Origin: Actinomycetota bacterium
GTDB lineage: Bacteria > Actinomycetota > Actinomycetes > S36-B12
Length of the DNA stretch: 64,000 nt
Assembly (NCBI GenBank): GCA_009699015.1
Contig: WLOY01000003.1
Location: 273 to 64,272, forward strand
Reading direction: 5' to 3'
The notes beneath the pieces were generated by a model. That model did not search any database and was not told where the DNA came from. It was given only the letters and a program-made list of their open reading frames with translations. The translations under genes were made by a program, and so were the position numbers. This document shows positions 1 to 64,000 of this stretch, one piece after another. Within the stretch, counting starts at the first letter, position 1, and the number at the start of each line of letters is the position of its first letter.

Positions 1-11586: not shown

Positions 11587-11665
11587 GGCAGTCGAGAACG
11601 GGGGTGGGGCGGGTCTGGTGTCGGCTGTGTTGGGCATTCGGCCGGACGCTCGTACGATTCGACCC

Positions 11666-12928
11666 GTGGAGGTCTTCAACGTCGTCGGGGGGACGCGCCT
11701 ATCGGGCGAGGTCGCGGTGACCGGCGCGAAGAATTCCGTCCTGAAGCTGATGGCTGCATCGCTCCTCGCGGTCGGCACGACGACCCTGCGGGCCGTGCCC
11801 GACATCCTCGACGTTGAGATCATGGCCGAGTTGCTCCGCCGCCTCGGCTGCGCGGTCGATCACCGCCACCGCGCAGGCACCGTTGACATCACCGTGCCGG
11901 AGGATCTTGAGCACCGCGCCGACTATGACCTCGTCCGGCGCATGCGGGCGTCGATCTGCGTGCTCGGCCCGCTCCTCGCCCGATGCGGGGCTGCGGACGT
12001 CGCACTTCCGGGGGGCGACAACATCGGCTCCCGAGGGCTCGACATGCACATCGATGGCCTGCAGCGGATGGGCGCAGACGTCGTCAACGAGCACGGCTAC
12101 CTGCTCGCGGCATCGTCCGGGCGGCTGCGCGGCGCCTCGATCTGGCTGGACTTCCCGAGCGTCGGCGCAACTGAGACCATCCTCATGGCGGCCGTGACCG
12201 CGATCGGCACGACCGTCATCGACAACGCCGCGCGCGAGCCCGAGATCGTCGACATCTGCACGATGCTCACCGCGATGGGCGCGATCATCGACGGCATCGG
12301 CACCTCAACCCTCACTATCGACGGGGTCGACGAACTCGTCGCTGTCGAGCACACGACGGTCGGCGATCGCATCGTCGCCGGGACCTGGGCGGTGGCCGCT
12401 GCCATCACGCAGGGCGACATCATCGTGCGCCGGGCCAAGGCAGAGCACCTGACCATCGCGCTCGACAAGCTCCAGACCGCGGGCGCCGTCGTGACCTGCC
12501 TCGACGACGGGTTCCGGGTCGAGATGGACCGAAGGCCGCGCGCCGTGGACATCGTCACCCTTCCGTACCCCGGCTTTCCCACGGACCTGCAGCCCCAGTT
12601 CATCGCCCTCAACGCGATCTCTGAGGGGGCGGCCCTCGTGACCGAGAACCTGTTCGAGGCGCGGTTCAGGTTCGTCCAGGAGCTCGCGCGGCTCGGGGCG
12701 AATGTCCGCACCGACGGCCACCACGCGCTCGTGCGCGGCCGGCCCAAGCTCTCGGCGGCGCCCGTCGAGGCGACCGACATCAGAGCGGGCGCGGGGCTCG
12801 TGCTCGCCGGGCTCGTCGCCGAGGGCACGACCACCGTGTACGGGGTGTCCCACATCGACCGCGGCTACGCCGGGTTCATCCCTGCACTGCAGTCCCTTGG
12901 TGCCGACATCACTCGAGCGGATGGCTGA
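11666..12928 (+). CDS. murA: UDP-N-acetylglucosamine 1-carboxyvinyltransferase
   Basis: [34 protein letters not shown]... is the canonical MurA N-terminus, and the sequence is full-length MurA-like throughout. GTG 11666 is preferred by analogy to other MurA N-termini; GTG 11618 is the alternative. Confidence 0.9.
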
Positions 12929-12940
12929 GCAGTGCCGAAT

Positions 12941-13270
12941 CTATGATCGGGCGGACTTCAGGAGCACCCGCGCCCGCTCCTCGTCCGCCGGCCACACCAT
13001 CACCCGCGGGCCGTCGAGGGTCTGGGCGAGCGTGGCGCGCAGCCCGGCCGACTCGAGCTGGCGCCTGAGCATCTCGCCCTCGACGTAGTTGGGCGGGGAC
13101 GCCACCGGCACGAGGAGCCCGTACTCCGAGTCGGGTCCGGGCTTGGCCGGGGGCGCGACGAGCGAGGCGCCGCGGCGCGACGACCACCGCAGGATGAACA
13201 CCATGACCGCGATGCCGCCGAACGCGGCAAACGGGCCGAAGACGTATGAGTAGGAGTTCCAGGCGCTCAC
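12941..13270 (-). CDS. Small membrane-anchored hypothetical protein
   Basis: 109 aa with one N-terminal hydrophobic helix ([17 protein letters not shown]) followed by a soluble domain. Coding-like composition; no function assignable. Confidence 0.5.
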
Positions 13271-13335
13271 CCCCGTATCGTGCCCCCTCCGGCCAATTCG
13301 CGCGACCCTTACTTGCGGCCCGGTACGGTTCCGGG

Positions 13336-14016
13336 GTGAGAATCGTCGTGGCCCGCTGCACGGTCAACTACGTGGGGCGGCTGACGGCACACCTGCCCGA
13401 GGCGATCCGCGTCATCATGGTCAAGGCCGACGGGTCGGTGCTCATCCACTCCGACGGCGGCTCCTACAAGCCGCTCAATTGGATGAGCCCGCCGTGCGTC
13501 ACGAAGGTCCGGGCGGCCGAGGTCGATGCGGACGAGGCGACGTGGGTCGTGGAGAACAAGGCGGGCGAGCAGCTGCTCATCACGATCCACGAGACCCTGT
13601 CGGAGAGCGACCACGCGCTCGGCATCGACCCGGGCCTGCAGAAGGACGGCGTCGAGGCGCACCTCCAGCACCTTCTCGCCACCCACGTCGGCATCCTCGG
13701 CGAGAATTGGTCGCTCGTGCGCCGCGAGTTCCCGACGGCCATCGGGCCGGTCGACCTGCTCTGCAAGGACGGCACCGGGGCGACCTTCGCCGTGGAGATC
13801 AAGCGTCGCGGCGAGATCGACGGCGTGGAGCAGCTCACCCGCTACCTCGAACTGCTCAACCGCGATCCGATCCTCGCGCCGGTGGCGGGCGTGTTCGCGG
13901 CCCAGGAGATCAAGCCGCAGGCTCGGGTGCTCGCCACCGACCGGGGCATCCGGTGCTTCCTGCTCGACTATGACGCGCTCAAGGGGACGGACGACCCGAC
14001 GCTGCGCCTGTTCTAG
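13336..14016 (+). CDS. nucS: Endonuclease NucS (EndoMS, non-canonical mismatch repair)
   Basis: 226 aa from GTG 13336. [50 protein letters not shown]... and C-terminal ...[23 protein letters not shown] are diagnostic of NucS. Confidence 0.9.
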
Positions 14017-14066
14017 CGTGGGGTGCCGCGGAGTCGCCGCACTCGCCAAGGTGGGAGACTTCGCAC

Positions 14067-15851
14067 ATGACTGGGACAGTGGGTGCCGTGCGGCAGGTGG
14101 GCGTTATCGGACTCGGCACGATGGGCAGCGGCATCGCCGAGGTGATCGCCCGCAGCGGCATCGATGTCGTCGCGATCGAGATGTCTGCCGAGGCGCTCGC
14201 CAAGGCGCAGGAGCGGATGTCCGGCTCGACCGCCCGCGCGGTGAAGCGCGGCAAGATGACTGAAGCCGAGCAGAGCGCACTCCTCGGTCGCCTCTCGTTC
14301 TCGACGGACCTCAACGACCTCTCAAGTGTCGACCTCGTGGTCGAGGCGGTGCCCGAGCGCCTCGAGCTCAAGCGAGAGCTCTTCGCCGCACTCGACGCCA
14401 TCGTCCCCGCGCACGCCATCCTCGCGACGAACACCTCATCGCTCTCGGTCACCGATATCTCGGTCGCGACGGCTCGGCCGGCCCAGGTCGTCGGGCTTCA
14501 CTTCTTCAATCCCGCGCCCGTCCAGGCCTTCGTCGAGGTCGTGCGAACAGTGGTGTCGTCCGATGAGGTCGTCGACCGGATGGTGTCCTTCGCGACGGCA
14601 CTGGGCAAGGAGCCGGTGGTCGTCGGCGACAAGGCAGGCTTCATTGCCAACGCGCTGCTCTTCGGCTACCTCAACCATGCGGTCGCGATGTTCGAGCAGA
14701 AGTACGCAAGCCGCGAGGACATCGACGACTCGATGCGGCTCGGCTGCGGACTGCCGATGGGGCCCCTCGCCCTCCTCGACCTCATCGGTCTCGACACCGC
14801 CTACGAGATCCTTGACACGATGTACAAGCAAGGCCGTGATCGCCTGCACGCACCGAGCCCGATCCTCAAGCAGATGTCGACGGCAGGCCTGCGCGGCCGC
14901 AAGTCGGGCCGGGGCTTCTACACCTACGAGGCCCCGCAGTCGCCCGTCGTCGTCGCCGATGCGCAGACTCCCGCCGCCTCGAGCGCCGGTGAGTCCCTGC
15001 GAACAATCGAGTCTGTCGGCGTCATCGGCTCGGGGACGATGGCGGCCGGAATCATCGAGGTCTTCGCGCGCGCGGGCATCGACTGCATCTTCCAGGCGAG
15101 GTCCGAGCAGAAGGTCGAGGCGGTCCGCCGGGCACTCGAGAAGTCGCTCGAGAAGGCCGTCCAGCGAGGCAAGCTGGACGATTCCGACCGCGACGCCACC
15201 CTTGCCCGCATCACCGGCACGACGCGGCTCGACGATCTCGCGAGCGTTGACCTCGTCGTCGAGGCGGTGGTCGAGGACATCGGGGTGAAGACGGCGATGT
15301 TCGAGAACCTTGATGAGATCTGTCGGCCGGGCGTCATCCTCGCCACGACGACCTCGAGCCTGCCGGTCATCGACCTTGCGGCCGTCACGAAGCGCCCCCA
15401 GGACGTCATCGGCCTGCACTTCTTCAATCCCGCGCCCGTCATGAAACTCGTCGAGGTCGTGAGCACCGTCGCGACCGCCCCGGACGTTGCCGCCACCGCC
15501 GTCGCACTTGCGAAGCGCCTCGGCAAGCACCCGGTGCGGTGCGTCGACCGCGCCGGCTTCATCGTGAATGCCCTCCTCTTCCCGTACCTCAACGACGCCG
15601 TCCGGATGGTCGAGGCGAACTATGCGAGCGCGGACGACATCGACCTTGCGATGAAGCGCGGCTGCGGATACCCGATGGGGCCGTTCGAGCTCCTTGACGC
15701 GGTGGGCCTGGATGTCTCGCTCGCCATCCAGCGGACGCTGTACCTAGAGTTCCGTGAGCCCGGATTCGCCCCGGCCCCGCGGCTCGAGCACCTCGTCACG
15801 GCGGGCTACCTCGGCCGCAAGACCGGCCGCGGCTTTCGCACCTACGCCTGA
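14067..15851 (+). CDS. Tandem-duplicated 3-hydroxyacyl-CoA dehydrogenase (two complete HCDH modules in one 594-aa protein)
   Basis: Two consecutive copies of the same architecture: VGVIGLGTMGSGIA.../TNTSSL/GLHFFNPAPV/GFIANALL and VGVIGSGTMAAGII.../TTTSSL/GLHFFNPAPV/GFIVNALL. Confidence 0.85.
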   Translation: MTGTVGAVRQVGVIGLGTMGSGIAEVIARSGIDVVAIEMSAEALAKAQERMSGSTARAVKRGKMTEAEQSALLGRLSFSTDLNDLSSVDLVVEAVPERLELKRELFAALDAIVPAHAILATNTSSLSVTDISVATARPAQVVGLHFFNPAPVQAFVEVVRTVVSSDEVVDRMVSFATALGKEPVVVGDKAGFIANALLFGYLNHAVAMFEQKYASREDIDDSMRLGCGLPMGPLALLDLIGLDTAYEILDTMYKQGRDRLHAPSPILKQMSTAGLRGRKSGRGFYTYEAPQSPVVVADAQTPAASSAGESLRTIESVGVIGSGTMAAGIIEVFARAGIDCIFQARSEQKVEAVRRALEKSLEKAVQRGKLDDSDRDATLARITGTTRLDDLASVDLVVEAVVEDIGVKTAMFENLDEICRPGVILATTTSSLPVIDLAAVTKRPQDVIGLHFFNPAPVMKLVEVVSTVATAPDVAATAVALAKRLGKHPVRCVDRAGFIVNALLFPYLNDAVRMVEANYASADDIDLAMKRGCGYPMGPFELLDAVGLDVSLAIQRTLYLEFREPGFAPAPRLEHLVTAGYLGRKTGRGFRTYA

Positions 15852-15875
15852 CCGGCGAGGACTGTGGAGACGGTC

Positions 15876-16193
15876 ATGGGGCGAAAGAATCGAAGGCAGC
15901 CGGATCCACCGGACTCCGTGCGGGGTCCGGGCGCGTACGGCCCGCAGAGCACCGAGGAGCATGCCGACGGTGAGTGGGTTGTTCGCCGGGTGACCGGCTC
16001 GGGTGCATCGAAGACCTATCGCTGCCCGGGCTGCGACCAGGAGATCCGTCCGGCAACCCCCCACGTCGTTGCCTTTCCAGCCGATGACTACGGCAATGTC
16101 GAGGATCGACGCCACTGGCACACCCCGTGCTGGCAGGCGCGCGGCCACCGTGGCCCGCGAACTCAGAGGTCGTCGAGAGGGCCGAGGTACTGA
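15876..16193 (+). CDS. Small conserved-looking zinc-ribbon protein (hypothetical)
   Basis: 105 aa. CPGC...HWHTPCW is a putative four-ligand metal site. The stop overlaps the next ORF start (TGATG). Confidence 0.55.
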   Translation: MGRKNRRQPDPPDSVRGPGAYGPQSTEEHADGEWVVRRVTGSGASKTYRCPGCDQEIRPATPHVVAFPADDYGNVEDRRHWHTPCWQARGHRGPRTQRSSRGPRY

Positions 16194-16939
16194 TGCCGGA
16201 TGCCGAGCGGATCGTCGCGAACTCGGTGCTGCCTGCGCGCCGGGAGGCGCTGCGGCTGCGCACGAGCGACGGCCTGAGCCTGGTCGCGGAGCTCGCGCTA
16301 CCTGTCGACGTGCCACCGGCCGCGACGATCATCTGCGTCCATCCGCTGCCGACCCACGGCGGCATGATGGACAGCCACGTCCTGCGCAAGATGGCCTGGC
16401 GACTGCCGGCCCTCGCCGATGTCGCTTGCCTGCGCTTCAACACGCGCGGAACGACGAGTGCCGCCGGCACGAGCGAGGGCGCCTTCGATGAGGCGAGGGG
16501 CGAGGGCCTGGACCTCCTCGCCGCGATCGGCGAGGTCGGCGCGCGCGGGCTTCCCGATCCGTGGCTCGTCGGCTGGTCCTTCGGCACCGACGTGATCCTG
16601 CGGCACGGCAATGTCGATCCGGTGGCCGGCGCGATCCTCCTGTCGCCGCCACTGCGGTTCTCGACCGACAGCGACCTCGAGGCATGGGCGGCCAGCGGGC
16701 GTCCGCTCACCTGCCTCGTCCCTGAACTCGACGACTACCTTCGGCCCGAGGCTGCCCGCGAGCGGTTCGCCGTGATCCCGCAGGCTGAGATCGTGGGGAT
16801 CGACGGGGCCAAGCACCTGTGGGTGGGGGAGGCGTCCGTCTCCACCGTCCTGGGCGAGATCATCGCTCGGGTCGTCCCGCAAAGGGCACCGCTGCCCGCG
16901 ACCTGGTCGGGCGAGATGACGAGATGGAGCGACCTGTGA
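16193..16939 (+). CDS. Alpha/beta hydrolase family protein
   Basis: 248 aa. ...IICVHPLPTHGGMMDSHV... and GWSFGTD (G-x-S-x-G-type nucleophile elbow). Translationally coupled to its neighbours. Confidence 0.7.
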   Translation: MPDAERIVANSVLPARREALRLRTSDGLSLVAELALPVDVPPAATIICVHPLPTHGGMMDSHVLRKMAWRLPALADVACLRFNTRGTTSAAGTSEGAFDEARGEGLDLLAAIGEVGARGLPDPWLVGWSFGTDVILRHGNVDPVAGAILLSPPLRFSTDSDLEAWAASGRPLTCLVPELDDYLRPEAARERFAVIPQAEIVGIDGAKHLWVGEASVSTVLGEIIARVVPQRAPLPATWSGEMTRWSDL

Positions 16940-17706
16940 AACCTGCCCGGTGCGTCGTACTGCTGCACGCATTCCCCTGCGATGGCCGGATGTGGGCGGC
17001 CCAGGCCGATGCGCTATCCGAGGCCGGGTGGGACCTCGTCATCCCCGACCTACCGGGCTTCGGTGCCAGCGACGTCCTCGAGGCCGATCCGAGCCTGGAC
17101 CTCGTCGCCGACGTTGTCCTGCGCGAGTTGTCGGTGCAGCGAATCGAAGGTGCGGTGCTCGCGGGCCTTTCGCTCGGCGGCTACGTCGCGATGGCGATGA
17201 TGCGCCGGGCGCCGGAGCGCTTCTCCGCCCTCATGCTGTGCGACACGAAGGCATCGGCGGACACCGCCGAGGCCCGGGAGAACCGCCACCGACTGGCCGA
17301 GGCCGTGCTGGAGGAGCCGGCTGCGTGCGGCGGCATCCTGCGCCAGTCGGTGCTGCCGGGGCTGCTCGGCGCCACGACATTCGCCGAGCGCCCGGCGGTG
17401 GTGGCGGAGGTGGGCGGATGGCTGGATGAGGCGCGACCGGAGGCCGTTGCCTGGTACCAGCGCGCGATGGCGGCGCGGCCGTCGTCGATCGAGGTGCTTG
17501 CGGCTGCGTCGATCCCGGCCCTCGTCCTGTGGGGCGAGGAGGACACGCTGAGCCCCGAGGGAGATCAGCACGTGATGCTCGACGTGCTCGGCAAGGGGAG
17601 CAGTGCACTGATCCCGGGAGCCGGGCACCTCTCCGCGGTGGAGCGGCCTTCGACGGTGAGTCGGCGGATGATCGAGTTTCTCGAAGGAGCCGTGCTGCGG
17701 TCCTAG
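16924..17706 (+). CDS. Alpha/beta hydrolase
   Basis: VVLLHAFPCDGRMW..., GLSLGGYVA nucleophile elbow, C-terminal GAGHLSAVERP. The start is ATG 16924, or GTG 16936 overlapping the upstream stop. Confidence 0.75.
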   Translation: MERPVKPARCVVLLHAFPCDGRMWAAQADALSEAGWDLVIPDLPGFGASDVLEADPSLDLVADVVLRELSVQRIEGAVLAGLSLGGYVAMAMMRRAPERFSALMLCDTKASADTAEARENRHRLAEAVLEEPAACGGILRQSVLPGLLGATTFAERPAVVAEVGGWLDEARPEAVAWYQRAMAARPSSIEVLAAASIPALVLWGEEDTLSPEGDQHVMLDVLGKGSSALIPGAGHLSAVERPSTVSRRMIEFLEGAVLRS

Positions 17707-19667
17707 AGGCCCGCCGCCTGCTTGATGAGATCCGAGTAGGCCCTCGCGCCCTCGGGCGTGAGGTGGATTCCATCCGATGCGAAGTACTCGGGATGATCGA
17801 CCGAAGCGGCACGCCAGTCAGCGAGCACGGCGTTCGGGTACTGGGGCACGACGTCGGCCATGACGTTGTTGTTGGGGTCGCGCCAACTGCGTGGCATGTT
17901 GTCGTTGACGACGACGACCCGCGGGCTATCGACGAGGATGTCGAGCATCTCGCGCATCATGCTCTCCGGGAGCACGCCGTTCGTGCCCGGGTGCAGCACG
18001 ACGATGGGTGCCAGCCGATTGCCAGCGACGTAGCGCTTGAGCTTGCCGATGAAGGCCCCCGGGTACCGCGAGACCGCGGCGTCGACCTTCGTCCCCGGGA
18101 TCGTGTCCTTCAGCACCGATCGCGCCCCAAGCATGACGGAGTCGCCGATCGCGCTCACCTTCCCGGTGTCGCGCGTGGGGCTCGCTGAGGGAGTCGGGCC
18201 GGCCGACGCATCCGCGGGCTCGCCGCTGCCCGATGCAGCGGGAGAGGCCTCGCCGGGCAATGCGGAGTCGGCACCTGCTGAGGCTCCCGAGCCCCCTGTG
18301 GAATCGGCATCGTCGAGGGAGACCTCGGTTGGACCGCCGGACTCGATGCCCATCGCGGCCGCTACGTCGGGTGCGACGACGGAGTCGACTGTCGCACGGG
18401 TCGTAGCCGCGAGGAGGAGCGCGACGGCGACGACTCCGGCGAGGGTGGCCCCGACCATCGCGGCCCCGACGGCCCGCAGCCGCCGGCGCCGGGCGCCCTT
18501 GGCGGCGCGGACCCGGGCGACGAACCGCTGGATGGCACCGCGGCGGATCGGCATCTCGAGGAATCGAAAGCTCAACTCGGCGATGCCCACGGTGAGAGCG
18601 AGGCGCAGGATGAGGAGCGGCAGGCCGTCGAGGGGCGTGTCGAGGACGGGGCGGGTGGCCATGAAGACCGGCCAGTGCCACAGGTACAGGCCGTACGAGC
18701 GCTGGCCGATGTAGCGCCAAGGCTGAGTGCCCATCGCCCGGCCGAGCCCCACCCCCGGATGGCTCGCGGCGGCGATGAGCGTCGCGACGACGAGGGCGAG
18801 TGCAAGGAAGCCCCCGCGGTACATCCAGGGGGTGAACTCCCCGACGAAGACGAAGAACCAGATGACCGCGAGGAGGGCGAGGACGCCGATGCCCGTGATG
18901 ATCGCGGCGGCGCTCGAGGACAGGTCCCGGCGCATCCGGCCCGGGCGCCAGAAGGTGGCCATCGCGGCCCCGATGAGCAGGCCCATAGCGTGGGAGTCAG
19001 TGCCGAAGTAAGCCCGGCTCGGGTCCGCGAAGTCCGGATATCCGTTGGCGACGGAGAGCTGGAGCATCCAGACGGTCGACAGGATCGCGAGGACGCCTGC
19101 GACGGCGAAGACGCCCTTGCGTGCGAACCTTCGCATCGCGAGGAAGGCGATGGCGGGCCAGACGAGGTAGAACTGCTCCTCGACGGCGAGGGACCACAGG
19201 TGCTGGAGGAGCGGGGGCCGGCCGATGAATTCGAAGTACGACTGGTCGGCGGCGATGTACCACCAGTTGTTGACGTAGAAGAGGGACGCCAGCACATCGG
19301 AGGCCGTCTGGCGCGCGGCGTCCTGGTAGACGAGCGCTGCGGCGAGCGACACGACGACGAGGACGAGGAGCAGGGCGGGGAGGAGGCGGCGGGCGCGTCC
19401 GAGGTAGAACTTGCGGAAGTTGACGCGGCCCGAGCGATCGAACTCCTCGAGGATGAGGGATGTGATGAGGAACCCGCTGAGGACGAAGAAGACATCGACG
19501 CCGAGGAATCCGCCGGGGATCCACGAGAGATCCGCGTGGTAGAGCAGCACGCCGATGACGGCGAGGGCCCGGACTCCATCGAGGCCGGGAAGGTAGCCCA
19601 TCTCCTTGGCCCGAGGACCACGATCGAGGTTCCATGGCACGGGATCGCGCACGGCCGACTCGGTCAC
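17703..19667 (-). CDS. Acyltransferase family 3 protein with C-terminal SGNH hydrolase-like domain (OafA/YrhL type O-acyltransferase)
   Basis: 654 aa. The N-terminus LDGVRALAVIGVLLYHA plus about 10 hydrophobic segments is followed by a Ser/Ala/Gly-rich linker, then the VSAIGDSVMLGA (GDS) SGNH block. Confidence 0.85.
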   Translation of the reverse strand: MTESAVRDPVPWNLDRGPRAKEMGYLPGLDGVRALAVIGVLLYHADLSWIPGGFLGVDVFFVLSGFLITSLILEEFDRSGRVNFRKFYLGRARRLLPALLLVLVVVSLAAALVYQDAARQTASDVLASLFYVNNWWYIAADQSYFEFIGRPPLLQHLWSLAVEEQFYLVWPAIAFLAMRRFARKGVFAVAGVLAILSTVWMLQLSVANGYPDFADPSRAYFGTDSHAMGLLIGAAMATFWRPGRMRRDLSSSAAAIITGIGVLALLAVIWFFVFVGEFTPWMYRGGFLALALVVATLIAAASHPGVGLGRAMGTQPWRYIGQRSYGLYLWHWPVFMATRPVLDTPLDGLPLLILRLALTVGIAELSFRFLEMPIRRGAIQRFVARVRAAKGARRRRLRAVGAAMVGATLAGVVAVALLLAATTRATVDSVVAPDVAAAMGIESGGPTEVSLDDADSTGGSGASAGADSALPGEASPAASGSGEPADASAGPTPSASPTRDTGKVSAIGDSVMLGARSVLKDTIPGTKVDAAVSRYPGAFIGKLKRYVAGNRLAPIVVLHPGTNGVLPESMMREMLDILVDSPRVVVVNDNMPRSWRDPNNNVMADVVPQYPNAVLADWRAASVDHPEYFASDGIHLTPEGARAYSDLIKQAAGL

Positions 19668-19692
19668 GGAATCATGCTAGGCGACGCATCTG

Positions 19693-19986
19693 CTATCTCG
19701 TGAATTGCGAAAGGATTCCTGCGAGGAGTCCGAACCTCGTCGCCGACCACAGGGCCACCCCCACCGCCGATGTGACGAGGAACACGATGAGCAAACTGCT
19801 TGCGCGCCGGGCCGCGGTGAGCAGGGCAAGGGCGAGGAATGCCCCGAACAGCACGGCCGCACCGGCCGTCAGCTGGTCGTCGGTCGGCGTCCAGCCGAGG
19901 ACGGTGACGCCCGGCAGGTCGACCAGTCGCGCCGGGTGCGTCGACGGCGTCGAGAGCACCGACAGCATCGAGAGCATCGCGTGCAT
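19693..19986 (-). CDS. Small hypothetical membrane protein
   Basis: 97 aa with two hydrophobic helices. The start ATG overlaps the upstream mce stop by 1 nt. Support is weak. Confidence 0.35.
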   Translation of the reverse strand: MHAMLSMLSVLSTPSTHPARLVDLPGVTVLGWTPTDDQLTAGAAVLFGAFLALALLTAARRASSLLIVFLVTSAVGVALWSATRFGLLAGILSQFTR

Positions 19987-20450
19987 CAGGTGGCCGGATG
20001 CTCCTCGTCGTGGGAGCCGTGAGCCGTCCCGGAGGGTGCCGCCTGGACGAGCTCGACGAGTACCCCGCCGCAGTCCTTCGGGTGGGCGAAGTTAACGAGG
20101 GAGCCGGCGGTGCCGCGCCGCGGCGCGTCATAGAGCATGCGGACGCCGGCGGCGGCGAGCTGCTCGGCCGCGGCAACGACGTCATCGACCCCGTAGGCGA
20201 CCTGCTGGATCCCCGGGCCCGACCGGTCGAGGAACTTCGCGATCGTCGAGTCGGGGGTGAGCGGGGCGAGCAGCTGGATGCAGCTGCCCGAATCGCCCAC
20301 CCCGAGCATCGCCTCGCGGACCCCCTGCTCCTCGTTCACCTCCTCGTGGACCACCACGAGCCCGAAGGCCCGGCCGTAGAACTCGATGGCGGCGTCGAGG
20401 TCGGTCACGGCGATGCCGACGTGGTCTATGCGCGTCAGGATGGAATGCAT
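19986..20450 (-). CDS. mce: Methylmalonyl-CoA epimerase (VOC/glyoxalase family)
   Basis: 154 aa from ATG 20450. IDHVGIAVTDLDAAIEFYGRAFG...GIQQVAYGVDD... is typical of the epimerase, and the gene is divergent from meaB. Confidence 0.85.
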   Translation of the reverse strand: MHSILTRIDHVGIAVTDLDAAIEFYGRAFGLVVVHEEVNEEQGVREAMLGVGDSGSCIQLLAPLTPDSTIAKFLDRSGPGIQQVAYGVDDVVAAAEQLAAAGVRMLYDAPRRGTAGSLVNFAHPKDCGGVLVELVQAAPSGTAHGSHDEEHPAT

Positions 20451-20500
20451 GCCGGATATCGTGTCACCTGCCCCGCACCCGCCCTCGAGAGGAGCCCGAA

Positions 20501-21436
20501 ATGCCCGGTACCCGGGATTCACTGCTCGAGCTCATCGCGAGCGCGCAGGCAGGGGAGGTCCGCAGGATCGCCCGGCTCATCTCCATGATCGAGGACGGCG
20601 GCGACCAGGCGCGCGAGGTCATGCGGGCGCTCGCGGCCTATTCGGGCCGCGCCCATGTCATCGGGCTTACCGGGGCCCCGGGTGTCGGCAAGTCGACGAC
20701 GACCTCGGCGCTCGTGACGGCCCTGCGCGCGGCCGGGCATCGCGTTGCGGTCCTCGCGGTCGACCCGTCCTCGCCGTTCTCCGGCGGCGCGCTGCTCGGC
20801 GACCGGATCCGCATGCAACGTCACTCCGGTGATGAGGGCGTCTACATCCGGTCGATGGCCTCCCGGGGTCACCTCGGCGGGCTCTCGGCGACCACGCCGC
20901 AGGTGATCCGGGTCCTCGACGCGACCGGCTTCGACATCGTCATCATCGAGACGGTCGGGGTGGGGCAGTCGGAGGTCGAGATCGCCGCAACCGCTGATAC
21001 CTCGATCGTGCTCCTCGCTCCCGGGATGGGCGATGGCATCCAGGCGGCGAAGGCGGGCATCCTGGAGATCGGCGACATCTTCGTCGTGAACAAGGCCGAT
21101 CGCGACGGGGCCGACGCTACGGCCCGCGAGATCCGCCACATGGTCGAGCTCGGCACCTGGCACGGCTGGAAGCCGCCGGTGCTCAAGGCGAGCGCTGCGC
21201 AGGGCGCCGGCATCGACGAGGTCGTCGAGGCGATCGATGCGCACCGGGCCTGGCTCGCCGAGAGCGGCGAGGATCGGGTGCGCCGGCATCGCCGGGTGCG
21301 CGAGGAGATCACGGCGTTGGTGATTGGAGCGGTGCGAGCCAGGCTCGCGGAACGACGCGATGAGCTGACGGCGCTCGCTGACGAGGTGATCGCCGGGAAC
21401 CTAGATGCCTTCGCCGCCGCCGAAGCCCTCGTCTGA
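20501..21436 (+). CDS. meaB: Methylmalonyl-CoA mutase-associated GTPase MeaB (ArgK)
   Basis: 311 aa. P-loop GAPGVGKST, DPSSPFSGGALLGDRIRM, ETVGVGQSE and VVNKADRDGA are the MeaB G-motifs. Confidence 0.9.
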   Translation: MPGTRDSLLELIASAQAGEVRRIARLISMIEDGGDQAREVMRALAAYSGRAHVIGLTGAPGVGKSTTTSALVTALRAAGHRVAVLAVDPSSPFSGGALLGDRIRMQRHSGDEGVYIRSMASRGHLGGLSATTPQVIRVLDATGFDIVIIETVGVGQSEVEIAATADTSIVLLAPGMGDGIQAAKAGILEIGDIFVVNKADRDGADATAREIRHMVELGTWHGWKPPVLKASAAQGAGIDEVVEAIDAHRAWLAESGEDRVRRHRRVREEITALVIGAVRARLAERRDELTALADEVIAGNLDAFAAAEALV

Positions 21437-21491
21437 GGTCTGCTTGTCCGAGCTCATCGGGATCTGACGGAGCGGGGAGCGGCGGGGGGTC

Positions 21492-21986
21492 TCAGGGCTT
21501 GCGGCGCTGCCAGGCCCCGGGCTCGGCGAGCAGTTCAGTGACGTCGCTCGGAAGCCGGTTGAGCGCGACGTCCTCGAGGCTGATGCCCTCGAGCACATGC
21601 CGCATGGCCGCGCGCACGGCGATCCAGACTTCGCGGAGGTGCTCGCTCGCACCCGGATACTCGACATCCTCGGGCCGGTTCCCGCGGACGGCGGCCAGTG
21701 GTCCGTCGAGGGCGCGGACGACGTCGGCGATCGTGACGTCGCTGGGATCGCGGTCGAGCCGGTACCCGCCGTCGGCCCCGCGCTGGCTTGCCACGATGCC
21801 CGACTGCCTGAGCTGGCGGAGGATCCCCTCGAGGAACTTCACCGGGACCTGCTGCGCGGTCGCGATTGCCTCGCCCTTGACGAGCTGCAGGGGATCGACG
21901 CGGTAGGCAGCAACGAGTTCGAGCAGTGCTCGCATCCCGTAGTCGGCCTTGGCAGAAATGTGCACGGTGCCATTCTTCCCGGTCAT
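21492..21986 (-). CDS. Rrf2 family transcriptional regulator
   Basis: VHISAKADYGMRALLELV... N-terminal wHTH typical of Rrf2. The start is ATG 21986 or GTG 21965. Confidence 0.85.
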   Translation of the reverse strand: MTGKNGTVHISAKADYGMRALLELVAAYRVDPLQLVKGEAIATAQQVPVKFLEGILRQLRQSGIVASQRGADGGYRLDRDPSDVTIADVVRALDGPLAAVRGNRPEDVEYPGASEHLREVWIAVRAAMRHVLEGISLEDVALNRLPSDVTELLAEPGAWQRRKP

Positions 21987-22311
21987 CCGTTCGTTCGCCG
22001 CATTGCCCGGCTGAACCACTCGCGACACGCCTGCCTCCTCGTTGACTTGACGACTGTTCGGTCAATATATACCTTTGCTATCGACATACTAGGGAAAGCC
22101 GCTCACTGTGGTGATGTCGACTGAATCATCGGAGGGAGGCAGGGGTGCAGCAAATCGAGTACGTCCGCCTCGGGCACCACCGCCACCACGTCGGAGCGAA
22201 TGGCGAATGTTGGTCACGCCGGAGTCGTCAGGCGAAGTGAGCCGACGAATCCAAGGCCCCGACCAAACCCGAATGCTCGTCCAAGAACCTCTCAAGAAGG
22301 AGAACAACGAA

Positions 22312-23454
22312 ATGTCGTTAGCAATCAATCCAGTCCACCGAGCGGTGCGGAATGCACTCGCTATCGGTGCTGCCGGGGCCGCCCTCACTATCGGACTCGG
22401 CACGAGCCAAGCGCTCGCAGCGCCGACGCCATCACCGAGCGCCACTGCAGCCGTGACCGCTGCGGCCCTCCCGAAACTTCCCACCGCGCCCAAGGTGCGC
22501 ATCGGCTTCTTCGCGAATGTCACGCACGCCCCTGCCCTCGTCGCGCAGCAGTTGCGCCTGTTCGAGCAGAACCTCAATCGTGAGGGCACTGCGGTGGAGT
22601 ACGTCCTGTTCAACGCGGGGCCTGCCGCAATCGAGGCGATGAAGGGCGGAGCCATCGATGTGTCCTACATCGGCCCCAACCCGTCCATCGCCGGCTACAC
22701 CTCGACGAACGGCACCCTGCTCAAGGTCGTGTCCGGGGCGACGTCCGGTGGGGCGCAACTCGTCGTGAAGCCGAATATCTACACGGTGAGCGATCTCAAG
22801 GGCAAGAAGATTGCAACGCCCCAGCTCGGCAACACACAGGACGTCGCGCTCCGCTCATGGCTCAAGGACCAGGGCCTGCGGACCTCGATCGCAGGCGGAG
22901 GCGACGTCACCGTCATCCCGACGGAGAATGCGCAGTCCCTCACCCTGTTCAAGCGGGGCGATATCGACGGCGCCTGGCTCCCGGAGCCGTGGGCATCACG
23001 ACTCGTCCTCGAGGCGGGCGCCAAGGTGTTCCTCGACGAGAAGTCGCTCTGGCCAACGGGACAGTTCGTGACGACGAACATCATCGCGAGCCAGGCATTC
23101 CTCAACCAATACCCCGGTACGGTTCGATCGATCCTCCAGTCGAACAACACGGCCATTCGCTACATCGCCGCGAACGTCACGAAGTCAAAGGACCTCGTGC
23201 AGGAGCAGATCACCAAGTGGACCGGCAAACCGCTGCCCGACTCGGTGATCAACCGCTCGTGGGGCAACCTGCGCCTCACGTGGGATCCGCTGCCCCTCAC
23301 GCTCAAGAAGAGCGCCGATGACGCGGTTGCCGCAGGGCTGCTGCAGTTGAAGCCCAATGGCCTGACCGGGATCTACGACGTGCGACTGCTGAACTCGGTG
23401 CTCAGGGCATGGAAGGCGCGCACGGTGACGGCCGCCGGTCTCGGCCAGCAGTAG
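22312..23454 (+). CDS. ABC transporter substrate-binding protein, NitT/TauT (aliphatic sulfonate/nitrate/taurine) family
   Basis: 380 aa from ATG 22312, with an AAGGAGA RBS at 22297-22303. Signal-like N-terminus ...AIGAAGAALTIGLGTSQALA, then an SsuA/TauA-like body (IGFFANVTHAPALVA...). Confidence 0.8.
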   Translation: MSLAINPVHRAVRNALAIGAAGAALTIGLGTSQALAAPTPSPSATAAVTAAALPKLPTAPKVRIGFFANVTHAPALVAQQLRLFEQNLNREGTAVEYVLFNAGPAAIEAMKGGAIDVSYIGPNPSIAGYTSTNGTLLKVVSGATSGGAQLVVKPNIYTVSDLKGKKIATPQLGNTQDVALRSWLKDQGLRTSIAGGGDVTVIPTENAQSLTLFKRGDIDGAWLPEPWASRLVLEAGAKVFLDEKSLWPTGQFVTTNIIASQAFLNQYPGTVRSILQSNNTAIRYIAANVTKSKDLVQEQITKWTGKPLPDSVINRSWGNLRLTWDPLPLTLKKSADDAVAAGLLQLKPNGLTGIYDVRLLNSVLRAWKARTVTAAGLGQQ

Positions 23455-23501
23455 AGCATCCCTGACGAACGACGCCACCATCAATTGAGGAGCAACGCAC
23501 C

Positions 23502-24231
23502 ATGACACTCGCCAGCGGCGCACATCCGACGCATGACACTGCCGGCCTTCCCCCGGCCAGCACCGGCCTTCTCGCGGATCCCCCCGCGAACGCGGTGACC
23601 CTGCGTCACGTATCGAAGCAATTCAGCTCCGAGGGCCCCGTCATCCTCGATGACGTGAGCCTGGATGTGCGCCCTGGCGAGTTCGTCTCGCTCGTCGGGG
23701 CATCGGGCTGCGGCAAGTCGACCCTCCTCAACCTCATCACCGGGCTCGACAAGCCCACGAGCGGCACGATTGAGTGCTCAGGTCCGTCGAGTCTCATGTT
23801 CCAGGAGCCGGCACTCATGCCATGGCTCACAGCCGGCAAGAACGTCGAGTTGGCAATGCTGTTCAACGGGGTCGGGCGGCATGCGGCAGCGCGTGGCGAT
23901 CGCGCGCGCCCTCGCGCAAGAGCGCTCGATCCTGCTCATGGACGAGCCGTTCGCCGCGCTTGACGCGATCACGCGCGACCTCCTCCATGAGGAGCTCACC
24001 CGCATCTGGAACGAGACGGGGATGACCGTCATCTTCGTCACGCACAACGTGCGCGAAGCCGCCCGACTCAGCCAGCGCGTGCTCCTCATGTCATCGCGCC
24101 CCGGACGGATCATCCGCGAATGGGACGTCGCCGATCACGACCCGTGGCCGCTCGACTCACCCTCCGTGGCCGACCTCGCCTCCCAGATAACGTCCGAGCT
24201 TCGACAGGAGATCCGCCGTCATGCCAAGTGA
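23502..24231 (+). pseudogene. ABC transporter ATP-binding protein (NitT/TauT family) disrupted by an internal out-of-frame deletion
   Basis: Walker A GASGCGKST and the Q-loop LMFQEPALMPW lie in the frame of ORF 23502. The signature SGGMRQRVAIARAL, Walker B LLMDEPFAALD and the H-loop FVTHN lie in the frame of ORF 23665. The frames meet near 23866-23872, and about 30 codons normally found before LSGG are missing. Confidence 0.7.
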
Positions 24232-25132
24232 TCAGTCGACCATCGCCCCGATCGACCTCCGTTCCGGTGCGGCCACGAACTCGGTAACCGACCTTGAGAC
24301 CCTGGAGAAGGGACTCGACGCGCTCGAAACCGGAACCTTCCAGCGTCGCAGTGTGAAGGGCATCGTCGGTCGGGCCCTATCGCCCCTCATCGCGATCGCC
24401 GTCATCCTCCTCATCTGGCAGGTCATCATCTACCTCCAGTGGCAGCCCGACTACATCATCCCGTCGCCGAGACAGGTATTCGACGCCCTCGGGATGCAGG
24501 CCGAGCAGGAGATCCTCTGGTCTGCCACCGTCAACAGCATGAGGCGCGCAGCTCAGGGCTTCATCATCGCCCTAATCGTCGCGACGCCGATCGGCGTCGC
24601 CCTCGGCCTGAACCGAACCCTGCGTTCGATCTTCGGCCCGATCCTCACCGGTCTGCAGCAGCTCCCCTCGGTCGCATGGGTGCCCGCGGCGATCATCTGG
24701 TTCGGTCTCTCGGATGCCACGATCTACACGGTCGTGCTCCTCGGCGCGGTGCCGTCGATCGCGAATGGCCTGATCGCGGGCATCGATCAAGTGCCCACCA
24801 TCACCCTGCGGGCCGGCCAGGTCATGGGCGCGAAGGGCCTGCCGCGGGTCTGGCACATCGTGCTGCCCGCAGCGTGGCCCGGATACCTAGCGGGGCTCGA
24901 GCAGGGCTGGGCCTTCGCCTGGCGGTCGCTCATGGCTGCCGAGCTCATCGCGGTCTCCCCGGCGCTCGGCCTCGGCCTCGGCCAGATGCTCGACATCGGC
25001 CGGCAGCTCGGCGACATGGCGCTCGTGCTTGGATCAATCTTCATGATCATGGCCGTGGGCATCCTCGTCGAGCGCGTCATCTTCACCCCGCTCCGTCAGC
25101 GGACCCTCAGGAACCGCGGGCTCATTAGGTGA
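24221..25132 (+). CDS. ABC transporter permease (NitT/TauT family)
   Basis: 303 aa with six hydrophobic segments and an EAA-like loop ...AWRSLMAAELIA.... It overlaps the end of the ATPase pseudogene. Confidence 0.85.
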   Translation: MPSDQSTIAPIDLRSGAATNSVTDLETLEKGLDALETGTFQRRSVKGIVGRALSPLIAIAVILLIWQVIIYLQWQPDYIIPSPRQVFDALGMQAEQEILWSATVNSMRRAAQGFIIALIVATPIGVALGLNRTLRSIFGPILTGLQQLPSVAWVPAAIIWFGLSDATIYTVVLLGAVPSIANGLIAGIDQVPTITLRAGQVMGAKGLPRVWHIVLPAAWPGYLAGLEQGWAFAWRSLMAAELIAVSPALGLGLGQMLDIGRQLGDMALVLGSIFMIMAVGILVERVIFTPLRQRTLRNRGLIR

Positions 25133-25214
25133 AGTGAGGGCTCCCGCGGGGTTGTCCCCGCCACCGTGGACGTGGCGTGTCGCGTGCGCCATGCGGGTGG
25201 GGGAGAATGAGGCC

Positions 25215-26144
25215 GTGACATCGACTCCGTTCTCAGCCCATGGCGCCGTTGATCTCGGTGCCCTCGCCTCTGCCCGCCAGAATCAGCAGCGAGCCGCGGT
25301 CGCAAGGTCCAGCGCGCCCGCCGGCGTCGTCATCGACGTGACCGAGGCCTCCTTCGAGGCCGACGTCATCCACCAGTCGATGACCGTGCCGGTCGTGCTG
25401 GACCTCTGGGCTGAGTGGTGCGGCCCCTGCAAGCAGCTCTCGCCGATCCTCGAGGCTCTCGCCGCCGAATACGGCGGTCGCTGGATCCTTGCCAAGGTCG
25501 ACGTGGATGCGAATCCGCAGATCTCGGCGGCATTCCAGGTGCAGTCGATCCCGGCGGTGTTCGCGGTTATCAAGGGCCAGCCGGTGCCGCTGTTCCAGGG
25601 CGCGTATCCCGAGGCGCAGATCCGCCAGATTCTCGAGCAGCTGCTCACCGTCGCTGCTGAGCAGGGGGTGTCGGGATCGCTCACTGAGGGGGAGCCGGGC
25701 GAGCCCGGTGAGCCCGCGTCGGTCGAGCCCCCGGTCGATCCGCGATTCGAGGCCGCCTTCGATGCCGTCGAGGCGGGCGACTGGGACTCAGCGGAGGCTG
25801 CTTACCGGGCCATGCTCGACTCGAGTCCGGCTGATGCCGATGCTCAGGCGGGCCTTGCCATGGTTGGCCTGTACCGCCGAGTCGAGGGTGTCGACCCGCT
25901 CCAGGCTCGCACCGCTGCCGCGGAGGCGCCCTCGGACGTGCAGGCTGCGATGGTCGCGGCAGACCTCGACGTCCTCGAGGGCAACTGGGCGTCAGCGTTC
26001 AACCGGCTCGTCGAGTGCGTTCGCGCGACATCCGGCGACGACCGGAGCGTGGCCCGGGCCCGCCTGCTGGAGTGCTTCATCATGGCCGGAGACGAACCAG
26101 CGGTGGCCCCGGCCAGGCTAGCCCTGGCAAACGCCCTCTTCTAA
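25215..26144 (+). CDS. Thioredoxin-domain plus TPR-like co-chaperone (YbbN/CnoX-like)
   Basis: The thioredoxin motif WAEWCGPCK is followed by an Ala-rich helical C-terminal domain. GTG 25215 lies 7 nt after a GGGAGAA RBS. Confidence 0.85.
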   Translation: MTSTPFSAHGAVDLGALASARQNQQRAAVARSSAPAGVVIDVTEASFEADVIHQSMTVPVVLDLWAEWCGPCKQLSPILEALAAEYGGRWILAKVDVDANPQISAAFQVQSIPAVFAVIKGQPVPLFQGAYPEAQIRQILEQLLTVAAEQGVSGSLTEGEPGEPGEPASVEPPVDPRFEAAFDAVEAGDWDSAEAAYRAMLDSSPADADAQAGLAMVGLYRRVEGVDPLQARTAAAEAPSDVQAAMVAADLDVLEGNWASAFNRLVECVRATSGDDRSVARARLLECFIMAGDEPAVAPARLALANALF

Positions 26145-26196
26145 CCCCTCATCTTGTCCGCATGCGGGGCAGGTGCCAGCCCGTGTGCGGGGCAGA

Positions 26197-26252
26197 TGAA
26201 CGAATCAGGCGTTTCGGGTGGCGATTTCGTTCGTTTCGCCCGGATTCCGGGC
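26197..26252. repeat. Second, inverted copy of the element found at 11514-11586
   Basis: TGAACGAATCAG (26197-26208) is the exact reverse complement of 11557-11568. It is followed at equivalent spacing by ATTTCGTTC (26224-26232) and GCCCGGATTCCGGGC (26238-26252). In the reverse complement of the 11.5 kb locus the matching blocks are ATTCATTCA and GACCCGGATTCGGGG. Confidence 0.6.
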
Positions 26253-26292
26253 CGGATGGGTAGCGCCGGATGGGTAGTGCCGGATGGTGGGC
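26251..26292. repeat. 14-bp tandem repeat x3 (GCCGGATGGGTAGY)
   Basis: gccggatgggtagc / gccggatgggtagt / gccggatggtgggc, read directly, lying 6 nt from the glgB stop codon. Confidence 0.85.
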
Positions 26293-26297
26293 TGTGG

Positions 26298-28478
26298 CTA
26301 GCTGGGAGTTCGGTTGAACTGCAGGTAGACCGTTGACAGCGGTGGCAGGACGATCTGCGCCGAGGCCGGCCGGTCGTCCCATACCTCCGGCACCGCCTCT
26401 ACAGAACCCCCGTTGCCCACTCCGCTCCCCCCGTAACCCGCTGCGTCGGTGTTGAGGATCTCCGTCCACCGCCCGGCGAAGGGCAGGCCGATGCGATACG
26501 AGTCGCGGGGTGACGGAGACAGGTTCGAGGCAACGGCCACGCAGTTTCCGGCGTCGTCCCAGCGCAGCCAGGTGAACGCATTGGCGCTCGCGTCACCGGC
26601 GTTGATCCACTCGAATCCGCCGGGATCGTCGTCGCGCTGCCACAGGGCCGGGGTCGCCCGGTAGACGGCGTTGAGGTCGGTCAGTGCCGCCCGAACGCCG
26701 GCATGCTCGGCGAACTCGGTGAGCCACCACTCCAGGCTGGTGTCGCTGTTCCACTCGCTGGACTGCGCGAACTCCGAGCCCATGAACAGGAGCTTGCGGC
26801 CGGGGTGGCCCCACATGAAGCCGAGGTAGGCGCGCAGGTTTGCGAGTTGCTGCCAGCGGTCGCCCGGCATGCGCGCGACGAGCGAGCCCTTGCCGTGCAC
26901 GACCTCGTCATGCGAGATCGGCAGGATGAACCGCTCGCTGTAGGCGTAGACCATCGAGAAGGTCATCTCGCCGTGGTGGTACTGGCGATGAATCGGCTCG
27001 CGCTCGATGTAGCCGAGCGAGTCGTGCATCCAGCCCATGTTCCACTTGAGGCCGAACCCGAGGCCGCCGGACGAGGTGGGCTGCGTCACTCCCGGCCACG
27101 CGGTCGACTCCTCGGCGATCGTCATGATGCCCGGCACCCGCCGGTAGGCGGTCGCGTTCATCTCCTGGAGAAATGCGACCGCCTCGAGGTTCTCGCGGCC
27201 TCCGAACTCATTGGGCTGCCACTCGCCGGCCTTTCGCGAGTAGTCCAGGTAGAGCATCGACGCGACGGCATCGACTCGCAGTCCGTCGACATGGAACTCC
27301 TCGAGCCAGAACACGGCGTTCGCGACGAGGAAGTTGCGAACCTCGGTGCGTCCGAAGTCGAACACGTACGTGCCCCAGTCGGGGTGCTCGCCCCGCATTG
27401 GGTCTGGATGCTCGTACAGGGGCGTGCCGTCGAAGCGGGCGAGTGCCCAGTCGTCCTTGGGGAAGTGCGCGGGAACCCAGTCGACGATGACGCCGATGCC
27501 CGCCTGGTGGAGCCTGTCGATGAGGAACCGCAGGTCGTCGGGGGAGCCGAACCGCGACGTGGGTGCGAAGTAGGAGGTCACCTGGTAGCCCCACGAGGGG
27601 CCGTACGGATGCTCGGCGACGGGCAGGAACTCGACGTGCGTGAAGCCTGCGGACCGAACGTAGTCGGTGAGTTCCTCGGCGAGCTGGCGGTACGAGAGTC
27701 CGGCCCGCCAGGAGCCGAGGTGGACCTCGTAGATGCTCATGGGCCGCCGGTGCGGATCACTCGCGGCCCGATCGGCGAGCCACGCATCGTCGCCCCACTG
27801 GTAGGCGGAGGTGAAGACGACCGAGCCGTTGGCGGGCGGGATCTCGGTGGCGAACGCGTACGGGTCGGCCTTCTCTCGCCATGCGCCATCGCGTCCGAGA
27901 ATCTGGAACTTGTAGGTGGCTCCGTCGCCGACCCCGGGGATGAACAGCTCCCAGATGCCGGTCGATCCGAGGGATCGCATCGGGTGGGCGACGCTGTCCC
28001 AGTAGTTGAAGTCGCCGGCGATCCGGACGCCCTGCGCGTTGGGTGCCCACACGGCGAACGAGACTCCCGTGATCGGCCCGAACGGGGTGGGGTACTCCCG
28101 TGCGTGGGCGCCGAGCACCTTCCACAGCTCCTCGTGGCGGCCCTCGCCGATGAGGTGGAGGTCGATCTCGCCGAGGGTCGGGAGGAATCGGTAGGGGTCA
28201 TCGGCCGGGACGACAGTGCCGGCGTACTCGACCTCGACCGTGTAGTGCGGGATCTCGGCGACGTCGATGACCGCGCACCAGATGCCGCGGTACTCATGGC
28301 GAAGCGGCACCCGGCCGTCTGCGGTAACGAGGGTGACGCTGTCGGCGAGTGGTCGCAGCACCCGGACGGTCACGGAGCCCTCGTGGGCGTGCGGGCCGAG
28401 GATGCCGTGGGGCTGGTGGTGGGAGCCGTCGACGATGCGGCCGAGGTCGAGCTCTGAGACGGGGGAGGGATCGCTCAT
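26298..28478 (-). CDS. glgB: 1,4-alpha-glucan branching enzyme
   Basis: 726 aa with GH13 catalytic blocks (GVIVDWVPAHF, DGLRVDAVASMLY, IAEEST, SHDEVVHGK) and N-terminal CBM48-like region. Confidence 0.95.
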   Translation of the reverse strand: MSDPSPVSELDLGRIVDGSHHQPHGILGPHAHEGSVTVRVLRPLADSVTLVTADGRVPLRHEYRGIWCAVIDVAEIPHYTVEVEYAGTVVPADDPYRFLPTLGEIDLHLIGEGRHEELWKVLGAHAREYPTPFGPITGVSFAVWAPNAQGVRIAGDFNYWDSVAHPMRSLGSTGIWELFIPGVGDGATYKFQILGRDGAWREKADPYAFATEIPPANGSVVFTSAYQWGDDAWLADRAASDPHRRPMSIYEVHLGSWRAGLSYRQLAEELTDYVRSAGFTHVEFLPVAEHPYGPSWGYQVTSYFAPTSRFGSPDDLRFLIDRLHQAGIGVIVDWVPAHFPKDDWALARFDGTPLYEHPDPMRGEHPDWGTYVFDFGRTEVRNFLVANAVFWLEEFHVDGLRVDAVASMLYLDYSRKAGEWQPNEFGGRENLEAVAFLQEMNATAYRRVPGIMTIAEESTAWPGVTQPTSSGGLGFGLKWNMGWMHDSLGYIEREPIHRQYHHGEMTFSMVYAYSERFILPISHDEVVHGKGSLVARMPGDRWQQLANLRAYLGFMWGHPGRKLLFMGSEFAQSSEWNSDTSLEWWLTEFAEHAGVRAALTDLNAVYRATPALWQRDDDPGGFEWINAGDASANAFTWLRWDDAGNCVAVASNLSPSPRDSYRIGLPFAGRWTEILNTDAAGYGGSGVGNGGSVEAVPEVWDDRPASAQIVLPPLSTVYLQFNRTPS

Positions 28479-28533
28479 CGGTGGTCCTCGCTTCGGTCTC
28501 GAATGACGCTAGTCACGGGGAAGTTCGCTGACG

Positions 28534-30549
28534 CTAGCCACGGGGCACGTGGATGACGTGGGCAACCTGCTCGAGCGGACGCAGTTGGACGTAGGTGGTC
28601 TGGCCCCATGTCCAGCACTGGTCGGTGACGAGGTCGTGGGCGATGAAGCGTTCGTCCCACCCGAGGCCGAGGGCCGGCATGTCCCAGAACACCTGGCCCT
28701 GCTGGGGACGGTAGGGCTCCAGGGTGCAGACGACGAGCATGAGGTCGTCTTCGTCGCGCTTGGAGAAGGCGACGAGGTTGGCGTTGTCGGTGCGGTGGAA
28801 GGTCAGGGATCGCAGATCCTGGAGCGCGGGGTGGCTGCGCCGCCACTCGTTGAGCTTGGTGAGGAGCGGAGCGAGCGTGTAGCCGCTCGCCTGGGCCCCT
28901 GCCCAGTTGCGCGGGCGGTACTGGAACTTCTCGGTGTCGAGGTACTCCTCGCTACCCGGCCGCAGCGACACGTGCTCGTAGAGCTCGAAGCCGCTGTAGA
29001 TCCCGTAGGTCGGTGAGAGGGTCGCGGCGAGGACGGCGCGGATCGCGAACGCAGCAGGGCCCCCGTACTGGAGGTACTCGGGGAGGATGTCGGGCGTGCT
29101 CGTGAACAGGTTGGGGCGCATTGACGCGGCCGCGGGCCCGGCGAGCTCGCGGCTGTAGGCCTCGAGGTCGTCCTTTGAGTTTCGCCACGTGAAGTAGGTG
29201 TAGCTCTGCTGGAAGCCGACCTCAGCGAGCGCCCGCATCATCGTCGGGCGGGTGAAGGCCTCGGCGAGGAAGAGCACGTCAGGGTCCGTGGCGTTGATCG
29301 CTGAGAAAAGCCGATCCCAGACCCAGATGGGCTTCGTGTGCGGGTTGTCGACCCGGAAGATCCGGACCCCGTGCGAGACCCAGAACCGCACGACGCGCTC
29401 GACCTCGGCGTACAGGCCCTCGGGGTCGTTGTCGAAGTTAAGGGGGTAGATGTCCTGGTACTTCTTCGGCGGGTTCTCGGCGTACGCGATCGTGCCGTCG
29501 GCTCGGGTGGTGAACCACTCGGGGTGCTGGGCCACCCAGGGATGATCGGGAGCAGCCTGGAGTGCGAGGTCGAGGGCGATCTCCATACCGTGCCCGTTGA
29601 TCGCGGCGACGAAGCGGTCGAAGTCGGCGATCGTCCCGAGATCGGGATGGACGGCGTCGTGGCCGCCGTCGCTGGATCCGATCGCCCACGGCGATCCCGG
29701 ATCCCCGGGCCGCGGAGAGAGGGTCCCGTTCGGCCCCTTTCGGTTGATGGTCCCGATGGGGTGGACGGGCGGGACGTAGACGACGTCGAAGCCCATCGCG
29801 GCGATGGCGGCGAGCCTTGGGGTGGCGGTGGCGAAGGTGCCGGAGCGCGGCGGATCGAGGCAGGCGCCCTCGCTGCGGGGGAAGAACTCGTACCACGAGC
29901 CGACGAGTGCTCGGCGGCGCTCGACGCGCAGGGGCCAGGGCCCGCTCACGGTGACGCCCTCGCGGATCGGATACGTGCCGAGCACCGAGCCGATGCGCGG
30001 ATCGGTGCTCGCGGAGAATCGCACCGGTATGGGCAGCGTGCGCGTGCGCAGGGTTCGGGCGGCAGCGAGGAGCAGTTCGCGCGATGCCGGCGGGGTCGGC
30101 ATGCCGCCGGCTGCCGCGGCGAGTTCGAGGAGGAGGGCACCCTCCTCGAACTCGAGCTCGACGTCGATGCCGGCCGGGATCTTGATGGCCGCGCGATGCT
30201 CCCAGGTTCCCCATGGATCCGACCATGCCTCGATGTCGAAGGTCCAGTCGCCCAGGGCGTCGGGCCGGACGGTTGCGGTCCAGTCGTCGAGCCCGTCGCC
30301 GGCGGGGGTCATGCGCAGGCGTTCGTGCTCGGTTCCGTCGGGCCGCCGCAGGATGAGGTGGACGCCGAGTGCATCGTGGCCCTCGCGAAAGCACGTGGCC
30401 CGGACGGGGATCGCCTCGCCGACCGCGGCGGCGGCCGGCCGGCGCCCGCCGAGCACCGACGGCTCGACGTCGGTGATGGGGAACCTGCCGATGAGCAAGG
30501 TGGGCATCTTGTTCGTCATGGTCGGCATGGTCGGCATCGTGTCAGTCAT
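28534..30549 (-). CDS. glgE: Alpha-1,4-glucan:maltose-1-phosphate maltosyltransferase
   Basis: 671 aa. IGRFPITDVEPSV... is a GlgE-specific N-terminus, with GH13_3 blocks (FRVDNPHTKP, FLAEAFT). The gene lies immediately upstream of glgB, as in mycobacteria. Confidence 0.95.
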   Translation of the reverse strand: MTDTMPTMPTMTNKMPTLLIGRFPITDVEPSVLGGRRPAAAAVGEAIPVRATCFREGHDALGVHLILRRPDGTEHERLRMTPAGDGLDDWTATVRPDALGDWTFDIEAWSDPWGTWEHRAAIKIPAGIDVELEFEEGALLLELAAAAGGMPTPPASRELLLAAARTLRTRTLPIPVRFSASTDPRIGSVLGTYPIREGVTVSGPWPLRVERRRALVGSWYEFFPRSEGACLDPPRSGTFATATPRLAAIAAMGFDVVYVPPVHPIGTINRKGPNGTLSPRPGDPGSPWAIGSSDGGHDAVHPDLGTIADFDRFVAAINGHGMEIALDLALQAAPDHPWVAQHPEWFTTRADGTIAYAENPPKKYQDIYPLNFDNDPEGLYAEVERVVRFWVSHGVRIFRVDNPHTKPIWVWDRLFSAINATDPDVLFLAEAFTRPTMMRALAEVGFQQSYTYFTWRNSKDDLEAYSRELAGPAAASMRPNLFTSTPDILPEYLQYGGPAAFAIRAVLAATLSPTYGIYSGFELYEHVSLRPGSEEYLDTEKFQYRPRNWAGAQASGYTLAPLLTKLNEWRRSHPALQDLRSLTFHRTDNANLVAFSKRDEDDLMLVVCTLEPYRPQQGQVFWDMPALGLGWDERFIAHDLVTDQCWTWGQTTYVQLRPLEQVAHVIHVPRG

Positions 30550-30703
30550 GGTGGGGCAACATTACGGCCGCGGCGTGGGTCAGGGCAGGTCAACGGGACG
30601 TTTGAGCAAGAAGTTGCAGGATTGCGCAAGAATCGGGCAGAGAAGTCCCGGCCACGGGCCGATCTGCCCATGCAAGCGTTATCAGGCAGGCTAGGGTTCT
30701 CAG

Positions 30704-33288
30704 GTGAGAGCGATCCGACGGTTCACCGTCCGTACTGTCCTTCCCGCGCCGCTGGCTCCGCTCGAGGAGCTCGCGACGAACCTGCGCTGGTCCTGGCACC
30801 CCGAGACCCGCGACCTGTTCGCGGCGATCGATGCCGGCCTGTGGGCCGCATCCGGCGAGGACCCTGTCCGCATGCTCGGCGAGGTCACGGCCGAGCGGCT
30901 CGCCGAGCTCGCGGGCGATGAGGGGTTCGTCAGCTGGGTGGGCCGCAGCCGCGATGACCTCCACGCCTATCTCTCGTCCGATCGCTGGTACCAGACCCTC
31001 GGTCCGGACGCCCCCGCCGCCATCGCGTACTTCTCACCGGAGTTCGGGATCACCGGCGCCCTGCCCCAGTACTCCGGCGGCCTGGGCATTCTCGCGGGAG
31101 ACCACCTGAAGACCGCGAGCGACCTCGGCGTCCGGATCATCGGCATAGGCCTGTTCTACCGCGCCGGCTATTTCAGGCAGTCCCTCTCGCGCGACGGCTG
31201 GCAGCTCGAGCACTACCCGGTCTGCGACCCCGACGGCAGCCCGGTGGCGCTGCTCCGCGAGGCCGACGGCACGCCGGCCAAGATATCGCTCGGCATCCCC
31301 GGCGGGCGCCGGATCACCGCTCGGATCTGGGTGGCCCAGGTCGGACGGGTTCCGCTGCTCCTCCTCGACTCCGACGTAGAGGAGAACGCGGCCGCCGAGC
31401 GCGATGTCACCGACCGCCTATACGGCGGCGGAGGCGAACACCGCCTGCAGCAGGAGATGCTCCTCGGCATCGGCGGCGTGCGGGCCATCCGGGCCTTCTC
31501 CCGCATCACCGGGGCACCAGCCCCCGAGGTCTTCCACATGAACGAGGGCCACGCGGGGTTCCTCGGCATCGAGCGGATCCGAGAGCTCGTGCAGGGCGAC
31601 GTGCAGCTCGACTTCCACCAGGCCCTCGAGGCGTGCCGCGCCGGCACCGTCTTCACCACGCACACCCCGGTTCCCGCCGGCATCGACCGGTTCCCCCGCG
31701 AGCTGATCGAGCAGTACTTCGGCGGCGAGAACGCCGAGGTCGGCGTCCCGGTGGAGCGCATCCTGGAGCTCGGCGGCGAGTCCTTCGCGGGCGGTGACCC
31801 GAATGTCTTCAACATGGCGCTTCAGGGACTGCGCCTTGCCCAGCGCGCCAACGGCGTGAGCCTGCTCCACGGCGAGGTCTCCCGCGGCATGTTTGCCGGC
31901 CTGTGGCCCGGCTTCGACCCTGACGACGTCCCGATCACGGCCATCACGAATGGCGTGCACGCCCCGACCTGGGTGGCAAGGGAGATCCGCGACCTGGCTG
32001 GCGCCGAGTTCGGCGTCGAGCCCATCAACGGGGCCGAGGGCTGGGAGGCGATCGCGAACACTCCCGACGATCGACTGTGGTCGGTCAAGCGGCAACTGCG
32101 CGAGCAGCTCATCACGATGACCCGGCGACGCCTGCGCGACTCGTGGCTCGCCCGCGGGGCGACCGAGCCGGAGCTCGGCTGGATCAACTCCGTGCTCGAC
32201 CCCGACATCCTCACCATCGGCTTCGCCCGTCGTGTGCCGTCCTACAAGCGACTGACGCTCATGCTCCGCGACAAGGATCGCCTGCGTGCGCTCCTCCTCG
32301 ATCCGGAGCGCCCAATCCAGCTCGTCGTTGCGGGCAAGTCGCATCCGGCGGACGACGGCGGCAAGCGTCTCATCCAGGAGCTCGTCGAGTTCGCCGACGG
32401 GGCCGACGTCCGCCATCGCATCGTCTTCCTGCCCAACTACGACATGACGATGGCGACGCTCCTGTACCCGGGGTGCGACGTCTGGCTCAACAACCCGATC
32501 CGGCCCCTCGAGGCCAGCGGCACCTCCGGCATGAAGGCCGCGCTCAATGGCGCGCTCAACCTCTCGATCCTCGACGGGTGGTGGGACGAGTGGTTCGACG
32601 GCGAGAACGGCTGGGCCATCCCGACCGCCGACGGCGTGGAAGACGCAGATCGCCGCGATGACATCGAGGCCGATGCGCTCTACGGGCTCATCGAGAACTC
32701 AGTCGCCGCCACCTTCTACGACGTCGACGATGCGCGGCTGCCACGTCGCTGGATCGAGATGGTCCGCCACACGCTGCGGACCCTGGGCCCGAAGGTGCTC
32801 TCGACCCGGATGGTGCGCGAGTACGTCCTGCGGCTCTACCTGCCGGCGGGGTCGTCATCGCGCGAGATGAACGTGTCGGGCTTCGCCCTTGCTCGCGAGA
32901 TGTGCGCCTGGAAGCAGCGCGAGCGGTCGCAATGGCCACTCCTGAGGGTCGATCATGTCGAGGCCGATGGCGTCGGCGACTCGGTGAGCCTCGGCACCCC
33001 GATCACCGTGCGCGCATTCGTGTCGCTGGGCGAGCTTTCCCCCGATGACGTGCTCGTCCAGGCCGTGTACGGCCGCGTCGACGCCGACGACCGGTTCATT
33101 GCGCCGCAGCACGCGGCGATGGAGCCGGCCGAGTCCTTCGAGCCGGGCGGGTGGCAGTACCGGCTCACCTTGCCGCTGGAGCAGAACGGTCCGTTCGGCT
33201 ACACGGTCCGGATCCTTCCGCATCATGCCGGGCTCGCGACTGCGGGGGAACTCGGCCTCCAGGTGCTGCCGACGGTGAGTATCGGGGG

Positions 33289-33292
<4 letters not shown>
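30704..33292 (+). CDS. glgP: Alpha-glucan family phosphorylase
   Basis: 862 aa from GTG 30704. ...LRWSWHPETRDLF..., YFSPEFGI, GGLGILAGDHLK and SGTSGMKAALNG (pyridoxal-phosphate Lys region) are typical of actinobacterial GlgP. Confidence 0.9.
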
Positions 33293-35427
<2,135 letters not shown>

Positions 35428-35534
35428 TATGCAGACGGTACAGGTGGCCACCGGACTCGAGCGCTGGTGCACGCTGCGATCATGGCCAAGAGGTGGGCGC
35501 TAGGCTCGCGCATCCGATGACCGAAGGGGTTCGC

Positions 35535-36314
35535 ATGGCCGATTTCGTTTCGATGGACGTCGCAGAGCGGGTGGCCACGATCACCTTGAACCGTCCGAAG
35601 ATGAACGCCCTGTCCTTGCAGATGCAGCGTGAGATCCGCGATGCGGCCAACGAGGCGTCGTCCATGGCCGAGGTCGGGGCAGTCGTCCTGTACGGCGGGC
35701 CAAAGGTGTTCGCCGCCGGTGCCGACGTCAAGGAGATGGCCGACATGTCCTTCCAGGACATGGCCCGGCACTCGCGGGGACTGCAGGCCTCATTCGCTGC
35801 CGTTGCCTCGATTCCCAAGCCCACGATCGCCGCCATCACCGGCTACGCGCTCGGCGGGGGCTGCGAGCTCGCACTGTGCTGCGACCTGCGCGTCGCCGCT
35901 GACAACGCCCGTCTTGGCCAGCCCGAGATCCTCCTCGGGATCATTCCCGGCGCGGGCGGCACGCAACGCCTCTCCCGGCTCATCGGGCCCTCTCGGGCGA
36001 AGGACCTCATCTTCAGCGGCCGGTTCATCGATGCGCCGGAGGCACTCGCGATCGGCCTCGTCGACCGGGTCGTCGCCCCGGAGGAGGTTTACTCCGATGC
36101 GCACGCGTGGGCGGCTGAGCTCGCAAGAGGGCCGGCCCTGGCCCTCGCCGCAGCCAAGGGCGCCATCGACTCCGGGCTCGAGACCGACCTCGCCACCGGC
36201 CTGGAGATCGAGCGTCAGGCGTTCGCGAGCATGTTCGCGACCGAGGATCAGAAGATCGGGATGGCGTCGTTCATCGAGCACGGCCCCGGCAAGGCTGAGT
36301 TCACTGGCCGCTAG
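35535..36314 (+). CDS. Enoyl-CoA hydratase
   Basis: VATITLNRPKMNALS..., GGPKVFAAGADVKEM, GYALGGGCELALCCDLRVA. Crotonase fold with both catalytic-Glu regions. Confidence 0.85.
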   Translation: MADFVSMDVAERVATITLNRPKMNALSLQMQREIRDAANEASSMAEVGAVVLYGGPKVFAAGADVKEMADMSFQDMARHSRGLQASFAAVASIPKPTIAAITGYALGGGCELALCCDLRVAADNARLGQPEILLGIIPGAGGTQRLSRLIGPSRAKDLIFSGRFIDAPEALAIGLVDRVVAPEEVYSDAHAWAAELARGPALALAAAKGAIDSGLETDLATGLEIERQAFASMFATEDQKIGMASFIEHGPGKAEFTGR

Positions 36315-37105
36315 GTGGCTGCAGGCCGGTTGCCGGCGTGCGTTGCCATCGCGAGCTGCCCGGCGAGGATCAAAGGGGCATCGACCATCGCGGGGCCGTA
36401 CCAGGTGAGCGAACGACCATCGACGAGCGCGCAGGGAAGCGGGTCGAACGACTCCGGCCCGTCGCCTGAGCTGAAGGCATAGGGCTCGTCGGGAAGCACG
36501 GCGAGGTCATGCGGGGGCAGGTCCTCGAGGCGGATGCGCGGATACCGCTCGGGGGAGTCGGCGAGGACGTTGTCGATCCCGAGGCGGCGCAGGACATCGC
36601 CGGCGTAGGTGTCGCTGCCGACGTGCATCCAGGGCCGCCGCCAGATGGTGATGACGGCCCGACGACGCTTGGCGGCCGGAGTCTGCGGAACGCCGTCCCA
36701 CCGTGAGCGAGCATCATCGAGCCATGAGCAGGAGGGCGCCTCGATGGCCGTGAGCAGTCGAGCCATGGAATGAAGGGCCTGCTCGACGGTGCGGATATCG
36801 GTGACCCAGACCTGCCGACCCGCCGAGCGCAGGGCATCGATGTCGTCGGGCCGATTCTCCTCGGCGTTCGCGATGATGAGGTCGGGGGCGAGGCGCGTGA
36901 TCGCGTCGATGTCAGGATTCTTCGTTCCCCCGATGCGAACGGCGTCGAGGTCAACCGGATGGCTGCACCAGTCGGTCACGCCCGCGAGAGTGCCGGGTGC
37001 GCTCGCGGCGAGGGCCTCGGTGAGCGACGGGACCAGGCTCACGATCCTGCGTGGTGCCGCGTCGAGCCGGACGACGGCTCCCGTATCGTCTCGGTGGATC
37101 GCCAT
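36311..37105 (-). CDS. BtuF-like helical-backbone metal/cobalamin-binding protein without a signal peptide
   Basis: 264 aa. RIVSLVPSLTEAL...PDLIIAN... class-III periplasmic-binding-protein pattern. The N-terminus MAIHRDDTGAVVRLD has no hydrophobic leader. Confidence 0.7.
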   Translation of the reverse strand: MAIHRDDTGAVVRLDAAPRRIVSLVPSLTEALAASAPGTLAGVTDWCSHPVDLDAVRIGGTKNPDIDAITRLAPDLIIANAEENRPDDIDALRSAGRQVWVTDIRTVEQALHSMARLLTAIEAPSCSWLDDARSRWDGVPQTPAAKRRRAVITIWRRPWMHVGSDTYAGDVLRRLGIDNVLADSPERYPRIRLEDLPPHDLAVLPDEPYAFSSGDGPESFDPLPCALVDGRSLTWYGPAMVDAPLILAGQLAMATHAGNRPAAT

Positions 37106-37187
37106 GCGGCCAGAATGTCACAGGCCGTCGCAGCCGCGACATCGGCGAGCACGGTACATGCGAGCACGACAGACACGAAGGGGCAAC

Positions 37188-37949
37188 ATGTTCGACGAGG
37201 TAGTGCTGTTCGACGTCCGCGATTCGATCGCGCGCATCACGCTCAACAGGCCCGACAGGTCGAACTCATTCGATCTCGATGCGGCGCGCGAGTTCTGCGC
37301 GGTCGTCGAGCGCACGGCGGCCAGCCAGGCGCGGGCCGTGCTCCTCACCGGCAACGGGCCACGGTTCTGCGCCGGCGGGGATGTGGCGTCGATGGTCGTG
37401 GCCGACGACAGGGCCGCCTACCTGCGCGAGTTGGCCAGGACCCTGGAGGCGGGACTTCGTGCCATGTCGGAACTGCCGATCCCGGTCATCGCGGCCGTCC
37501 AGGGGGCGGTTGCCGGGGCTGGTCTTGCCGTGGTGCTCAATGCCGATGTCGTCGTCGCCTCGCGCTCGACGAAATTCCTGACCGCGTACGCCGGCATCGG
37601 GCTCACGCCCGACTGCGGCGTCTCGTACCTCCTCCCCAGGGCGGTTGGGCAGCAAAGGGCACTTGAACTCGCGCTGACCGGCCGAGTGCTCTCCGCTGAT
37701 GAGGCTCTCGAGTGGGGCCTCATCGCCCAGGTGGTCGAAGCGGATGATCTCGCCACCGTCGCAGACGAGCTTGTGGCTCGCGTCGCATCGGGGGCCGTTG
37801 CAGCGCTCGGTGATGCCAAGCGACTCATTCGGTCATCCTTTGAGATGCCTCGAGTGCAGAGCGCTGCGGCCGAGGTTGACTCCATCGCGCGTGCGGTGAC
37901 CAGGGATGAGGCGATCTCGCTCATCGAGGCCTTCACCAAGCGCGGATGA
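37188..37949 (+). CDS. Enoyl-CoA hydratase/isomerase family protein
   Basis: 253 aa from ATG 37188. IARITLNRPDRSNSF..., GNGPRFCAGGDV, QGAVAGAGLAVVLNADVV. The upstream part of ORF 36789 is antisense to the BtuF-like gene and is discarded. Confidence 0.8.
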   Translation: MFDEVVLFDVRDSIARITLNRPDRSNSFDLDAAREFCAVVERTAASQARAVLLTGNGPRFCAGGDVASMVVADDRAAYLRELARTLEAGLRAMSELPIPVIAAVQGAVAGAGLAVVLNADVVVASRSTKFLTAYAGIGLTPDCGVSYLLPRAVGQQRALELALTGRVLSADEALEWGLIAQVVEADDLATVADELVARVASGAVAALGDAKRLIRSSFEMPRVQSAAAEVDSIARAVTRDEAISLIEAFTKRG

Positions 37950-38029
37950 CGGCAAACCCGCTGCGTGATCGTTGAACTGCGGGTAGCCTCCCCCCACCGC
38001 CCTTTGGCCCAGATGATCGGAGATCTCCC

Positions 38030-39001
38030 ATGACACTGCAGGACAGGATCGACCCCGAGGTTCGTGTTCCCCTTGACGGACTGCTCGGCGCCTTCCCCGG
38101 AGGCTTCAATGCCATTCCTGACATCGTCGCTCGGCGTGAGCTTGTCATCGCGATCCTGGCCGCTGGCGCGGAGGGCATCCCGCCGAATGACAGGGTGTCC
38201 TCGCAAGATCACGTGGCTCCGGGTCGTGACGGCCACCCGGAGGTGGGCGTGCGCGTGTACCGCCCTGTTGGCTCCTCGGGCACCCTCCCGGGAATCTTCT
38301 ACATCCATGGTGGCGGCATGGTCCTCGGCAGCATCGAGATGGACGACGCCTCCGCAACGATGCTCTGCGAGATGACCGGTTGCGTCGTCGTGTCGGTCGA
38401 GTACCGCCTCGCGCCGGAGAACCCGTTCCCTGCCGCCCCGGAGGACTGCTACACCGGACTGGTGTGGATGGCGCGGAATGCCGCGGAGATCGGTGTCGAT
38501 CCCGAGCGCATCGCCCTGTTCGGCCAGAGTGCTGGTGGCGGGTTGGTGCTCGCAGTGGCGCTCATGTCGCGTGATCGCGGCTTCCCGTCGATCCGGATGC
38601 AGATGCCGATCTACCCGATGATCGATGACCGTAACGTGACGCCGTCGAGCCATGAAGTGACCGATATCGGCATCTGGGACCGCGCCGGCAACCTCGAGGC
38701 CTGGGGCATGTACCTCGGCGACGCCTACGGCACCGAGCACGTTTCCCACTACGCCGCTCCGGCCCGGGCGACGGATCTCTCGGGGCTCCCGCCGACCTTC
38801 ATCGATGTTGGCGACCTCGATCTGTTCCGCGATGAGGACATCGACTTCGCGGCGCGCCTCATGCGGGCGGGTGTTCCCACTGAGTTCCACGTGAACCCGG
38901 GTGCCTACCACGCGGCCGAGGTCTTCGCGCCGACAGCGGCCCTGTCTCAGCGGATCTGGGCGATGCGGGTCGATGCCCTTCGGCGTGCGCTCTTCGGGTA
39001 G
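38030..39001 (+). CDS. Alpha/beta hydrolase, hormone-sensitive-lipase-type esterase
   Basis: HGGG oxyanion motif (IFYIHGGGMVLGS), nucleophile GQSAGG, and DLFRDE / H near the C-terminus. Confidence 0.85.
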   Translation: MTLQDRIDPEVRVPLDGLLGAFPGGFNAIPDIVARRELVIAILAAGAEGIPPNDRVSSQDHVAPGRDGHPEVGVRVYRPVGSSGTLPGIFYIHGGGMVLGSIEMDDASATMLCEMTGCVVVSVEYRLAPENPFPAAPEDCYTGLVWMARNAAEIGVDPERIALFGQSAGGGLVLAVALMSRDRGFPSIRMQMPIYPMIDDRNVTPSSHEVTDIGIWDRAGNLEAWGMYLGDAYGTEHVSHYAAPARATDLSGLPPTFIDVGDLDLFRDEDIDFAARLMRAGVPTEFHVNPGAYHAAEVFAPTAALSQRIWAMRVDALRRALFG

Positions 39002-39156
39002 CGCGCACGCTGGGAGCGGGACCTCGTGGCAAGTAGTTGGAATGCCGGACAAGGCCCCGCTCCCCGTCATATGGTGGGGCACTGTTTCTTGAGTCGGTCT
39101 AGAGTTAGGCTGTCTTTGGGGACGCATCCCGCCAATTTCGAGTATGAGGAGTTTCC

Positions 39157-39939
39157 ATGGGTCTTCTGGACGGCAAGGTCGCGACCATCACCGCGAGCAC
39201 CCGGAGTATCGGTCGCGGCATCGCCGAGGCTTTCCACAACGAGGGCGCAACGGTTGTCCTCAGCGGTCGCAACGAGGAGAAGGGCCTTAAGGCCATCGAG
39301 GAGATGGGCGGCGGCGATCGACTGCACTTCATCGCGTGCGATGCCTCGAAGCAGGCGCAGGTCGAAGCGCTCGTCGACAGCACGGTCGCCAAGTGCGGCC
39401 GCATTGACATCATCGTCCCGAACGCCGGCGGTGTCGCGAACACCGCTCCGGTCGCGATGATGAGCGACGAGGAGTGGCAGTACGAGCTCGACTTCAACCT
39501 CAACCAGACTTTCTGGATGACCCGTCGGGCCCTGAAGTACATGCTGCCGCAGCAGTCCGGCCGCATCATCGGCATGTCGTCGATGTACGGAAAGATCTCC
39601 ACCATGGCCGTGCCCGGCTACATCGCCAATAAGCACGCGATCATCGGGCTCATGAAGGCGGTGGCCAAGGAGGTCGGCACCCAGGGAATCACCGCGAACG
39701 CGCTGTGCCCGGGCTTCGTCCCGACGGACATGTTCTACGAGACCGGTCCCGCGACCGTCGAGGCGATGGGCCTTCCGAACCTCGATGCCCTCGCACAGAT
39801 CATGTTCAGCGTCACGGCAATCCAGCGACCGAACACCGAGGCTGAGGTAGCGGCTGCCGCAGTCCTCCTGGCATCGGATCTCGGCGCGGGCATCACCGGC
39901 ACCACGATCAACGTCGATGGCGGCGCGTCGCCGTACTAG
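39157..39939 (+). CDS. SDR family oxidoreductase (FabG-like)
   Basis: KVATITASTRSIGRGIA Rossmann motif, and a Y-x3-K-type motif (GYIANKHAIIG). Confidence 0.85.
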   Translation: MGLLDGKVATITASTRSIGRGIAEAFHNEGATVVLSGRNEEKGLKAIEEMGGGDRLHFIACDASKQAQVEALVDSTVAKCGRIDIIVPNAGGVANTAPVAMMSDEEWQYELDFNLNQTFWMTRRALKYMLPQQSGRIIGMSSMYGKISTMAVPGYIANKHAIIGLMKAVAKEVGTQGITANALCPGFVPTDMFYETGPATVEAMGLPNLDALAQIMFSVTAIQRPNTEAEVAAAAVLLASDLGAGITGTTINVDGGASPY

Positions 39940-39996
39940 GCATCGCGCGGCTAGGCCTCGCGCGGCTAGGCCTCGCGCGGCTAGGCATCGCGCGAA
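39937..39996. repeat. 15-bp tandem repeat x4 (TAGGCMTCGCGCGGC) starting at the SDR stop codon
   Basis: taggcatcgcgcggc / taggcctcgcgcggc / taggcctcgcgcggc / taggcatcgcgcgaa, read directly. Each unit begins with an in-frame TAG. Confidence 0.9.
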
Positions 39997-40050
39997 AGTG
40001 GGCGCGCTGCCGCAATAACTGAATATCCACCGTTTCGAAAGGATTGATGC

Positions 40051-40830
40051 GTGTCTCGTCTGGGCAACCTCGACCAGTGGTTCACCGACAAGACCGCGAT
40101 CGTCACCGGCGGCGCTGGGGGCATGGGGCGTTCGATCGCCCTCGCCTTCAGCGCCGCCGGTGCTCGTGTCGTGGTCGCCGACTTCAATGCCGACGGCGGG
40201 CAGGAGACGGTATCGCTCGTGCGGGAGCAGGGCGGCGAGGCGGTCTTCGCACGAACCGACGTATCGAAGTCGGATGACGTTGCGGCGATGGTGCAGTCCG
40301 CAGTCTCGAACTTCGGCGGGCTGAACTTCGCGGTCAATGCGGCCGCGATCGAATTCGAGACCGTGAACCTCGCAGACCTGCCGGACGAGGACTTCGACCG
40401 GATGATCGCCGTGAACCTGCGCTCCATCTTCCTGTGCATGAAGCATGAGATCAACGCGATGCTCCCCGATGGCGGCGCCATCGTGAACATCGCCTCGACG
40501 AACTCCTACCGGCCGCAGCCCCACCAGTCGGCCTACACCGCCAGCAAATTCGGTGTCCTGGGCATCACCAAGTCAGCGGCTATCGACTATGCGCCGCTGG
40601 GGGTCCGCATCAATGCGATCTGCCCGGGCGCGATCGAGACCCCGATGCTGCTCGGCGCCATCAAGGCGCGCGGCCGAGACAAGCAGGAGGTCGCGGGCCG
40701 GCTGAGCCTCATCGGGCGCTTCGGCCAACCGGACGAGATCGCGTCCGCCGCCCTGTGGCTGTGCTCCGAGGCATCGTCCTTCACCATCGGCCACGCGCTC
40801 GCGGTCGATGGCGGTTATCTGGCCCGCTAG
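40051..40830 (+). CDS. SDR family oxidoreductase
   Basis: 259 aa from GTG 40051. AIVTGGAGGMGRSIA, NIASTNS, YTASKFGVLGITKSAAIDY. Confidence 0.85.
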   Translation: MSRLGNLDQWFTDKTAIVTGGAGGMGRSIALAFSAAGARVVVADFNADGGQETVSLVREQGGEAVFARTDVSKSDDVAAMVQSAVSNFGGLNFAVNAAAIEFETVNLADLPDEDFDRMIAVNLRSIFLCMKHEINAMLPDGGAIVNIASTNSYRPQPHQSAYTASKFGVLGITKSAAIDYAPLGVRINAICPGAIETPMLLGAIKARGRDKQEVAGRLSLIGRFGQPDEIASAALWLCSEASSFTIGHALAVDGGYLAR

Positions 40831-40844
40831 CGATCCTCCTGCGA

Positions 40845-41693
40845 CTACTTCGCGTAGTCGTAGAAGCCGCGTCCGGACTTGCGGCCGAGGAGGCCCGCCT
40901 CGACGTGGCGCTTGAGTAGGGCCGGCGGCGCGAACGCCGACTCGAGGTGCTCGGCATACAGGCTCTGCGAGACGAGGAGCATCGTGTCGAGCCCGATCAT
41001 GTCGCAGAGGGTCAGGGGTCCCATGGGCATCCCGCATCCTGCCATCATGCCGGTGTCGATGTCCTCCTTGGTGGCCACGTTGTTCTCCAGCGACCTGATG
41101 GCGGATAGCAGGTAGGGGACGAGGATCGCGTTCACCACGAAGCCGGAGCGGTCCGCTGCCCGAATCACCTTCTTGCCGAGGACATCCGCGCAGAACTCGT
41201 GGGCGGCGTCGGCGACAGCGGGGTCGGTCACGAGGCAGGCGACCACTTCGACGAGCGGCATGACCGGTACCGGGTTGAAGAAGTGCAGGCCGAGCACCCG
41301 GCCGGGGTGGGCACTGGCCGCAGCGATCTGTGCGACGGGAATGGACGAGGTGTTCGTTGCGATGATCGCGTCGACGGCGAGGATTCCGTCGAGGTCACCG
41401 ATGAGGGCAACCTTGTCCTCGAGGGTCTCCCGGATGGCCTCGATGACGATCTCCCGGTCGGCGAGCGCCGCGCGGTCGGTCGTGAAGGCGATGCGCCCGA
41501 TGATGGCGTCCGCGGGTTCGTTGAGGCGCCCGGCCGTCTCGGCCTTCGCGAGCGATGCGGCCATCCTGCCCCTCGCTCGGTCGAGGATCTCGTCGCTGAA
41601 GTCGACGACGACGACATCGCAGCCGCCCTTCGCCCCGACCTCGGCGATTCCGGCGCCCATGACGCCGCACCCGACGACTCCAAATCGATTCAT
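40845..41693 (-). CDS. 3-hydroxybutyryl-CoA / 3-hydroxyacyl-CoA dehydrogenase
   Basis: 282 aa from ATG 41693. FGVVGCGVMGAGIAEV, TNTSSIPV, GLHFFNPVPVMPLVEV, GFVVNAIL. The upstream ORF extension is rejected as low-complexity and non-coding in appearance. Confidence 0.85.
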   Translation of the reverse strand: MNRFGVVGCGVMGAGIAEVGAKGGCDVVVVDFSDEILDRARGRMAASLAKAETAGRLNEPADAIIGRIAFTTDRAALADREIVIEAIRETLEDKVALIGDLDGILAVDAIIATNTSSIPVAQIAAASAHPGRVLGLHFFNPVPVMPLVEVVACLVTDPAVADAAHEFCADVLGKKVIRAADRSGFVVNAILVPYLLSAIRSLENNVATKEDIDTGMMAGCGMPMGPLTLCDMIGLDTMLLVSQSLYAEHLESAFAPPALLKRHVEAGLLGRKSGRGFYDYAK

Positions 41694-41760
41694 TGCTCGT
41701 TCGCTCCCTGTGTGATGAGGACTGGCCGGCGGGCGTGCCCGCCGGGGGATTCGGCAGCTG

Positions 41761-42267
41761 CTAGAAATCGCCTGCGTTCGCCCGGAGGCTGCGCAGGACG
41801 CCACGCAATTGGTCGACCTGGTTGTCGGTGATGCCGAGGTTCTCGAAGACCTGCGCATTGAGGGCGATCGTCGCGGTCGCCGATTGGCTTCGGCCTGGCT
41901 CGGTGATGGACGCGAGCACGGCACGGCGGTCGGTGGGATGGGGGAGTCGGGCAACGAAGCCCTGAGCCTCAAGACGGTCAACAGCGCTCGTCACGCTCGT
42001 CGGATGGACCTGCAGGAGGCTGCCCATTCGGGTCATCGGCAGCGCACCGTTGCGCGAGAAGCCGAGGAGCATGAGGATCTCGTACCGGGCGAAGGTGAGA
42101 TTGAGCGGCCGAAGGACGACATCGATGCGCTGCATGAGAATCTGCTGGGCACGCACGAGCGAGGTAACGGCGGCCATGCCGTCCGCGGCATCGGTCCAGC
42201 CGTGCTTCACCCATAGCCGGTGGGCCTCACCGATCGGATCGGTGTCGAGCATCTTCCCGATGGTCAT
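41761..42267 (-). CDS. MarR family transcriptional regulator
   Basis: 168 aa. ...LNLTFARYEILMLLGFSRNGALPMTRMGSLLQVHPTSVTSAVDRLEAQGFVARLPHPTDRR is a canonical MarR wHTH. Confidence 0.85.
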   Translation of the reverse strand: MTIGKMLDTDPIGEAHRLWVKHGWTDAADGMAAVTSLVRAQQILMQRIDVVLRPLNLTFARYEILMLLGFSRNGALPMTRMGSLLQVHPTSVTSAVDRLEAQGFVARLPHPTDRRAVLASITEPGRSQSATATIALNAQVFENLGITDNQVDQLRGVLRSLRANAGDF

Positions 42268-42366
42268 GGCATCCCCTCGTCCGGCACGTCGCCAGGTTTG
42301 TCGCAGTGCCGACCCCCGTGGACCTCAGATACTAGGGCGTGCAAGCAGGTGAGCGTCAGCCGGAGG

Positions 42367-42966
42367 CTACTTGACGAGGTGCTCGGCGAGCGCCGCGGCC
42401 GAGGCCCGGAACCGCATCGGGCCGAGGGTGCGGTAGCTCGGGTCCAACTCGAGCCTGGCCCGTGAGATGACCTCGAGGAGGGTGATGAGGCCGAGGCCGG
42501 CGACCGCGCTGTCGATCCGGTCCTTGGCGGGGTTCATGACCATGAAGGACTTGGCTGCCCGCTTGCTCAAGTCGTCCCTCGTCTTCTTTCGCAGGGCCTC
42601 GCCGGTGCTCGTCGCTCCGATCGAGGTGACGAAGTAGACGATGGCGACTCGCTCGCGATCGTCGATCCAGCTGAGGATGTCGTCGATGAAGTCGATGAGG
42701 TCGTCGGGGTGCGTCAGGTCAGGGAGGAGCCCGCCGACGAGCCTTGACCACTCGTCTGCGAAGTCGGCGATGATCTCGTCGAGGATCTCATCCTTCGAGG
42801 CGAAGTGGTAATAGAAGGCGGCCGGGGTCATGCCCGCCTGGGCAGCGATGTCGGAGACGGCGATCTGATCCGGCGGCTGGACCGCGAGCAGATCGATGGC
42901 GGCGGTGAGGATCTCGTGGCGTCGCGAGGGACGGTTTGCGGGCCGCGCTGACCGAGGGGATGGCAT
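42367..42966 (-). CDS. TetR/AcrR family transcriptional regulator
   Basis: 199 aa from ATG 42966. RRHEILTAAIDLLAVQPPDQIAVSDIAAQAGMTPAAFYYHFASKDEI is a TetR HTH. Confidence 0.8.
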   Translation of the reverse strand: MPSPRSARPANRPSRRHEILTAAIDLLAVQPPDQIAVSDIAAQAGMTPAAFYYHFASKDEILDEIIADFADEWSRLVGGLLPDLTHPDDLIDFIDDILSWIDDRERVAIVYFVTSIGATSTGEALRKKTRDDLSKRAAKSFMVMNPAKDRIDSAVAGLGLITLLEVISRARLELDPSYRTLGPMRFRASAAALAEHLVK

Positions 42967-43019
42967 GGTGTGGCGAGTCTGCCATACGCAGGCTGGGTCT
43001 TCGGGTTCATAATGACAAC

Positions 43020-43760
43020 GTGACGAGAGCCCCTGCCCCGATAAGCCCTGGTGGCGCCGGCAGTGCGGGCAGCAACGGCAGGGGCGATACGGCAGCCGAG
43101 ACGCCCGTGCATCAGGATCCGGATGCGCCGGGCCGTCCTGCACACCGCCCGTCGCGCCGCGCCGAGATCGTCCGCGGAGCCACGACCGCCTTCTCGCGGC
43201 TCACCTATGCGGAGGCGACCGTCGAAGAGGTGGCCGTCGAATGCGGTGTCGCGCCGACCGCCGTCTACTACCACTTTGGCGGCAAGGAGGAGCTGTTCGA
43301 CCAGGCCTTCGCCTCGTGCCTGGAGGGCTTCAGCGCCTCGATCGACCACATTCGCGGCAATGCCGAGACGCTCAACGAGCAGGTACTGCGAGAGGTCATC
43401 TACGCGGGATGGGCCTGGTGGCGAACCCACCCGGTGGAGGCCCGGTTCCTCACGCTGCATCTGGGTGGCGCGACACCGCAGTCGCGCAGGACCTACGAGG
43501 CCTGGCAGGAGCGTCACGCCCAGCGGGCCTTCGACTACCTCGCCGAGAGTGAGCGGCCGCCCCGCAGTTCACGCAAGGCACGGGAGCAGTACGCGTCGAA
43601 GCTCATGGCCTTCAACTTCCTCAACCAGTTGCTCACGACCGCCCAGACCACGTGGATCGACGGCCCGCTGAGCCGGCTGCCGGTGGCGCGGCTCGAGGTC
43701 GCGCTCGCCGACATCCTCGTGCCGGTCATGATGGGAACTGAACAGCCCGCTCCTTCTTGA
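43020..43760 (+). CDS. TetR/AcrR family transcriptional regulator (start uncertain)
   Basis: [48 protein letters not shown] is a TetR HTH. The start is GTG 43020 or GTG 43107. The gene is divergent from the other TetR gene. Confidence 0.7.
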
Positions 43761-44943
43761 GCTCCCAGCGGGCGATGGAGCGCAGGTGCACCTCGTCGGG
43801 GCCGTCGAAGATCCGAAGACCTCGGTGCCAGCCGTACATGCGTGCGAGCGGTACGTCATCGCTCACGCCCATCCCGCCGTAGACCTGGATTGCCCGGTCG
43901 ATGACCGCGCACGCCATCCGTGGGGCGATGACCTTGATCGCGGCAATCTCCATGCGGGCAGTCTTGGCGTCACTTTGATCGATCATCCACGCGGCCTTGA
44001 GGGTGAGGAGGCGTGCCTGCTCGATCTCTATGCGGGACTCTGCGATATCGCGCTGAATGGTGCCCTGGTCGGAGAGCGGCCCACCGAACGCGACGCGGCT
44101 CTTGGCTCGGTCGACCATCATCGCCAGGGCTCGCTCGGCGGCACCGATGGCGCGCATGCAGTGGTGGATGCGGCCGGGGCCAAGGCGAGCCTGCGCGATC
44201 ATGAATCCGTCGCCGGCCTCCCCGAGAAGATTCGAGACTGGAACACGGACGTCCTTGAAGAGGATCTCTGCGTGACCGTGCTGGTCATAGTGGCCGAGGA
44301 CGGGAAGCGATCGCTCGATCGTGACGCCGGGGGTGTTCCGTGGGACGAGGACCATCGACTGCCTGCGGTGTGCCGGGCCGTCGGGATCGGTCTTGCCCAT
44401 GACGATGAAGATCTCGCAGCGGGGATCCATGGCGCCGCTCGCCCACCACTTGAGACCATTGATGACCCACTCATCGCCGTCACGCTCGATCGAGCAGGTG
44501 ATATTCGTGGCATCGCTGCTCGCGACCGCGGGCTCGGTCATGACAAACGCCGACCGCATCGTGCCGTCGAGGAGCGGGGCGAGCCAGGTGGCCTTCTGCT
44601 CGGGCGTTCCGAACAGGTGCAGGGTCTCCATGTTGCCCGTATCGGGGGCCTGGCAGTTGATGGCCTCGGGGAGGATGTCCATGCTCCAGCCCGAGATCTC
44701 GGCCAGCGAGGCGTACTCGGTGTTCGTGAGTCCGCTCTCAGCGGGCAGGAACAGGTTCCACAGGCCTCGGGCGCGAGCCTCGACCTTGAGCTCCTCGACG
44801 ATGGGGGGAAGGGTGGAGTCATCGGGCCCGACGGCCGTTCGGTAGCGGTCGTACTCCTTCTCCGACGGCAGCACGCGAGTGTTGAGGAAGTCCCACATGT
44901 TCTCTGAGAGTTCCTGGGCCCTTGGGCTCAGCTGGAAGTCCAT
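43726..44943 (-). CDS. Acyl-CoA dehydrogenase
   Basis: 405 aa. [19 protein letters not shown]..., [15 protein letters not shown], and IFDGPDEVH near the C-terminus (ACAD10/11-like type). Confidence 0.9.
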
Positions 44944-45096
44944 CGTTGCTCCGATTCCGGGTCGAGGTTGTGCGCCTGACTTGGGCGATCCTAGTCAGGA
45001 GTTGGGGTTACTTGACTCCTTCTCCACTAACGAGCAGTATCCTGCGTGCGAGGCGCGCTCGCACGTCAGGCGGGCCGGCAACTGAGGTAATCGTGC

Positions 45097-46704
45097 ATGC
45101 GAATCATCGGGCCTGAGCCCCTAACCGTGAGGACCAAGGTGTCGTCCCTGCCGCTTGGACCGATTGCCGATCGAGCAGCGGAGCAGCCTTCCGCGGTCGC
45201 ACTCGTCGACGATCTCGCCGTTCGAACGTGGTCGCAGGTCGAGGCTGAGCTCCGCAGCGCATCGGCGGCAATGCTTTCCGTTGCCCCGGATCCAGACTCG
45301 CGCTGGGGGGTCCTCGGAGACAATGCCGCCCCCACTCTCCTCGCGCATGCTGCGGGCCTTCTCGCTGGCGTGGGCACGGTTGCGATCTCGCGCCAGCTGA
45401 CCCTCAGGGAACTCGCGGACCAGGTCGAGGACGCTGGCATCGTGGGACTCGTCACCGGCCCCGGGGGCGCCGCGGTCGCGATCGAGGCGCTCGATGCCGG
45501 GCTCGTCGACGCGGTGGTCGTGCACTCATGCGATGTCCCGACCGGTGCGCCCGGAGGAGCCGTGTCGTGGGATGCGTGGATCGCAGCGGCGCCGAAGGCC
45601 GAAGACTTCCCCGTACGCCCGCCTAGGCCGGTCATGGTCTACACCTCGGGCACGACGGGCCGGGCACGCGGAACCGAGACCCGGTGGGTGCTGGCACCCG
45701 TCGAGACGAGCGGTGACTACCTGCGGGTCCTGCGCGAGCGCGCGCAGTTCCCCGCCGGTCCCCACATCGTCGTTGGGCCGCTGCAGCACAACGGGCCGCT
45801 GGCTGCCGTCCGGCACCTCCTCCTCGGCGAGGCGGTCATCGTCATGGGCCGGTTCGATGCGGCGCGCACCCTCGCGCTCATCGAGGAGTACGAAGTCCGC
45901 TCCTCGGTGATGGTCCCGACGCATTTTCAGCGGATGCTCGCGCTCGACCCTCAGGTGCGGGCACGCTACGACCTCGGCTCCGTCACGATGATCGCCCACA
46001 CCGGCTCGGCCTGCCCGCCCGACGTCAAGCGCGGGATGATCGACTGGTTCGGCCCGGTGTTCACCGAGTCCTACGGCGGCAGCGAGTCCGGGACCCTCTG
46101 CCGCATCAACTCGACGCAGTGGCTTGCCCACCCCGGATCGGTCGGCAGGGTCGTCGAGCCCTACCGGATCCTCGTGCTCGATGAGCTCGGGGCCGAGTTG
46201 CCTGCGGGGGAGCAGGGCCTCCTCGCATTCGAGGCCCCCGAGGGCCACGGGATTCGATACCACCGCGACGAGGAGAAGACGGCGAAGGCCTACGTCAGGC
46301 CGGGAGTGTTCACGCTCGGCGATGTCGGACACGTCGATGAGGATGGCTTCATCTTCGTGACCGACCGGGTCTCCGACATGGTCGTCTCGGGCGGCGTCAA
46401 CCTGTACCCGTCCGAGAGCGAGCAGGTACTCCTCGAGCATCCCGCCGTGCAAGACGTCGCCGTCATCGGGGTTCCGCACCCCGACCTCGGCGAGCAGTTG
46501 CTCGCGCTCGTCGTACCGGTGGATCCGAGTGCGCCGCCGACCCTTGCCGAGCTCGACGCGTGGTGCCGCGAGCGGCTCGGCGCCTACAAGATTCCGCGAC
46601 TCGTCGAGTTCATCGAGGTGCTGCCCCGAAACGAGATGCAGAAGGTCGACAAGAAAGCCCTCCGCAAGCCCTACTGGGGCGAGGGGCGCACGATCGGCGG
46701 CTAG
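45097..46704 (+). CDS. AMP-dependent acyl-CoA synthetase/ligase (ANL family)
   Basis: 535 aa. AMP-binding core VYTSGTTGRARG, GDVGHVDEDGFIFVTDRVSDMVVSGGVNLYP, and the terminal lysine region ...NEMQKVDKKALR. Confidence 0.85.
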   Translation: MRIIGPEPLTVRTKVSSLPLGPIADRAAEQPSAVALVDDLAVRTWSQVEAELRSASAAMLSVAPDPDSRWGVLGDNAAPTLLAHAAGLLAGVGTVAISRQLTLRELADQVEDAGIVGLVTGPGGAAVAIEALDAGLVDAVVVHSCDVPTGAPGGAVSWDAWIAAAPKAEDFPVRPPRPVMVYTSGTTGRARGTETRWVLAPVETSGDYLRVLRERAQFPAGPHIVVGPLQHNGPLAAVRHLLLGEAVIVMGRFDAARTLALIEEYEVRSSVMVPTHFQRMLALDPQVRARYDLGSVTMIAHTGSACPPDVKRGMIDWFGPVFTESYGGSESGTLCRINSTQWLAHPGSVGRVVEPYRILVLDELGAELPAGEQGLLAFEAPEGHGIRYHRDEEKTAKAYVRPGVFTLGDVGHVDEDGFIFVTDRVSDMVVSGGVNLYPSESEQVLLEHPAVQDVAVIGVPHPDLGEQLLALVVPVDPSAPPTLAELDAWCRERLGAYKIPRLVEFIEVLPRNEMQKVDKKALRKPYWGEGRTIGG

Positions 46705-46767
46705 CCGCCGATCCATCCACGAAATCCACCGTTCATTGAAAAGACCAACCCCACGAAGGAGAAGAGC

Positions 46768-47544
46768 ATGCTCAAGGGCATTGCAGGTCGCACGGCAATC
46801 GTGACCGGCGCGGCCGGCGGAATCGGTTCGGCGACCTGCCGGCGGCTGCACGCCGAGGGAGCCAATGTCGTCGCAGTCGATATCGACGGCGCAGGGCTTG
46901 ACGCCCTCGCAGCAGAACTCGGCGACCGTCTCGTCGCCGTGCGCGCTGATGTCTCCGACCCTGCCGCGACGGAGGCCTTCTTCGCGACCGCGGTCGATAG
47001 GTTCGGGTCGGTCGACATGTTCCACGCCAATGCCGGCGTCGAGTCGAAGGTCAACCCGATCGCTTCGTTCGACCTCGCCGACTTCGAGAAGGTCATGGCG
47101 GTCAACGTGCGCAGCGCCTTCCTCGGATCAGCCGCCGCCGTGCGCCAGATGATGACCCAGCCGAGCGCGGGCAAGATCGTCTTCACCGCCTCCATCGCCG
47201 GGCTCAAGAGCGACGCCGGAGTTTCGGTGTACAACGCCAGCAAGCACGCGGTCATCGGACTGGCGCGCTCGCTCATGAAGGAGACCGGCGCGCTCGGGAT
47301 CCGCGTGAATGTCGTGGCGCCCGGCGTCGTCGACACCCGCATGATGAAGCCGCTCGAGGACGGGCTCGGGGCACTTGCCGGCATCGATGGCGCCACCCTC
47401 AAGGCCGCGCTCCTCGCCGGGATCCCGCTGGGCCGCTACGCCGAGTCCGATGAGATCGCTGCGACGGTGGCCTGGCTGCTGAGCGACGAGGTGCCCTACA
47501 TGCACGGTGAGGTCGTCACCGTCGGTGGTGGTCTCTACCCGTGA
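46768..47544 (+). CDS. SDR family oxidoreductase
   Basis: AIVTGAAGGIGSAT, YNASKHAVIGLARSL. GAAGGAGA RBS upstream. Confidence 0.85.
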   Translation: MLKGIAGRTAIVTGAAGGIGSATCRRLHAEGANVVAVDIDGAGLDALAAELGDRLVAVRADVSDPAATEAFFATAVDRFGSVDMFHANAGVESKVNPIASFDLADFEKVMAVNVRSAFLGSAAAVRQMMTQPSAGKIVFTASIAGLKSDAGVSVYNASKHAVIGLARSLMKETGALGIRVNVVAPGVVDTRMMKPLEDGLGALAGIDGATLKAALLAGIPLGRYAESDEIAATVAWLLSDEVPYMHGEVVTVGGGLYP

Positions 47545-48455
47545 CGAGAATCGGGCTCAGCCTCCCACAGCTCGGCGGCCACGTCTCGAGGGACGTCGTC
47601 CGCGGGTTTGCCGAACGGGCTGAGGAGCTCGGGTTCGGATCGCTCTTCGTCCAGCAGCACCTGTTCTATCCGCTTCACCCGGCGTCGGGCTACTCAGCCC
47701 GGCCCGGGCTTGCCGTGCCCGAGGCGTACCGATCGATCCTCCAGCCGATGGAGCTCCTGGCCGCCGTCGCCGCATGGACATCGACCATCACGATCGGCAC
47801 GAGCATCCTCGTCGCGGGCTACCACCGGCCCGTCGACCTCGCTCAGCGGATCTCGACCCTCGACATCCTCGCCGGCGGACGCACCGTGTTCGGGTTCTCC
47901 GTCGGCTGGTCCGACGAGGAGCACGCGCAGTACGACGTCGATCCGCGCACCCGCGGCAGGAGGGCAGATGAGCTCGTCGATGCGCTGCTCGCGTGCTGGG
48001 GGAGTGACCCGGTCTCGTACGAGGGGGAGTTCTTCTCGATCCCCGAGTCGGACGTCCGGCCCAAGCCGCTCCAGAGCCCGCATCCGCCGCTGATGTCGGG
48101 CATGCGCTCGGCCGCAGGACTCAAGCGCACGGCCGAGAAGTTCGATGTCTGGAACCCGGCCTCTGGCACGCTCGAGCAGCACCTGGAGACCTTCGCCCAG
48201 CTCGGCACGATGCGGCCGGCGAACCGGGCACCCCTGTCCATGTGCTGGAACCTGTTCACCCATCCACCGGTTGAGGTCGCCAACCTCAGGCCGCTCAGCG
48301 TCGACGAGCTCTGCACCGAGGTCGCCGCGGCGGCCGCGGCGGGGGTCGACGCGGTCTCGGTCGACGCGAACTTCGATCCGTCGATCCTCTCGGAGGACGA
48401 TTGGCTGACGGTTCCCGACCGGCTCGCGCCGCTGCTCGACGCCGCGCGCAGGTAG
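47541..48455 (+). CDS. LLM-class (luciferase-like) flavin/F420-dependent oxidoreductase
   Basis: 304 aa. ...AEELGFGSLFVQQHLFYP..., LDILAGGRTVFGFSVGW..., with a 4-nt overlap with the upstream SDR stop. Confidence 0.8.
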   Translation: MTRIGLSLPQLGGHVSRDVVRGFAERAEELGFGSLFVQQHLFYPLHPASGYSARPGLAVPEAYRSILQPMELLAAVAAWTSTITIGTSILVAGYHRPVDLAQRISTLDILAGGRTVFGFSVGWSDEEHAQYDVDPRTRGRRADELVDALLACWGSDPVSYEGEFFSIPESDVRPKPLQSPHPPLMSGMRSAAGLKRTAEKFDVWNPASGTLEQHLETFAQLGTMRPANRAPLSMCWNLFTHPPVEVANLRPLSVDELCTEVAAAAAAGVDAVSVDANFDPSILSEDDWLTVPDRLAPLLDAARR

Positions 48456-48473
48456 TCCTGAGTCCGGCGGTCC

Positions 48474-48935
48474 TCAGTCCGCCCAGCCGGTGCGGCTGTC
48501 GGCGTGGGCATCGACGGTGATCGCCTTCTCGGCGATGACGCCGATGCCATCGTGCACGATGACCCGGTCGACGTAGCCGCCCCAGCCGACGATGGACGTC
48601 GCATCGCCGGCGAAGGTGTAGAGGAACGACGAGCGCATGAGCGCCTCGCCGGGGGCGAGCCAAGTGACCTGCTGGTTGACGATGAAGTGCCGGCGGGCGA
48701 GGGGCGCGGCGAGCGCCTCCCGGTAGTACTCGACGATCTCCTCGCGGGAGTGACGGGTACCGCGCCGGGTGGTGAGGGACGCATCCGGGGCGAAGACCGC
48801 GGCGAGCATCTCGAAGTCCGGGGTGTCGATCGCCTGCGCATACCGGTAGGCGGCGGCGCGCGCGGCGTCCGTCGTTTCGAGTCGTTCGAGCCTTTCGAGG
48901 ATCGAGGTCAGGGCCGAAGCCGAGTCGTCGCTCAT
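48474..48935 (-). CDS. SnoaL-like / NTF2-fold protein
   Basis: 153 aa from ATG 48935. LERLETTDAARAAAYRYAQAIDTPDFEMLAAVFAPDASL... is the typical SnoaL_4-type N-terminus. ATGA overlap with the ferredoxin gene. Confidence 0.7.
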   Translation of the reverse strand: MSDDSASALTSILERLERLETTDAARAAAYRYAQAIDTPDFEMLAAVFAPDASLTTRRGTRHSREEIVEYYREALAAPLARRHFIVNQQVTWLAPGEALMRSSFLYTFAGDATSIVGWGGYVDRVIVHDGIGVIAEKAITVDAHADSRTGWAD

Positions 48936-49249
48936 TGGCTGCCGTCCTCGACCGCGTGAACGCCCCGCTTCTTCAGGCTGACCGGGCCGGTGACCGTGAG
49001 CCGGCAGGCCAGGCGCCGCTTTCCGTCGAGGGGAACGAGGGTCCGCGCGAGCGTCTCGCGCTCGTCGGCCGGCATCTCGCCGCAGTTCTCGAGGCCGTCC
49101 TCGACGACGCTCACGCAGGTGCCGCATGATGCGGACGCATCGCAGACGGTGGGCCAGACGAATCCGGCGCCGCGCGCGGCAGTCATCACGGTCTCGCCGA
49201 CAGCGACCTCAAGGTCAATCCCGATCGGGTCCACGTGCACGACGCTCAT
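48932..49249 (-). CDS. 2Fe-2S ferredoxin
   Basis: 105 aa. The cysteine pattern C-x5-C-x2-C ... C (VCDASASCGTCVSVV ... RLACRL) fits a plant/adrenodoxin-type [2Fe-2S] ferredoxin. Confidence 0.8.
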   Translation of the reverse strand: MSVVHVDPIGIDLEVAVGETVMTAARGAGFVWPTVCDASASCGTCVSVVEDGLENCGEMPADERETLARTLVPLDGKRRLACRLTVTGPVSLKKRGVHAVEDGSQ

Positions 49250-49428
49250 GTCATCTCCAGTCGACTGTCTGGTCGTCCGTTGGGGTCCGGATGGGACCGT
49301 ACCAGCGGAATATGTACTTACCGTAGTCTGATGCTAGTAACATGCCCCCGTCACGGCACTGCCTTACCCGCATCCAGCGTGGCACCCCCGAGCGACGCAC
49401 TGCGCCGCACTGAGCGAAGAGGTATGAC

Positions 49429-50193
49429 ATGGATCTAGGACTGAGCGGCAAGCGAGCCCTCGTCACCGGTGGTACCCGAGGGATCGGCCGGGCAACCGTC
49501 GAGCTCCTCGCCGCGGAGGGCGCCTCGGTCGCCTTCTGCGCGCGCAATGCCGAGTCAGTCGAGGAGGTGGCGGCCGATCTTCGCAGCCGCGGCGCGACGG
49601 TCTTCGCCCGCGCTTTCGACGTGAGCGATGAGGACGCCCTCAAGGGGTTCATCCGAGATGCTGCCGCAGAGTTCGGCGGCCTCGACATCCTCGTCTCGAA
49701 CGTGACCGCCGGATCGCTCAAGGGCCCGGAGCAGTGGGCGAACTCGCTGAGCCTTGATCTCATGCCCCTCGTCCACGCCATCGACGAGGTGACCCCGATC
49801 ATGGAGGCGGCAGGCGGCGGATCGATCGTGGCCCTCTCCTCTACGTTCGGCTTCGACAACGTATGGCCGAGCTCGCCCAACTCCTACGGCGCATTCAAGG
49901 CCGCCATCATCCGTCACGCCTCTGCGGCAGGCCATGCCCTCGCCCCCAAGGGCATCAGGGTGAACACCGTCTCACCGGGTCCCACCTACTCCGAGGATGG
50001 CGACTGGGGCAAGATCAAGGCCGGCCGGCCCGAGGTCTACGAGAAGGTCAAGGACTCGATCCCGATCGGCCGGATGGGCGAGCCCAAGGAGGTCGCGTCG
50101 GCGATCGTCTACCTCGCAAGCCCGGCCTCGGGTTTCTGCGTCGGCACGAACATCGTGTGCGATGGCGGCATGACCGTCCGCACCCAGTTCTGA
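49429..50193 (+). CDS. SDR family oxidoreductase
   Basis: ALVTGGTRGIGRAT, YGAFKAAIIRHASAAGHAL. Confidence 0.85.
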   Translation: MDLGLSGKRALVTGGTRGIGRATVELLAAEGASVAFCARNAESVEEVAADLRSRGATVFARAFDVSDEDALKGFIRDAAAEFGGLDILVSNVTAGSLKGPEQWANSLSLDLMPLVHAIDEVTPIMEAAGGGSIVALSSTFGFDNVWPSSPNSYGAFKAAIIRHASAAGHALAPKGIRVNTVSPGPTYSEDGDWGKIKAGRPEVYEKVKDSIPIGRMGEPKEVASAIVYLASPASGFCVGTNIVCDGGMTVRTQF

Positions 50194-50228
50194 CCGACAC
50201 CAGGCCTCGAGCGATCGCGCCTCAGACG

Positions 50229-51053
50229 ATGGGAACCCCGGCTCGCTGCACAGCGGGCCGGGTGAACGTCGCCCTCGTCTGCGGCGGCCGCTGGCATGAC
50301 TTCGACTATGCGCGGCTGCAGATCCTTCAACTGCTCGGGCGGCATGACAGCGTGCGCTGCAGCGTCCACCCGGACTTCTCGGATATTGCGGCGCTCGCTG
50401 CGGCAGACGCCGTCGTCGCCTACACGTGCGATGTGCGGCCCGGAAGGGAGCAGGCCCTCGCCCTCCGTGACCGAGTTCGCGCGGGCGGCAGGCTGCTTGC
50501 CCTGCATGCGACGAACTCCGCGATTGATGCCCCCGTCCCGGGCGCCGAGCGGGTGTTTCGCACCCCGGACGCCATGCCGGAGTTCAGCGCACTGCTGGGC
50601 AACAGGTTCCTCGCGCATCCCAGGATCTCAGCCATGCGCATCGACATCGCCCAGCCGGACCACCCGCTTGCGTCCGGCATCGCGGCCTTCGTCACGACTG
50701 ACGAGATCTACGTGTCCGAGCTCGCCGGTGATCTCGAGGTGATCATGGACGCCTCGTACGACGGGCCATGTCCGGGCTTCATGACCCAGCAGGTGCCGGG
50801 TCGCACGCGGCATCCGGTGCTGTTCAGCCGGCCGGAGGGCAGGGGATCGGTGGTGTCGTTCACCCTCGGGCACTGCCGCGGGCGCTTCGATGTCGCAGAC
50901 CAGGGCATTGATGATCTCGGGGGGACCGACACGATCGCGTGGGAGTCACCGGAGTTCAATGAGGTCCTGCGACGCTCCGTCGACTGGGCCGTACACGGGG
51001 ATGATTGGGCGAAGTGTCCTGCGGGGCATGAACACACGAAGGAGCTGCCATGA
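50229..51053 (+). CDS. ThuA-domain (class-I glutamine-amidotransferase-like fold) protein
   Basis: 274 aa from ATG 50229. VALVCGGRWHDFDY..., GGRLLALHATNSA..., FLAHP..., DHPLASGI..., TDEIYVSE match the ThuA family layout. The upstream part of ORF 49863 overlaps the SDR and is discarded. Confidence 0.7.
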   Translation: MGTPARCTAGRVNVALVCGGRWHDFDYARLQILQLLGRHDSVRCSVHPDFSDIAALAAADAVVAYTCDVRPGREQALALRDRVRAGGRLLALHATNSAIDAPVPGAERVFRTPDAMPEFSALLGNRFLAHPRISAMRIDIAQPDHPLASGIAAFVTTDEIYVSELAGDLEVIMDASYDGPCPGFMTQQVPGRTRHPVLFSRPEGRGSVVSFTLGHCRGRFDVADQGIDDLGGTDTIAWESPEFNEVLRRSVDWAVHGDDWAKCPAGHEHTKELP

Positions 51054-51808
51054 GCGGACTGGGCACCGCGGTCGTCACGGGCGCGGCGCAGGGTATCGGG
51101 CGAGCGGTTGCCGAACGGCTGCTGGCCGACGGATACGAAGTGCTGGCGGTCGATGTCAACGCCGACCAGGTCGCGCATGCCGCGGCCGAGCTCGGCTGCC
51201 GGGGCGTGGCGCTCGACGTCACGAATGACGAGCAGGTGGCGAGCCTTGCCGCGCTGGCTCCTGAATGCACGGCTCTGGTGAACAATGCGGCGATCCAGCG
51301 CTATCAGGACCTGCTGCACACGACCCATGACGAGATGCGGCTCATCCTCGACGTCAACGTGATCGCCCCCGTGCTCGCCGCCCAGGCACTCGTGCCGGTG
51401 ATGAGCCGAAACGGCGGCGGCAGCATCGTCAACCTGTCGTCGATCACCTCGAAGGCCCACCCGGCATCGACCTCGCTATACCCGACATCGAAGGCCGCCA
51501 TCAACCAGCTGACCCAGGCGATGGCACTGGAGTTCGGGTCCCACGGCGTGCGCTGCAATGCGGTGGGCCCGGGCACGGTGCTCACCGAGGGCACGGCCGA
51601 GCACTATGGCGCTGAGGCCGCCCAGGCGCTCATCGCCGGCTGCCTGCCGATCTCGCGCATGGGGATGCCCCAGGACATTGCCAATGCCATCAGCTGGTTC
51701 TGCTCGCCGGAGGCCTCGTGGGTCACCGGCCAGGTGCTCTTCGTCGATGGCGGCTACATGTCATCGCACGGCCAATTCTTCCGCTGGGCCCGAAAGGCGC
51801 CGAAATGA
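51050..51808 (+). CDS. SDR family oxidoreductase
   Basis: AVVTGAAQGIGRAV, YPTSKAAINQLTQAMALE. ATGA overlaps at both ends. Confidence 0.85.
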   Translation: MSGLGTAVVTGAAQGIGRAVAERLLADGYEVLAVDVNADQVAHAAAELGCRGVALDVTNDEQVASLAALAPECTALVNNAAIQRYQDLLHTTHDEMRLILDVNVIAPVLAAQALVPVMSRNGGGSIVNLSSITSKAHPASTSLYPTSKAAINQLTQAMALEFGSHGVRCNAVGPGTVLTEGTAEHYGAEAAQALIAGCLPISRMGMPQDIANAISWFCSPEASWVTGQVLFVDGGYMSSHGQFFRWARKAPK

Positions 51809-52794
51809 GCGCGCGCCCGGGAGGCGTCAAGCCCTTCCGCTTCGCCATCCAGGCCTACCGCAGCGAATCGCGCAGGGAGTGGTGCGATCTCGCCCGCAAG
51901 GTCGAGTCCCTCGGCTACTCGACCCTATTCCTCGCCGATCACTACCTCGGTCCCGGCGAGCTGATCGAGCCGACCGGCCACCGGGTGCAGACCCTCGCCT
52001 CGATCCCGGCGATGGCCGCGGCCGCGGTCGTCACCGACACGCTCCGCATCGGATCGCGCATGACCTGCGTGAGCTACCACCTGCCGACCGTCCTGGTGAA
52101 GGAGATGGCGTCGATCGACGTGCTCTCCGAGGGCCGCCTGGAGATCGGGCTCGGGGCCGGCTGGCTCGCGAACGAGTATGAGGCGCTCGGCATCCCATTC
52201 GAGGGAGCCGGACGCCGCATCGAACTGCTGCGCGAGACGACGGAGCTCATGATCGCGGCCTACTCGGGCGAGCCGGTCGACTACCGCGGTCAGCAGGTCA
52301 CCTCGCATGGCTACACGGCGGTCCCGGCCACGATCCAGCAGCCTCACCCGCCGATCATGATCGGCGGTGGCGCGCCGAAGGTTCTCGGTCTCGCCGGTGA
52401 GCTCGCCGACATCGTGAGCATCAACTTCAACAACAGTGCCGGTGTCGTCGGCAGCTTGAGCATCGCGAGCTCGACGGCCGAGGAGACCGACAAGAAGATC
52501 GCCTGGGTGCGCGAGGGAGCAGGCGACCGGTTCGACTCGATCGAGCTCGAGACGGCGTGCTACTTCGTGGCGGTCGATGGGGTCTCAGAGATAACCGCCG
52601 AGTCGCTCATGGCCCGTACGAACCAGACGAGGGAGGAGCTCGTCGACTTCCCTCATGCAGCGGTCGGCAGCGTCGCCGAGATCTGCGAGGCCCTCATCCG
52701 CAGGCGCGACCGCTACGGCTTCTCCTACATCACCGTCGGTGATGCCAATATCGACGCATTCGCGCCGGTCGTCGCGCAACTCACCGGAAAGTGA
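51805..52794 (+). CDS. LLM-class F420-dependent oxidoreductase (MSMEG_2516-like subfamily by N-terminal pattern)
   Basis: 329 aa from ATG 51805. KPFRFAIQAYRSESRREWCDLARKVESLGYSTLFLADHYLG..., LEIGLGAGWLANEY. Confidence 0.8.
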   Translation: MSARPGGVKPFRFAIQAYRSESRREWCDLARKVESLGYSTLFLADHYLGPGELIEPTGHRVQTLASIPAMAAAAVVTDTLRIGSRMTCVSYHLPTVLVKEMASIDVLSEGRLEIGLGAGWLANEYEALGIPFEGAGRRIELLRETTELMIAAYSGEPVDYRGQQVTSHGYTAVPATIQQPHPPIMIGGGAPKVLGLAGELADIVSINFNNSAGVVGSLSIASSTAEETDKKIAWVREGAGDRFDSIELETACYFVAVDGVSEITAESLMARTNQTREELVDFPHAAVGSVAEICEALIRRRDRYGFSYITVGDANIDAFAPVVAQLTGK

Positions 52795-53600
52795 ACATGA
52801 CCAAGGAATATTCGCTCGCTCACCTGTCCATGATCGAGGTGCCGCCGATCGGCCTCGTACGCGCCGCCCAGCACGCGGGCTTCAACTACACCGGCTTTCG
52901 GCTGACCCCGACCTCGTCCGGCATCGATCACGGCATCCTCGGCAACGGCGGGGCCATCAGGGAGCTCAAGTCCGCCATCGACGACTCCGGGATCGGAGTC
53001 CTCGACCTCGAAGTCATCCGAATCAAAGAGGACGGACCTACGGCCGACCCAATGGCCCTGTTCGAGGCGGCAGAGTACCTCGGTGCCCGCTATGTCATCA
53101 CGACCCTCGAGGACCCCGATCCAGTTCGTCGCGTCGAGTCCTTGGCGCTGCTCGCCGAGCAGGCGGCCGAGTATGACGTGGCCTTGGCCGTCGAGTTCAT
53201 GCTCTTCTCCTCTGCGTCGACGCTGCAGGCTGCCTGCGAATCGGTTCTGGCGACTGGCGTGTCGAATGTCGTCGTCCTCGCCGACGTCCTGCATCTCGTG
53301 CGGTCCGGCGGCGTCCCGGATGACATGCTCGACTACCCGGCGCGGCTTTTCCCCTACGTCCAGATCTGCGGGGCACAGGGCGCGGCGGCGGCTCCTGATG
53401 CGGCAACGGCCCGGGCGGAGGCGGTCACCGCGCGCCTCATGCCGGATCAGGGGGATCTGCCTGTCCGGGAGTTCACCGAGTGCGTCCCCGCCGGGGCCGT
53501 ACTGAGCATCGAGTGCCCGCTCGCCGGGCTCGGCAATCCCAGCGATCCGGCAGCACTCGCTGTCGAACTCCTCGCCTCGGCCCGACGGGCATGCGAATGA
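52791..53600 (+). CDS. Sugar phosphate isomerase/epimerase (xylose-isomerase-like TIM barrel) family protein
   Basis: 269 aa. The alternating beta-alpha pattern and the ...VALAVEFMLFS..., ...VLADVLHLVRSG... blocks are compatible with the AP_endonuc_2 fold. ATGA-type overlaps with both neighbours. Confidence 0.65.
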   Translation: MNMTKEYSLAHLSMIEVPPIGLVRAAQHAGFNYTGFRLTPTSSGIDHGILGNGGAIRELKSAIDDSGIGVLDLEVIRIKEDGPTADPMALFEAAEYLGARYVITTLEDPDPVRRVESLALLAEQAAEYDVALAVEFMLFSSASTLQAACESVLATGVSNVVVLADVLHLVRSGGVPDDMLDYPARLFPYVQICGAQGAAAAPDAATARAEAVTARLMPDQGDLPVREFTECVPAGAVLSIECPLAGLGNPSDPAALAVELLASARRACE

Positions 53601-54361
53601 CGACATCGAAGGCGACGCCGCTCGAGATCGACGGCCTGGCCAACGCCCGTGACCTCGGAGGGCTGCGGACCGGCGATGGCCGGATCGTGCGGCGGGGGGC
53701 TGCTGTCCGCTGCGACAACCTCCTCAGCCTCACCGCAAAGGGACACCAGGACCTCATTGAGATTGTGGGTCCGCGGACCGTCATCGACCTGAGGATGGAG
53801 CTCGAGGTGGAGCGCGGCGGGTACACCTTCACCGACGAGACGATCACCGTGCTGAACTACCCCATGCTCCCGCTCTCCGGCGTGAACCAGGAGCAGATCG
53901 ATGCCGGAGCGTGCGATAACCTCATCGACGACTACATGGGGCAGATCGAGGTCAACGGGGACGCCGTCGTCAAGGCCCTTCGCGTGATCGCCGAGCCCGA
54001 GCAGCATCCCGTGGTCTACCACTGCACCGCGGGCAAGGATCGCACCGGCATCGTCACGGCGATGCTCCTGGGAATCCTCGGCGTCGACGACGCGACGATT
54101 GCTGCGGACTATCACGAAACGACGGCGAACATGGTGCCCATCATCGCGCGAATGCGCAGCGCACAGGTCTACAAGGACAACGGCCTCGCCTATGCGCCCG
54201 ACTGGATCTTCGAGTCGGAGCCGGAGACCATGCTCGCCTTCCTCACCCGGATGACCCAGCGGTATGGAAGCGCCGAGGCGTGGGCGCTGGGCCGGGGCCT
54301 GAGTCCAGCCGAGATCGTCAGTATTCGTGCGGACCTGCTCGTTGATGAGTCCGGGGACTGA
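53597..54361 (+). CDS. Tyrosine-phosphatase-fold protein (Y_phosphatase3-like)
   Basis: NARDLGG near the N-terminus and the C-x5-R P-loop HCTAGKDRTG. ATG 53591 is an alternative start. Confidence 0.75.
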   Translation: MTTSKATPLEIDGLANARDLGGLRTGDGRIVRRGAAVRCDNLLSLTAKGHQDLIEIVGPRTVIDLRMELEVERGGYTFTDETITVLNYPMLPLSGVNQEQIDAGACDNLIDDYMGQIEVNGDAVVKALRVIAEPEQHPVVYHCTAGKDRTGIVTAMLLGILGVDDATIAADYHETTANMVPIIARMRSAQVYKDNGLAYAPDWIFESEPETMLAFLTRMTQRYGSAEAWALGRGLSPAEIVSIRADLLVDESGD

Positions 54362-54376
54362 CCGGCCCGCGAACGG

Positions 54377-55126
54377 CTACTGAATGGTCTCGCCCCCGTC
54401 GACGACGAGTGTCGCTCCGGTCATGAAGCTCGCATCGTCGCTCAGCAGGAAGCACACGGCGGCGGCCAGTTCCTCTGCCTGGGCTACCCGCTTGAGCGGG
54501 ATGTTGGCGCCGAACATCTCAGCGCCCTTCTCCAGCGTGCCGCCGCGTGCGAGCATGAGCGGCTCGGTCATGCCGGTGAGAGTGCGCCCGGGTGCAACGC
54601 AGTTCACGCGGACGGCGGGCGCTGCCTCGAGGGCGAACTGCCGGGTGAATCCGGTGATCGCCGCCTTTGCCGCACCGTAGGGAACATTGAGCCGCTGCGC
54701 GACGATCGATGCCGTCGAGGCGATGGTGACGAGGGATCCGGCCCCGCGCGACTGCATGATCGGGTTCGTGTACTTCGCGGTCAGGAAGGTGCCGCCGACG
54801 TGCACCTCCATCAACCGATTGAAGCGGGCTGAGTCCCATTCCGAGATGAGGTCGAACTCGGCGTGACCGGCGCAGGCGAGCACGAGGTCGATGCCGCCGA
54901 GCTTGGCGACCGTGGCATCCACCGCGGCCTTCACCTGGGCCTCATCGGCGACATTCGCTGACAGCCCGATGCAGCCGGGGAGTTCCGCAGCGACGGCCTG
55001 GGCCTTTGCGAGGTCCAAGTCGACGATGGCCGCGACCCCGCCCTCGGCGACGACGCGCGCGGCCGTCGCCCGGCCGATGCCGCTGGCGCCACCGGTCACG
55101 AAGAGGATCTTGTTCTCGAAGCGCAT
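54377..55126 (-). CDS. SDR family oxidoreductase
   Basis: 249 aa from ATG 55126. ILFVTGGASGIGRAT, YGAAKAAITGFTRQFALE. Confidence 0.85.
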   Translation of the reverse strand: MRFENKILFVTGGASGIGRATAARVVAEGGVAAIVDLDLAKAQAVAAELPGCIGLSANVADEAQVKAAVDATVAKLGGIDLVLACAGHAEFDLISEWDSARFNRLMEVHVGGTFLTAKYTNPIMQSRGAGSLVTIASTASIVAQRLNVPYGAAKAAITGFTRQFALEAAPAVRVNCVAPGRTLTGMTEPLMLARGGTLEKGAEMFGANIPLKRVAQAEELAAAVCFLLSDDASFMTGATLVVDGGETIQ

Positions 55127-55176
55127 GGGAGTCTCCAATTTCAATCAGCGAGGAATGAGGTGAGGGCCAGACGCGA

Positions 55177-55704
55177 TCAGTGCGAACCCGAGGGGGAGTC
55201 GCTCGGCCGGGCACCCTCGGACGCCTTCCACATCTTCGCGCTGTCGAAGCCGATCCGGGTCACCGGGACGAGTTCGAGAACGACCCGCTCAGGGGAGTCG
55301 AGCATCGTGCGGAAGGCCTCGGCTTTTTCGGGCTCACCCGGGCGCATCGCATTCGCGAACTCCGGCAGGATGCGGTCGATGGTCTCGCGATCCGTGTGGA
55401 CGATCGCGTTGCACTTGTAGGTGATGGACCGTCGCTCCTTCACCGAGGACCCCTTGGACGTGACGGCGATGCTCACCCGCGGATCCTTGCGGATCGACGC
55501 GATGCGCGGGCGTTCCTCGCTCGCGGTGAGCCAGAAGATGCCATCGCGGTAGATGAAGTTCACGATGACGCCCATCGGCCAGCCCTCCTTGCCCGACCAG
55601 ATGAGCGTGCATTCGATCTGCGCGTTGAGTAACTCCAGTTCGTCATCAGTATCAAGGCTGTAGGACTTGACGTCCTCCCAGTTCTGTGCCTGTGCTGAAG
55701 TCAC
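55177..55704 (-). CDS. Pyridoxamine 5'-phosphate oxidase-fold protein (possibly F420-dependent)
   Basis: 175 aa. ...CTLIWSGKEGWPMGVIVNFIYRDGIFWLTASEERPRIASIRKDPRVSIAV... is a split-barrel PPOX pattern. Confidence 0.7.
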   Translation of the reverse strand: MTSAQAQNWEDVKSYSLDTDDELELLNAQIECTLIWSGKEGWPMGVIVNFIYRDGIFWLTASEERPRIASIRKDPRVSIAVTSKGSSVKERRSITYKCNAIVHTDRETIDRILPEFANAMRPGEPEKAEAFRTMLDSPERVVLELVPVTRIGFDSAKMWKASEGARPSDSPSGSH

Positions 55705-55768
55705 GGTTTTCCTCTCAGAATGCTACGAATCGAATGGTTGCTAGGGTGCCACATCCCGGGGGCAATTC

Positions 55769-55805
55769 CTAGATAGTCCTTGCATAAACTAGCAAGGCTG
55801 TCTAG
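55769..55805. promoter_or_regulatory. Imperfect 14/15-bp inverted repeat, candidate operator in a divergent promoter region
   Basis: CTAGATAGTCCTTGC-ataaacta-GCAAGGCTGTCTAG lies between the divergent PPOX (start 55704) and SnoaL-like (start 55908) genes. The function is inferred. Confidence 0.4.
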
Positions 55806-55853
55806 TTTCGGGTGGGGTGGATGCCGCGATGTCCACTACGCCACGCCCGACCC

Positions 55854-55879
55854 GCTCACCCGACCTGCTCACCCGACCG
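55854..55879. repeat. 13-bp tandem repeat x2 (GCTCACCCGACCK) in the 5' leader of the SnoaL-like gene
   Basis: gctcacccgacct / gctcacccgaccg, read directly. Confidence 0.8.
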
Positions 55880-55907
55880 CTGAATCGACCCAGCCCAGGA
55901 GGCACAC

Positions 55908-56354
55908 GTGCCGCTCGACCTGCAGACCATCTCCGACCGGATGGAGATCGACGACCTCCTCGTCCGCTACTCCCGGGCAATCGACACCAAGGACTTCGCC
56001 GAACTCGAGAACCTGTTCACCCCCGATGGCGAGTACGACGCGGGCAGCCTGGGCCACCCGAAGAGCGCCAAGGCGGTGCGGGAGATGATCGAGGGCGCGA
56101 TCGGCGGCCTAGACGCGACGATGCACCTGGTGGCGAAGAGCCTCATCGACGTTGACGGCGATTCGGCCGAGGTACGCACCTACCTGATCTCGCAGCACAT
56201 CCGCGAGTCGACCCCCGGCCCGGTCAAGCACTACTCCATCGGAGCCGAGTACGCCGACCGGGTCGTCCGCACTGCCGACGGCTGGAAGTTCGCCTATCGT
56301 CGGCTCGACCGAATGTGGAAAGAGGGCGATCGCGCCGTCATCGTCCGCGACTAG
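55908..56354 (+). CDS. SnoaL-like / NTF2-fold protein
   Basis: 148 aa from GTG 55908, 5 nt after an AGGAGG RBS. DRMEIDDLLVRYSRAIDTKDFAELENLFTPDGEYD is a SnoaL_4-type N-terminus. Confidence 0.7.
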   Translation: MPLDLQTISDRMEIDDLLVRYSRAIDTKDFAELENLFTPDGEYDAGSLGHPKSAKAVREMIEGAIGGLDATMHLVAKSLIDVDGDSAEVRTYLISQHIRESTPGPVKHYSIGAEYADRVVRTADGWKFAYRRLDRMWKEGDRAVIVRD

Positions 56355-56371
56355 CCTGTCGCCACGCACCA

Positions 56372-56428
56372 GAGCAAGCCATCTTCATCCGAGCAAGCCA
56401 TCTTCATCCGAGCAAGCCATCGTCATCG
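56372..56428. repeat. 19-bp tandem repeat x3 (GAGCAAGCCATCTTCATCC) immediately upstream of the first PEP-utilising-domain gene
   Basis: Units at 56372-56390 and 56391-56409 are identical. The unit at 56410-56428 has 2 mismatches. A partial fourth GAGCAAGG at 56433-56440 merges into the RBS. Confidence 0.9.
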
Positions 56429-56448
56429 ACCGGAGCAAGGGAGTCACC

Positions 56449-58182
56449 ATGGACCGTTGGATCGCCGACACGGAGCAGTCCGAGCGCTTTCCCATCTACA
56501 CGCGCGGCAACGCCGACGAGGTGGGCCCGGACCCGTTCACCCCGCTCAACTGGTCGCTTCCCTGGGAGCAGGGCGTCGTGCCCGGCACCGCGTGGGGATG
56601 GATCCACATGGGGACCTTCAAGGAGCAGGAGTTCCTGTGGACCCAGCCGGAGACCTACGGGTCGTGGGGCGGCTACTTCTACAACCAGGTCTCGGTCGGA
56701 CGCGTGTTCGGCCACCGCATGCCGGGCCTCACCGCCGATGCGATCGACGTGAGCTTCTTCGGCCAGAACCCGGCTGTGCCGAAATATGTCGAGGACCCGC
56801 GCGACAACGATGAGGAGTGCTCGGCGGCACTCGGGGCGACGTTCGCCGGGATCCTCGGCAACAGCCAGCAGCCATTGCTCGACGAGTTCCTCGCCGAGGT
56901 GCAGGCCTGGGTCGCCTCGAGGCCGGACCTGTCGTCGGTGAGCGATGCTGAGCTCGTCGAGTACGGGCGTGCCATGGCCAAGCGCCAGAACCGCACGTGG
57001 GATGTCTATGCGCAGGTCGTCGTCGGCGCGACGGTCGGACCGGCCATCGTCCAGGGCGTTGCGGACGCGGTCGGCAAGCCGGAGCTCGGCATCACCATCT
57101 TCGCTGCGCTCGGCGAGGTGGCGTCCGCCGGCGTCCCGGAGCGCATCTGGGACCTGTCACGAATGGTGAACGGGTCGCCGGAGATCTCGGCCGCCTTCGA
57201 CTCGGGGGTCGATGGACTCCATGAGCGCCTCGCAGCACTGCCGTCGGCAGCCTCGTTCAATGCGGCTTTCGCGGGGCTGCTCGATGATTTCGGCCACCGC
57301 GGCGTCAACGAGTGGGAGCTGAGCGCCGACACCTGGCGGATCAACCCGAGCCTCGCCTACGACATGATCGATCGAGTGCGAAAGCAGGATGACAGCAATT
57401 CGCCCGAGATCCGGTCCGCGCAGGCGATGGCGAACCGAATCGCTGCGGAGGCCGAGCTCAGCGCGCTCGTGGCGGGCGACGAGGCGACCGCGGGCATGCT
57501 CGCCGCCGGCATCAACTCCGGCCAGACGTCGTACCGCATGCGCGAGGCGGGCAAGAACGCCGCGGTGAAGCTGTTCCACGAGCCGAAGCTGGCGTTCCGC
57601 GAGCTCGGCCGGCGCATGAACGAGCGCGGCTCGATCGCTGACCCGATGGACATCTTCATGCTCCTGGACTCCGAGCTCGATGGCTTCCTCGTCGATCAGT
57701 CGGGATGGAGTGCGACCCTCGCCCAGCGCTCGGTCGACTTCGCGACCCTCAAGGACCTCGACCCGCCGTACGTCGTCATGCATGGCCAGCCGATCCCCCC
57801 GATCAGCGAGTGGCCGCGGAAGGGCTCCGTCGGCGGGGCCGCGGAGGCACCCGGCACGATGATCAAGGCGGTAGCGGGCTCGCCGGGCTCGGTGACGGCG
57901 CGCACGCGGATCATCTCCGATCTCTCGCATGCCGATGAGCTGGAGCCGGGTGAGATCCTCGTCTGCACGACGACCGACCCCTCCTGGGTTCCGCTGTTCA
58001 TGATCGCCAGCGCGGTCATCTGCGAGATCGGCGCTCCCGGCAGCCATGCGGTCATCGTGAGCCGGGAGATCGGTGTGCCCTGCGTCGTGTCGCTCCTGGG
58101 AGCCAGCCACAAGCTGCCGACCGGGACCCTCGTCGAGCTGAACGGATCGACCGGCACTGTCACTGTGGTCGAATCCGCCTGA
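56449..58182 (+). CDS. PEP-utilising-enzyme mobile-domain protein (rifampin-phosphotransferase-like substrate plus swivel-His domains, no ATP-grasp domain recognised)
   Basis: 577 aa. The C-terminus GEILVCTTTDPSWVPLFMIASAVICEIGAPGSHAVIVSREIGVPCVV is the phospho-histidine swivel domain. The N-terminus begins directly with WIADTEQSERFPIYTRGNADEVGPDPFTPL. Confidence 0.8.
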   Translation: MDRWIADTEQSERFPIYTRGNADEVGPDPFTPLNWSLPWEQGVVPGTAWGWIHMGTFKEQEFLWTQPETYGSWGGYFYNQVSVGRVFGHRMPGLTADAIDVSFFGQNPAVPKYVEDPRDNDEECSAALGATFAGILGNSQQPLLDEFLAEVQAWVASRPDLSSVSDAELVEYGRAMAKRQNRTWDVYAQVVVGATVGPAIVQGVADAVGKPELGITIFAALGEVASAGVPERIWDLSRMVNGSPEISAAFDSGVDGLHERLAALPSAASFNAAFAGLLDDFGHRGVNEWELSADTWRINPSLAYDMIDRVRKQDDSNSPEIRSAQAMANRIAAEAELSALVAGDEATAGMLAAGINSGQTSYRMREAGKNAAVKLFHEPKLAFRELGRRMNERGSIADPMDIFMLLDSELDGFLVDQSGWSATLAQRSVDFATLKDLDPPYVVMHGQPIPPISEWPRKGSVGGAAEAPGTMIKAVAGSPGSVTARTRIISDLSHADELEPGEILVCTTTDPSWVPLFMIASAVICEIGAPGSHAVIVSREIGVPCVVSLLGASHKLPTGTLVELNGSTGTVTVVESA

Positions 58183-58183
58183 G

Positions 58184-58897
58184 ATGACCGTAATCAGCCC
58201 CCCGGTATCGCCGGAGCCGCCGTTTTCCGTGCGCGAGCCATTCCTCATCGGCTCGCGCACGGCGACGCGCGTCACGCTCATCCGCCATGGCCAGCAGCAG
58301 TACCCGGTGAGCGACGTCTTCACGCACGGGGACTGGGTCGACCCACACCTGTCGGACATCGGCAGGAGGCAGGCCGTTGCCGTTGCCATGGCTCTGCAGG
58401 ACGAGCCGATCGACGTCCTGTTCTCGAGCACCCTGTCGAGGGCCATCGATACGGCGGCCGCCATCGGCGAGCCCCACGGGCTCATGCCAGTGCAACTGCA
58501 TGAGCTGCGCGAAATCGAGTCCTACCGGGATATCGGCGCCGACGAGAACCCCGCCGACCTCGTTCCCGAATCCGAGTGGGTCGAACGCCAGCGCAGGTTC
58601 CGGCTCGAGCGCCGCTGGGACCTCATGCCGTTCGGCGAGCCTGGTGCCGAATTCAGGGCGCGGAGCCTCGCTGCCGTCAACGGCCTGGCCGATGCGCATC
58701 GGGGCAAGCACATCGTCATTGTGGCGCACGGAGGCGTCATCAACGCCTACCTCAGCGAGGTGCTCGGCACCGACGAGGACCTGTTCTTCCTCCCGACCCA
58801 CACGGCGATCAGCCGTGTGGTGCTCGACCATGAGATCAGGGTCATCCGGAGCATCAACGAGCACCAGCACCTAGGAGGGGACCTGCTCACGTATTGA
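58184..58897 (+). CDS. Histidine phosphatase family protein (PGM-like branch)
   Basis: RHG motif (VTLIRHGQQQY) and a second His block IVIVAHGGVINAYL. The ATG lies 1 nt after the upstream stop. Confidence 0.8.
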   Translation: MTVISPPVSPEPPFSVREPFLIGSRTATRVTLIRHGQQQYPVSDVFTHGDWVDPHLSDIGRRQAVAVAMALQDEPIDVLFSSTLSRAIDTAAAIGEPHGLMPVQLHELREIESYRDIGADENPADLVPESEWVERQRRFRLERRWDLMPFGEPGAEFRARSLAAVNGLADAHRGKHIVIVAHGGVINAYLSEVLGTDEDLFFLPTHTAISRVVLDHEIRVIRSINEHQHLGGDLLTY

Positions 58898-58988
58898 TCG
58901 ATGAGCGGCCCCGCCTGACGGATGCACCGCTCGACCTTGCGAACGAGCCGCGAGATTCGTATGCCAGCCATAGCGAAAGGATCCTCGA

Positions 58989-60194
58989 ATGACCGAAGCA
59001 GTCCCGCAGTACCAGGCGGCCGCGGTCTTCGAGGCGGTTGAGCGTGAAAGCGCACTCGACCTCATGGGCAGGCTCGTGGAGCACCGGCGTAACGGCACGA
59101 CCGACATGGTGGCCGAGCAGCGCCGCGAGCCGATTGCCAAGTACCTCGACCAGGGGCTCTGGGAGCGGGAGATCGCCGAGATCTTCCATGTGATCCCGCT
59201 GCCGGTCGCGACATCGGCCGAACTGCCGAGCGTGGGCGACTTCAAGGCGATGCGGGTCGTCGGCCGCGAGATCGTGCTCGTCCGGGCCGCTGACGGAACC
59301 GTCAGCGCGATGCTGAATGTCTGCCGCCACCGCTCGATGAAGGTCGTACCCACGGGTTGCGGCAGTGCCCGGCGCTTCACCTGCCCCTACCACTCCTGGA
59401 CATACGACACCGAGGGCCGGCTCACCGGCGTGCCGGGGGAGGAGACCTTCGGAGCGGTTGACCGCGAGGAGAACGGCCTCGTGCGGCTGGCCTGCGACGA
59501 GCGTGCGGGCATCATCTTCGCCTGCCTCACGCCCGGCGTCCCCATGGACCTCGACGCCTGGCTAGGCGACGCGCTGCCCCTGCTCGAGCAGCTCGGCCTG
59601 GACAAGAGCCACCACTTCTCCACCCGCGAGCTTGCGGGCCCGAACTGGAAGGTGACTGTCGATGGGTTCCTCGAGGGGTATCACTTCTCCTCGCTGCACC
59701 CGAACACGGTGGCGCTCACGAACTACAGCAACATGGCTGCCTTCGACTCGTACGGCCCGCACATGCGCCATGTCTTCGCACTCAAGTCGATCGATCGATT
59801 CCTTGACGCCCCCCGCGAGGAGTGGGAGCCGGCCGAGGCGCTCGGGCTCGTCTACTGGATCTTTCCCGGGATGGCGATCGCGGGCGGGTGGCGTGAGCGG
59901 ACGGTCGTATCGATCATGCTTCCGGGGGACTCGTGGGCGGAGTCGATGACGCGGCAGACGGTGCTGCTCCGGCATGCGCCGCAGACCCCGCAGGAGCTCC
60001 TCGAGGCCGAGCGCACCGCGGACTGGTTCTATGCCGCCTTCCGTGACGAGGACTACTCGGCGCAGGCCGAGGTCATGAACGGCCTGTCGTCGCTCGCGGA
60101 CAAGGAGATGATCATCGGCCGCAATGAGCCGGGCGTGCAGCATGTGCACGAGACGATCGACCGGATCCTTCGGGGCGACTCGCCCCATCGCTGA
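58989..60194 (+). CDS. Rieske [2Fe-2S] non-haem-iron oxygenase, alpha subunit only
   Basis: CRHRSMKV...CPYHSWTYD Rieske ligands and the mononuclear-iron motif EGYHFSSLH (H-x4-H). No beta-subunit ORF follows. Confidence 0.85.
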   Translation: MTEAVPQYQAAAVFEAVERESALDLMGRLVEHRRNGTTDMVAEQRREPIAKYLDQGLWEREIAEIFHVIPLPVATSAELPSVGDFKAMRVVGREIVLVRAADGTVSAMLNVCRHRSMKVVPTGCGSARRFTCPYHSWTYDTEGRLTGVPGEETFGAVDREENGLVRLACDERAGIIFACLTPGVPMDLDAWLGDALPLLEQLGLDKSHHFSTRELAGPNWKVTVDGFLEGYHFSSLHPNTVALTNYSNMAAFDSYGPHMRHVFALKSIDRFLDAPREEWEPAEALGLVYWIFPGMAIAGGWRERTVVSIMLPGDSWAESMTRQTVLLRHAPQTPQELLEAERTADWFYAAFRDEDYSAQAEVMNGLSSLADKEMIIGRNEPGVQHVHETIDRILRGDSPHR

Positions 60195-60375
60195 TGGAAT
60201 GGCGGTGAGGGCCTATCGCGATCGCGTCGCATGCGCCTGACTTACTGCACATCTTGCCTACTAACCGGTGAGATCCCCTGACAGTCACCCCACGGTGATG
60301 GCAGACTGACTCTGCGCAGCGGGCGGTCCTGCCCACGCGCCCTGCGCAACGTCGCAGCCGATGAGAGGAAGAGTG

Positions 60376-62088
60376 ATGACCGAGAAGGCCTGGATCATCG
60401 ACACCGAGCCGAGCAAGCGGTTCCCCGTCTTCACCCGACTGAACGCCGCCGACGTCATGCCCGAGCCGATCACCCCGCTCGGGGCCTCGATGTGCTGGAA
60501 GCCGATGGTGCTTCCGGGCTGGGCATCGGGCTATGTCCAGGATGCGTGCTTCACTGCCGATGAGATGGTCGAGGAGTCGGCGGTTGCCGGCTTCCTTTAC
60601 GGCTACCTGTACATCAACCAGAGCTCGGTTCGGGTCCTCGGCATTCGCAAGGGCATGACCTGGGAGCTCATCGACCAGATGTTCTTCAATTCCCCGGGTG
60701 CACCGGCGCATGCTGCCTCCGAGGCGGATGCGAACGAGGCGCTGTCAGCTGCTGCGCCGGCCCGGTCGGGCTGGGTGCTCACCACGACGAACTTCCCGGA
60801 GGTGGAGGAGGACGAGATCCTCGCCGACCGGATCCGCAATGAGCGCCCTAACCTCAAGGGCCTGAGCAACCGCGCGCTCATTGCCCGTGCCCGCTCGGTC
60901 ATGCCGTACGAGCGCCTCGCCTGGCGTTCGGAGCAGATGGGCTCCTCGAATGCCGCACTCGGCCCGGCTGTTGCCGGCATGATGCTCGGCGACAAGGCAC
61001 ACCTGCTCGTCTCGATCCTCGGCCAGGCCGGCGAGGTCGAGTCCGCTGCCCCGACGTATGCGCTCTGGGCGCTGTCGCGCACGCTGCGCGCGGATGCGAA
61101 GACGACGGCGCTGTTCGACCAGGGCCTCGCGGCCGTCGAGGCTGCCTACTCAAGCGCCTACGGCCAGTTCTGGTCGGAGTTCGGCGCCTTCATCTCGGAG
61201 TTCGGCTTCCGGGGCCCGAGCGAGTGGGACCTGGGGACCGACTCCTGGGAGTCCAAGCCCTCGCTCGCGCTGGCGCTCGTCGATCGCATGCGCCAACTCG
61301 GCGACGAGGATTCCCCGCATGCGAAGCAGGCTGCGCACGCCGGGGCGACCGACCGCGCGATGGCGGAGGCAACGTCCGGCATGGATGCGGCAACCGAGGC
61401 GGCATTCCGCGGCGCCATCGCCTCTGCACGCCGATTCGCCGGCTGGCGCGAGAGCGGCAAGTCCTCGTGCACGAAGATCATGAACGAGGCACGCATTGCG
61501 CTGCTCGAGCTGGGCTTCCGGCTCGAGGCTGACGGGGTCCTGGATCATGCCCGGCAGATCTTCATCGCACTCGATGAGGAGCTCGACGCCCTGGCGCTCG
61601 GTGGCACCCCAACGCTCAAGGCCACGATCCGCGAGCGCGAGAGCGCATGGAAGGAGCTGTGGAACCTCGAGGTGCCGATGTTCATCGATACCTCGAAGGG
61701 CATTCCGCCCATCTCGTCCCTGCCGCGCAAGGGCGACTCGCAGGTCGAGCGCGCATCGGTCGGGACCACGCTCACCGGCGCAGCCGCGTCGCAGGGCATC
61801 GTCGAGGGCAAGGTTCGCGTCGTCCTCGGCACCGACAGCATCTCGGACTTCCAGCCCGGCGAGATCCTTGTCGCGCCGCAGACCGACCCGTCATGGACCC
61901 CGTTGTTCATGGTGGCGAGCGGTGTCATCGTGAACACGGGCTCGATGGGCTCGCATGCGATGATCGTCGCCCGCGAGCTCGGGATCCCCTGCGTGGGAGG
62001 CATTCCCGGTGCCACGCAGATTCTCAAGACCGGCGATACCGTTCGCGTGAATGGCGCGACCGGCGTGGTAGAGGTTCTCGCGGTCTAG
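60376..62088 (+). CDS. PEP-utilising-enzyme mobile-domain protein, paralogue of 56449-58182
   Basis: 570 aa from ATG 60376, after a GAGAGGAAGAG RBS. WIIDTEPSKRFPVFTRLNAADVMPEPITPL at the N-terminus and GEILVAPQTDPSWTPLFMVASGVIVNTGSMGSHAMIVARELGIPCV at the C-terminus. Confidence 0.8.
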   Translation: MTEKAWIIDTEPSKRFPVFTRLNAADVMPEPITPLGASMCWKPMVLPGWASGYVQDACFTADEMVEESAVAGFLYGYLYINQSSVRVLGIRKGMTWELIDQMFFNSPGAPAHAASEADANEALSAAAPARSGWVLTTTNFPEVEEDEILADRIRNERPNLKGLSNRALIARARSVMPYERLAWRSEQMGSSNAALGPAVAGMMLGDKAHLLVSILGQAGEVESAAPTYALWALSRTLRADAKTTALFDQGLAAVEAAYSSAYGQFWSEFGAFISEFGFRGPSEWDLGTDSWESKPSLALALVDRMRQLGDEDSPHAKQAAHAGATDRAMAEATSGMDAATEAAFRGAIASARRFAGWRESGKSSCTKIMNEARIALLELGFRLEADGVLDHARQIFIALDEELDALALGGTPTLKATIRERESAWKELWNLEVPMFIDTSKGIPPISSLPRKGDSQVERASVGTTLTGAAASQGIVEGKVRVVLGTDSISDFQPGEILVAPQTDPSWTPLFMVASGVIVNTGSMGSHAMIVARELGIPCVGGIPGATQILKTGDTVRVNGATGVVEVLAV

Positions 62089-62095
62089 TCATGGC

Positions 62096-62140
62096 GATGA
62101 GGCGGGGCGGGCGTGAGTAGCCCGCCCCGCCTCATCTTTG
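62096..62140. terminator. Bidirectional intrinsic terminator-like hairpin between convergent genes
   Basis: GATGAGGCGGGGCGGGC (62096-62112), loop gtgagta, then GCCCGCCCCGCCTCATC (62120-62136). This is a perfect 17-bp GC-rich stem followed by TTTG. Confidence 0.75.
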
Positions 62141-62144
62141 CGTT

Positions 62145-64000
62145 CTAGAGCAGCATCGCGAGCTCGAATGCCTGACGTGTCGCAAAGGTCATCCGTCGAG
62201 GCGCGAATGCGTCGCCGAGCAGGTGCACCCTCGGATGATGCGGCAGCACGGCGCGGTAGAGAGCGTCGTTTCCGATGCCCCCGGTCACGAGGACGACCGA
62301 GTCGATGCCGTCGACCGTGAAGCGGCGGCCGCTGTAGGAGTGGGCGAAGTCAACCCGATCAGGGTGGATCTCGACGGCCCGGGCATTCTGCAGGATCTGC
62401 ACCCCCCCGTTGTCGAGGCTGGCGAGCATCGCCCCGATCGAGTACTTCCCGACGAGCGGCGAAGGCCCGGGGGTGCGGAAGGCGAGGGTGACCTCGTGGC
62501 CCAGCGACGCGAGGTGGTCGGACACCGACAGGGGTGCCGGTCCGTCGTCTTCCGCGATGACGAGCACGCGCGCCCCGAGCGGACGCGCTGCACCGAGGAT
62601 CACGGCGTCGGCGCCGGCCACGTGCGGAAGGTACTCGCCGGGGATCCCGGGATGGCGGCCTCGGGCACCGGTCGCGAAGGCGATGACATCGGCGCCGGAG
62701 TCGAGCACGCTGCGCGCCTCGGCCCGTCGCCCGAGATACGTCGGCACGTCGAGGTCGGCGAGCCGGCGGGTCGACCAGTCGATCCAGTCCTGGTACGGGG
62801 CGTTCGAGCGAAGCTGCGCCGCGATCGCGAATCGGCCGCCAAGCTCGGACTTCGCCTCCCACAGGGTCACCCGGTGCCCTCGCTCAGCGGCTGTCGCGGC
62901 GAGTTCCATGCCGGCCGGGCCGCCGCCGATGACGAGCAGGCTCACGGGGACTTCAGCGGCTTCGATCGGTGGCTTGCTCTCCCGCCCCGCCTGCGGGTTG
63001 GTGCCGCATCCGAATCCGAGCCCCTCGAGGGTGTAGCGGTGGATGCAGTCGTTGAGCGCGATGCACGGGCGCACGCTCTCGCCCTGGCCCGCGAGGTTCT
63101 TCGTGAGCCACAGCGGGTCGGCGATGAGCGCGCGGACGAGTCCGACCATGTCGGCCTGACCGCTCGCGATGATGCGCTCGGCCGTCTCGGCATGGACGAC
63201 CCTGCCGACGTAGAGGACGGGCAGGCTCGTCGCCTCCTTGGCCTCGCCGCACATCTTGGCCCAGTGGCCCTCCGGGTACATGCCGTGCTGAATGTAGGAC
63301 ACCGGCCCCCAGTTGCCGCCGACATCGAGGTTGAAGAAGTCGATGGTGCCGTCGGCCTCGAAGGACTGCATGAACCGCATGCACTCGTCGATCTCGTAGC
63401 CGCCGTCCATGTACTGATCCATGGCGAGGCGAAGGCCCAGGGTGATGGGCCGTCCCACCCGCTCGCGGATGCCGTCGACGATGCGGCGCAGGCAGCGCAG
63501 CCGGTTCTCGTAGGAGCCGCCGAACTCATCGACGCGCTTGTTCGTGAGGGGGGAAAGGAACCACTCGACCATGTCGTCGTGATTGGCGTGGATCTCGATC
63601 GAGTCGACGCCCGCATCGGCTGCAATGGCGGCAGACTCGACGTACTCGCTGATGATCCACTCGATCTCGGCGTGGCGGAGGACGTGGACGCCGCGGTGAT
63701 CGAGGTTGCCGGAGAACGTCGATGACGGTGCACTCGGCATGCCGCCCTGCTGCACCAGCTGGATGCCGAGGTAGGCGCCCTTCGCGTGGACCCGGTCGGC
63801 GAAGGAGCCCATTCGGTCGTGGAACCTCGGGTGCCGGAAGATGCCGGCCTCCTTGCCTAGGGCGCCCACGCCGGTGGGCTCGAAGCCGGGGATGTGCACG
63901 TGCTTGACGTGCCCCGTGGGGCCGCCGATCCAGGCGAAGCCGTCGTCGACCCTTGCCATCCAGTAGTTGACGAGGTCCTCGAAGCGGGAGTCGTCGGCGG
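62145..64000 (-). CDS. Old-yellow-enzyme-type NADH:flavin oxidoreductase fused to an FAD/NAD(P)-binding domain (2,4-dienoyl-CoA-reductase-like); 5' end beyond window
   Basis: OYE TIM-barrel blocks (GIQLVQQGG, DSIEIHANHDD, RLAMDQY) are followed by a GGGPAGME dinucleotide-binding motif. The frame stays open upstream of Met 63959 (...ADDSRFEDLVNYW) to the window edge. Confidence 0.85.
   Translation of the reverse strand, partial: ADDSRFEDLVNYWMARVDDGFAWIGGPTGHVKHVHIPGFEPTGVGALGKEAGIFRHPRFHDRMGSFADRVHAKGAYLGIQLVQQGGMPSAPSSTFSGNLDHRGVHVLRHAEIEWIISEYVESAAIAADAGVDSIEIHANHDDMVEWFLSPLTNKRVDEFGGSYENRLRCLRRIVDGIRERVGRPITLGLRLAMDQYMDGGYEIDECMRFMQSFEADGTIDFFNLDVGGNWGPVSYIQHGMYPEGHWAKMCGEAKEATSLPVLYVGRVVHAETAERIIASGQADMVGLVRALIADPLWLTKNLAGQGESVRPCIALNDCIHRYTLEGLGFGCGTNPQAGRESKPPIEAAEVPVSLLVIGGGPAGMELAATAAERGHRVTLWEAKSELGGRFAIAAQLRSNAPYQDWIDWSTRRLADLDVPTYLGRRAEARSVLDSGADVIAFATGARGRHPGIPGEYLPHVAGADAVILGAARPLGARVLVIAEDDGPAPLSVSDHLASLGHEVTLAFRTPGPSPLVGKYSIGAMLASLDNGGVQILQNARAVEIHPDRVDFAHSYSGRRFTVDGIDSVVLVTGGIGNDALYRAVLPHHPRVHLLGDAFAPRRMTFATRQAFELAMLL

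What the first reader, a model, noticed from the sequence alone, without database searches (positions are those of the whole stretch)
56449..62088. Two ATP-grasp-less swivel-histidine (RPH / PEP-synthase-like) paralogues bracketing a histidine phosphatase and a stand-alone Rieske oxygenase
Seen: ORFs 56449-58182 and 60376-62088 are clear paralogues. They share the N-terminal pattern W-I-x-D-T-E-x-S-x-R-F-P-x-[YF]-T-R-x-N-A-x-[ED]-V. They also share the C-terminal block TDPSW-x-PLFM...G-x-x-GSHA-x-IV-x-RE-x-G-[IV]-PCV, which is the PEP-utilising phospho-histidine domain. Both proteins start directly with the region that follows the nucleotide-binding domain in rifampin phosphotransferase. I recognise no ATP-grasp/PPDK_N segment in either ORF, and no separate ATP-grasp ORF anywhere in the 64 kb. 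An RHG-motif histidine phosphatase starts 1 nt after the stop of the first paralogue. It is followed by a Rieske alpha subunit (CRH...CPYH, H-x4-H) with no beta subunit or reductase nearby. Established: in rifampin phosphotransferase, PEP synthase and phenylphosphate synthase, the swivel His carries phosphate from an ATP-grasp domain or subunit to the acceptor. Inference: this four-gene block could be a phosphorylation/dephosphorylation plus hydroxylation module for a hydroxylated hydrophobic substrate (phenolic or sterol-like). Its phospho-donor component is missing or unconventional. I am not aware of a characterised system with this arrangement.
Basis: partly seen in the sequence, partly recalled or inferred. 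Interest (0 to 1): 0.7.

Follow-up and report, generated by a model that had tools for sequence, protein, structure and literature searches.

The report
Split kinase pair lacking its ATP-binding partner
Two related genes encode the substrate-binding and phosphate-carrying half of a rifampin-phosphotransferase-like kinase, next to a phosphatase and an oxygenase. This is an uncharacterised variant of the known "phosphorylate, oxidise, dephosphorylate" breakdown pathways, and its likely phosphate-loading partner lies just beyond the window.

Summary
ORF A (56449-58182) and ORF B (60376-62088) are full-length paralogues (36% identity). Each has an RPH-type substrate-binding domain plus a C-terminal swivel-His domain and no ATP-grasp. 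They bracket an RHG histidine phosphatase and an alpha-only Rieske oxygenase. A probe made from a genuine PPDK_N domain found no ATP-grasp in the 64 kb.

The architecture is not unprecedented. PpsAB, CreHI and HpeHI are characterised two-component dikinases whose H subunit has this build, and the Hpe pathway pairs such a kinase with a phosphatase. ORFs A and B belong to a different, uncharacterised family of about 340 clusters at 50% identity whose members start directly with this domain. No I-type ATP-grasp gene lies beside them in 80 related loci.

The block sits in a roughly 19-kb island conserved in freshwater actinobacterial genomes. Relatives of the same gene set occur in Rhodococcus megaplasmids, Geodermatophilus and Haloechinothrix.

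The best donor candidate lies 1.5 kb past the window end: a ~200-aa protein (p204) followed by a PPDK-like protein. Its His and PEP domains are intact, but its nucleotide-binding motifs are degenerate. The trio of H-like gene, p204 and PPDK-type gene, with Rieske genes, recurs as an operon on a Diaphorobacter plasmid.

Verdict: a new variant of a known kind. The substrate is unknown.

The parts
55908..56354 (+). SnoaL_4/NTF2-like gene, first gene of the same-strand run that ends at ORF B
   Evidence: Precomputed Pfam PF13577. It is syntenic directly upstream of ORF A in the near loci. No terminator-like site lies between it and ORF B.
56449..58182 (+). ORF A (577 aa): H-type component with an RPH-like substrate-binding domain and a swivel phospho-His domain (His533); no ATP-grasp
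58184..58897 (+). Histidine phosphatase superfamily branch 1 protein (237 aa; RHG 34-36, His182); starts 1 nt after the stop of ORF A
   Evidence: Pfam His_Phos_1 E 5e-37; motifs; closest solved structures are cofactor-dependent mutase/phosphatase family members; syntenic
58989..60194 (+). Alpha-only Rieske non-haem iron oxygenase (401 aa)
   Evidence: Pfam Rieske + Ring_hydroxyl_A. Motifs CRH, CPYH and Hx4H. The best full-length solved match is the carnitine monooxygenase CntA. Rieske genes lie near H-like genes in 46 of 80 loci.
60376..62088 (+). ORF B (570 aa; an alternative ATG at 60361 gives 575 aa): second H-type paralogue, His527
62096..62136 (.). 17-bp-stem G+C-rich hairpin followed by a T-rich tail, between the convergent ORF B and the OYE-like gene; likely operon end
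55177..55704 (-). PNPOx-like (flavin/F420-type) protein, divergent from the operon; the neighbour most widely retained next to H-like genes
   Evidence: Precomputed Pfam PF01243 (weak). Homologues lie beside the H-like gene in 41 of 80 loci, including Acidimicrobiia.
53597..54361 (+). Y_phosphatase3-type phosphatase, a second phosphatase in the island
   Evidence: Precomputed Pfam PF13350. The same family is adjacent to an H-like gene in Geodermatophilus. In Rhodococcus opacus B4 it follows a swivel-His/p204-like fusion protein.
48932..49249 (-). Plant-type [2Fe-2S] ferredoxin (105 aa), candidate electron donor for the Rieske oxygenase
   Evidence: Precomputed Pfam PF00111. It is conserved in the island. 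A 42%-identical ferredoxin lies directly upstream of the H-like gene in Haloechinothrix alba.
45097..64000 (.). The part of the conserved catabolic island that lies inside the window: AMP-binding, five SDRs, two LLM oxidoreductases, ThuA, AP_endonuc_2, SnoaL-like genes, the operon above, and an OYE-like flavoprotein cut by the window end at 62145-64000 (minus strand)

Best explanation
ORF A and ORF B are the substrate-specific "H" components of a split, RPH-like small-molecule phosphotransferase. Each binds a substrate in a domain homologous to the rifampin-binding domain. Each carries a phosphoryl group on the histidine of its C-terminal swivel domain (His533 in A, His527 in B). Homology and the structure model show this much.

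The next steps are inferred. With the co-transcribed histidine phosphatase and alpha-only Rieske oxygenase they would form a phosphorylate / oxidise / dephosphorylate module. A hydroxyl group, phenolic or alicyclic, of a hydrophobic catabolic substrate would be phosphorylated. The phospho-intermediate would be oxygenated, with electrons coming through the island's ferredoxin. The phosphate would then be removed. The module sits inside a larger oxidoreductase-rich catabolic island.

The swivel histidines cannot be loaded by A or B themselves. The most likely loader is the PPDK-type protein and its ~200-aa partner (p204, probably the Rv1126c type). These are encoded 3.4-4.0 kb downstream of ORF B, just outside the window.

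In this lineage the PPDK-type protein keeps its catalytic His and an intact PEP/pyruvate domain. Its nucleotide-binding domain keeps the fold but has lost the canonical ATP-binding motifs. The ultimate donor may therefore be PEP rather than ATP. This last step is the most speculative.
For: H-type identity:
- Pfam, NCBIfam and PDB profile matches.
- A high-confidence model matching RPH over its whole length.
- The catalytic-type His, the RE motif after it and TDPSW are invariant in 51 sequences of both subfamilies.
- About 340 clusters at 50% identity (E<=1e-10) match the N-terminal half. In the top 150 the match starts within the first residues of nearly every target, so the lack of an ATP-grasp is a family trait.

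Precedent:
- HpeHI, CreHI and PpsAB are split RPH homologues.
- The HpeH His-to-Gln mutant is dead.
- The Hpe pathway couples the kinase with a phosphatase (PMC12167813, PMC9618137).

Module:
- The order A, His phosphatase, Rieske, B is conserved in more than 25 genomes.
- There is a terminator only after B.
- His_Phos_1, Rieske, LLM, SDR, SnoaL and PNPOx genes recur with H-like genes in a palsa MAG, Haloechinothrix, Ilumatobacteraceae, Geodermatophilus and Rhodococcus megaplasmids.
- One relative (P0498) is an SDR fused to an H-like protein.

Donor:
- PPDK-like is detected in 20 near loci. Five further near loci hold ORF B but neither gene: three extend only ~1.4-6 kb past it and two (L015, L018) about 6 kb.
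- On a Diaphorobacter (Betaproteobacteria) plasmid the genes run DUF7065, H-like, p204 homologue (39% identity, E 5e-36), short PPDK (PPDK_N + swivel), flanked by two alpha-only Rieske genes.
- p204 homologues abut PPDK-type genes on 11 further plasmids.
- The Rhodococcus sp. ZPP island holds two H-like genes, two His phosphatases, Rieske, ThuA, LLM, ADH and p204 + short PPDK.
- R. opacus B4 has a fusion of a swivel-His domain and a p204-like domain.
- VadK, a truncated PPDK, autophosphorylates on His and binds its operonic partner Rv1126c (PMC13400623).

PEP option:
- The PEP-domain motifs are intact.
- The ATP-grasp motifs are lost, but the domain is conserved at 66-72% among orthologues and keeps the PPDK fold.
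Against: - No biochemical data exist for this family, and the substrate is unknown.
- The p204/PPDK-like pair is not adjacent in one close sublineage. L015 and L018 have none in the ~6 kb they hold downstream of ORF B.
- It is also absent from the Acidimicrobiia loci and from Geodermatophilus within 10 kb.
- In Streptomyces and Actinophytocola the same pair sits with acyl-CoA dehydrogenase, ChsH2-OB and thiolase genes and no H-like gene. It therefore has a role that does not need A or B.
- The PPDK-type proteins carry their own swivel His. A His-to-His hand-over between two swivel domains has no precedent in this superfamily.
- Some p204 homologues are annotated as MarR-type regulators, so p204 may simply regulate transcription.
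- Homology of p204 to Rv1126c itself was not tested.
- His_Phos_1 proteins can be mutases rather than phosphatases.
Confidence: 0.45

Rival explanations
1. This is a conventional two-component dikinase whose ATP-grasp "I" subunit is encoded elsewhere in the genome. The partner could be PpsB/HpeI-like or a VadK-like short PPDK. It may serve several H paralogues at once. The adjacent PPDK-like gene would then be unrelated to A and B.
For: - All characterised relatives use an ATP-grasp partner (PMC12167813).
- On Rhodococcus plasmids the short PPDK with a canonical PPDK_N lies 7-35 kb from the H-like genes rather than next to them.
- Genomes carry several H-like paralogues (up to 4 places per plasmid). 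This fits one loader serving many H subunits.
- The PPDK-like/p204 pair occurs without H-like genes in Streptomyces.
Against: - In PpsAB, CreHI, HpeHI and AcvAB the two genes are adjacent.
- Here no ATP-grasp was found in 80 loci of up to 21 kb, or in the window, apart from the PPDK-like N-termini.
Confidence: 0.25
2. A and B work without any dedicated loader, as transphosphorylases. The swivel His picks up phosphate from a phosphorylated metabolite or pathway intermediate and passes it to another hydroxyl or another molecule. The two paralogues could handle donor and acceptor, with the His_Phos_1 protein acting as phosphatase or mutase.
For: - HpeH alone catalyses phosphotransfer from 4-phosphoacetophenone to acetovanillone (PMC12167813).
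- The family consistently lacks an adjacent ATP-grasp.
- APH/EcKL-type kinases recur nearby in other genomes and could make the first phospho-donor.
- Many Arg, Lys and Glu residues are invariant across both subfamilies. This is compatible with a shared charged ligand.
Against: - The window island has no APH-type kinase.
- Transphosphorylation alone gives no net activation.
- The cross-phylum linkage with PPDK-type genes would be left unexplained.
Confidence: 0.12
3. A and B are not small-molecule kinases. They would be acceptors or relay proteins of a VadK-like histidine phosphotransfer system that regulates the neighbouring enzymes.
For: VadK is described as a regulatory histidine kinase that binds metabolic enzymes (PMC13400623). 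A and B carry a conserved phospho-acceptor His.
Against: - A large, conserved RPH-type substrate-binding domain (about 470 aa) is hard to explain for a pure relay.
- Fusion to an SDR and operonic coupling with a phosphatase and an oxygenase point to metabolite chemistry.
Confidence: 0.08
4. They are decaying remnants of rifampin phosphotransferase (antibiotic resistance) genes that lost their ATP-grasp domain.
For: Automatic names such as "rifampicin phosphotransferase", and RPH is the best structural match.
Against: - The reading frames are full length and intact.
- There are hundreds of clusters of the same length that start with this domain.
- Catalytic motifs are invariant.
- Scores are 113-128 bits against a 999-bit cut-off for the RPH equivalog model.
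- The catabolic context is conserved.
Confidence: 0.02

Closest known systems
Two-component small-molecule dikinases: HpeHI/AcvAB (hydroxyphenylethanones), CreHI (4-cresol), PpsAB (phenylphosphate synthase)
   Same: - The H/A subunit is an RPH-type substrate-binding domain plus a C-terminal swivel-His domain without an ATP-grasp.
- They occur in catabolic clusters.
- A dedicated phosphatase later removes the phosphate (HpeD).
- In the Cre pathway an oxygenase acts on the phospho-intermediate. That detail is from my memory of Du et al. 2016, which was not readable here.
   Different: - No adjacent I/B-type ATP-grasp gene.
- A and B match the PpsA-type NCBIfam models (PRK08296) only over the swivel domain. 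They are closer to single-chain PRK06241/RPH-type proteins.
- Two H paralogues share one operon.
- The phosphatase is His_Phos_1, not the NagD/HAD type.
- The oxygenase is a Rieske enzyme.
- The motif before the His is GAPGSH / GSMGSH instead of T/S-x-x-G-G-x-x-x-H.
Rifampin phosphotransferase (RPH-Lm; PDB 5FBS/5FBT/5HV1)
   Same: The best structural match over the whole length of ORF A (TMq 0.69). The catalytic His aligns, and TDPSW and the surrounding swivel motifs are shared.
   Different: - RPH is a single chain with an N-terminal ATP-grasp of about 310 aa, which is absent here.
- Sequence identity is 18-19%.
- Scores are far below the RPH equivalog cut-off.
- The context is catabolic, not resistance.
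VadK (Rv1127c) with its operonic partner Rv1126c: a truncated PPDK acting as an autophosphorylating histidine kinase
   Same: A PPDK-derived protein with a catalytic swivel His, encoded next to a ~200-aa partner. On plasmids, p204 homologues abut short PPDK genes of this type. This pair is the candidate loader for A and B.
   Different: - The protein next to the window keeps the PEP/pyruvate domain that VadK lacks.
- It has lost the canonical ATP-grasp motifs that VadK keeps.
- VadK is reported to regulate methylcitrate-cycle enzymes, not to load H-type kinases.
- The equivalence of p204 and Rv1126c is inferred from position and size only.
PTS Enzyme I / HPr (PEP-driven His phosphorelay)
   Same: If the PPDK-like protein uses PEP, the flow would be PEP, then swivel His, then a further carrier, then substrate. 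That would resemble the PTS. The His and PEP domains are homologous.
   Different: There are no HPr, EIIA or EIIB proteins, the proteins are cytoplasmic and soluble, and the final acceptor domain is RPH-like. This is a functional analogy only.
Alpha-only Rieske monooxygenases (CntA, GbcA, Stc2 group)
   Same: Rieske domain plus catalytic domain without a beta subunit. The best full-length solved match is CntA, and the best NCBIfam match is GbcA.
   Different: Scores are far below every equivalog cut-off (102 against 670 bits for GbcA). The substrate is unknown, and no FNR-type reductase gene lies in the island, only a ferredoxin.

Membership tests
Rifampin phosphotransferase (RPH) | N-terminal ATP-grasp (PPDK_N) domain in the same polypeptide | tested here: not met
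   Pfam finds no PPDK_N. The proteins start with the substrate-binding domain.
Rifampin phosphotransferase (RPH) | RIF-binding-type domain followed by a swivel domain with a catalytic His | tested here: met
   Foldseek 5fbt, E 7e-21, TMq 0.69. His533 aligns to the RPH catalytic His.
Rifampin phosphotransferase (RPH) | Score above the NCBIfam equivalog cut-off (NF041857, 999 bits) | tested here: not met
   113 bits (A) and 128 bits (B)
Two-component small-molecule dikinases (PpsAB/CreHI/HpeHI) | H/A subunit with substrate-binding and swivel-His domains and no ATP-grasp | tested here: met
Two-component small-molecule dikinases (PpsAB/CreHI/HpeHI) | Adjacent gene for a stand-alone ATP-grasp I/B subunit (about 340-360 aa) | tested here: not met
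   None was found in the window, in the 8 kb beyond it, or in 80 related loci. The only homologous domain is the divergent N-terminus of the PPDK-like protein.
Two-component small-molecule dikinases (PpsAB/CreHI/HpeHI) | Sequence membership of the PpsA/CreH/HpeH clade (about 45% pairwise identity; PRK08296-type models) | tested here: not met
   PRK08296 models match only residues ~438-575 at 96-110 bits against cut-offs of 578-730. Direct comparison with HpeH or CreH was not possible because their sequences were not held.
Two-component small-molecule dikinases (PpsAB/CreHI/HpeHI) | Swivel motif T/S-x-x-G-G-x-x-x-H (PMC12167813) | tested here: inconclusive
   The His is invariant, but A reads C-E-I-G-A-P-G-S-H and B reads V-N-T-G-S-M-G-S-H.
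Two-component small-molecule dikinases (PpsAB/CreHI/HpeHI) | ATP-dependent phosphorylation of a small-molecule hydroxyl | not testable with these tools
   This needs enzyme assays.
VadK/Rv1126c-type PPDK-derived phosphotransfer module (for the neighbouring p204 + PPDK-like pair) | PPDK-derived protein with a catalytic swivel His and a ~200-aa operonic partner | tested here: met
   The GGSASH433 motif and PF00391 are present. p204 ends 3 nt before the PPDK-like start. p204 homologues abut short PPDK genes.
VadK/Rv1126c-type PPDK-derived phosphotransfer module (for the neighbouring p204 + PPDK-like pair) | Canonical ATP-grasp and absence of the PEP/pyruvate domain | tested here: not met
   There is no PPDK_N hit, the motifs are lost, and PEP-utilizers_C is present at E 2e-72.
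VadK/Rv1126c-type PPDK-derived phosphotransfer module (for the neighbouring p204 + PPDK-like pair) | Sequence homology of p204 to Rv1126c itself | not tested
The link rests on gene position and size (PMC13400623).
Histidine phosphatase superfamily, branch 1 | RHG catalytic motif, a second catalytic His, and a Pfam score above the gathering threshold | tested here: met
   127.9 bits against 21.7. R34-H35-G36 and H182 are present.
Alpha-only Rieske oxygenases | CxH...CxxH cluster ligands, a 2-His mononuclear iron site, a catalytic domain, and no beta subunit gene | tested here: met
   No beta subunit family appears in the island.

The most novel reading that the evidence does not exclude
The island would encode a cytoplasmic, PEP-driven phosphorelay for catabolism of hydrophobic hydroxylated compounds. 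A PPDK-derived protein has given up nucleotide binding but kept its PEP domain. With its p204 partner it would load the swivel histidines of interchangeable, substrate-specific RPH-like H proteins (A, B and their many paralogues). More generally, VadK/Rv1126c-type modules would be the long-sought loaders of the large orphan family of proteins that carry PF27448 and PF00391 and no ATP-grasp. That would give VadK-type kinases a defined class of acceptor proteins.
Probability: 0.15. Interest if true: 0.8.

Novelty: new variant of a known kind. Interest (0 to 1): 0.6.

Why it matters
Split RPH-like dikinases have only recently been recognised as initiators of aromatic (lignin-monomer, cresol, phenol) catabolism. 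This finding shows a much larger, uncharacterised sister family of about 340 clusters at 50% identity. It is abundant in freshwater and soil Actinomycetota and on Rhodococcus catabolic megaplasmids. The family never carries or neighbours a classical ATP-grasp subunit, and it is repeatedly wired to phosphatases and oxygenases.

Working out how these proteins are loaded would do three things:
1. Define a new way of feeding phosphate into catabolic pathways.
2. Suggest acceptors for VadK-type truncated PPDKs, which matter in mycobacterial physiology.
3. Annotate hundreds of genes now mislabelled as PEP synthase or rifampicin phosphotransferase.

Cultured carriers make it testable: Rhodococcus sp. 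ZPP, R. pyridinivorans P23, Diaphorobacter sp. HDW4B, Haloechinothrix alba DSM 45207 and Geodermatophilus sp. URMC 64.

Tried and rejected
- A probe built from my recalled E. coli PpsA N-terminal sequence found nothing, not even the PPDK-like N-termini. It is uninformative. I replaced it with a real PPDK_N domain from R. pyridinivorans.
- p204 has no Pfam, NCBIfam or PDB sequence match.
- Large genes next to H-like genes in distant loci were checked as possible ATP-dependent carboxylases or ATP-grasp proteins. They are an HrpA-type helicase, a GH2 glycosidase, an ABC exporter, a molybdopterin oxidoreductase and a methylmalonyl-CoA mutase.
- A sigma-70 promoter scan of the operon found nothing. 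That is expected for a high-G+C actinobacterium.
- Literature searches for this family with Rieske or histidine phosphatase terms gave nothing relevant.
- The primary Cre pathway paper (PMC4813557) is not held.
- I considered the PPDK-like N-domain being a decaying remnant and rejected it. It is conserved at 66-72% among orthologues and folds confidently as a PPDK nucleotide-binding domain.
- Substrate assignment (phenolic, steroid or terpenoid, or glycoside) could not be settled. The neighbouring families fit several of these: P450, RPE65, ChsH2-OB/thiolase, ThuA, AP_endonuc_2 and a sugar-type ABC transporter.

Full report
**Source and setting.** The window is high-G+C (about 67%) chromosomal DNA. 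It carries ATP synthase, murA, nucS and glgB/E/P/X genes. It is 99.8% identical over 17.5 kb to metagenome contigs. Its closest genome relatives are uncultured freshwater "Candidatus Nanopelagicales"/Actinomycetes MAGs, some with 3.4-3.7 Mb chromosomes.

- ORF A (56449-58182, 577 aa) and ORF B (60376-62088, 570 aa; an upstream ATG at 60361 is not used by database gene calls) align end to end at 36% identity, E 1e-102.
- Both quoted motifs are present. The candidate catalytic residues are His533 in A and His527 in B.
- Pfam sees only the PEP-utilizers mobile domain at the C-terminus and no PPDK_N. Precomputed annotation adds PF27448 (Rph_4th).
- NCBIfam models of RPH, PigC/RedH and PRK06241-type "PEP synthases" match only from about residue 215-275 onwards. 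These matches correspond to positions about 530-890 of those roughly 870-aa proteins and fall far below the cut-offs.
- A profile of the family aligns residues 259-577 to Listeria RPH 557-866 and places His533 on the RPH catalytic histidine.
- An AlphaFold2 model of ORF A (51-sequence alignment, pLDDT 91.8, pTM 0.91) matches RPH-Lm over its whole length (5fbt, E 7e-21, TMq 0.69, 617 columns). It matches other proteins only through the swivel domain.
- The proteins are therefore the RIF-binding-like domain plus the swivel domain of RPH, without the ATP-grasp.

**The genes between the paralogues.** The His_Phos_1 gene starts one base after the stop of ORF A and has the RHG motif and the second catalytic His. 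The Rieske gene has the cluster and iron ligands.

**No ATP-grasp in the window.** I checked ten ambiguous ORFs with Pfam. I used precomputed Pfam for 46-64 kb and read all other translations. I then searched all six-frame ORFs of the window and 92 loci with a genuine PPDK_N domain by phmmer and jackhmmer. Only the N-termini of the PPDK-like proteins described below were found.

**Lack of an ATP-grasp is a family trait.**
- Homology searches with A and with B each returned more than 400 clusters. All listed hits are about 550-590 aa and carry PF27448 + PF00391 only.
- An exhaustive search with the N-terminal 258 residues of A found 597, 337 and 74 representative clusters at E<=1e-3, 1e-10 and 1e-30.
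- In the best 150, the match begins within the first residues of nearly every target.
- The single long exception, P0498 (849 aa), is fused to an SDR domain, not an ATP-grasp.

**Conserved context in the source lineage.** In that lineage (ORF A homologues at 67% identity or more) an island of about 19 kb inside the window keeps the same order. It runs AMP-binding, SDR, LLM, SnoaL(-), ferredoxin(-), SDR, ThuA, SDR, LLM, AP_endonuc_2, Y_phosphatase3, SDR(-), PNPOx(-), SnoaL, A, His phosphatase, Rieske, B. The OYE-like and Zn-ADH genes that follow are variably present. A strong hairpin terminator follows ORF B, and none lies between the SnoaL gene and ORF B.

**Conserved context further away.** H-like genes at 33-53% identity recur, often as two paralogues.
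- They occur with Rieske genes (46 of 80 loci) and PNPOx genes (41 of 80).
- Other recurrent neighbours are His_Phos_1, LLM, SDR, SnoaL, P450, AMP-binding, RPE65, ChsH2-OB/thiolase-like and APH genes.
- The same family set appears in Geodermatophilus sp. URMC 64 and in Haloechinothrix alba.
- It also appears on Rhodococcus megaplasmids. Rhodococcus sp. ZPP pRZP2 has two "PEP-utilizing enzyme" paralogues, two histidine phosphatases, LLM, Zn-ADH, a VanB-type reductase, a Rieske alpha subunit, ThuA, NTF2-like proteins and P450s within about 50 kb.

**What is known.**
- HpeHI, CreHI and PpsAB are two-component ATP-dependent dikinases. HpeI is the ATP-grasp. HpeH corresponds to the RIF-binding and swivel domains of RPH.
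- The HpeH catalytic-His mutant is inactive.
- HpeH alone can pass phosphate from 4-phosphoacetophenone to acetovanillone (PMC12167813).
- In the Hpe pathway the phosphorylated compound is carboxylated and then dephosphorylated by HpeD (PMC9618137).
- From memory (Du et al. 2016, not readable here), the Cre pathway oxidises phosphorylated 4-cresol with a P450 before dephosphorylation.
- The proposed logic of phosphorylate, oxidise, dephosphorylate is therefore established.

**What differs from the known systems.** A and B are outside the PpsA/CreH/HpeH clade. PRK08296 models match only the swivel domain. There are two H paralogues per operon. The phosphatase and oxygenase belong to other families. 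No I-type gene is adjacent.

**The donor candidate.** Identical contigs extend past the window. After the OYE-like and Zn-ADH genes come two further genes.
- The first is a 204-aa ORF with no Pfam or PDB match (p204).
- Three bases later an 845-aa PPDK-like protein starts. The pair begins about 3.4-4.0 kb downstream of ORF B, that is 1.5-2.1 kb beyond position 64000.
- The His domain (GGSASH433) and the PEP/pyruvate TIM barrel of this protein align strongly to PPDK structures with the catalytic motifs intact (E 4e-146).
- The N-terminal ~360 residues are only weakly similar (E 3e-7) and get no PPDK_N hit.
- Aligned with a canonical domain, the family has lost GGK, the SMPGMMDT loop and NAQGEDVV (a deletion). 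It has also lost the Q and R of LQxRxGKR, and keeps the Arg that corresponds to R92.
- Even so, the domain is conserved at 66-72% among orthologues, is modelled confidently, and superposes on full-length PPDK. It is functional but probably no longer a standard nucleotide site.
- This "putative PEP-binding protein" family is widespread in Streptomyces, Frankia and Actinophytocola. There it is always preceded by a ~210-aa ORF and followed by acyl-CoA dehydrogenase, ChsH2-OB and thiolase genes, without H-like genes.

**Linkage between H-like genes and PPDK-type modules.**
- PPDK-like is detected in 20 near loci. Five further near loci hold ORF B but neither gene: three extend only ~1.4-6 kb past it and two (L015, L018) about 6 kb.
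- On a Diaphorobacter (Betaproteobacteria) plasmid the genes DUF7065, H-like protein (26% identity to A over residues 17-577, E 3e-37), p204 homologue (39% identity, E 5e-36) and short PPDK (PPDK_N + swivel, no PEP domain) form one same-strand run. Two alpha-only Rieske genes, a VanB reductase and an APH kinase flank it.
- p204 homologues directly abut short PPDK genes on plasmids of six Rhodococcus strains, M. avium, M. branderi, Novosphingobium and Paraburkholderia.
- In ZPP this pair sits beside the second histidine phosphatase of the island.
- R. pyridinivorans pA has an A homologue (36% identity) 7 kb from a short PPDK, among P450, ALDH, SDR, SurE, APH and LLM genes.
- R. opacus B4 encodes a fusion of a swivel-His domain with a p204-like domain, followed by a Y_phosphatase3 homologue.
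- VadK (Rv1127c) is a truncated PPDK that autophosphorylates on His422 with ATP and Mg. It co-purifies with its operonic partner Rv1126c (PMC13400623). I infer, but did not test, that p204 is the Rv1126c-type partner.

**Mechanism.**
- Shown: A and B are H-type proteins with an RPH-like substrate domain and a conserved phospho-His carrier. They are co-transcribed with a phosphatase and an oxygenase, inside a conserved catabolic island.
- Inferred: they phosphorylate hydroxyl group(s) of an unknown hydrophobic substrate. The Rieske enzyme, with the island's ferredoxin, oxidises the phospho-intermediate. The His_Phos_1 enzyme removes, or possibly moves, the phosphate.
- Inferred with less support: the swivel histidines are loaded by the p204/PPDK-type module, and in this lineage from PEP.

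**Rivals.** The alternatives are an ATP-grasp partner elsewhere in the genome, loader-free transphosphorylation as shown for HpeH alone, a regulatory relay, and decayed resistance genes. The last is contradicted by the conservation data.

**Weak points.** The PPDK-type pair is not universally adjacent, and it occurs without H-like genes in Streptomyces. A swivel-to-swivel transfer has no precedent. p204 may be a MarR-like regulator. The substrate is unknown.

**Verdict.** This is a real, conserved and uncharacterised variant of a known kind of system. Its claim of no precedent is not. The "missing donor" has a concrete, testable candidate just outside the window.

Noticed in passing
Beyond the window end (L005:15119-18274, equivalent to window positions 65494-68649); also L087 and L089: This is a widespread actinobacterial "putative PEP-binding protein" family. 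It has the full-length PPDK fold with intact His and PEP domains, but its nucleotide-binding motifs are lost. It is always preceded by a ~200-aa ORF without a Pfam family. In Streptomyces and Actinophytocola it sits with acyl-CoA dehydrogenase, ChsH2-OB/thiolase and SDR genes. Its function is unknown.
   Followed up: partly
L095:6177-8558 (Rhodococcus opacus B4 pROB02): A 793-aa "PEP-utilizing enzyme" has an N-terminal swivel-His domain and a C-terminal p204-like domain. It is followed by a Y_phosphatase3 homologue and an ecdysteroid-kinase-like protein. This natural fusion links the p204 domain to phospho-His carriers.
   Followed up: partly
P0498 (849 aa, from the representative search): A short-chain dehydrogenase domain is fused to the N-terminus of an H-like protein. 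This hints that an alcohol/ketone oxidoreduction and the phosphotransfer act on the same substrate. NCBIfam PRK05865 ("sugar epimerase family protein", 854 aa) also matches the C-terminal ~320 residues of ORF A.
   Followed up: partly
window 50229-53600 and L005:18390-21713: Two ThuA-domain genes, an AP_endonuc_2 (xylose-isomerase-like TIM barrel) gene and a sugar-type ABC transporter flank the island. A ThuA gene also lies next to the Rieske gene in the Rhodococcus sp. ZPP island. Whether a glycoside or cyclitol moiety is involved was not resolved.
   Followed up: no
window 53597-54361: A Y_phosphatase3-type phosphatase is a second phosphatase in the island. The same family is adjacent to H-like genes in Geodermatophilus (L096:9080-9859) and follows the fusion protein in R. 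opacus B4.
   Followed up: partly
L043:9974-13497, L067, L074, and P0393: H-like genes often occur as tandem or nearby pairs in other lineages, but the second copy is not orthologous to ORF B. This suggests repeated duplication into several subfamilies.
   Followed up: partly
L043, L045, L090, L091, L092, L096: APH/EcKL-type small-molecule kinase genes recur near H-like genes and histidine phosphatases in other genomes. They are absent from the window island.
   Followed up: partly
window 42367-43760: Two divergently oriented TetR-like regulator ORFs overlap in the mechanical ORF list. Their long N-terminal extensions look like mis-set start codons rather than real overlap.
   Followed up: no
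window 2737-4175 and 23455-24113: These stretches have no ORF with the strong third-position G+C bias seen elsewhere. The 22-24 kb window also has lower G+C (0.64). They were not examined.
   Followed up: no
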